A stretch of 32,000 bases of DNA, taken from Pseudodesulfovibrio mercurii. Lineage in GTDB: Bacteria > Desulfobacterota > Desulfovibrionia > Desulfovibrionales > Desulfovibrionaceae. This document shows positions 1 to 32,000 of this stretch, piece after piece. The number at the start of each line of letters is the position of its first letter. Position 1 is the stretch's first letter. The notes below the pieces were generated by a model, which was not told the origin of the DNA, searched no databases, and worked only from the letters and a program-made list of their open reading frames with translations. Position numbers and translations under genes: made by a program. The stretch covers positions 2,160,001-2,192,000 of the forward strand of contig NC_016803.1 of NCBI RefSeq assembly GCF_000189295.2, in the 5' to 3' direction.

Positions 1-3000
1 GCCCCTCCATGGTGTCGCGCAGTTCGCGCAGGTAGCGCACGCGCATGGGATACCGCTCGCGGCCTTCGATCGTGGTGGACAGCATCTTGCCGCCCACGGC
101 CACCTCGATGACGTTCTGCACCTTTTGCAGCTTGATGCCGTATCGGGCGATGGCCTCGCGGTCGATCACGATCTCCAGGTACGGCTTGCCCACGATGCGG
201 TCGGCAACCACGGCCGCGGGCTGAATGGAGGGAACCTCCTTGAGGAGCTGCTCCAGCTGCATGCCGAACCGCTCGATGGTCGGCAGGTCCGGTCCCTTGA
301 CCTTGATGCCCATGGGGGCGCGCATGCCCGACTGGAGCATGACGATGCGTGCGGCAATGGGCTGAAGCTTGGGCGCGGACGTCGTGCCCGGAATCTCGGC
401 GGCGTGGGCTATCTCGTCCCAGATGTCGTCCGGGTTGCGGATGCCCGGCCATGCGCTTCTGCCGGGGTTCAGGTCCGGGTCGAGCGGTGAGCGCCATTGC
501 CGGAAGGGCTTGCCGCCCTGATCGGGGATCAGCTTGCCGTGCCCGTCGCGGGGATAGAGTCCCTGAACGAGGTAGGACAGCCCGTCGCCCGCGGGCAGAG
601 GCTTGCCGTCGCTGGAGCGGAAGTAGTCCTTCCGGGTCTCGTCGAACCGGAACCGGAGTCGTTTGCCGGACTCGTCGGTGATGTATTCCGGTTTGTAGTT
701 GATGACCGTCTCGATCATGGAGACCGGAGCCGGGTCGAGCGGGGTTTCCGCGCGGCCGAGCTTGCCCACGGCGCTCTCCACCTCCGGGATGTTCAGCATG
801 GCCATGTCCTGTTTGGACAGGACGTCCTGCACTTCGCCGATGGAGGCGTGAGGCATGGTGGTCGGCATGTAGAGGAACGAGCCTTCATCCAGGGGCGGCA
901 TGAACTCCTTGCCCAGGCCGGGGAAGGCATGCATGAGCCCGCTGACGGCGCCGGACGCCCGGATGGAATCCGGCAGCCAGGAGGTCATGGCGCCGCCGCC
1001 GAACCAGACCAGCCCGCCGAAGAGGATGACGGTAGCCGGGAGCGCCATGAAGGCCGCCTTGTGGTCCAGCACCCAACTCAGCATGGAGCTGTATCCGCGC
1101 TGGAACATCTGGAAGAAGAACATCAGCCCGCCGAGGAGCGCCGAGACGAAGATGATGTTGCGCAGGTCGCCCTTTTCCGGCCCCAGGGGCAGCCAGTGGG
1201 AGGCCAGGAAGATGGTCACCAGGGCGATGACGCCCCAGTTCTCGGCCTTGGCCCAGATGTTTTCCATTCCGGCGGGCAGGCGGTGCCCGAAGAACCGGCG
1301 CAGGCCGAGCGCGATCAGGAGCAGGCCGACCCACCACTTGATGAAGACGCACGCGGCCACGCCGCCCGCGATGTAGAGCACGTCGACAAGGTGGCCGGAA
1401 ATCCGCTTTTTGGCGTTTGTGTCCTTTCGCCGATAGATGAGGTGTGCGATGGCCGGGAGCACGGTCAGGGCCACGATGATGGAGGCGATGAGCGCGAAGC
1501 TCTTGGTATAGGCAAGGGGTTTGAACAGCTTGCCCTCCGGCCCCTCCATGGCGAAGACGGGCAGGAAGCTGACGATGGTCGTGGCCACCGCCGTCATGAT
1601 GGCGCTGCCCACCTCGGATGCGCCTTCGAAGATCACCTTCAGCCGACTTTCATCCTGGGAGGCGGTCTCGAATTTCTTGAGGATGTTCTCGCAGATGATG
1701 ATGCCCATATCGACCATGGTGCCGATGGCGATGGCGATGCCGGACAGGGCCACGATGTTGGCGTCCACCTTGAACAGCTTCATGCCGATGAAGACCATCA
1801 TGACCGCCAGGGGGAGCAGCGAGGAGATGAGCAGCGAGCTGCGCAGGTGCATGACCGCGATGAGCACGACGATGATGGTGATGAGGATTTCCTCGGTCAG
1901 GGCCGTGTTCAGGGTCCCGAGCGTCTCGTTGATCAGTCCGGAGCGATCGTAGAACGGGACGATGGTCACCTTGGAGACCGTGCCGTCCGGCAAGACCTTC
2001 GACGGCAGCCCCGGAGATATCTCTTTTATCTTTTCCTTGACGTTCTTGATGACCTGGAGCGGGTTTTCCCCGTAGCGGACCACGACCACGCCGCCCACGG
2101 CCTCCGCGCCGCCCTTGTCGAGCACCCCCCGCCGCAGGGCCGGGCCGAGCGTGACCCGGGCCACGTCCTTCACCCGGATGGGCACGTTGTTGGAGACCTT
2201 GATGACGGCCTCTTCGATGTCGCCGAGATTCTTTACGAAACCGATGCCTCGTATGAGGTATTCAACGCTGTTGATCTCAATGGTCCGCGCACCCACGTCG
2301 AGGTTGGACTGCTTCACGGCCGAGAACACGTCCTCCAGGGTGACGCCCGCGGTGCGCATGGCGTCCGGGTCCACGTCGATCTGATACTCCTTGACGAAGC
2401 CGCCCGCCGACGCGGCCTCGCTGACGCCATCCGCGCCGAGCAGGGCATAACGGACGTACCAGTCCTGGATGGAGCGCAACTCGTCCAGGTCCCAGCCGCC
2501 GGTGGGGTTCCCCTGTTCATCCCGCCCTTCCAGCGTGTACCAGAACACCTGGCCCAGCGCCGTTGCATCCGGGCCGAGGGTTGGCTGGACGCCCTGCGGC
2601 AGGGTGCCGGGCGGCAGGCTGTTGAGCTTTTCCAGCAGCCGGGAACGGGACCAGTAGAACTCCACGTCCTCGTTGAAGATGACGTAGATGGTGGAGAAGC
2701 CGAACATGGAGTAGCTGCGCACCGTCTTGACGCCGGGGATGCCGAGCAGGGCCACGGTCAGCGGATAGGTGACCTGGTCCTCCATGTCCTGCGGGGACCG
2801 GCCCGTCCACTGGGTGAAGACGATCTGCTGGTTTTCGCCGATGTCGGGGATGGCGTCCACCGGGACCGGGTCGCGAGGCAGCCCCTCGATCTTCCAGTCG
2901 AACGGGGCCACGACCAGCCCCCAGCCCAGAATGACCGAGACCAGGAGGAAGACGACCAGCTTCTGCTCCAGGCAGAACCGGATGATCTTGTCGGTCAGGG

Positions 3001-3013
3001 TCTTGGCTTCCAT
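1..3013 (-). CDS. CusA/CzcA-family heavy-metal efflux RND permease (about 1000 N-terminal codons; C-terminus lies beyond window start)
   Basis: Absent from the ORF track because it runs off the window. My minus-strand translation from ATG at 3011-3013 reads MEAKTLTDKIIRFCLEQKLVVFLLVSVILGWG... and stays open to position 1. It contains the RND motif AIGTMVDMGIIICENI, large periplasmic loops and multiple TM blocks. It lies 30 nt downstream of the adaptor gene. Confidence 0.93.
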   Translation of the reverse strand, partial: MEAKTLTDKIIRFCLEQKLVVFLLVSVILGWGLVVAPFDWKIEGLPRDPVPVDAIPDIGENQQIVFTQWTGRSPQDMEDQVTYPLTVALLGIPGVKTVRSYSMFGFSTIYVIFNEDVEFYWSRSRLLEKLNSLPPGTLPQGVQPTLGPDATALGQVFWYTLEGRDEQGNPTGGWDLDELRSIQDWYVRYALLGADGVSEAASAGGFVKEYQIDVDPDAMRTAGVTLEDVFSAVKQSNLDVGARTIEINSVEYLIRGIGFVKNLGDIEEAVIKVSNNVPIRVKDVARVTLGPALRRGVLDKGGAEAVGGVVVVRYGENPLQVIKNVKEKIKEISPGLPSKVLPDGTVSKVTIVPFYDRSGLINETLGTLNTALTEEILITIIVVLIAVMHLRSSLLISSLLPLAVMMVFIGMKLFKVDANIVALSGIAIAIGTMVDMGIIICENILKKFETASQDESRLKVIFEGASEVGSAIMTAVATTIVSFLPVFAMEGPEGKLFKPLAYTKSFALIASIIVALTVLPAIAHLIYRRKDTNAKKRISGHLVDVLYIAGGVAACVFIKWWVGLLLIALGLRRFFGHRLPAGMENIWAKAENWGVIALVTIFLASHWLPLGPEKGDLRNIIFVSALLGGLMFFFQMFQRGYSSMLSWVLDHKAAFMALPATVILFGGLVWFGGGAMTSWLPDSIRASGAVSGLMHAFPGLGKEFMPPLDEGSFLYMPTTMPHASIGEVQDVLSKQDMAMLNIPEVESAVGKLGRAETPLDPAPVSMIETVINYKPEYITDESGKRLRFRFDETRKDYFRSSDGKPLPAGDGLSYLVQGLYPRDGHGKLIPDQGGKPFRQWRSPLDPDLNPGRSAWPGIRNPDDIWDEIAHAAEIPGTTSAPKLQPIAARIVMLQSGMRAPMGIKVKGPDLPTIERFGMQLEQLLKEVPSIQPAAVVADRIVGKPYLEIVIDREAIARYGIKLQKVQNVIEVAVGGKMLSTTIEGRERYPMRVRYLRELRDTMEG

Positions 3014-3043
3014 GCGGGGTTTCGTATCCATTTGTCCGCCCTG

Positions 3044-5173
3044 CTATCGTTTGAGCTGCTGGTTGACTTCGCCGCAGGAGGACATGGCCGTGCCGAAGTA
3101 GGGATTGCGCACTGTCTGGTCCCGCTGGAGCCAGGTGGCTCCCGCGTAGTCGAAGGCCATGGGGCAGAAGATTTCATAGAGCGGGCCGCCGGTCTCGATG
3201 CCGAGCTTGAGGATGGCCTGGGCCAGCCCCACGGAAAGCGGTTCGAAGCCGGTGCGGACGCCGACGATGTCGTCGGCCTCGCGGATGGCGGTCAGGCCGT
3301 CGTTCATCTTGGTCAGGGCTTCCTGCCAGACGTTGTGGGCCGGACCGCTCAGGTCGGAGTCGTTGATCAGCAGGAGGGCGGCGGAGGTCTCGGCGGCGGC
3401 CTTCTTGGCCGCCTCCATGTCGTCCACGGCCAGGGCGGCGGCCATGGGTTCGTAGCTGGCGTAGACCAGGCCGAGCTGTTCCCTGAACGGTTTCGGTGCG
3501 GTCAACCGTTCGCCGTCACTCAGTTTGAAGTCCGCCTTGAGGTCGGCGTAGTGGCCCTGCATTTCGGTGAATATCCCGTGCAGCCGTTCGACGTCGGTCG
3601 CTTCGGCGCCGAGGATGGCGTCGTTGCCCAGCAACATGGCGTGCTCCTTCCAGCGCAGGGCGGAAGTTCCCTCCAGCGCGGAGCCGTCGATCAGGCGCAA
3701 CTCCTTGTTGAAGCTGCCGAAGGCGAGGTGCGTTTTGTCCAACTCACCTGTTTTGACGGTCTCGGTCAGCCTGGCGAAGGATTCGTCGAGCAGGCGCAGC
3801 TTGGAGGTGAACAGGCTCGGCAGTTCGTCCTGCAGGGCCTCGGTTCCGCTCGAGGGATTCATCATGGACGGCCTGGCCACGATCTGGATGGCGCTGTCGA
3901 TCTTGAAATTGCCCTTGGTGACGACCCGCTCGCCCTCCTTCAGGCCGCTTCTGACGATGTAGTGGTTCCCGGCGCGGGGACCGAGCACGATCTCGCGCCC
4001 CTCATACGCCCCGTCCTTGTCCGGGTTGGCCACGTAGACCACGGCCCGTTTGCCGGTGATGAGCGGCGCGGATGCCGGGATGACGAGCGGGGATTCGCCT
4101 CCGGTCCGGTCGCCGCCTTTTTTCTGCCGGGCGCGCACGAGCATGCCGGGTTTCAGGCTGCCGTCCTTGTTCCCCACCTCCAGGCGGACCCGGACGGTCC
4201 GGGTCTTCTCGTTCACCAGCGGATCGATGTACACGACCTTGCCCTTGAACACCTTGCCCGGATAGGCCTCGGTCTGGAACTCCACCAGCCGGCCCGGCTC
4301 GACCCACGGGAGATCGGACTCGTAGGCTTCCAGAATGACCCAGAGGGTGGAGAGGTCGGCCACGGAGTAGATGGAGGTGCCGGTCTTGACGTACTGGCCC
4401 TCATTGACGTTCTTGCCGATGACCACGCCGCCCTGGGGGGCATACAGCGTGATGTGGTCGGAGGCCTTGCCGTTCTTGACGACCCGGTCGATCTGTCCCT
4501 TGGTCAGGCCGAGGAGGCGCAGCTTCTCGCGGGCGGCATCCTCGGTGCGCCTCGCGCTGTTCTTGACCAGGTCCAGGTTGCTGTTCCTGAGGTCTTCCAG
4601 GGCCTTCACCGCCTGGATGAGTTCGGCCTGGGCCGTGAGGAGTTCCGGGCTGTAGATGGAGACCATGGGCTGGCCGGGCTTCACGCGATCGCCGGTGTAG
4701 TCGACATACATCTTGTCCACGCGGCCGCCGGTCCAGGCGGTGATGCTCCTGACCCGCGTCTCGTCATAGTCCACCTTGCCGACCATGCGGGTCTCCACGG
4801 CCACGTCGAGCCGTCTGACCTCATCGGTGGCGATGCCCGCCAGCTTGCGGGCGCTCTCGGTCAGGGTGATCTCCCGGATGCTGGTGCGCTCCCCTTCCTC
4901 CTCGTGCCTGAGGGGGATGAGGTCCATGAAGCAGATGGGGCACTTGCCGGGCTTGGGCAGTCTGATCTGCGGATGCATGGAGCAGGTCCAGGTCACGTTG
5001 CCCTCTTCGTCGAAATGCGCATCGAGGTCATGCTCCTTCTCCGCCGTGGCGTTCACGGCGGTTCCGTCGCCGGTGCCGACGTTGACGCCTCTGGCCATGT
5101 AGCCCGCAACAAAGGCGGCGATGGCGACGATGATGGTGACCATGACCATCCGCGGGATTCTGAATTTGTTCAT
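3044..5173 (-). CDS. Efflux RND periplasmic adaptor (CusB-like), 709 aa, with an N-terminal heavy-metal-binding domain and a C-terminal DUF3347-like metal-binding domain
   Basis: ORF-track protein. Has an N-terminal TM/signal segment, then WTCSMHPQIRLPKPGKCPICFMDL (HMBD-type CxxC pair). The central part has the membrane-fusion barrel-sandwich/beta-barrel pattern (PGQPMVSIYSPELLTAQAEL..., VVIPASAPLITGKRAVVYV). The C-terminus has FCPMAFDYAGATWLQRDQTVRNPYFGTAMSSCGE. Confidence 0.9.
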   Translation of the reverse strand: MNKFRIPRMVMVTIIVAIAAFVAGYMARGVNVGTGDGTAVNATAEKEHDLDAHFDEEGNVTWTCSMHPQIRLPKPGKCPICFMDLIPLRHEEEGERTSIREITLTESARKLAGIATDEVRRLDVAVETRMVGKVDYDETRVRSITAWTGGRVDKMYVDYTGDRVKPGQPMVSIYSPELLTAQAELIQAVKALEDLRNSNLDLVKNSARRTEDAAREKLRLLGLTKGQIDRVVKNGKASDHITLYAPQGGVVIGKNVNEGQYVKTGTSIYSVADLSTLWVILEAYESDLPWVEPGRLVEFQTEAYPGKVFKGKVVYIDPLVNEKTRTVRVRLEVGNKDGSLKPGMLVRARQKKGGDRTGGESPLVIPASAPLITGKRAVVYVANPDKDGAYEGREIVLGPRAGNHYIVRSGLKEGERVVTKGNFKIDSAIQIVARPSMMNPSSGTEALQDELPSLFTSKLRLLDESFARLTETVKTGELDKTHLAFGSFNKELRLIDGSALEGTSALRWKEHAMLLGNDAILGAEATDVERLHGIFTEMQGHYADLKADFKLSDGERLTAPKPFREQLGLVYASYEPMAAALAVDDMEAAKKAAAETSAALLLINDSDLSGPAHNVWQEALTKMNDGLTAIREADDIVGVRTGFEPLSVGLAQAILKLGIETGGPLYEIFCPMAFDYAGATWLQRDQTVRNPYFGTAMSSCGEVNQQLKR

Positions 5174-5191
5174 GATATCCTCTTGGTTGAG

Positions 5192-5479
5192 CTAGAACGC
5201 CTCGACCGGGGCGTCTTCGGGGAGAACGCCCTTGGCCTGCATCGCGGCGATGTAGAAGTCCGGTTTCTTACGGAACTCGGGCGGACATGAAGGACAGCAG
5301 AAATATATTCGTTTGGCCTTGTAGTCCGTGAAAATATCCCTGTTTATGTCAAAGCCCATGACAGGGCATGACGTCTGGTTGCCCGGCTCGGCATGAAGCC
5401 GTCCGGCCGCCCACGGCATGACCGAGGCGATGCAGGCGATCAGGACGAATGCGACGATTGTCCAGGTTGTCCGTTTCAC
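5192..5479 (-). CDS. Small secreted YHS/TRASH-type metal-binding protein
   Basis: Motif CPVMGFDINRDIFTDYKAKRIYFCCPSCPPEF. I prefer the GTG start at 5477-5479, which overlaps the TAG of the upstream OMF gene by 1 nt and is preceded by AGGAG 9 nt upstream. The track's ATG at 5521 would overlap the OMF gene by 43 nt. A hydrophobic signal-like segment TWTIVAFVLIACIASV follows. Confidence 0.8.
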   Translation of the reverse strand: MKRTTWTIVAFVLIACIASVMPWAAGRLHAEPGNQTSCPVMGFDINRDIFTDYKAKRIYFCCPSCPPEFRKKPDFYIAAMQAKGVLPEDAPVEAF

Positions 5480-6843
5480 TATTTTCCGCTCCTCTTCAGC
5501 AGAGAGCCGTGGAATTCGCACGGCAGCTCGATTCCGACCAGGGTCTCGATTTCCGCCAGCCGTTGCGCCTGGTCGGTCAGGGCGCGGTAATAGGCGAGCT
5601 GAAGCTCCAGCAGGGTCTGTTCTGCGTCGATGAGGTCCAGGGACGTCCCGGAGCCGGTCATGAACGTCTCCATGATCACGCCCAGAGACTGTTCGGCCTT
5701 GGGAACCAGGGTGTCCTTGTAGAGATTGATTTTCCGGCCCGCGTCCCGGTACTTGTACAGGGCCAGTTCCAGGTCCGCCTTGAGCCGTCGTTCCAGGCCG
5801 ATCCGGCTGCGTTTGGCCGCGAGTATTTTGGCCTGGCTCTCATCGACCGCCGCGGCGCGTGCGCCGAACCACAGGGGGACGTTGAACGACATGGAGGCCA
5901 AGACCGGATTCTGGCCGTCGCCGATGACGCCCGGATTGCGGGCGCTGTCGACCTCGGTCACGTCCAGGCCGAAAGTGAAGTCGGGGTAATAGTTGCGTTG
6001 GGCCAGATCCCTGCCGGCCTCTTCCTTGGCCGCGACGGTTTCCCAGTAGGCCAGTTGCGGATTGGATTCGCCAAGACGGGCGGACAGCGACTCGTCGCTG
6101 TCGGTGATGGACATGACCGGGATACTGTCCGGAAAGGGAATGCTTGTGTCGGCGGGACGGTCCACCAGGGCGTTGAGACGGGCCGCCAGGGGGGACTTGA
6201 GGTCCTGGAGGGAGTTGAGCCTGTCTTCGAGTTTGCCCAGTTCGACTTGCGGGCGGATGATGTCGGAGTGCTTGGCGGAGCCGGTGGTGTACCGGGTGGT
6301 GGCGATCCTCTCCAGGTATTTCATCAGTTCGATGTTTTCCCTGGTTATCTCGATGGCCCGGGCGAGGTAGGCGTATTCGTAGTAGATCTTCTTCACTTCG
6401 AAGAAGGTCGTCAGCTTGAGGCCGTCGAATTTGGCCTTGAGGCCGTCCGCCTCGCGCAGGGCGATGCGCTCCTTGGAGCCGAGCTTGCCGAAGAAGGGCA
6501 GGGTCTGGGACATGCCGTACTTGTACCGGGCGGGACCGCCGCGGGTTTCCAGAGGCGTGGTGTAGTAGCCGAAGTTCAACCGGGGGTCCGGCAGGGTATC
6601 GGCCTGCATGGCCCGTTTGATGGCGGCCTGCCACTGCTGAAAGGCCGCCTGCAGCTCGTTGTTGTTCTTGGCCGCCAGAACGAGGAACATCCTGAGATCG
6701 TCCAACTCCCTCCTGTCGCCGAGGTAACTTCCAGGGGCTGCCTCGTCTTCGACGGGGATCTCCGCCTCTGCCGCGTACGCTCCCGTCATCAACGCCACGA
6801 GCATGATCGCTGTCAGGGGAATGGTCGCTATGTGTTTGTTCAT
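5479..6843 (-). CDS. TolC-family outer-membrane efflux protein (CusC-like)
   Basis: 454-aa ORF with signal peptide MNKHIATIPLTAIMLVALMTGAYAAE and two repeated coiled-coil/beta-barrel OEP-type halves. It is the first gene of the efflux operon. GGAG RBS lies 7 nt upstream of the ATG. Confidence 0.9.
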   Translation of the reverse strand: MNKHIATIPLTAIMLVALMTGAYAAEAEIPVEDEAAPGSYLGDRRELDDLRMFLVLAAKNNNELQAAFQQWQAAIKRAMQADTLPDPRLNFGYYTTPLETRGGPARYKYGMSQTLPFFGKLGSKERIALREADGLKAKFDGLKLTTFFEVKKIYYEYAYLARAIEITRENIELMKYLERIATTRYTTGSAKHSDIIRPQVELGKLEDRLNSLQDLKSPLAARLNALVDRPADTSIPFPDSIPVMSITDSDESLSARLGESNPQLAYWETVAAKEEAGRDLAQRNYYPDFTFGLDVTEVDSARNPGVIGDGQNPVLASMSFNVPLWFGARAAAVDESQAKILAAKRSRIGLERRLKADLELALYKYRDAGRKINLYKDTLVPKAEQSLGVIMETFMTGSGTSLDLIDAEQTLLELQLAYYRALTDQAQRLAEIETLVGIELPCEFHGSLLKRSGK

Positions 6844-6870
6844 CCTGGCTCCGGGTTTTTAACAAATGTT

Positions 6871-6887
6871 AACAATACGCGTGCCAA
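6871..6887 (-). promoter_or_regulatory. Candidate sigma-54 (-24/-12) promoter for the efflux operon
   Basis: Minus strand reads TGGCACGcgtaTTGTT against the consensus TGGCACG-N4-TTGCW. There is one mismatch, at the C of the -12 GC. It lies 28 nt upstream of the OMF ATG. Confidence 0.45.
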
Positions 6888-6959
6888 TGTTGTGTTTCGC
6901 TGTAATTTCAATGTACTTTCATTTAACTCAGAATAATTCCATACCGTGAAGGTCCAGAA

Positions 6960-7000
6960 TTGCACATTCCATTGCACGCATTGTGCAACATGATGTGCAA
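6960..7000. promoter_or_regulatory. Nested palindrome TTGCAC-6-TTGCAC-5-GTGCAA-6-GTGCAA (candidate enhancer/operator)
   Basis: Read directly: TTGCAC 6960-6965 and 6972-6977; GTGCAA 6983-6988 and 6995-7000. The two-fold symmetric arrangement is centred near 6980, about 95 bp upstream of the sigma-54-like motif. Confidence 0.5.
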
Positions 7001-7026
7001 AAAACTGCAAAGTCGAGGACTGTTCC

Positions 7027-7055
7027 TGATCATATAAAATGGACAAAAGTATAAT
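7027..7055 (+). promoter_or_regulatory. Candidate sigma-70 promoter for the sensor phosphatase gene
   Basis: TGATCA (7027-7032), 17-nt spacer, TATAAT (7050-7055). A second TATAAT lies at 7058-7063. The site is about 85 nt upstream of the ATG at 7141. Confidence 0.35.
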
Positions 7056-7140
7056 ATTATAATTCGCACAATTGAAGGTTCTTGTCAGAAAGTGGAACGG
7101 AAGCTGCTTGGGACGGGCAAGTCATCATGTGTGAGGTTGC

Positions 7141-9225
7141 ATGCGCATTCAGTTCAAGTTGTTGATTCTTCTTATGTCCATTTCTCTGATCCCCTTGCTG
7201 GTGGTCCGGACGACCATCCGGCGCGACCTGACGAAGCTGGGAGAGAATCTGGCCGAAAGGAGTGAAAATACCCTGGTGCACAAGGCGAGCACCGGGTTGC
7301 AGCGCATTGTCGAGGACCACGCCCGGGTGCTCAAGCGTGAGCGGCAGTTGCTGGAGGCGACGGCCATGCTGCTGGCTTCCCGGATCGAAGGCGTGCTGTC
7401 CGGCCACTCGCACATGCCGGAGCAGGGCGACTTCATCCCTCCGGACGTCTCGCTGGACGAGCTGGGCGCCGCCTATTTCCGCATGCATATGGGGGGCGGA
7501 CAACAACTCCTCAAGGTCGATTTTTCCCGTGTCGGGGTTCGCGGAGAACTGCCTGGTTTTGTACTGGAGAGGCTGGCGCCGCTGATCGGTACGGTGAAGT
7601 TGGAATATCCCGACCTCGTTCTCTGGACGCTGGTCGATCTGAGAGGAGGCTCGCATATCGTCTATCCCCGTGTGGACAGCACCATGCACGGCATGCGGGG
7701 CATGACTGGGCCGATGGACGCTCCGGCTCCGTTGCGTGATTCCCTGACCTGGACACTGCCCAAGGTGGACCCCATGACGGGACGAATGGCCTTTGAGGTC
7801 GTCGCCCCCATTCGCACGGCCCATGGCGAACTGCAGGGCAACCTGACCCTGGTCGTACCGGTGGACTCCATATTGAAGGAAAACCAGCATATCGGCATGT
7901 TCTCGACCCAGGCCGAATCAATGCTGGTCCGTCCGGAAAAGAATGCCGAAACCGGCGCCGTCCGGGTGCGGGTCGTGGCAAGCGAACGCAAGAGGACGGA
8001 CGCTCCCGGTCATTGGTGGGCCCCGCAGGAAAATGTATGGCTTATGTCCGACGACAAGATGCAGTTCGACATCATGACCTCCCGGATCGTGGCGTCCAGG
8101 CCGGGGGTGGTCGGCATGTCGTTCAACGGCCGAAGCGCTCTCTGGGCCTTTGCGCCCATTGATGAACGGGGGTCGGTCCTGCTTTTGATCGTGCCCAAAT
8201 CCGATATCGTCAGGGACGCCCAGGCCGCCCGAGACTACGTCGAGACCCAGGTAGAGCGGCACAGCAACACCATCGGTTACGTCGTGCTTCTCGCCGCGGT
8301 GTCGGCTCTCATTCTATCGCTCCTGCTCTCCCGAGTACTTACACGGAACATCAGCGCATTGGCCGACGCCGTCAGGAGCGTCGCCAAGGGAAATTTCGAC
8401 GTGCGCACGGCGATCCGGTCCAGGGACGAAGTGGGGCAACTGGGCTTGGCCTTTAACAGGATGATCCCGGAGCTCAAGGAACGGGTCAACCTGAAGAACG
8501 CTCTCGAAGTCGCGCAGGAGGTGCAGCAGAGCCTGCTCCCCTCGGAGTCTCCGGCGTTCCCCGGAGTCGATGTCGCGGCCACCAGCTCCTATTGTGACGA
8601 GACCGGCGGCGACTATTACGGCTTCATACCCCGATCCACCGATGCCGGCGACGGCCTGGTCGTGGCCGTGGGCGACGTCAGCGGCCACGGCATGCAGGCC
8701 GCGTTGCTCATGGCCTCCGTCCGCGCCTATCTGCGCAGCCAACTCCACGGGGGAGCCGGCCTGGACGAGGCCGTAACCCGCGTCAACGAGTTGATCTCGG
8801 ACGATGTGGAGGGGACCGGCCGGTTCATGACCCTTTTTCTGCTGGAGTTGGTCAACGGGGGAGCGCGATGGGTTCGAGCCGGGCACGACCCCGCCATGCT
8901 CTATGATCCCGAAACCGATGCGTTCGAAGACCTGCAGGGCGACGGCCTGCCCCTGGGGGTCACGCACGACGTCACATTCGAGGTGGGCAGCCGGGAAGAT
9001 CTCAGGCCCGGCCAATGCATCGTCATCGGTACGGACGGCATCTGGGAGATGCAGTCCGAGTCCGGAGAGATGTTCGGCAAGGAACGGCTGAAGGAAGTCA
9101 TCCGGCAGGGAGTCGGCGACACCTCGGCCCAACTGATCGGGCGGCTTGTCGAGGCCCTGGATGCCTTTCGCGGAAACGCCGGTCAGTTGGACGACATGAC
9201 CATCGCGGTAGTGAAGATATCGTAG
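7141..9225 (+). CDS. Membrane sensor protein phosphatase: periplasmic Cache-like domain, HAMP, PP2C/SpoIIE domain
   Basis: 694-aa ORF. It has an N-terminal TM, a ~350-aa extracytoplasmic region and a second TM (IGYVVLLAAVSALILSLLLS). The HAMP segment is RNISALADAVRSVAKGNFDVRTAIRSRDEVGQLGLAFNRM. SpoIIE-type motifs are GGDYYGF, VAVGDVSGHG, GTDGIWE and DDMTIAVVKI. GAGG RBS present. Confidence 0.92.
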   Translation: MRIQFKLLILLMSISLIPLLVVRTTIRRDLTKLGENLAERSENTLVHKASTGLQRIVEDHARVLKRERQLLEATAMLLASRIEGVLSGHSHMPEQGDFIPPDVSLDELGAAYFRMHMGGGQQLLKVDFSRVGVRGELPGFVLERLAPLIGTVKLEYPDLVLWTLVDLRGGSHIVYPRVDSTMHGMRGMTGPMDAPAPLRDSLTWTLPKVDPMTGRMAFEVVAPIRTAHGELQGNLTLVVPVDSILKENQHIGMFSTQAESMLVRPEKNAETGAVRVRVVASERKRTDAPGHWWAPQENVWLMSDDKMQFDIMTSRIVASRPGVVGMSFNGRSALWAFAPIDERGSVLLLIVPKSDIVRDAQAARDYVETQVERHSNTIGYVVLLAAVSALILSLLLSRVLTRNISALADAVRSVAKGNFDVRTAIRSRDEVGQLGLAFNRMIPELKERVNLKNALEVAQEVQQSLLPSESPAFPGVDVAATSSYCDETGGDYYGFIPRSTDAGDGLVVAVGDVSGHGMQAALLMASVRAYLRSQLHGGAGLDEAVTRVNELISDDVEGTGRFMTLFLLELVNGGARWVRAGHDPAMLYDPETDAFEDLQGDGLPLGVTHDVTFEVGSREDLRPGQCIVIGTDGIWEMQSESGEMFGKERLKEVIRQGVGDTSAQLIGRLVEALDAFRGNAGQLDDMTIAVVKIS

Positions 9226-9329
9226 GTCCGGAGTCCGAGTGTACGGTCCGGGGTGGAGTGGCGCGGCCTCCCCCACCCCTCTTCATCCGCACGTCACCCC
9301 GCGTCCGCACGCCCCCGCCGAAGGCACAC

Positions 9330-9444
9330 AAAAAGTTTGGGAGCGTCCAGAGAACCCTTTCCAAAGGGTTCTTTGGTCCCCCCGAAGGGGCCGCCGGAGG
9401 CATTCCCCGCTCACGCCCGCCCGGCGAGGGCCCGCCGGAGGCAT
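9330..9444 (-). repeat. Diverged partial copy (C) of the intergenic repeat family, inverted relative to copies A and B
   Basis: The reverse complement aligns with the first ~100 nt of copies A/B. GGCCGCCGGAGGCATT (9389-9404) is the reverse complement of the AATGCCTCCGGCGGCC terminus, and it is duplicated at 9429-9444. Palindrome AGAACCCTTTccAAAGGGTTCT (9351-9372) replaces hairpin 1. AAAAAGTTTGG (9330-9340) is shared. Confidence 0.6.
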
Positions 9445-9472
9445 CCCCCGGCCACCCGTCGGCCCGGCGGGA

Positions 9473-10030
9473 TCAATCCAGCGAGACGTGGGGGCTGGTG
9501 GCCTGGACGAGGTCGAGGCCGGCGGTCCGGGGGGGCTGGTTGAGGGTCAGGGTCTGGCGTCGGGGCTGGGTGGCCTGGAGGAAGGCCATGCGGCGCAGTT
9601 CGAGGCGCTCGAACCGGGTCCGGCGTTGGCCGAGGAGGTTTTCGATGCGTTTGCGGCGGGCCTGTTCGGACAGGCCCGGGTCCTGGTCGGCGGGCGATTC
9701 GGGGGTTGCGGCCTCGGCGACCTGGACGGGCTGGGGTCCGGCGGGTTCGGCCTGGAGGTAGTCGGGCAGCTCGAAGGCCTCGCCGCTGACCATGGCGTTG
9801 TACTTGGCCTCGAGGACCTGGTCGGGGGTCTTGTCGTTGGCCGCGTATTCGTAGGTGTATTCGCCGATGGTGTAGGCGGTGGACACGTATTGCAGGGGCG
9901 TGAACGCCACCCCGCCCACGCTCAGGAGCGGGGCGACCACGGCGCAACCGGACAGCGGTCCGGCCGCGAACAGCACGAGGAACGCGTACAGGACCGTTTT
10001 GACGGACAGGGTCTGTGCAACCGATTTCAT
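9473..10030 (-). CDS. Hypothetical lipoprotein
   Basis: In-frame ATG at 10030 gives MKSVAQTLSVKTVLYAFLVLFAAGPLSGC (lipobox LSGC). The track start at 10129 adds a non-signal-like extension. No recognisable functional domain. Confidence 0.7.
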   Translation of the reverse strand: MKSVAQTLSVKTVLYAFLVLFAAGPLSGCAVVAPLLSVGGVAFTPLQYVSTAYTIGEYTYEYAANDKTPDQVLEAKYNAMVSGEAFELPDYLQAEPAGPQPVQVAEAATPESPADQDPGLSEQARRKRIENLLGQRRTRFERLELRRMAFLQATQPRRQTLTLNQPPRTAGLDLVQATSPHVSLD

Positions 10031-10325
10031 GGACTCTCCAGTCACTGCGAACTGTCCACGCATGCCCCCCCAGGCTTGGCAACACGGCGCAAGCATACAG
10101 CATTTCTCGACGCCGGACAATATTTGCAAAATATTTTAGCCGGTTGCCGCATGCCGCTTTGCCTGCGCAAAATATCTTAATAATATCGAGAAATTATCTA
10201 GACTTTTTAGGCCGACGAAAAGGCCGGTTTTTGTCCGGGCGCGAAAAAAATGTGGCCCGGAATCATTGAAAAAACTGCGCGGCAAGGGGCACGGCCGCCT
10301 TTACCTGGGCTGTCCAAAGAGGTAA

Positions 10326-11621
10326 TTGACGGTGCGTATGGAACAGGAACAGCCCAAGAAACGGACCCGGTCCAGGCTGGCGGCTCTGCCCCTGGCCGTG
10401 GCCTGTGCGGCGGTGCCCGTGGGGACGCTGCTGTCGAGGTTCGCCGGGCCGGGGCCGGAGAGTTCGCCGTTCCTGCCCTGGGTCATCCTGGCGGCCCTGG
10501 GCACGGTGCACGCCATATTGTTCCGGCGGTCCGGGCAGCGGCTGCGGGCCCGCTTCTTCGCCGAGCTGTGCATGTTCGCCGCGCTGTCGGCCGTGGTCGT
10601 CCTCTACCACCGCGACATCCTGTATCAATTGGAGAATTTCACGCCCATCGTGCCCGAACTGGTCCCGGTGATCATGCTCGGCTTCTGCGGGCTGTGGGTC
10701 CTGACCTTCGGCCAGCCCGACCGGGCGGCCTTCCAGCGCTGGGGCTCGGTCCTCGGGCTGCTCTGCGTGGCGGACCTGGCCGTGGAGGTGTTCATCTACC
10801 GGGCCGCGCCGTCGGTGCGCTGGATCGGGGACGCGGACCTGCTGGCCGGGCTGCTGCTGGTCTGCCTGTGCGCCTCGCTCAGGCCGGGTCCGGCCGAGGG
10901 CGGGCTGTACGAGCCGGACCAGGGCAAGCGCATCTACCGGGTGCTGATCCTGGCCGGGCTGCTGGCCACCCTGTCGCGCACCGGGCTGTTCGCGGCCGGG
11001 TGGATCTACCTCTGTTTCGGCCGGGGCGGACGGTGGTTCCGCACCGGGGTGTTCATGGCCTGCCTCGCGGGTCTGGCCGTGAGCTTCCGGCTGCCGTTCA
11101 CGCCCTCGGACCTGGGCCGGTACGTGGACTACTGGCTGTGGGCCAAGTCCCTGGCCCTGTTCTCGCGCGAACCCGGTCTGCTCATTGCCGGGCTGCCCCT
11201 GGACCAGGCCCTGCCCTTCACCTTCCCGCCCGACATGGCCCCCATCTGGGAGCGGGTCACGGGCACGCCCACCCTGTTCGGCGCGTATCTGAGCCAGGTG
11301 CAGTCCTTCTGGCTGCGCTTCCTCCTGGGCTGGGGGGCAATCCTGCCCGTGGCCTGCCTGGTCGCGCTCTTCGTCCTGGTCTTCCGGCGGCTGACGCGCA
11401 TGGGCGCGAGCCTGGCCGCCGCCCTGTTCATCCAGGGCATGTCCACGCCGCTCCTGTACGAACCGTCCACCGGGGCCATGGCCGGGCTGGGCCTGTTCCT
11501 GGCCCTGTCCGTGTACCGGGCCGCGCCCCTGGCCGGGCCGGACGGGACGCGATCCCCCGACCCGACCGACGCCCGCCCCGAAGACGATCTGGTTCGCGAG
11601 TGGGACCTGAAACCGCTCTAG
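10326..11621 (+). CDS. Polytopic membrane protein, O-antigen ligase (Wzy_C)-like
   Basis: 431-aa ORF with about 10 hydrophobic segments. The LLATLSRTGLFAAGWIYL motif resembles the SRTG-containing core of O-antigen ligase family proteins. The functional call is tentative. Confidence 0.6.
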   Translation: MTVRMEQEQPKKRTRSRLAALPLAVACAAVPVGTLLSRFAGPGPESSPFLPWVILAALGTVHAILFRRSGQRLRARFFAELCMFAALSAVVVLYHRDILYQLENFTPIVPELVPVIMLGFCGLWVLTFGQPDRAAFQRWGSVLGLLCVADLAVEVFIYRAAPSVRWIGDADLLAGLLLVCLCASLRPGPAEGGLYEPDQGKRIYRVLILAGLLATLSRTGLFAAGWIYLCFGRGGRWFRTGVFMACLAGLAVSFRLPFTPSDLGRYVDYWLWAKSLALFSREPGLLIAGLPLDQALPFTFPPDMAPIWERVTGTPTLFGAYLSQVQSFWLRFLLGWGAILPVACLVALFVLVFRRLTRMGASLAAALFIQGMSTPLLYEPSTGAMAGLGLFLALSVYRAAPLAGPDGTRSPDPTDARPEDDLVREWDLKPL

Positions 11622-11634
11622 CCCCGAGGCATCC

Positions 11635-12819
11635 ATGACGAAATTTTCCGACACGGCCCCGATCCTGGTCACCTGCCCCAGGGACATGCCCGAGTACCTG
11701 CACGGCGAGCTGACCGGGCTGGGCTTCTCCCAGGCCACGCCCCTGGACGCGGGCGTGGAGGTGCGCGGCTCGCTGAACGACTGCATGCGCCTGAACCTGT
11801 GGGTGCGCACGGGCCACCGGGTGCTCTTCGAGCTGAAGCGGTTCCGGGCCTTTGACGCGGACGAGCTGTACCGCGAGGTCAAGGCCATTCCCTGGGAAGC
11901 GTACATCCCGGCGGACGGGTATTTCCGGGTGGACGCGTCCATCCGCGACACCACGGTCAACGACGCGCGCTTCGCCGGGCTGCGGGTCAAGGACGCGGTG
12001 GCCGACCGCTTCACCGAGCGCACCGGGTCGCGGCCGGACTCCGGGCCGGAGACCAGCGGGGTCTGCCTGTTCCTGCACTGGCGCGAGAACCGGGCGACCC
12101 TGTACCTGGACACCACGGGCGAGCCGCTGCCCCGGCGCGGCTACCGCAAGCGGCCGCACAAGGCCCCCATGCAGGAGACCCTGGCCGCGGCCTGCATCCT
12201 GGCCGCGAACTGGCCCGAGCTGGCCCGTCAGGGCGGCCACTTCATCGCGCCCATGTGCGGGTCCGGGACCCTGGCCATCGAGGCCGCGCTCATGGCCATG
12301 AACGGCGCGCCCGGCCTGCTGCGCGACGACTTCGCCTTCACGCACGTGGTCGGCTACGACCCGGACGCCTGGGACGACCTGCTCGGCGCGGCCGAGGACG
12401 CGGAGGTCCCGGAGATCAAGGGACGGATCATCGCCACGGACCACGACCCGGCGGCCATCGAGGCGGCCCGCGACAACGCCCGGCTGGCCGGGGTGGGCGA
12501 CTTCATCGAGTTCGCGGTCTGCGACTTCACCCGGACCGAAGTACCCGAGGGACCGGGCGTGGTCATGCTCAACCCGGAGTACGGCAAGCGGCTGGGCGAC
12601 CAGGCCGAACTCAAGGCCGTCTACCGGGCCATCGGCGATTTCTTCAAGCAGCGCTGCGGCGGCAAGTCCGGGTTCATCTTCACCGGCAACATGGACCTGG
12701 CCAAGTGCGTGGGCTTGCGCACCAAGCGCCGCCGCGTCTTCTGGAACGCCAAGATCGAGTGCCGCCTGCTCGAATACGAGCTGTACGCCGGGACGCGCAA
12801 GGGCGACGGCCAGGACTAG
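11635..12819 (+). CDS. THUMP-domain class I SAM-dependent RNA methyltransferase (RlmL/UPF0020-type)
   Basis: 394-aa ORF with an N-terminal THUMP-like region, SAM motif I APMCGSGTLAIEAA and motif IV MLNPEYG (an NPPY variant). Confidence 0.9.
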   Translation: MTKFSDTAPILVTCPRDMPEYLHGELTGLGFSQATPLDAGVEVRGSLNDCMRLNLWVRTGHRVLFELKRFRAFDADELYREVKAIPWEAYIPADGYFRVDASIRDTTVNDARFAGLRVKDAVADRFTERTGSRPDSGPETSGVCLFLHWRENRATLYLDTTGEPLPRRGYRKRPHKAPMQETLAAACILAANWPELARQGGHFIAPMCGSGTLAIEAALMAMNGAPGLLRDDFAFTHVVGYDPDAWDDLLGAAEDAEVPEIKGRIIATDHDPAAIEAARDNARLAGVGDFIEFAVCDFTRTEVPEGPGVVMLNPEYGKRLGDQAELKAVYRAIGDFFKQRCGGKSGFIFTGNMDLAKCVGLRTKRRRVFWNAKIECRLLEYELYAGTRKGDGQD

Positions 12820-12936
12820 CCGGTCCCCGCGACGGACGCGACACCTCCGCCATCGTCCCTCCCGAGGACGGGGTTCGGGAAAAACAGGGGCCGGGGGGTG
12901 GATAATTCGGGGGTTCGCGCGTATATCCTGCCGACC

Positions 12937-13821
12937 ATGAAGGAATCCCCGACCTACACCTACGTCCTGCTGGTCGTCAGCATGATGCTCTGGGGCGGCA
13001 CCTGGGTGGCCGGGCGCGTCCTGGCCCAGTCCGTGCACCCCATGACCGCGGCCCTGCTGCGCTTCGGCCTGGCCTCGATCATCCTGCTGTACATGTGCCG
13101 ACGGGCCGAGGGGCGCTGGCCGCGGCTCCGGCGCGACCAGATCCTGCCCGTGACCTTCCTCGGGGCCACCGGGGTCTTCGCCTACAGCTATTTCTTCTTC
13201 ACCGGCCTGCAAAGCATCCCCGCCGGGCGGGCCGCCCTGATCGTGGCCTGCACCCCGGTGTGCATCGCCCTGATCTCGGCCCTGTTCTGCGGCGAGAGGT
13301 TCGGGCCTTTGCGCATCCTCGGGGCCCTCGTCTCCCTGGTGGGCGTGTCCGTGGTCATCGCCGACGGCAATCCCCTGGCCCTGCTGTCCGGGGGCGTCAG
13401 CCGGGGCGACTTCATGATCCTCGGCTGCGTGGCCAGCTGGACCGCCTACACCATGGGCGGGCGCGCGGTCATGAAGCGGCTGCCCCCGCTCTCGTCCGTG
13501 GCCTGGTCGAGCTTCACCGGGACCCTCATGCTCCTGCCCGCCGCCCTGGCCCAGGGGCTCATCGCGGACCTCGGCCGCGTCCGGCCCGTGGACTGGGGAT
13601 GCGTGGTCTTCCTCGGCTTCCTGGCCACGGCCCTGGCCTATTACTGGTACTACCGGGCCATCAGCGTCATCGGCGCGTCCAGGGCGGGCATCTTCATCAA
13701 CATGGTCCCGGCCTTCGCCGTGCTGACCGGCTTCCTGGTCCTGGGCGAACCCGTGCATCTCTCCCTGGGCGTGGGCGGGGCCATGGTCATCACCGGCGTG
13801 TACCTGACCAACCGGGCCTGA
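12937..13821 (+). CDS. DMT-superfamily (EamA) transporter
   Basis: Ten hydrophobic helices forming two EamA halves. I prefer the start at MKESPTYTYVLLVV (12937); the track ATG at 12898 is also possible. Confidence 0.88.
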   Translation: MKESPTYTYVLLVVSMMLWGGTWVAGRVLAQSVHPMTAALLRFGLASIILLYMCRRAEGRWPRLRRDQILPVTFLGATGVFAYSYFFFTGLQSIPAGRAALIVACTPVCIALISALFCGERFGPLRILGALVSLVGVSVVIADGNPLALLSGGVSRGDFMILGCVASWTAYTMGGRAVMKRLPPLSSVAWSSFTGTLMLLPAALAQGLIADLGRVRPVDWGCVVFLGFLATALAYYWYYRAISVIGASRAGIFINMVPAFAVLTGFLVLGEPVHLSLGVGGAMVITGVYLTNRA

Positions 13822-13901
13822 TCCCCGGGCCCGACCGGCCCCGCGCCCCGTTGCCAACACCGCGCCCATGGCGCATACTCGTCTTTCCCAAGGAGGACCG
13901 C

Positions 13902-14111
13902 ATGGACGACAGGATAGAACGGCTGGAGAGCCTCATCGCCCTCCAGGACCGGACCATGGAGAAACTGAGCGACCAGCTCTTCGACCAGCAGAAGCAGATC
14001 GATGACCTGACCCGGCTCGTGGAGCGGCTGGCCCGCAAGGTCCGGGCCATGGACGAGGAGATGGAACACGCCGGACCGGTGGACGTGCCGCCGCCGCACT
14101 ACAACGGCTAG
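13902..14111 (+). CDS. slyX: SlyX-family coiled-coil protein
   Basis: 69 aa: MDDRIERLESLIALQDRTMEKLSDQLFDQQKQIDDLTRLVERLARKV. This is the classic SlyX pattern. It is embedded in a longer spurious track ORF (13095-14111). Confidence 0.85.
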   Translation: MDDRIERLESLIALQDRTMEKLSDQLFDQQKQIDDLTRLVERLARKVRAMDEEMEHAGPVDVPPPHYNG

Positions 14112-14115
14112 CCCC

Positions 14116-14625
14116 ATGTCACCCACCGCCAGGGAAATCATCGAGTGCCTGGGCCTGACGCCCCACCCCGAGGAGGGCGGCTGGTTCCGGGAGACCCACC
14201 GGGCCGACGAGACCCTTCCCCAAGAGGTCCTGCCCTCCCGCTACGACGGCCCCCGCCGCCACGGCACGGCCATCTACTACCTGCTCACCCCCGAGACGTA
14301 CTCGCACATGCACCGCCTGCAATCCGACGAGACCTTCCACTTCTACGCGGGCGGGCCGTGCCGCATGCTCCAGCTCCACCCGGACGGGTCGGGCGAGACC
14401 CTGGTCCTGGGCAACGACGTCCTCGCCGGACAACGCCCGCAGATCACGGTCCCTCGCGGCTCCTGGCAGGGACTGCGTCTGCTGCCGGGCGCGGACTTCG
14501 CGCTCATGGGCTGCACCGTCTCCCCCGGCTTCGAATACGCGGACTACGCCCACGGCCTCCGGGCCGACCTGGCCGCGCGCTACCCGGACTTCCGGGATGA
14601 GATTCTTTTGCTGACCGCCCCTTAG
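14116..14625 (+). CDS. Cupin-fold protein (DUF985 family)
   Basis: 169 aa. The pattern LGLTPHPEGGWFRETHR...TAIYYLL...HMHRLQSDETFHFYAG...WQG is typical of DUF985 cupins. Confidence 0.85.
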   Translation: MSPTAREIIECLGLTPHPEEGGWFRETHRADETLPQEVLPSRYDGPRRHGTAIYYLLTPETYSHMHRLQSDETFHFYAGGPCRMLQLHPDGSGETLVLGNDVLAGQRPQITVPRGSWQGLRLLPGADFALMGCTVSPGFEYADYAHGLRADLAARYPDFRDEILLLTAP

Positions 14626-14706
14626 GGGGAACAATCAGAAATTCATTGCCGCTGCGCGGCGATTGTCGGGCGACTTGATTCGCCACCGACGATCCGTCGT
14701 GGAAGG

Positions 14707-14734
14707 GGGTGCGCCCCCCGGAAGGGACGCACCC
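14707..14734. terminator. GC-rich hairpin between convergent genes (possible bidirectional terminator)
   Basis: GGGTGCGCCCC-ccggaa-GGGACGCACCC: 11-bp stem with one mismatch and no clear U-tract on either strand. Confidence 0.35.
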
Positions 14735-14775
14735 GGTCGAGGTGGGAAGATGGGGATGGCTGCGGGATTCGTTGC

Positions 14776-15210
14776 CTAGGCTCCGGGCATCTCGGGCCAG
14801 GTCACGACGGCCGGGAACCCGGCCTGCTGGGGCACGTCGCGCAGGGACTGGCGAACGGCCGCCCAGGCCGCCTTCTCCCCGTCGGTCAAGGGGGTGTCGG
14901 CCAGCTGGGTCCAGTCGCTCGCGACAAGCAGCCGGTCGCGCTCCATGCGCATCGCCTCGGCCTCGGCCGCGTCCCGGGCCGCCTCGTCCACCACGGCGCT
15001 GACCGCCGTCTCCCGGCAGACCAGGTCCTCGCCCTTGACCCACTCGGTCTGGTAGACGGTGAACGGCGCGCGCTTGAGGGGCATGGCCTCGTTGTAGCCC
15101 AGCTCGTCGCGCTGGGCCGGGGTCAGGTCCGCGAAGTCGCGGACGTAGCCGTCGTATTCGACGCGGGCCGGGGGCGTCCGCCGGATGGTTCCGTCATTGT
15201 ATCTCCACAT
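14776..15210 (-). CDS. Phage tail-fibre assembly chaperone
   Basis: 144 aa. The C-terminal pattern RDRLLVASDWTQLADTPLTDGEKAAWAAVRQSLRDVPQQAGFPAVVTWPEMP matches the conserved tail assembly chaperone signature (SDW...W..YRQ.LRD.P...GFP..I.WP). AAGGAG RBS present. Confidence 0.85.
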   Translation of the reverse strand: MWRYNDGTIRRTPPARVEYDGYVRDFADLTPAQRDELGYNEAMPLKRAPFTVYQTEWVKGEDLVCRETAVSAVVDEAARDAAEAEAMRMERDRLLVASDWTQLADTPLTDGEKAAWAAVRQSLRDVPQQAGFPAVVTWPEMPGA

Positions 15211-15222
15211 GATGATGCTCCT

Positions 15223-17943
15223 TTAATAACCGTTTCGGTATTTCTCGTTCCCGGCCACGGCGATGCCGACGTGCCGGTGGCCGCCCACATTGTAGCCGTT
15301 GGTCACGGACTGGATGATCTTGAACCCGTTGGACAGGAAGTCCATCTTGTCGTCCGCCGCTTCGGCACTGTACACGTCGGAGTTGACGTATTCGTCCACG
15401 GGGTTGCTCGCCGAGCGCACGGCCCAGTGCACGGGCCAATGGTACGCCCCGGCGGCGTCCTTGAGGAACAGGACCGCCTCGGGCGTCCCGCCCAGGTGGG
15501 CGACCGCGCCCCCGGCTCCGGTGGTGCCGGACCCGGTGTAGTCGATCTCCCGGTACACTCCCGCGTCCGCCCAGACCCACATCTGGTAGGCGTCCCCGCT
15601 CGCGTTGAGCGCGGCGTCGGTGGCCACGGTCACGCCCACGTCGGTGGGCGCGGTATCGTTCCAGCAGGTGGCGGAGGTGGTGGCCGCGTCGGTCGCCAGG
15701 GCGGCCAGGCTCGTGCCCCAGCCCAGGGCGTCGGTGTTGAACACCCACGGGTGGGCGGTCGCGTCGTTGGGCATGATCAGGACCGCGAAGGGGGCCGACC
15801 CCAGACCGTGGACCACGGTGCGCACCGCCCCGGTGCCGGTGTAGGTCACGATGTCGAAGCCGGATTTCGGGCCGACCCGGAGGACCTCCACGGCATAGGT
15901 GTCCCCGTCCGTGAGCAGGTCCGCCGGAATGGTGATGACGCCGCCGGACGCGGACAGGGGGGTGGTCAGTGCGACCCTCGGGGCGCCGCTCGCCGAGGCA
16001 TAGGCGTCGTTCGAGTACCCGAGCCCCGCGACCGTGGAGATGTACCGCCAGTTCTCGTCGGCATCCAGGTTCTTGAGGCGCAGGCCCCAATCCGTGTGCT
16101 CCGCGTCCCAGCCAACGGTGATGGCCCGGGGTGCTCCGGCCGGGGCCGTGAACGTGGTCACGAGCACATGGGCCGACGTGTCGAGGACGGCGGGCTCGGG
16201 TCTGCTGGCGTCGCACAGCGGGAGGAACCCGTCCGGCGGGGCGTACGCATACCCGTGCTGCCCGAAGTCCACCGACACGTAGCCGCCGTTGTATTCGCCC
16301 ACCCCGGGAACCACCGACTGCGGGGCAAAGGTCAGGGTGGGATTTTCCCCGGTCGCTGGATTGCCGCCGAGGATCCACGCGCCGTTGTGGCGGACCCACA
16401 TTTTCCCGGCCGACGGGTCCACGGCCACGCCGAAGACGTCGCCCGCGGCAAAGGGCCCGGCGTATCCGGTGTCGGTCCCGCCGACGCCCTCCGCGTATTT
16501 GAGGAACGAGGAGGCGCTCTGCACGCGGAACCCCCAGGACCCGGCGAAGTTGCCGACCACGTACCCGTATTCCTGCCCGGAGGCGGCGGCGGACGCCACC
16601 CCGAAGGTCTTGTACACTATGCCGAGGTTGGGGTCGCCCACCTCGAAGTAGAACGGGAAGTCGGCCGTCGCCGTACCGAAGACGCTTCGGTTGACCTCGC
16701 TAGGATAGCACCGGAAGGTCAGGTTCCCGTCGCTCAGGGTGCCTGTGGTGCTGCCGACGAATCCCCTGATGGGATTCAGGGTGGCGTGGTTGCTGGTCGG
16801 CGTGTCCACGGACTGACGGGCCCCGGTCAGGGTCCAGTCGTGGCCGTTGCCGGACGCGTCGTGGCCGAGATCGGCCGCGTCCGAGAAGTCCAGCAGGGTG
16901 TGGACGGCCAGGCCCTGCGCGATCAGCCACGCGGTGACGGACATGTCGATGCCCTCGACGCCGGACGTGACCACGGCCGCATTGGGGGCGTTGGCGTCGG
17001 CGGTCAGGGCGACGACGACGTCCGCCACGTCGAGGGTGACGACGGCGTCGTTGTTCCCGCCGGGCGCAACGTACTCGAACGCGCCGATGTCCCAGTTGCC
17101 GGACTCCCGGACGGCGCCCAGGATGTCGTCGGAGAAGGCCCACGTCCCGTCGGCGGCCAGGTCGGCCCCCGTGTCGCGGGCCACGGTGTCCGTGGCGTCC
17201 AGCGCGAAGTCGTCATTGTCGTAATCGGCGAAGACGATGCCGGTGGACGTGCTGTTGTTGCCGGACGCGGCATCGAGCGTCCCCGTGATCGGCGCGGAGC
17301 GGAAGATGCAGTTCTTGACCAGGGGGGTGCCGGAATCCGCCCGGAGGCCGTATCTGCAGTTGATGAACGTGCAGTTGTAGAGCGTGGCGTCGGACACGGT
17401 CTGCGTCCTGATGCCGGCGGTGTACGCGTTGGAACTTGCCGTGAAGTCATAGAAGATCGTGTTGGTCACTATGAACGAGGGCGTGGCGGTATCCTGCGAT
17501 CCGTTGATGCCGCAGACCCCCGTGGAGTCGCCGCCCGGGCCTTTGAATATGCATTTGTCTATATATGTGGACGTGCTGCGCAGATATATGCCGTTGGAAT
17601 ACGATCCTCCGGTTTTATTGAACTGCAAACCGATAATATCCAGACAGCCGAGGCCCGCCTGGTCCGCCAGCAGCAGATTGCCGCTGTCGGAGGCGTAGGC
17701 GTAAGCCTCGTCGTACACACCCATATGCCGCTCGCCGTCGGCGGCCTGGATGACCAGCCTGTTGGCCGCATCGGTCGTCCAGGACGACAGGGTCACGGGT
17801 CCGAGATTGCCGCCGCCGTAACACTCGGCGACGTGCGTATTCCCCGCCCCGACCAGGTTGGCCGCCTCGGCGTAGTCCCACGCGGCGAGGCTGGTGTAGT
17901 CGCCCCCGCCCGCGGGCTTGATGGTTGTCGTGATGGTTGCCAT
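15223..17943 (-). CDS. Multidomain tail spike/fibre: N-terminal right-handed beta-helix, LamG/SPRY-like jelly-roll, C-terminal tandem-duplicated domain
   Basis: 906 aa. The N-terminus GGGDYTSLAAW...NTIFYDF...LYNCTFINCRYGL...VKNCIFRS...DDFALD...NWDIGAFEY shows parallel beta-helix repeats. The middle segment DASGNGHDWTL...GKMWVRHNGAWILGG is LamG/SPRY-like. The C-terminus has two related units, FDIVTYTGTGAVRTVVHGLGSAPFAVLI and YREIDYTGSGTTGAGGAVAHLGGTPEAVLFL. The ATG overlaps the upstream stop (TAATG at 17941-17945). Confidence 0.85.
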   Translation of the reverse strand: MATITTTIKPAGGGDYTSLAAWDYAEAANLVGAGNTHVAECYGGGNLGPVTLSSWTTDAANRLVIQAADGERHMGVYDEAYAYASDSGNLLLADQAGLGCLDIIGLQFNKTGGSYSNGIYLRSTSTYIDKCIFKGPGGDSTGVCGINGSQDTATPSFIVTNTIFYDFTASSNAYTAGIRTQTVSDATLYNCTFINCRYGLRADSGTPLVKNCIFRSAPITGTLDAASGNNSTSTGIVFADYDNDDFALDATDTVARDTGADLAADGTWAFSDDILGAVRESGNWDIGAFEYVAPGGNNDAVVTLDVADVVVALTADANAPNAAVVTSGVEGIDMSVTAWLIAQGLAVHTLLDFSDAADLGHDASGNGHDWTLTGARQSVDTPTSNHATLNPIRGFVGSTTGTLSDGNLTFRCYPSEVNRSVFGTATADFPFYFEVGDPNLGIVYKTFGVASAAASGQEYGYVVGNFAGSWGFRVQSASSFLKYAEGVGGTDTGYAGPFAAGDVFGVAVDPSAGKMWVRHNGAWILGGNPATGENPTLTFAPQSVVPGVGEYNGGYVSVDFGQHGYAYAPPDGFLPLCDASRPEPAVLDTSAHVLVTTFTAPAGAPRAITVGWDAEHTDWGLRLKNLDADENWRYISTVAGLGYSNDAYASASGAPRVALTTPLSASGGVITIPADLLTDGDTYAVEVLRVGPKSGFDIVTYTGTGAVRTVVHGLGSAPFAVLIMPNDATAHPWVFNTDALGWGTSLAALATDAATTSATCWNDTAPTDVGVTVATDAALNASGDAYQMWVWADAGVYREIDYTGSGTTGAGGAVAHLGGTPEAVLFLKDAAGAYHWPVHWAVRSASNPVDEYVNSDVYSAEAADDKMDFLSNGFKIIQSVTNGYNVGGHRHVGIAVAGNEKYRNGY

Positions 17944-18287
17944 TACACTCTGCTCCTCAGCAGGCCGTCCGCCGACAGGACCTCCCAGGACACGGACAGA
18001 AGCCGGTCGATGGTCTCCTGCGGAATCTGCGCCAGATCGATGTAATACCGCCGTTTGTAGAGCGTCTCCACCGACAGCGGATCGCCCGTGCCTTCATCCT
18101 GATACAGGTTGACCACGGGTTGGATCAGCTCCTCCCGCGACAGGGCTTCGGGCGCGGTCGTCACCAGGAAGGACGCCTTCCCGGCAAGGTGCTCCTCGTC
18201 CCCCCACGGGAAACCATCCGGTTTGACGTCGAGGACGTCCCCGGCCAGGTAGCCGTTGCGGGCCTCCATTGCGATCAGTAATTCCAT
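17943..18287 (-). CDS. Hypothetical phage-module protein (114 aa)
   Basis: Start MELLIAMEARNGYLAGDVLDVKPDGFPWGDEE is preceded by GGAGG, which overlaps the upstream stop. The track's longer start (18353) would overlap the upstream gene. Confidence 0.7.
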   Translation of the reverse strand: MELLIAMEARNGYLAGDVLDVKPDGFPWGDEEHLAGKASFLVTTAPEALSREELIQPVVNLYQDEGTGDPLSVETLYKRRYYIDLAQIPQETIDRLLSVSWEVLSADGLLRSRV

Positions 18288-18295
18288 GCTGCCTC

Positions 18296-18571
18296 CTAAC
18301 TGGCCAACGCCATGGTTACGCGGTTGATCCGCTTGCCGTGCCTGCGCTCCCATTCCAGGCGGCGCACGCCGAAGCGGGCCCGCAGGATCAATGCGCCCTC
18401 CGTCAGGTAGGCGCGCTGGAAACAGCCGGACATGCCCATGACGTAGGCCGCCCCGCGCTTCAGGATGATGGTTGCCGCGACCTCGTAGGGATCGCCGTAT
18501 TCCCGGTGGGCCGGACCGGCCCGCAGGACAAGCACGGTCCGGCAGTCGGTGACGGGTGTCAGCGTGACCAT
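18296..18571 (-). CDS. Hypothetical phage-module protein (91 aa)
   Basis: In-frame ATG at 18571 (MVTLTPVTDCRT...) lies 1 nt after the upstream stop. No recognisable motif. Confidence 0.6.
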   Translation of the reverse strand: MVTLTPVTDCRTVLVLRAGPAHREYGDPYEVAATIILKRGAAYVMGMSGCFQRAYLTEGALILRARFGVRRLEWERRHGKRINRVTMALAS

Positions 18572-18572
18572 G

Positions 18573-18989
18573 TTAGACCACCCCGGCATTGCCGGCGGTC
18601 AGGGTGATGGACTGGATGTCCACGGCCACTGACGTCGCGAGATCGGCGTCTCCGATGATGATGTTCGCTCCGCTGCCGGTCTCTCCCACGGAGAGGTCCG
18701 CGATGAACGTGCCCGCGTTCGTGGTCAGCCTGGCCCAGGTGGCGGTCCCGGCGGTGGACGGCAGCACTGCGGCGGGAGCCGTGAGGGACAGGCTCGCGGC
18801 GGCGGCCGTTGCCTCCGCGCAGGGATAGGCCAGCGGGGCCGTGCACAACAGGTTCGTTGTCGCGCCGCCGTTGCTCGGCTGCGTGCCGTCGTAGAAGTTC
18901 AGCGCTCCGGCGGCCTCGTCGGCGTCGATCAGCTCGACGATCCGGTCCAGCAGGGCGTTCCGGACGGTGGTTGAAAATCCAACAGGCAT
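18573..18989 (-). CDS. Hypothetical phage-module protein (138 aa)
   Basis: Start MPVGFSTTVRNALLDRIVELID is preceded by AAGGAG. The protein is Ala/Thr/Gly-rich and looks beta-rich. The track start at 19268 overlaps the upstream gene. Confidence 0.7.
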   Translation of the reverse strand: MPVGFSTTVRNALLDRIVELIDADEAAGALNFYDGTQPSNGGATTNLLCTAPLAYPCAEATAAAASLSLTAPAAVLPSTAGTATWARLTTNAGTFIADLSVGETGSGANIIIGDADLATSVAVDIQSITLTAGNAGVV

Positions 18990-19003
18990 ATAATGCTCCT
19001 TAT

Positions 19004-19435
19004 TTATAAAGTGGTTGGCACCCACAGCCCCGGAACGGGGGGGGATTGCCGATAGAATGTCGTATGGTCCAGCGCGGCTTCGACAATGACCAGCCGCGAG
19101 ACGTATCCGTTCACAGCACCGGTGTATCGAATGAGCGTTTCGGTCAGCAGCTCGGCGTAGGTCGCGGCGGTGGTGGCGTGATTTCCCAACTCGACGTCCT
19201 GCTTCCAGACCGTGACGGTGTCCCCGGCCTTGCGAATTGTCAGCAGGTAGTGATGAGTCGGGTCGCACAGGGGGAAGGCGCTGTCAACCTCCGTGGGCTT
19301 CCAACCGAGCGCCATTGTCGCGTCGGCGGCCACCGCTCCGCTGGAGGAAAACCCGGATTCGCACAGGGCCGAATATCGTAAGGTCTCGGGATAAACCCCA
19401 TTCCCTCCGACGCCCGATTCCTTGGGGGTCAGCAT
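19004..19435 (-). CDS. Hypothetical phage-module protein (143 aa), possibly a LamG/jelly-roll fold
   Basis: Start MLTPKESGVGGNG lies 2 nt after the fibre gene stop, with a GGAGG RBS. The pattern HYLLTIRKAGDTVTVWKQDVELG...GYVSRLVIVEAAL looks like a lectin-type jelly roll; this fold call is inference only. Confidence 0.65.
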   Translation of the reverse strand: MLTPKESGVGGNGVYPETLRYSALCESGFSSSGAVAADATMALGWKPTEVDSAFPLCDPTHHYLLTIRKAGDTVTVWKQDVELGNHATTAATYAELLTETLIRYTGAVNGYVSRLVIVEAALDHTTFYRQSPPVPGLWVPTTL

Positions 19436-19437
19436 GG

Positions 19438-20433
19438 TCAGGCCTCCACATTTTGCAGGGACAAAATGGTTTTTCTCGCATTGTACTGTTCCACGACGAT
19501 GCGGACCTCTCCGGCGTCGGGATCGGGGGACGGCAGTGAGCCGTCGCTCTTGTAGCTCGCGGCCAGGACCAGCCCGTGCCCGGCGGGATAGACGTGGAAG
19601 ACGTAGGTCCCGTCGTAGGGCAGGGCCGCATCGGAGAAGGCGCTGTCCGCCGTCAGGGTCCAGACCACGTGGTTGCGGGCCACGGTGAGCCCGGACAGGT
19701 CGCTGCCCGCGTGGGCCTGGGGTTCGTCGCCGTACACGGCCCGCAACAGGCACGGCACGTCGCCCTTGAGGATGGCCGCGTCCGCGGGCTCCGCCCCGAT
19801 GGCGGCCAGGGCCTCGGCCTCCTCCTCGCACCCGGCCACGGTCAGGCCGACCGCGCCGAAGCCGAGGTTGAACAGGGCCTCGGTGGGATTGTCCGCGTCG
19901 GTCCCGCCCTGGCTGATGGGCACGGGCGTGGTCACCAGGCCCAGGGCGACGACGTCCTTGTTGACCAGGTCGTCGCCGGTCCCGTTCCAGGCCAGCACGC
20001 GGTCCGCATCGGGTTCGGGCAGGTTCACCCCGGTCACGGCCGAGGAGACCCGGAAGGTCAGGGCCCGGTCCAGTTTCTCGGCCAGGGCCTGGCAGATCAT
20101 GGTCAGCTTGTCCAGGGCGGCCTCGTGGGTGGCGGCCGGAAAGGCGTCGTTCTCCACGTAGTCCACCTCCTGGACCATGGCCGGTTCGCGGCGGATGACC
20201 AGGGTCTGGCCCGCCTCGGGCGGCAGGCCCATGGTCAGGGCGCCGCCGGTCTGCTCGCCGACGCCGGACAGGACGTAGTCGGTGCCCTCGGACTGGACCC
20301 ACGCCACGTCCTCGGCATCGACGAGGAGCACGCGGATGTCCTCGTTGCGCAGGAACATGAACGGGATGGCGAAGGCGCTGGTGGAGCCGTTGCCGCCGTA
20401 GATGACCTTGGTTTCGGTTGAGGCGATGGTCAT
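19438..20433 (-). CDS. Tail fibre protein with a T7 gp17-like N-terminal (tail-attachment) domain
   Basis: 331 aa. The N-terminus TKVIYGGNGSTSAFAIPFMFLRNEDIRVLLVD...TDYVLSG...TLVIRREPAMVQEVDYVENDAFPAATHEAALDKL follows the T7 gp17 N-domain pattern as I recall it (Y..DGS...F.IPF.YL....V.V......DY......I.R.T...VDF.DGS.L.A..LN....Q). The ATG overlaps the upstream stop (ATGA at 20430-20433). Confidence 0.8.
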   Translation of the reverse strand: MTIASTETKVIYGGNGSTSAFAIPFMFLRNEDIRVLLVDAEDVAWVQSEGTDYVLSGVGEQTGGALTMGLPPEAGQTLVIRREPAMVQEVDYVENDAFPAATHEAALDKLTMICQALAEKLDRALTFRVSSAVTGVNLPEPDADRVLAWNGTGDDLVNKDVVALGLVTTPVPISQGGTDADNPTEALFNLGFGAVGLTVAGCEEEAEALAAIGAEPADAAILKGDVPCLLRAVYGDEPQAHAGSDLSGLTVARNHVVWTLTADSAFSDAALPYDGTYVFHVYPAGHGLVLAASYKSDGSLPSPDPDAGEVRIVVEQYNARKTILSLQNVEA

Positions 20434-20903
20434 GCCCGGCTCCTCCCGTAGATCTTGGAGCCCAGGGACAGGATGGACCTGTCGGCCGAGCCGCCCTCGT
20501 TGATGCGCAGCATGTTCGCCTGGTTGCGGGCGGAGTTCAGGGCTGAACGGGCGTTCCGCTCGCCCTCGACGAGGACGTCCTCCTCGTCCTGGCGGTCCTT
20601 GAGCCGGTTCGCGTCCCGGACGAGCGCCGTGGACCCGGACATGGCCAGCCCCGAGCCGCCCCAGCGGGCGTTGTCCAGGGAGCGCGAGTGCTCCCGGTCC
20701 TCCCGAAGCCTGGCGGCGTCCTGTTCGGCCCGCCTTCGCAGGTCGTGGGCCGTGCCAGCGGCATCGGTCTCGATGAGCCCCGCGCGGGCCTCGGCCCTAT
20801 CGGACGCACCCTTTTCGCTGTTGCGCTCGCCCAGGAAGTCGGTGACGTCGTCGAACAGGGAGAGTCCCTGTTGGAACATCTGGGGAGAAGCGGTGTTTCC
20901 CAT
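20430..20903 (-). CDS. Hypothetical charged/coiled-coil virion-associated protein (157 aa)
   Basis: Start MGNTASPQMFQQGLSLFDD is preceded by GAGAGGA. The protein is Arg/Asp/Glu/Ala-rich. It sits between the nozzle and fibre genes, a position analogous to T7 gp13; that analogy rests on position only. Confidence 0.65.
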   Translation of the reverse strand: MGNTASPQMFQQGLSLFDDVTDFLGERNSEKGASDRAEARAGLIETDAAGTAHDLRRRAEQDAARLREDREHSRSLDNARWGGSGLAMSGSTALVRDANRLKDRQDEEDVLVEGERNARSALNSARNQANMLRINEGGSADRSILSLGSKIYGRSRA

Positions 20904-20949
20904 GGTTATCCTCTCTTTATGGTTGGGGGTTTTCCCGGTTGTTCGTTGG

Positions 20950-23046
20950 TTATTCATTGATGACGAGCTCCGGAACGATCATGAGCACGGTCATGGGCAG
21001 GGGCTGCTCCTGCACGATGGTCAGCAGCCCGTCGCGGTCCCAGCCCTTGGGGAAATTGACGATCTTGTCCCCCCGGAACGGGCCGGGGGACTGGCCCATG
21101 GGCGTGGCCGGGGAGCGGAAGTAGACGGGTTCGAGCCGGGTCTCGTCCGGCCCGATGAGGCCGCCCAGAGTGTCGTGGAAGCGGGCGGCCACCTTGGTGA
21201 TGCGCTTCCTCTTGGTCTGGGCCGTGCCCCGCTGGCTGCCCGCGTCCAGACGCATGGGCTGCAGCACGGAGCGGTAGGGCAGCCCGGCGTGGACCACCGA
21301 GGCGGGCCTGTCCAGGACCAGGGCGCCATCCGGGGACACGGTGCGGTCCGCCTGCACGGCCCCATCGGCCAGCACGGACACGGTCCGCCCGGCCAGGTGA
21401 GCCAGCCCGGACAGGCCGGACGCGGGCTCCCCCCGGTAGGTCAGGCCGCTGTCCACGAAAAAGGCGTCCTCCATGGTCCCCTCGAAGGGGCGCTCCAGGT
21501 ACTCCACGTACCGGCGGGTCTCCCCGTTGACGGTGCGCAACACGGTGATCCACAGCTCGTCGCGCTTTTCCGCGTCGTTGTAGACCGAGGCCGCGCGCTC
21601 CACCACGCCGTCGGTGACGATGCGCGACCAGGCGGCCACCTCCTGGTCCGGCACGTAGGTCAGGGCCACCAGGATGCCGTCACCGCGCACCCCGTACAGG
21701 ATGGAGTCCGGCTCCTGGACGTAGGCCAGCTGGGTCAGCCCGCCCTCGGTGATGTGCTCCGAGAGCAGGGTCAGGTCCTTGGACACGTAGGCGTCGGACT
21801 CGTAGCGGTAGGACATCTCGCGGATCTTGCGCCCGGCGCGCTGGACGTACAGGGCGGCGAAGCCCACGGCCTCGGGCCGGACGCCGGACGCCCCGCCGGT
21901 GCCCTCCTGGGCGGCCTTGACGTTGGACGGGGTGAGCGGGTCGCTGGACGAGGCGCTCAGGGTCCATTCGCCGCCCGCCGTGCCGATCCACAGGGCGCGG
22001 CGCGGAACGATGAATTCGATGGCGTTGGCCTGGCGGCCGGACAGGGTGACCTCGATGGCGTCGTCCTCCAGCGGCTCCGCCCCGGCCGGGCCGTCGGTCC
22101 GGTCGCCCACCCCGAAGCAGTCCCAGGCCGCGTCGTCGAGCACGCCGTCCTCGTCCCATATGGCCTCGAGCTGGTTGGCGCCGGGCTCGGCCGCGAAGGT
22201 CAGCGTGACGTTGCTGTTGACGGTGGCGTAGTTCCCAGTCCCCTTGTAGCGATAGTACCGGGTGGAACCGTCCGGGTGCTGCCCCTTGAGGGCGTCCCGG
22301 GCCTCGAACCCGTTCCCGGCCAGAAGGAGCACGTTGTCCCCGGCCTTGCCGTCGCGCAGCCCGTCGCCGTTGGCGTCGGCGATCTCCAGGTCACGCCAGC
22401 CGTCCAGGGGCACCTCGCGGGTCCTCAGCCGGAAGTCGGAGAACTCCCCGGTGCGCGACAGCCACAGGGTGGCCGGGCGGGACCGCGTGGCGGCCAGGAC
22501 AAGCCGCTGCTCGTAGAAGCACACGGCCGAGGGATAGTCGTTCTCCCCCCAGGCCTCGGGCTGTCCCAGGAAGGTCATCTCCTCCAGGGTCCAGTCGTCG
22601 TGGTCCACGCGGACCATCTCGCGCACCGGGTGGTCCGGGTGGACCAGGATGAGCGAACCGGCAGACTGGGCGTAGTCCAGCTCGTCGAACTCGTCGGCCG
22701 TGTAGGGGATGTCCCGGACGTAGGGCGCGCCGTCGGACAGGACCAGGCCGTGGCCGGAAAAGACGCGCATGCGCCCCTGCCCGGCCGCGTCCTCGGCGAA
22801 CTCCAGCACGTAGGTCTGCCCCGCGCTGTACTCGAAGGGGATGAGCAGGACCGGCTTGGCCTGGCCCAGGGACTCGGCCACGAACCGGAACCCGGCCCGC
22901 CGCGAGGTCCCGCCATGGGGATGGACGTGGAAATTCAGCAGGGTGCGGCACCCGTTGAAGTACTTGGAGAGGTCGGTCCTCCCCTCCAGCCTCGGCGATA
23001 TCTCGCCCGCCGTGAAATTGGTGATCGCTGGGGTGGCTATGCTCAT
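20950..23046 (-). CDS. Podovirus nozzle / tail tubular protein B-like (phage stabilisation protein family)
   Basis: 698 aa from MSIATPAITNFTAGEISPRLEGRTDLSKYFNGCRTLLNFHVHPHGGTSRRAGFRFV. This N-terminal pattern parallels T7 gp12 (..IKNLKGGISQQPDILRYPDQ....N......GLQKRPP) as recalled from memory. AAGGAG RBS lies upstream of the ATG at 23046; the track start at 23100 adds a basic, non-conserved-looking extension. Confidence 0.75.
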   Translation of the reverse strand: MSIATPAITNFTAGEISPRLEGRTDLSKYFNGCRTLLNFHVHPHGGTSRRAGFRFVAESLGQAKPVLLIPFEYSAGQTYVLEFAEDAAGQGRMRVFSGHGLVLSDGAPYVRDIPYTADEFDELDYAQSAGSLILVHPDHPVREMVRVDHDDWTLEEMTFLGQPEAWGENDYPSAVCFYEQRLVLAATRSRPATLWLSRTGEFSDFRLRTREVPLDGWRDLEIADANGDGLRDGKAGDNVLLLAGNGFEARDALKGQHPDGSTRYYRYKGTGNYATVNSNVTLTFAAEPGANQLEAIWDEDGVLDDAAWDCFGVGDRTDGPAGAEPLEDDAIEVTLSGRQANAIEFIVPRRALWIGTAGGEWTLSASSSDPLTPSNVKAAQEGTGGASGVRPEAVGFAALYVQRAGRKIREMSYRYESDAYVSKDLTLLSEHITEGGLTQLAYVQEPDSILYGVRGDGILVALTYVPDQEVAAWSRIVTDGVVERAASVYNDAEKRDELWITVLRTVNGETRRYVEYLERPFEGTMEDAFFVDSGLTYRGEPASGLSGLAHLAGRTVSVLADGAVQADRTVSPDGALVLDRPASVVHAGLPYRSVLQPMRLDAGSQRGTAQTKRKRITKVAARFHDTLGGLIGPDETRLEPVYFRSPATPMGQSPGPFRGDKIVNFPKGWDRDGLLTIVQEQPLPMTVLMIVPELVINE

Positions 23047-23389
23047 GTCTGCTCGGCTCCTTGGTTTTCGGGGACGCGCCCCGGGCTTGCGAAGGAGCAT
23101 AGCCCCGGGTTTTCGGCCGGGAGGCGATCGGGTACCGAGCGGAGCCGGGAGGTATGAAAAAACGGCTTGACGGACGTTTCGGGCCGGGATGCCCCCGCCG
23201 TCCGCGAGCCGGTTTCACCTTGTCCTGCGAATCAAGGATGTTGCGTACAAAGAAAATACGGCGGCCGAGGGGCGCGAAACACCCTCCGGGGAAGAATGGC
23301 ATCTGATCGGGCAGTAAACGACAAGCAAAAGCGGACAGGGGGTTGTTCGCCCCGGACCGGACCGGACCGGGCGGGACACGGTCCACGTA

Positions 23390-23440
23390 AAAAAAGCGAA
23401 AGCGCCTGTATTCCGGTCGGTTACACGGAATACAGGCGCT
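23390..23440 (-). terminator. Rho-independent terminator of the Zn-ribbon gene
   Basis: Perfect 15-bp stem AGCGCCTGTATTCCG (23401-23415) / CGGAATACAGGCGCT (23426-23440) with a 10-nt loop. On the minus strand it is followed by TTCGCTTTTTTT (23390-23400). Confidence 0.8.
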
Positions 23441-23464
23441 TTTCACGCCGCATGTCGGCCTGTC

Positions 23465-23722
23465 CTAGTTGGCCACTGCCGGCATGGAGGTCCGCTCGTC
23501 CTTTTCCCGGTTCAGGCGAATGACCTGGGTGGTGAAGGTGGTCTCGTCGGGCACGCAGCCGGGGCACCCCTCCGAGAGGATCACGCACCGCTCATCCAGG
23601 GTGGACGGATCGATCTTGGCCAATTTGAGGAGCTTCGTGGTCATGCCGCGCTTCCAGAGGATAGGCTGGCCGCAGCGGTGACATTCCACATACAACAGTT
23701 CCGGATCGAATTTCCTGGTCAT
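23465..23722 (-). CDS. Small Zn-ribbon-like protein (85 aa), unknown function
   Basis: MTRKFDPELLYVECHRCGQPILWKRG...SEGCPGCVPDE has two CxxC pairs. The track start at 23887 looks like a spurious extension. Confidence 0.65.
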   Translation of the reverse strand: MTRKFDPELLYVECHRCGQPILWKRGMTTKLLKLAKIDPSTLDERCVILSEGCPGCVPDETTFTTQVIRLNREKDERTSMPAVAN

Positions 23723-23913
23723 GGCTTCAAGGTAAGCTTCGGACCCGCGCTTGGCAAGGGGATGACGGTCGCGGGGAATTATTATTTCCAAGGGCTGGGA
23801 ATAGCCCCCGTCCACGCGGGGTTGACGCGGAAGGTGCGGGCTGGCACCAAACTTGATACGGTTCCCCGGACCGGAACAAACTGCCATCGCGGCATCGCAA
23901 CAAAGGGCGCACA

Positions 23914-25275
23914 GTGAAAACCACCTACCTGATCATCGGCGCGGGCCCCACGGGCCTGGGCGCGGCCCACCGGCTCCGGGAGCTCGGCGTCGCCGACTTC
24001 CTGGTCCTCGAACGCAACCCCTACGCGGGCGGCCTGGCCGCCAGCTTCCGCGACGACCACGGCTTCACCTGGGATATCGGCGGCCACGTGGTCTTCTCCC
24101 ACTACGCCTACTTCGACGCGCTCATGGACTCCCTGCTCGGGGCCGAGCGGCTGGAGCACCAGCGCGAGTCCTGGGTCCGCTCCAACGGGACCTGGGTGCC
24201 CTACCCGTTCCAGAACAACATCCGCCACCTGCCCAAGGACGCCCGCTGGGAATGCGTGGAGGGGCTGCTGCCCGGTAACCGCCCGACGACCCCGCCCGAG
24301 AACTTCGCCCGGTGGATCGACACCGTCTTCGGCCGGGGCATCGCCCGCCACTTCATGAACCCGTACAACTTCAAGGTCTGGGCCACCCCGCCCGAGCTGA
24401 TGCAGTTCGGCTGGATCGGCGAGCGGGTCTCGGTGGTGGACCTGAAGATGGTCCTGCGCAACATCATTCAGGAGCGCGACGACGTGGCCTGGGGCCCGAA
24501 CAACACCTTCAGGTTCCCCCTCCACGGCGGCACGGGCGAAATATTCCGCCGCCTGGCCGGTCGGGTGGCCGACCGCATCGAGTACGGCCAGTCCGTGGCC
24601 CGCATCGACGCCAAGGCCAAGACCGTCACCACGGAACAGGGGCTGACCGTGGAATACGAAACCCTGCTCAACACCGCGCCCCTGGACCTCCTGGTCCGGG
24701 ACTGGCTCGTCGACGCGCCCGACGCCCTGCGCGACGCTGCGGACGGCCTCGACCACAACTCGGTATATGTGGCCGGCATCGGCCTGGACAAAGAGCCCGG
24801 CGCCGCGCCCGACACCCGCTGCTGGATGTATTTCCCGGACAGCGACAGCCCCTTCTACCGGGTGACCAACTTCCACAACTACTCGCCCGACAACGTGGCC
24901 CGGCCCGGCGAACAGCTGGCCCTCATGTGCGAGACCTCCTTCTCGAAACACAAGCCGGAAAACGTCCACGAACTGATGGACCGCACCGTGCGGGGTCTGG
25001 TAAACTCCGCCCTGTTGCGCGGGGACGGGGTGGACGACATCCTGAGCCGCTGGGAGATCGCCGTGGACTACGGCTATCCCGTGCCGAGCCTGACGCGCGA
25101 CAAGGCGCTGCGCATCCTGCAACCGGGCCTGGAAGCCCTGCGCATCCACTCCCGCGGCCGCTTCGGCGGCTGGAAGTACGAGGTGTCCAACATGGACCAC
25201 TCGGTCATGCAGGGCGTGGAGTGGGCCGAGCGCATGGTCCTCGGCACCCCCGAAAAAACCTACACAGTGGATTGA
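23914..25275 (+). CDS. FAD/NAD(P)-binding oxidoreductase (amine oxidase / UDP-galactopyranose mutase-like superfamily)
   Basis: 453 aa. The N-terminal Rossmann motif is YLIIGAGPTGLGAAHRL...VLERNPYAGGLA. Substrate unknown. Confidence 0.85.
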   Translation: MKTTYLIIGAGPTGLGAAHRLRELGVADFLVLERNPYAGGLAASFRDDHGFTWDIGGHVVFSHYAYFDALMDSLLGAERLEHQRESWVRSNGTWVPYPFQNNIRHLPKDARWECVEGLLPGNRPTTPPENFARWIDTVFGRGIARHFMNPYNFKVWATPPELMQFGWIGERVSVVDLKMVLRNIIQERDDVAWGPNNTFRFPLHGGTGEIFRRLAGRVADRIEYGQSVARIDAKAKTVTTEQGLTVEYETLLNTAPLDLLVRDWLVDAPDALRDAADGLDHNSVYVAGIGLDKEPGAAPDTRCWMYFPDSDSPFYRVTNFHNYSPDNVARPGEQLALMCETSFSKHKPENVHELMDRTVRGLVNSALLRGDGVDDILSRWEIAVDYGYPVPSLTRDKALRILQPGLEALRIHSRGRFGGWKYEVSNMDHSVMQGVEWAERMVLGTPEKTYTVD

Positions 25276-25280
25276 ACATC

Positions 25281-26348
25281 ATGAATACATCCGTCTATGA
25301 AAAACGCCGCGAGGAGCTCAAGAGCGAGATGCGCGCCCGCGGCCTGTCCGCCATGCTCGTGTCCCTGGCGGCCAACCGGTATTACCTGAGCGGCTTCGAG
25401 CTGCATGACGCCCAGTGCAACGAATCGTCCGGCTGGCTCGTCGTCACCCCGGACCGGGACTGCCTGTTCACCGACCCCCGCTACCTGGACGCGGCCCGCA
25501 AGGTCTGGGACGAGAACGACCTGGGCATCTACACCGCCCGCAAGCACGAGGAGATCGCCGCGTTCCTCCACGGGCGCGGCATCGACACCCTGGGCTTCGA
25601 GCCCAAGGCCCTGCACCTCTTCGACTACGACAAGCTGGCCGAACACTTCACCCTGATCTCCACCGAGAACATCGTCGAGTCCCTGCGGATCATCAAGGAC
25701 GAGGACGAGATCCGGCGCATGGACGCCTCCATGCGCCTGAACCACGAGCTCTTCGAATACATCGAGGGCGAGCTCGTCCCCGGCCGGACCGAAAAGGAGA
25801 TCGCCTGGCTGGTGGAGAAATTCTTCCGCGAACACGGGGCCCAGGGACTGGCCTTCTCGACCATCGTGGGCGTGGGCCCCAACGCCGCCCTGCCCCACTG
25901 CATCCCCGGCGACACCAAACTGCGCGAGAACGACATGGTCCTCATCGACACCGGCTGCCGCCTGCTCGACTACAACTCGGACCAGACCCGGACCTTCTGG
26001 GTGGGCGACAAGCCGTCCGACCGCTTTCAAAAGACCATGGCCCAGGTGCGCGCCGCCCAACAGGCCGCCATCGACATCATCCGCCCCGGCCTGTCCTGCG
26101 TGGACGCCTACCGCGCCGCCTACGCCGTCTTCGAAAAGGACGGCGTCGAGGCCCTCTTCACCCACGGCCTGGGACACGGCGTGGGACTCGAAACCCACGA
26201 ACCGCCCTCCCTGTCCCGCGCGGGCCAGGGCAAACTCGAACCCGGCATGGTCGTCACCGTCGAACCCGGCCTCTACGACCCCGCCTGGGGCGGCATCCGC
26301 TGGGAATACCAGGTCCTCGTCACCGAAGACGGCTGCCGCGTCATGTAA
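25281..26348 (+). CDS. M24-family Xaa-Pro peptidase
   Basis: 355 aa from MNTSVYEKRREELKSEMRARGLSAMLV, embedded in the longer track ORF 24312-26348. It has a creatinase-like N-domain plus pita-bread metal ligand motifs DTGCRLLDYNSDQTRT, HGLGHGVGLETHE and TVEPGLY. Confidence 0.9.
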   Translation: MNTSVYEKRREELKSEMRARGLSAMLVSLAANRYYLSGFELHDAQCNESSGWLVVTPDRDCLFTDPRYLDAARKVWDENDLGIYTARKHEEIAAFLHGRGIDTLGFEPKALHLFDYDKLAEHFTLISTENIVESLRIIKDEDEIRRMDASMRLNHELFEYIEGELVPGRTEKEIAWLVEKFFREHGAQGLAFSTIVGVGPNAALPHCIPGDTKLRENDMVLIDTGCRLLDYNSDQTRTFWVGDKPSDRFQKTMAQVRAAQQAAIDIIRPGLSCVDAYRAAYAVFEKDGVEALFTHGLGHGVGLETHEPPSLSRAGQGKLEPGMVVTVEPGLYDPAWGGIRWEYQVLVTEDGCRVM

Positions 26349-26368
26349 CCACCCCTGAGACCATCAAT

Positions 26369-26407
26369 AAAGGTCGCGGCCCGCTCAAGCGGGCCGCGAC
26401 CTTTTTT
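26369..26407 (+). terminator. Rho-independent terminator of the peptidase gene
   Basis: AAAGGTCGCGGCCCGC-tcaa-GCGGGCCGCGACC followed by TTTTTT (26402-26407). Confidence 0.85.
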
Positions 26408-26733
26408 AATGCCTCCGGCGGCCAGAGGGGGAAACTTTTGGAAAAGTTTCCCCCTCTGGACTCCCCCTTCCAAACTTTTTATCGCCGCTTCGCGGGGAGC
26501 GAACCCAATAAAAAAGGCCTCCGCCCCTGTATCGGTCAAAGGCCTTCGGTTTTCACTCTTCTGGAGCGATTCGGGTGCGCCAGCACCCGACAGCGGCTCT
26601 CCGCGCTCGCACTAGGCTTTCGAGAGTGGGTCAGCTGTGCATTTTTTCCGGCCGCGACAACCGCAGCGTAGCCGCCTACGTGAGGATTGGAGCGGCCGGA
26701 AAAAATGTGCAGATGGCCCGCTATCGGAAGCCG
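26408..26733 (+). repeat. Intergenic repeat family, copy A (~326 bp, hairpin-rich, non-coding)
   Basis: Starts with AATGCCTCCGGCGGCC directly after the terminator. Has a 38-nt palindrome at 26422-26459, the conserved block CTGGAGCGATTCGGG...CCCGACAGCGGCTCTCCGCGCTCGCACTAGGCTTTCGAGAGTGGGTCAG and a long hairpin at 26635-26711. Ends with GATGGCCCGCTATCGGAAGCCGC. Near-identical blocks occur in copy B. Confidence 0.85.
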
Positions 26734-26743
26734 CGTAAGGCCC

Positions 26744-28627
26744 CTATATCTGCAACCGAGCCCCTACTTCGATGACTTGTTCGGAGGGGATGTCGAAGAA
26801 GGCCGCCGGGTCCATGCCGTTGCGGGACAGGAAGAGATACAGGCTGGAACGCCAGCGGGCCATGGCCGGGGGGGTGCCGATGGTCAGCTTTTCGCGGCCC
26901 AGGAAGAAGCTGGCCGTGTTCATGTCCACGTTCACGCCCTTGTCCCGGCACAGGGTGAAGATCAGGGCCACGGTGGGCTCCTCCATGTAGCCGAAGTGGG
27001 CGATGATCCGGTGGATGCCCGAGCCGAACCGCTCCAGTTCGATCTTCTCGAAGTTGGGTACGCGCGGGATCTGCTCGGTGCGGATGTTCAGGAAATAGAC
27101 TTCGGAATGCAGGACCTTGTTGTGGCGCAGGTTCTGGATCATGGCCACGGGCACGGTGTTGTGGCTGCGGGTCAGGAACACGGCCTGGCCCGGCACGCGC
27201 TTGGGCGGGTCGTCGGCGATGCCCTTGAGGAACTCGTCCAGGGGCTTGGTCAGTCCCCGGGCGCGCTCGGCCAGAATCTCGCCGCCGCGCTCCCAGGTGA
27301 GCATGACCACCAGGACCAGCAGGGCGATGACCAGGGGGAACCATGCCCCATGGGTGATCTTGGTCATGTTCGCGGCGAAGAACGAGAAGTCCACGGTGAA
27401 GAACAGGGCCGTGAGCCCTGCGGCCACGGGCAGCTTCCACTCCCAGCGCTTGCGCATGACGATGTAGAACAGGGTGGCGGTGACGAGCATGCTCGCGGTC
27501 ACGGCCACGCCGTAGGCCGCGGCCAGGCGGCTGGACGTGCGGAAGCCCAGGACCAGCCCCACGGTGCAGACCATCAGCAGCCAGTTGACCGGGGCCACGT
27601 AGATCTGGCCCTTGTGCGAGGCCGAGGTGTGGGTCACGCGCAGCCGGGGCAGGTAGCCCAGCTGGACCGCCTGGGAGGTCAGGGAAAAGGCCCCGGTGAT
27701 GACCGCCTGGGAGGCCACGATGGTGGCCATGGTGGCCAGGATGACCATGGGGATGATCGCCCAGCGGGGCACGATGGCGTAGAACGGGTGGAAGGCGTCC
27801 TGGGGCGTGGACAAGAGGTGCGCGCCCTGGCCGAAGTAATTGAGCAGCAGGGCGGGCAGGGCCACCAGAAACCAGGTCAGCCGGATGGGGCGGCGGCCGA
27901 AGTGGCCCAGGTCCGCGTAGATGGCCTCGGCCCCGGTGGCCACCAGGAAGACCGCGCCCAGGACCACGAAGCCGTGCAGCTTGTTGGCGATGAGAAAATG
28001 CAGGCCGTGCCAGGGCAGGACGGCCGCCAGCACCGACGGGGTCCTGACCACCTGGTGCAGGCCGATCAGGGCCAGACTGGCCATCCAGATGAGGATGACC
28101 GGACCGAACAGGGTGCCGACCTTGGCCGTGCCGTGGCGTTGCAGCAGGAACAGGCTGATCAGGATGGCCAGGGTGATGTGCAGGATGTACGGCTTGAACA
28201 GGGGCGTGATGTGCCCGAGCCCCTCCACGGCGCTCAGGACCGAGATGGCCGGGGTGATCATGCCGTCGCCGTAGAGCAGGCAGGCCGCGAACAGGCCGAG
28301 AATGACCAGGAACCAGGCCCCCCTGGTCATGTTCTCCTTGCGCGGTTTGACCAGGGTGGTCAGGGCGAGCACCCCGCCCTCGCCGTCGTGGTCGGCGCGC
28401 AGGACCATGGTCAGGTACTTGAACGAGACGATGAGCATGAGCGACCAAAAGATCAGGGAGAGCACGCCCAGGACGTTCTCCGGGGTGACCGCGATGCCGT
28501 ATTCGCCGTGAAAACACTCGCGCAGGGCGTACAGCGGGCTGGTGCCGATGTCGCCGAAGACCACGCCCAGCGCGGCCAGGGACAGGGCCGCCAGTCGTTT
28601 GCCGGTGGGATGATCGGTAAATTCCAT
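26744..28627 (-). CDS. kup: KUP/HAK/KT potassium uptake transporter
   Basis: Start MEFTDHPTGKRLAALSLAALGVVFGDIGTSPLYALRECF carries the Kup signature GDIGTSPLY. It has 12 TM helices plus a cytoplasmic C-domain. GGAG RBS present. The track ATG at 28690 is a likely extension. Confidence 0.92.
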   Translation of the reverse strand: MEFTDHPTGKRLAALSLAALGVVFGDIGTSPLYALRECFHGEYGIAVTPENVLGVLSLIFWSLMLIVSFKYLTMVLRADHDGEGGVLALTTLVKPRKENMTRGAWFLVILGLFAACLLYGDGMITPAISVLSAVEGLGHITPLFKPYILHITLAILISLFLLQRHGTAKVGTLFGPVILIWMASLALIGLHQVVRTPSVLAAVLPWHGLHFLIANKLHGFVVLGAVFLVATGAEAIYADLGHFGRRPIRLTWFLVALPALLLNYFGQGAHLLSTPQDAFHPFYAIVPRWAIIPMVILATMATIVASQAVITGAFSLTSQAVQLGYLPRLRVTHTSASHKGQIYVAPVNWLLMVCTVGLVLGFRTSSRLAAAYGVAVTASMLVTATLFYIVMRKRWEWKLPVAAGLTALFFTVDFSFFAANMTKITHGAWFPLVIALLVLVVMLTWERGGEILAERARGLTKPLDEFLKGIADDPPKRVPGQAVFLTRSHNTVPVAMIQNLRHNKVLHSEVYFLNIRTEQIPRVPNFEKIELERFGSGIHRIIAHFGYMEEPTVALIFTLCRDKGVNVDMNTASFFLGREKLTIGTPPAMARWRSSLYLFLSRNGMDPAAFFDIPSEQVIEVGARLQI

Positions 28628-28812
28628 GCAGGCTCCGATTTGGATTCCGGGCCGCCAAATCCGGCCCGACAGGACGCACCATACCGCCATCAGCCGCCTT
28701 GTGCCACCCCCCGCCGACGTCCCGGACGGCCCGCAATCCGGACCTTGACCGCCGCGCCACGCTCTGTCATCAATTTGAATGACACAATGAAAACCTCCGG
28801 GGGGGTGGCTTC

Positions 28813-29055
28813 ATGAGCAAGAAAGTGCGCAGCGTTCGTGTGCCCAAGGAATTGGAAACTCTGAACCTTTCGGGTATAATCCGGGAATGCGAGAGCCACT
28901 TGCGCGATCTCGAATCCGCCACCCTGCTCAAGCAGCAGGGCAACCAGGAGGCGGCCGAGGCGCTGATGAAGACGCGCCAGGCCGACCTGGGCCGCAAGAT
29001 CGGGAAACTGGTCTGGGAGGCCCGCGTACACTACGGAAAATCCAGAGAGGACTGA
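28813..29055 (+). CDS. Small hypothetical protein (80 aa)
   Basis: The ORF ends 1 nt before the thioesterase start, suggesting a coupled pair. It is charged and looks helical. No recognisable motif. Confidence 0.55.
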   Translation: MSKKVRSVRVPKELETLNLSGIIRECESHLRDLESATLLKQQGNQEAAEALMKTRQADLGRKIGKLVWEARVHYGKSRED

Positions 29056-29056
29056 T

Positions 29057-29560
29057 ATGAAAGCGAAATCCGCAGCAGAGTCCGAGGTGATCATGACCCA
29101 CCTCGTCCTGCCCCAGGACGCCAACCCCGCAGGCAACCTGCACGGCGGCGTCATACTCAAGCACGTGGACACGACCGGAGGCGTGGTGGCCAAACGCCAC
29201 TCGCGCAGCAACACCGTGACCGTATCCATCGACCGCATGGCCTTCAAACAGCCCGCCTACATGGGCGAGCTGCTCATCTTCAAGGCCAGCCTGAACCACG
29301 TGGGCCGCACCTCCATGGAGATCGGCGTGCGCGTGGAGGCCGAAAACCTGCGCACCGGCGAGGTCCGCCACACCAACTCCGCCTACCTGACCTACGTGGC
29401 CCTGGACGACAACGGCAAACCCGCCGAGGTCCCGCCCCTCAAGCTCGAAACCGAGACCGCCAAGCGCCGCTACCGCGAAGCCGAACTGCGCCGCGAGATG
29501 CGCAAGAAGGAACGCGAACTCGAGGAAGGCAAAAAGGTCTGCCGCCAACAGGAACAATGA
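29057..29560 (+). CDS. Acyl-CoA thioesterase (hotdog fold, YciA/BFIT-like)
   Basis: The pattern LVLPQDANPAGNLHGGVILKHVDTTGGVVAKRH...VTVSIDRMAFKQPAYMGELLIFKASLNHVGRTSMEIGVRVEAE is typical of acyl-CoA thioester hydrolases. Confidence 0.9.
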   Translation: MKAKSAAESEVIMTHLVLPQDANPAGNLHGGVILKHVDTTGGVVAKRHSRSNTVTVSIDRMAFKQPAYMGELLIFKASLNHVGRTSMEIGVRVEAENLRTGEVRHTNSAYLTYVALDDNGKPAEVPPLKLETETAKRRYREAELRREMRKKERELEEGKKVCRQQEQ

Positions 29561-29561
29561 C

Positions 29562-29598
29562 CAATCAAAAGGGCCGCTTGTAGCGGCCCTTTTGATTG
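29562..29598 (+). terminator. Rho-independent terminator of the thioesterase gene
   Basis: CAATCAAAAGGGCCGC-ttgta-GCGGCCCTTTTGATTG: 16-bp perfect stem whose 3' arm contains TTTT. Confidence 0.8.
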
Positions 29599-29929
29599 AA
29601 TGCCTCCGGCGGCCAGAGGGGGAAACTTTTGAAAAAGTTTCCCCCTCTGGACTCCCCCTTCCAAACTTCTTGTCGCCGCTTCGCGGGGAGCGAACACACC
29701 CAAAAGGCCTCCGACCCACCACCGAGTCAACGGCCCATATTCTTTCTCTTTCTGGAGCGATTCGGGAGGCGCAGCCACCCGACAGCGGCTCTCCGCGCTC
29801 GCACTAGGCTTTCGAGAGTGGGTCAGCCGTGCATTTTTCGAAGGGGGATTTGATCCTCATGTACGGGGTGTACACTGCGGTCAAATCCCCCTTCGAAAAA
29901 TGTGCGGATGGCCCGCTATCGGAAGCCGC
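29599..29929 (+). repeat. Intergenic repeat family, copy B (~331 bp)
   Basis: Has the same termini and conserved blocks as copy A. The palindrome is at 29613-29650. The distal hairpin at 29827-29907 has a different stem sequence. The copy abuts the stop codon of the DMT gene at 29930. Confidence 0.85.
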
Positions 29930-30793
29930 CTACCGTACCCGCTTCTTCTTCCCGCCCTGGGAGCCGATGTAGATGCCTATGAGCGCCAGAGCCACACCGG
30001 ATAGCTCTATCAGATTGACCGGCTTGTGGAAAAAAAGGATGTCCCAGACAAAGGAGAGGGTCGGCTGCAACAGCAGTATCAACCCGACCAGGGCCCCGCG
30101 CACGGTCTGGATGCCCCGGGTGATCAGGAACCAGCCCACGGCGTGGCAGACGAGCGCCAGGGTGGAGATGGCGGCCAGGGACTTGAGCGTGGGGATGACG
30201 AAGGACTCGCCCTCGAACAGGGCGAAGCCGCCGAGGATCAGGCCGGTGGCCAGGGCCGCGACCGAGGCCAGGACCAGGGAGTCCATGCGGTCCTTGGCCA
30301 GGGCGTACTTGAGCGAGAGCATGTACAGGGCGTAGAAGCAGGCGGTCAGGAGCCCGTAGACCACGCCCAGCCGGTAGTCGGCGGTGAAGTGCGACCAGCC
30401 CACGCCGACCATGAGGTAGAGCCCGGCCAGGGCCAGCGGGATGGCCGCGTACATGCGCCCGGACAGACGCTCCTTGAAGAACAGGGCCGAGACCACGGCC
30501 AGGGGGATGACCTGGAAGTTGCCGAGCATGGTGGACAGGCCGGGTCCCACAAAGACGATGGCCCGATGCCAGAAGACGAAGTCGCCCGCGAAGAACACGG
30601 CGGCCACGCAGCCCCACTTGATCACGGGCGGGGTGAACAGCCGGAGCTTGCCCGCATGGGCCAGGACCGCGAGCATGGCCAGCCCGCCGCCGGTCAGCCG
30701 GTAGAACCCGGCCACGTCCGGGGGCAGCCCGGCCAGGACGACCATGACCGAGGAAAAGCTGATCAGCACCGCGCCGATGAAGAGAGCGCTCAC
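29930..30793 (-). CDS. DMT-superfamily (EamA) transporter
   Basis: The hydrophobic 287-aa protein begins [23 protein letters not shown]. The GTG at 30791-30793 overlaps the sfsA stop (GTGA). The rest of the 535-aa track ORF is out-of-frame read-through across sfsA. Confidence 0.8.
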
Positions 30794-31518
30794 GGGGCCA
30801 CCACCTTGAGCTTGCGCCCCAGGGTGATGCCGGTCTCGTCCACGTCGGCCACGTAGGGCCAGGCCTCCACCCCGGCGTCCAGGGCCTCGTAAAAGAGTTC
30901 CGCGTAGACCGGGTCGATGAAGTCCGCCGGGCCGAAGCAGCGCCCGTCGGGCCGCTGGACCAGGAGGAACAGGGCCACGCGCGCCCCGGTCACGGCCAGG
31001 GCCATGAGTTCGCGCAGGTGCTTCTGGCCGCGCTCGGTGATCGCGTCCGGGAAGCGGGCCACGTCCTCCTCGACCAGGGTGACGTTCTTGCACTCCACCC
31101 ACAGATCGCCGCGCGTCCCGGTCAGGTGCGCGTCCAGGCGGCTCTCGCCCACCTTGGCTTCCTTCTGAAAATGCTCGTAGCCGTCCATCTCGGGCAGGGC
31201 CCCGGCCCGCCAGGCCGCATGGAGCATGCGGTTGGGCGTCAGCGTGTTCACCCCGACCATGGCCCCGGCCAGATCGAGCGCCTCCAGGGTGTACCGGAGC
31301 TTGCGGTCCGGGTTGGCCGCGGGCGAGAGCAGGGCCGTGCCGCCCGGCCGGAGCAGGCCGAGCATGGACCCGGTGTTGTTGGTGTGGGCTTTGAGGAGCG
31401 CGCCCCGGTCCGGTCCGTCCAGGGCCACGGCCTCCACGGTGAACCGCTTGATGCGGCGGACAAAGGCGGCGCGGCGGCAGGGCGCGGCAAAGGGAATGCG
31501 GGCAACGGGTCTGGGCAC
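30790..31518 (-). CDS. sfsA: Sugar fermentation stimulation protein SfsA (DNA/RNA nuclease-like fold)
   Basis: 242 aa. The pattern [12 protein letters not shown]....HTNNTGSM...VGVNT...N....[10 protein letters not shown]......[11 protein letters not shown]...[20 protein letters not shown] is characteristic of SfsA. Confidence 0.9.
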
Positions 31519-31591
31519 GGTCTCTCCTCGGGATCAAAAGCTCTAGGCGATTTCCCGCGCTTTTGCCAGCGGAAACGCGGCCCGGTCCCGG

Positions 31592-32000
31592 CTACTCCCC
31601 GTCCCGGCGCGCCTCCAGGGCCTCGACGATCCTGTGGCCCTCGCCCTCGTACACGGCCCTGTCCGCGTCCGGCGTGGGCGCGGTCACCTCGGGCCAGACG
31701 CCGGGCTGCGGCTCCGGTCCCCTGCGGGCCTCGGCGCTCGGTTCGGAATCGACCATGACCGGGGTCCTGCGGATGTCCACGCCGGGTACCGGGGCGCTGA
31801 ACTCGATGGGTATCTCGTTGGGGTCGAAGGCGTAGATGGAGTGGATGAAGCCGTGGTCCACCACTTCGGAGCACCACACCCCGGCGGCCTCGAGCTTGTC
31901 CTTGAGCTCCCAAAGGTCGTCCTCGGCGGCCACGCCGAAGGAGATGTGGTCGAAGGCCACCTTGCCCTTGACCGGGAAGCCGTGGTCCTTCTCGTCCAGC
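31592..32000 (-). CDS. VOC-family (glyoxalase/bleomycin-resistance/dioxygenase fold) protein, N-terminus beyond window end
   Basis: The frame stays open to position 32000 (..LDEKDHGFPVKGKVAFDHISFGVAAEDDLWELKDKLEAAGVW..VDHGFIHSIYAFDPNEIPIEF). The track ATG at 31960 is probably internal. Confidence 0.75.
   Translation of the reverse strand, partial: LDEKDHGFPVKGKVAFDHISFGVAAEDDLWELKDKLEAAGVWCSEVVDHGFIHSIYAFDPNEIPIEFSAPVPGVDIRRTPVMVDSEPSAEARRGPEPQPGVWPEVTAPTPDADRAVYEGEGHRIVEALEARRDGE

Follow-up and report, generated by a model that had tools for sequence, protein, structure and literature searches.

Gene transfer agents (GTAs) of the RcGTA type, described in Alphaproteobacteria, are siphovirus-like, have a demonstrated function, and depend on phage-derived structural genes that are vertically inherited under purifying selection. 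They are encoded in one main cluster of ~15 kb plus small ectopic loci, with the tail-fibre/attachment genes apart from the head genes, and the dispersed loci are under common regulation and hold no replication or integration genes. A GTA of Desulfovibrio desulfuricans, Dd1, was reportedly described as a transducing particle by Rapp and Wall in 1987. Dd1 has a short tail and carries ~13.6 kb of DNA. Its candidate genes form one contiguous putative island, Ddes_0702-0725 (PMC5701242, PMC6854486). In Faecalibacterium prausnitzii a GTA-like system proposed to be podovirus-like, FpGTA, is backed by packaging data and is split into two loci, two operons that include holin and endolysin genes, with the tail fibre and the receptor-binding protein (RBP) in the second (PMC12946183, 2026). 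BPP-1-like (Rauchvirus) and HTVC010P-like podophages are autonomous, with contiguous genomes of 35-42 kb that contain replication and lysis genes, and the R-/F-type tailocins (pyocins) are domesticated tail loci, set amid housekeeping genes with exchangeable RBP and chaperone, that derive from long contractile or flexible tails and lack head genes.

The locus considered here, a tail operon in a 32-kb stretch of Pseudodesulfovibrio mercurii DNA (the window), is probably the tail-encoding part of a particle system that derives from a podovirus, is spread over several loci, is inherited vertically and is most likely a GTA (viriform); on this reading the system belongs to Pseudodesulfovibrio and related Desulfovibrionaceae. 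It shares with RcGTA the vertical inheritance under purifying selection, the separation of attachment genes from head genes, a (presumably) common regulation of dispersed loci and the lack of replication or integration genes, but no sequence relationship between the two was seen. Unlike RcGTA, it is of podovirus type (T7-like portal PF12236, nozzle, tubular A), its portal, capsid and terminase genes are also mutually separated, and each locus has its own copy of a ~90-nt upstream module. FpGTA, also outside Alphaproteobacteria, is likened to it by description; the host phylum is another, and in place of two operons there are at least five loci with no recognised endolysin. Dd1 belongs to the same bacterial family, yet its candidate island is contiguous and the present loci are scattered, the two being compared here by description; D. 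desulfuricans was not among the best 120 portal, capsid or large terminase (TerL) relatives. Homology does extend to the BPP-1-like/HTVC010P-like podophages (nozzle, Bbp12-like protein, Bbp19, portal, scaffold/protease, capsid, tubular A), whose gene order is retained in compact forms of the system, whereas here the genes lie scattered over the chromosome, have an ameliorated composition and serve morphogenesis and packaging alone. The resemblance to tailocins stops at the short nozzle-type tail and at the matching head and terminase genes, which are retained here with the same upstream module.

The operon and its surroundings comprise the following features:

20950-23046, minus: g1, tail nozzle (tail tubular protein B), 698 aa (PHROG 376, PDB 8ck1_A)
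20430-20957, minus: g2, small charged internal virion protein (Bbp12-like), 175 aa (PHROG 418, position)
19438-20433, minus: g3, fibre anchor protein, 331 aa (PHROG 1640, 8ck1 tail fibre)
19004-19435, minus: g3b, 143-aa stand-alone copy of the RBP N-terminal domain of sister genomes (L002 and L005 RBPs)
18573-18989, minus: g4, small virion structural protein, 138 aa (PHROG 3758)
18296-18589, minus: g5, 97-aa ORF (GC3 0.88)
17943-18287, minus: g6, 114-aa ORF (GC3 0.83, GGAGG ribosome-binding site in front)
15223-17943, minus: g7, receptor-binding spike, 906 aa (Pfam Beta_helix, DUF7483, PHROG 19943)
14776-15210, minus: g8, tail-fibre assembly chaperone, 144 aa (Pfam Phage_tail_APC, PHROG 4912)
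23095-23173, minus: conserved ~90-nt upstream module (intergenic alignment, nhmmer profile)
23164-23173, minus: Box 1 of the module, CCGTCAAG
23096-23118, minus: Box 2 of the module, GGCCGAAAACCCGGGGCTATGCT
23465-23722, minus: ZnR, 85-aa zinc-ribbon protein with two CxxC motifs (tblastn conservation)
23389-23446, minus: intrinsic terminator (long hairpin plus U-run) ending the ZnR gene (fold energy, terminator scan)
14707-14734, no strand assigned: GC-rich 12-bp hairpin where the genes g8 and Cupin_5 converge (fold energy)

The nine tightly packed, co-directional ORFs on the minus strand (14776-23046, GC3 0.74-0.95) are real and encode the distal half of a podovirus short tail, that is, a nozzle, a small internal virion protein, a fibre anchor, a mosaic receptor-binding region with an exchangeable RBP, and a fibre chaperone. 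The first-pass annotation had described an intact podovirus tail operon among housekeeping genes, with neither head gene nor integrase, and this reading is correct: no head gene, integrase, tRNA or Rfam match was found in the 32 kb. Both coupled junctions that it named, ATGA (20430-20433) and TAATG (17941-17945), are present in the sequence; g1 and g2 overlap by 8 nt, g4 and g5 by 17 nt, and the remaining gaps measure 2, 14, 8 and 12 nt, with AAGGAG or GGAGG ribosome-binding sites. The 46-nt gap also listed there does not exist with the present ORF calls, and the GC content of the operon equals that of the flanks, as had been noted.

The proposal of a nozzle/tail-tubular-B-like first gene is borne out by matches of g1 to PHROG 376 'tail protein' (E 2.6e-180), PDB 8ck1_A 'Tail Nozzle' (E 7.8e-95), BPP-1 Bbp13 (33% identity over 98%) and pelagiphage tail tubular B (43-48% identity). 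This protein is full-length and intact in all related loci, with a dN/dS of 0.2-0.36, equal to that of the host flanks. The g2 product matches PHROG 418 'internal virion protein' (E 2e-6), has the position of BPP-1 bbp12 and is under looser constraint across related loci (42-71% identity, dN/dS 0.42-0.71). Residues 1-126 of g3 match PHROG 1640 (E 4e-36) and the N-terminus of the 8ck1 tail fibre (E 3e-15), and 17 further tail-fibre families match these residues only; in agreement with the T7 gp17-like attachment domain earlier assigned to the third gene, the N-terminal 126 aa form the tail-binding domain of a podovirus fibre (T7-gp17-type), and the C-terminal part presumably docks the exchangeable RBP. 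This anchor is found in all loci of the group (57-78% identity, dN/dS 0.24-0.41). The ninth gene, g8, had rightly been called a fibre-assembly chaperone, as it matches Pfam Phage_tail_APC (E 3.1e-26) and PHROG 4912; it closes every complete related module (54-75% identity).

Between related modules swapping is confined to the receptor-binding part, where RBP length varies from 315 to 906 aa. The g3b product shares 69% identity with residues 1-143 of the 701-aa L002 RBP and 49% with that of L005, and its dS of 1.5 versus ~0.25 in the flanks indicates import by recombination (GC3 of g3b is 0.74); dS is raised in the chaperone as well. The next gene, g4, matches PHROG 3758 (E 1.8e-22) and Vibrio podophage structural proteins (~32% identity), g5 and g6 gave no match in Pfam, PHROG or other family searches, and the g4-g6 cassette is seen in the window only, missing from all other loci compared. 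The product of g7, the eighth gene, is a beta-helix spike as proposed (Pfam Beta_helix 5.7e-7, DUF7483 1.6e-31, PHROG 19943), in which residues 1-343 make up a right-handed beta-helix at the N-terminus and residues 344-906 a distal part of SPRY/ConA-like and DUF7483 character, the latter 35% identical to residues 144-701 of the L002 RBP; marine podophage virion proteins match at ~25% identity. This mosaic region fits continuing selection on target recognition.

The flanks are cellular, with RlmL, EamA and Cupin_5 on one side and FAD amine oxidase, M24 peptidase and Kup on the other, the ordinary genes that had been said to bracket the operon. A further gene, ZnR, which the first-pass annotation did not mention, lies directly in front of the nozzle operon in all Pseudodesulfovibrio-group loci with contigs that extend to this point; it holds the same position in L002-L008 and L013 (66-96% identity by tblastn, dN/dS 0.08-0.30) and has no match in Pfam, NCBIfam or PADLOC. 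The terminator earlier placed at 23390-23440 is indeed strong, but it ends the ZnR gene, and the upstream module is located between it and g1. Its hairpin, at 23396-23446 with the U-run included (-40.9 kcal/mol, z -5.1; 0/200 shuffles fold as well), was also picked by the terminator scan, is kept in most aligned loci and is not evident in L008 and L013. This predicted terminator shields the tail operon from upstream transcription. The downstream hairpin at 14707-14734 exists as well (12-bp GC stem, -32.4 kcal/mol, z -1.9) and is likely a bidirectional terminator.

Purifying selection acts on the tail locus, which has diverged in step with the host genes beside it. Comparison of the cupin-side interval in related genomes showed the module present, syntenic and with dN/dS as in the flanks: it adjoins Cupin_5-EamA in at least seven other Pseudodesulfovibrio-group genomes (L002-L007, L009), Cupin_5 is adjacent to it in L011 and EamA is nearby in L012, and the 10 kb upstream of related loci contain cellular genes only, e.g., GGDEF/PAS/EAL, PfkB, M24 peptidase and MscS. 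Orthologous tail loci occur in at least nine species with the 2.1-kb nozzle ORF intact at 58-91% identity. Nozzle, Cupin_5 and EamA identities to the window are 84/84/88% in L002, 71/70/68% in L004 and 70/63/67% in L007, and nozzle and flank identities, the former 68-91%, agree and correlate over 28 pairs (Pearson r 0.82); dS is 0.26-0.33 for the nozzle and 0.23-0.47 for the flanks, and dN/dS 0.20-0.36 and 0.15-0.37, respectively.

The absence of head genes from the tail operon appears to be local only, with head parts encoded at other sites in relatives. These loci are taken from relatives (85% nozzle identity), the window's own genome being covered by its 32 kb. As the first-pass annotation had proposed to look for, portal, capsid, terminase and adaptor genes without nozzle and fibre genes are found elsewhere in genomes bearing the tail locus: a T7-type portal (encoded with Bbp19 and scaffold), a 277-aa capsid protein (with an 81-aa partner), a large terminase and a tubular-A adaptor, the last encoded apart from the tail locus, lie at other conserved sites among cellular genes, and around portal and capsid the neighbouring genes are kept from species to species. 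Both portal (PF12236) and capsid protein (PF19821) are encoded by D. caledoniensis (source of L003), by the contigs of L004 and L011 and by the majority of named Pseudodesulfovibrio species; a portal was also found on the L007 contig and is named for P. karagichevae (the L002 species). TerL relatives, which include P. pelocollis (the genome of L008), show 76-83% identity to the query and at least 90% between several species; none of the matches listed is from D. caledoniensis or P. karagichevae. In D. caledoniensis nozzle, capsid and portal map at 3.904, 3.996 and 0.105 Mb, the sites being 90-350 kb apart, and in P. thermohalotolerans 271 kb separate TerL and portal. L010 and L011 are less fragmented, the nozzle there adjoining or lying close to the capsid, portal and adaptor genes of its lineage, and the L004 MAG has all four genes (nozzle, adaptor, capsid, portal) inside 55 kb, which makes for modest dispersal in some genomes. 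Among the loci of the system neither an endolysin nor any conserved large protein for ejection or the internal core could be identified, and the structural genes are not accompanied by replication, integration or excision genes; a 1986-aa protein after TerL occurs in one MAG only and has almost no relatives.

What these loci have in common is the upstream module, whose two boxes are visible in the intergenic alignment of related tail loci and which ends ~50 nt before the g1 start codon in the window. One module precedes the nozzle, portal, capsid, tubular-A and terminase loci: its nhmmer profile gave 25 matches at E<0.01 in 523 kb, each immediately in front of a structural locus (E 2e-11 for the window), three more matches in P. 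thermohalotolerans-type loci and none in true prophages of the family (L014-L017). The module, which does not match the standard sigma-70 consensus, is presumed to be a promoter or regulatory site.

Based on the head genes found elsewhere in relatives and the one shared upstream module, the second of the three explanations first offered, a satellite locus of a dispersed GTA-like system, is favoured, and the system would most likely function as a GTA. A regulator acting on the module would switch all loci on together, the terminase would fill procapsids, and adaptor, nozzle and fibres would then assemble on the portal; the particles, once released, would bind cells by the swappable spike and would carry host DNA. 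With no replication, integration or excision genes, and with loci 90-350 kb apart in D. caledoniensis, such particles could not carry their own gene set.

It is possible, though unlikely, that the dispersed loci build a co-regulated particle with a role other than transfer, in killing/competition, as a phage-receptor decoy or defence, or as a carrier of protein cargo. RBPs are swapped here as in bacteriocin-like tailocins and no conserved ejection proteins were found, but of all components TerL is conserved best (at least 90% identity between species), which argues that DNA packaging is the selected activity, and no PADLOC defence matches were obtained. No killing mechanism is known for a short non-contractile tail, which also speaks against a killing particle.

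It is less probable still that the tail locus alone forms a head-independent short-tail device (a podovirus-type tailocin, adhesin or surface structure), the head genes belonging to an unrelated element. Such a device would accord with the locus having its own module and terminators, no head gene within 32 kb and a tubular-A adaptor encoded separately; however, the stand-alone podo-tailocin suggested at first is unlikely because co-conserved head and packaging genes (portal, capsid, adaptor, terminase) carry the same module in the same genomes, and the nozzle of L010 and L011 still adjoins, or lies close to, capsid, portal and adaptor genes of its own lineage. In podoviruses, as known for T7, the fibres attach where adaptor and nozzle meet, which leaves a nozzle that lacks its adaptor incomplete as a platform.

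A decaying, functionless prophage remnant, the right arm of a podovirus left after deletion, had also been suggested, and is very improbable. Head genes, integrase and repressor are all missing from the window, g3b resembles a severed receptor-binding gene fragment and g2 is weakly constrained, but a remnant is contradicted and in effect ruled out by the orthologous position in at least nine species with an intact nozzle ORF, and by nozzle dS and dN/dS equal to those of the host flanks; the conserved regulatory module and the fully ameliorated GC3 of 0.93-0.95 also oppose it, and the lack of integrase or att sites and the flank co-divergence argue against independent recent hotspot insertions of one active phage. 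Least credible is a satellite-like cassette re-tailing capsids of infecting or resident podophages, altering their host range or sabotaging them, since despite head-containing podophages with related nozzles in the family (48-56% identity, L014-L017) and the split supply of heads and tails known from capsid-forming PICIs, the locus is chromosomal, vertically inherited and without integrase or excision functions, and cognate head loci with the same module lie in the same genomes.

No description of the dispersed system proposed here was found in the literature searched. If the reading of the cluster as its tail locus is true, Pseudodesulfovibrio and related Desulfovibrionaceae would encode a previously undescribed gene transfer agent.

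The minus-strand cluster of the Pseudodesulfovibrio mercurii window is a single operon of nine co-directional open reading frames (14776-23046), as the first-pass annotation had described, and all nine frames are intact. The GC content of the window is about 66%, and real genes are marked by a GC3 of 0.8-0.96. The ATGA at 20430-20433 and the TAATG at 17941-17945 are both present, and elsewhere neighboring genes either overlap slightly or are 2-14 nt apart, with AAGGAG or GGAGG sites; a 46-nt gap reported earlier was not reproduced. The operon comprises the following genes:

20950-23046, minus strand: g1, tail nozzle (tail tubular B), 698 aa
20430-20957, minus strand: g2, internal protein, 175 aa
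19438-20433, minus strand: g3, fibre anchor, 331 aa
19004-19435, minus strand: g3b, 143 aa
18573-18989, minus strand: g4, small virion protein, 138 aa
18296-18589, minus strand: g5, 97 aa
17943-18287, minus strand: g6, 114 aa
15223-17943, minus strand: g7, beta-helix spike, 906 aa
14776-15210, minus strand: g8, tail chaperone, 144 aa

The nozzle-like character proposed for the first gene was borne out by profile match (PHROG 376, E 2.6e-180), by similarity to the 'Tail Nozzle' of PDB 8ck1_A (E 7.8e-95) and by a match to Bbp13 of phage BPP-1 that spans 98% of its length; the 'tail tubular B' proteins of HTVC010P-type pelagiphages are 43-48% identical to g1. The gp17-type fibre attachment domain proposed for the third gene was likewise found in g3, where the matches to tail-fibre families (18 PHROG families) are confined to residues 1-126, a segment that resembles the N-terminus of the 8ck1 tail fibre (E 3e-15). 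Thus, the profile check suggested for these two assignments supported both (PHROG and 8ck1), and the fibre matched by g3 and the nozzle matched by g1 come from one solved virion. Family matches also agreed with the description of the eighth gene as a beta-helix protein (g7, right-handed beta-helix plus DUF7483) and of the ninth as a fibre chaperone (g8, Phage_tail_APC). Matches of g2 and g4 were restricted to PHROGs, g2 being weakly related to an internal virion protein (phrog_418) and located at the position of bbp12 in BPP-1, and g4 being assigned to a small virion protein family (phrog_3758). No match was obtained for g3b, g5, g6 or the upstream gene ZnR in any of the libraries run (among Pfam, NCBIfam, PHROGs and PADLOC). 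The cluster therefore encodes a nozzle homologous to structurally defined nozzles and a fibre with a conserved N-terminal tail-binding domain, as expected for a podovirus tail; no tubular-A (gp11-like adaptor) homologue was detected in the window, so that the adaptor is not encoded with the nozzle.

Both flanks are cellular, in agreement with the housekeeping genes noticed previously. One contains a CusCBA-type efflux system, SpoIIE-HAMP, RlmL, EamA and Cupin_5, and the other an FAD amine oxidase, an M24 peptidase, Kup, a thioesterase and SfsA. The heavy-metal efflux operon (2-6858, minus strand) encodes an AcrB-family pump, a 715-aa membrane-fusion protein (HMBD and DUF3347) and an outer-membrane factor, and is an ordinary operon, complete except for the truncated pump. 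Scans of the window detected no tRNA, no Rfam family and no defence system (PADLOC).

Three features located between the flank and g1 complete the organization of the locus:

23465-23722, minus strand: ZnR, gene upstream of g1 and co-directional with it, conserved zinc-ribbon-like protein of 85 aa carrying two CxxC motifs
~23390-23446: strong terminator (z -5.1) of the ZnR gene
23095-23173: conserved non-coding module, between the ZnR terminator and g1

The strong terminator reported upstream of the cluster does exist and belongs to ZnR, a gene that the first reading overlooked together with the module. Orthologues of ZnR occur in L002-L008 and L013 (loci of related genomes, including P. karagichevae, L002, 'Desulfovibrio' caledoniensis, L003, and P. 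pelocollis, L008), always directly upstream of the nozzle operon; ZnR may regulate the system, or it may be a host gene with no relation to it.

In a scan covering one genome from each species, 17 loci with nozzle relatives were recovered, and the tail locus occupies an orthologous site in at least nine genomes. In P. karagichevae, D. caledoniensis and several Pseudodesulfovibrio MAGs (L002-L009 and L013) the common order is ZnR, about 400 nt, nozzle, internal protein, 331-aa anchor, a variable receptor-binding protein (RBP, 315-906 aa) and the chaperone, with Cupin_5 and EamA next to it downstream, both in the opposite orientation. Only cellular genes occupy the 10 kb that precede the nozzle, either FAD oxidase, M24 peptidase and Kup, or GGDEF/PAS/EAL signaling proteins and PfkB, or an MscS-like channel. 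In D. caledoniensis an insertion of about 1.6 kb (L003 7650-9300), with a 363-aa gene lacking a Pfam match, lies between the FAD oxidase gene and ZnR, and is absent from the window (23722-23914) and from P. karagichevae.

Head genes are present in some of the 17 loci. In L014-L016, identical copies from one Maridesulfovibrio MAG, and in L017, the large terminase (TerL) and a portal (PHROG 332) precede the nozzle; L014-L016 also encode a capsid protein (PHROG 3437) and tubular A (PHROG 394), and L017 a scaffold-like protein, with no capsid gene detected in the latter. L014-L016, whose nozzle has 579 aa, look like a prophage that is active or has multiplied recently, a relative of the domesticated system's ancestor. 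The L017 nozzle (10001-12097) carries the equivalent of window-nozzle residues 209-329 after the equivalent of residues 324-506 with the frame unchanged, and its insertion domain appears permuted. A further locus, L010, combines TerL, portal, capsid and tubular A with the nozzle in a compact form.

The search for head genes separated from nozzle and fibre genes, suggested in the first-pass annotation, succeeded in related genomes, and for the window's own genome we infer the head loci from these relatives (85% nozzle identity). Based on the best 120 matches listed for portal (with that of L010 as query), capsid and TerL, T7-type portals (PF12236, 570-590 aa, 62-66% identity) are encoded in nearly every named Pseudodesulfovibrio species as well as in Salidesulfovibrio, Paucidesulfovibrio, Humidesulfovibrio and D. 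aminophilus. The genomes of D. caledoniensis, P. karagichevae and P. pelocollis are among the carriers, and portals lie on the same contigs as the tail loci L004, L007 and L011. The capsid protein (PF19821, 276-277 aa, 69-81% identity) has a similar spread, occurring in D. caledoniensis and on the contigs of L004 and L011, among others. Among the matches listed, TerL (PF03237) is 76-83% identical to the query and P. pelocollis is represented, with none from D. caledoniensis or P. karagichevae; single 90%-identity TerL clusters (P0270, P0246, P0242 and P0260) span several Pseudodesulfovibrio species. Between species that share only about 70% identity in nozzle and housekeeping flanks, TerL identity is 90% or more. 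The constraint on TerL is unusually strong for a phage-derived gene.

These genes are distributed in small separate loci. The portal locus contains a charged protein of about 77-108 aa, the portal, Bbp19 and a 280-aa scaffold/protease-like protein; its neighbors in D. caledoniensis and P. thermohalotolerans are a GGDEF gene on one side and Carb_kinase, TusA, Sulf_transp and RlmN on the other, and in the L004 MAG the Carb_kinase-TusA-RlmN side is shared and the other flank is a CBS-domain gene. The capsid locus, formed by the capsid protein and an 81-aa PHROG-18004 protein, is placed between Dus/cyclase and Lactamase_B/SNase genes; the flanks of portal and capsid loci are conserved between species. 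The terminase locus consists of TerL and a 120-aa protein among cellular genes, and tubular A is a single gene a few kb past EamA in L004-L006, being separate from the nozzle locus in L004-L006, L010 and L011. Neither the small charged protein preceding the portal (96-108 aa) nor the 120-aa protein following TerL matched a family in the libraries run, and no integrase or replication gene was found beside any locus examined. On the 4.148-Mb chromosome of D. caledoniensis the nozzle (3.904 Mb), capsid (3.996 Mb) and portal (0.105 Mb) are spaced by 90, 256 and 347 kb; in P. thermohalotolerans 271 kb separate TerL from the portal, and nozzle, adaptor, capsid and portal fall within 55 kb in the L004 MAG. 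An intermediate arrangement is found in L011, where portal, Bbp19, scaffold, capsid, an 82-aa protein and tubular A come first and are separated from the nozzle by cellular genes, Cupin_5 among them; after the nozzle, an iron ABC transporter and FmdE precede anchor and RBP.

The scattered loci share the non-coding module. In the window it contains an invariant GTCAA box and a GGCCGAAAACCGGGGCTATGCT-like box, and its consensus is CCTGTCAAG, about 60 nt, and then GAAAACCGGGG(C/T)TAT(G/A)CT; this element of about 90 nt is common to the regions upstream of nozzle, portal operon, capsid gene and tubular A of the same genomes. A hand-written regular expression proved too strict (5 sites only) and was replaced by an nhmmer profile built on 11 instances, which was applied to the window and to 523 kb of loci. 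All 25 matches at E<0.01 lie directly upstream of a structural locus in the correct orientation, and about 14 of them are outside the training set, among them those preceding the nozzles of L002, L005, L006, L008, L009, L012 and L013, tubular A of L005, the L007 terminase operon and, in L010, tubular A, portal and capsid. Loci of the P. thermohalotolerans type gave three more matches, which precede the portal operon, the capsid gene and a pair of small genes at the terminase locus. Weak partial second copies in L004 (9695-9753), L005 (9701-9761) and L006 (9042-9088) are placed downstream of the ZnR terminator, ahead of the main module. No nhmmer match to the module was obtained in the head-containing prophages L014-L017, evidencing that L010 is a compact form of the domesticated system and not an ordinary prophage. 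A sigma-70 consensus scan of 14300-24000 found no promoter; judging from its position and conservation, the module itself is a putative promoter, and its presence at all loci points to a putative common regulator.

The first gene of the small-gene pair of P. thermohalotolerans (L026 8271-9025) encodes a 135-aa protein with three hydrophobic segments, holin-like by inspection only and with no NCBIfam match; the product of the other is a coiled-coil protein of 70 aa whose C-terminal tail is hydrophobic. Between the pair and TerL lies a TPR lipoprotein gene of opposite orientation. Both small proteins are possible candidates for the holin/lysis functions of the system.

Altogether, this evidence suggests that the window probably holds the tail locus of a dispersed, domesticated particle system, the head loci of which are known from relatives. 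Among the explanations raised by the first-pass annotation, a satellite locus of a dispersed GTA-like system is thus supported by the head loci located elsewhere in related genomes and by the module they share with the tail operon. The podovirus tail genes could otherwise represent a domesticated structure made of the tail only, and this is disfavored by the cognate head and packaging genes carrying the same module. R- and F-type tailocins lack the capsid, portal and terminase of the same element and have long contractile or flexible tails. The present system is not a tailocin: related genomes retain module-bearing capsid, portal and terminase genes, and no match to sheath, tube or tape-measure families was obtained with any of the nine proteins.

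The decaying prophage remnant, also considered initially, would predict pseudogenes, relaxed selection and a patchy distribution among strains. Instead, the frames are intact, the site is conserved across species and the nozzle diverges together with the host genes that surround it.

Identity of the nozzle and flanking genes of related loci to those of the window
L002 (P. karagichevae): nozzle 84%, Cupin_5 84%, EamA 88%
L003 (D. caledoniensis): nozzle 85%, Cupin_5 83%, EamA 83%
L004: nozzle 71%, Cupin_5 70%, EamA 68%
L007: nozzle 70%, Cupin_5 63%, EamA 67%
L009: nozzle 68%, Cupin_5 72%, EamA 74%
L011: nozzle 60%, Cupin_5 62%
L012: nozzle 58%, EamA 50%

Nozzle and flank identities are correlated (r = 0.82, 28 pairs), and those of the host genes Cupin_5 and EamA are correlated with each other (r = 0.90). 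As NG86 dS is compressed by the extreme GC3 bias, only the comparison with flanking genes was used: in the three closest genomes nozzle dS (0.24-0.33) equals that of Kup, FADox, EamA and RlmL (0.22-0.35). Purifying selection is evidenced by a nozzle dN/dS of 0.20-0.36, inside the range of the host flanks (0.15-0.37), by a dN/dS of 0.24-0.41 for g3 and by nozzle ORFs of full length in all related loci. The comparison of the interval in related genomes, as had been proposed, therefore showed the tail genes to be present and syntenic, with a nozzle dN/dS at host level, and the co-divergence, equal dS and full-length nozzles exclude a decaying remnant as well as a recently inserted element. Repeated insertion at a shared hotspot was rejected since nozzle dS equals flank dS and no integrase, att site or tRNA was found. 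A defense system was dropped in view of the lack of a PADLOC match and the high conservation of the terminase.

The dispersed system shows three of the attributes by which a GTA is recognized. It resides among cellular genes with vertical inheritance (orthologous site, r 0.82, dS equal to flanks), it is under purifying selection (dN/dS of nozzle and g3, intact nozzle ORFs, TerL at least 90% identical), and its gene set is too dispersed to be carried by its own particles (90-347 kb; 271 kb), with no replication, integration or excision functions. Capsid capacity, as estimated from related phages, is probably about 45 kb or less. As the genes are dispersed and these functions are lacking, particles would carry at best a fraction of their own genes, and this, combined with how extremely the terminase is conserved, suggests that host DNA is packaged, as in a GTA. 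It can be hypothesized that a regulator acting on the module co-induces all loci, which could in this way scatter and yet stay jointly controlled; procapsids would be assembled from capsid protein, scaffold and portal and filled by TerL, the tail would be completed by tubular A, the nozzle g1, g2, the anchor g3 and the spike g7 folded with g8, and the particles would exit the cell and attach to targets through the spike.

In the MAG of L007 a 1986-aa protein is encoded after TerL and a 119-aa gene (L020 1041-7001) and may be a counterpart of the giant internal protein Bbp10 of BPP-1. It was considered as a conserved ejection protein and discarded as a core component, being found in one MAG plus a single distant relative (34% identity, the sole one detected in a metagenome scan, on one contig); in P. 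thermohalotolerans it is not next to TerL. No large ejection proteins are recognizable in the system, a gap in the mechanism that would be tolerable if recipients use their own DNA-uptake machinery. Recipients of RcGTA take up DNA with their own machinery.

The receptor-binding end of the tail is a mosaic. The small protein g3b shares 69% identity with residues 1-143 of the RBP of P. karagichevae (701 aa), residues 344-906 of g7 show 35% identity to the remainder of that protein, and g4-g6 and the beta-helix N-terminus of g7 are found only in the window among the loci compared. The dS values of g3b (1.5) and the chaperone (0.5-0.9) are far above those of the flanks, and the GC3 of g3b is only 0.74. 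The distal part of g7 is about 25% identical to virion proteins of marine podophages and g4 resembles proteins of Vibrio podophages. These data indicate that a conserved chassis (nozzle and anchor) is combined with horizontally exchanged recognition cassettes, a pattern typical of systems selected for target range.

By its gene content the system is best classed as a candidate GTA-like viriform of podovirus ancestry, with an unusually fragmented and module-tagged gene set. Whether it is a functional GTA is, from genomic data, an evenly balanced matter. With similar reserve, we propose that Pseudodesulfovibrio and neighboring genera of the Desulfovibrionaceae may harbor an undescribed family of podovirus-derived GTAs, encoded in at least five mini-loci (terminase, portal plus scaffold, capsid, adaptor and tail) whose dispersal would have been enabled by the module of about 90 nt that each possesses, the window being the tail locus, with a receptor-binding cassette exchanged with phages that would set the range of recipients. 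Dd1 of D. desulfuricans is among the GTAs with only cursory characterization (PMC11841831), and its candidate genes form a contiguous island, Ddes_0702-0725, with Ddes_0720 as predicted TerS (PMC5701242, PMC6854486). D. desulfuricans is absent from the best 120 portal, capsid and TerL matches, and no description of the present system was found in the literature searched on GTAs or capsids in Pseudodesulfovibrio or Desulfovibrionaceae.

For genome annotation, these observations warn that 'headless' phage tail islands may belong to split systems, and need not be remnants or tailocins. GTAs are genetically known from only a handful of lineages, nearly all are siphovirus-like and they are very hard to separate from dead prophages by sequence. 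The present system, which belongs to the rare podovirus type, would add a genus-wide, sequence-defined candidate from sulfate reducers of environmental importance that live in settings of sediment, deep biosphere, corrosion and mercury methylation. The shared module provides a built-in diagnostic with which the whole regulon can be enumerated and its regulator sought. In addition, the stepwise fragmentation of a prophage is visible from the compact L010 through the partly split L011 to loci 90-350 kb apart in D. caledoniensis, a useful model for the dispersal of viriform 'genomes', and the gene transfer reported in Desulfovibrio in 1987 becomes genetically approachable in related organisms.
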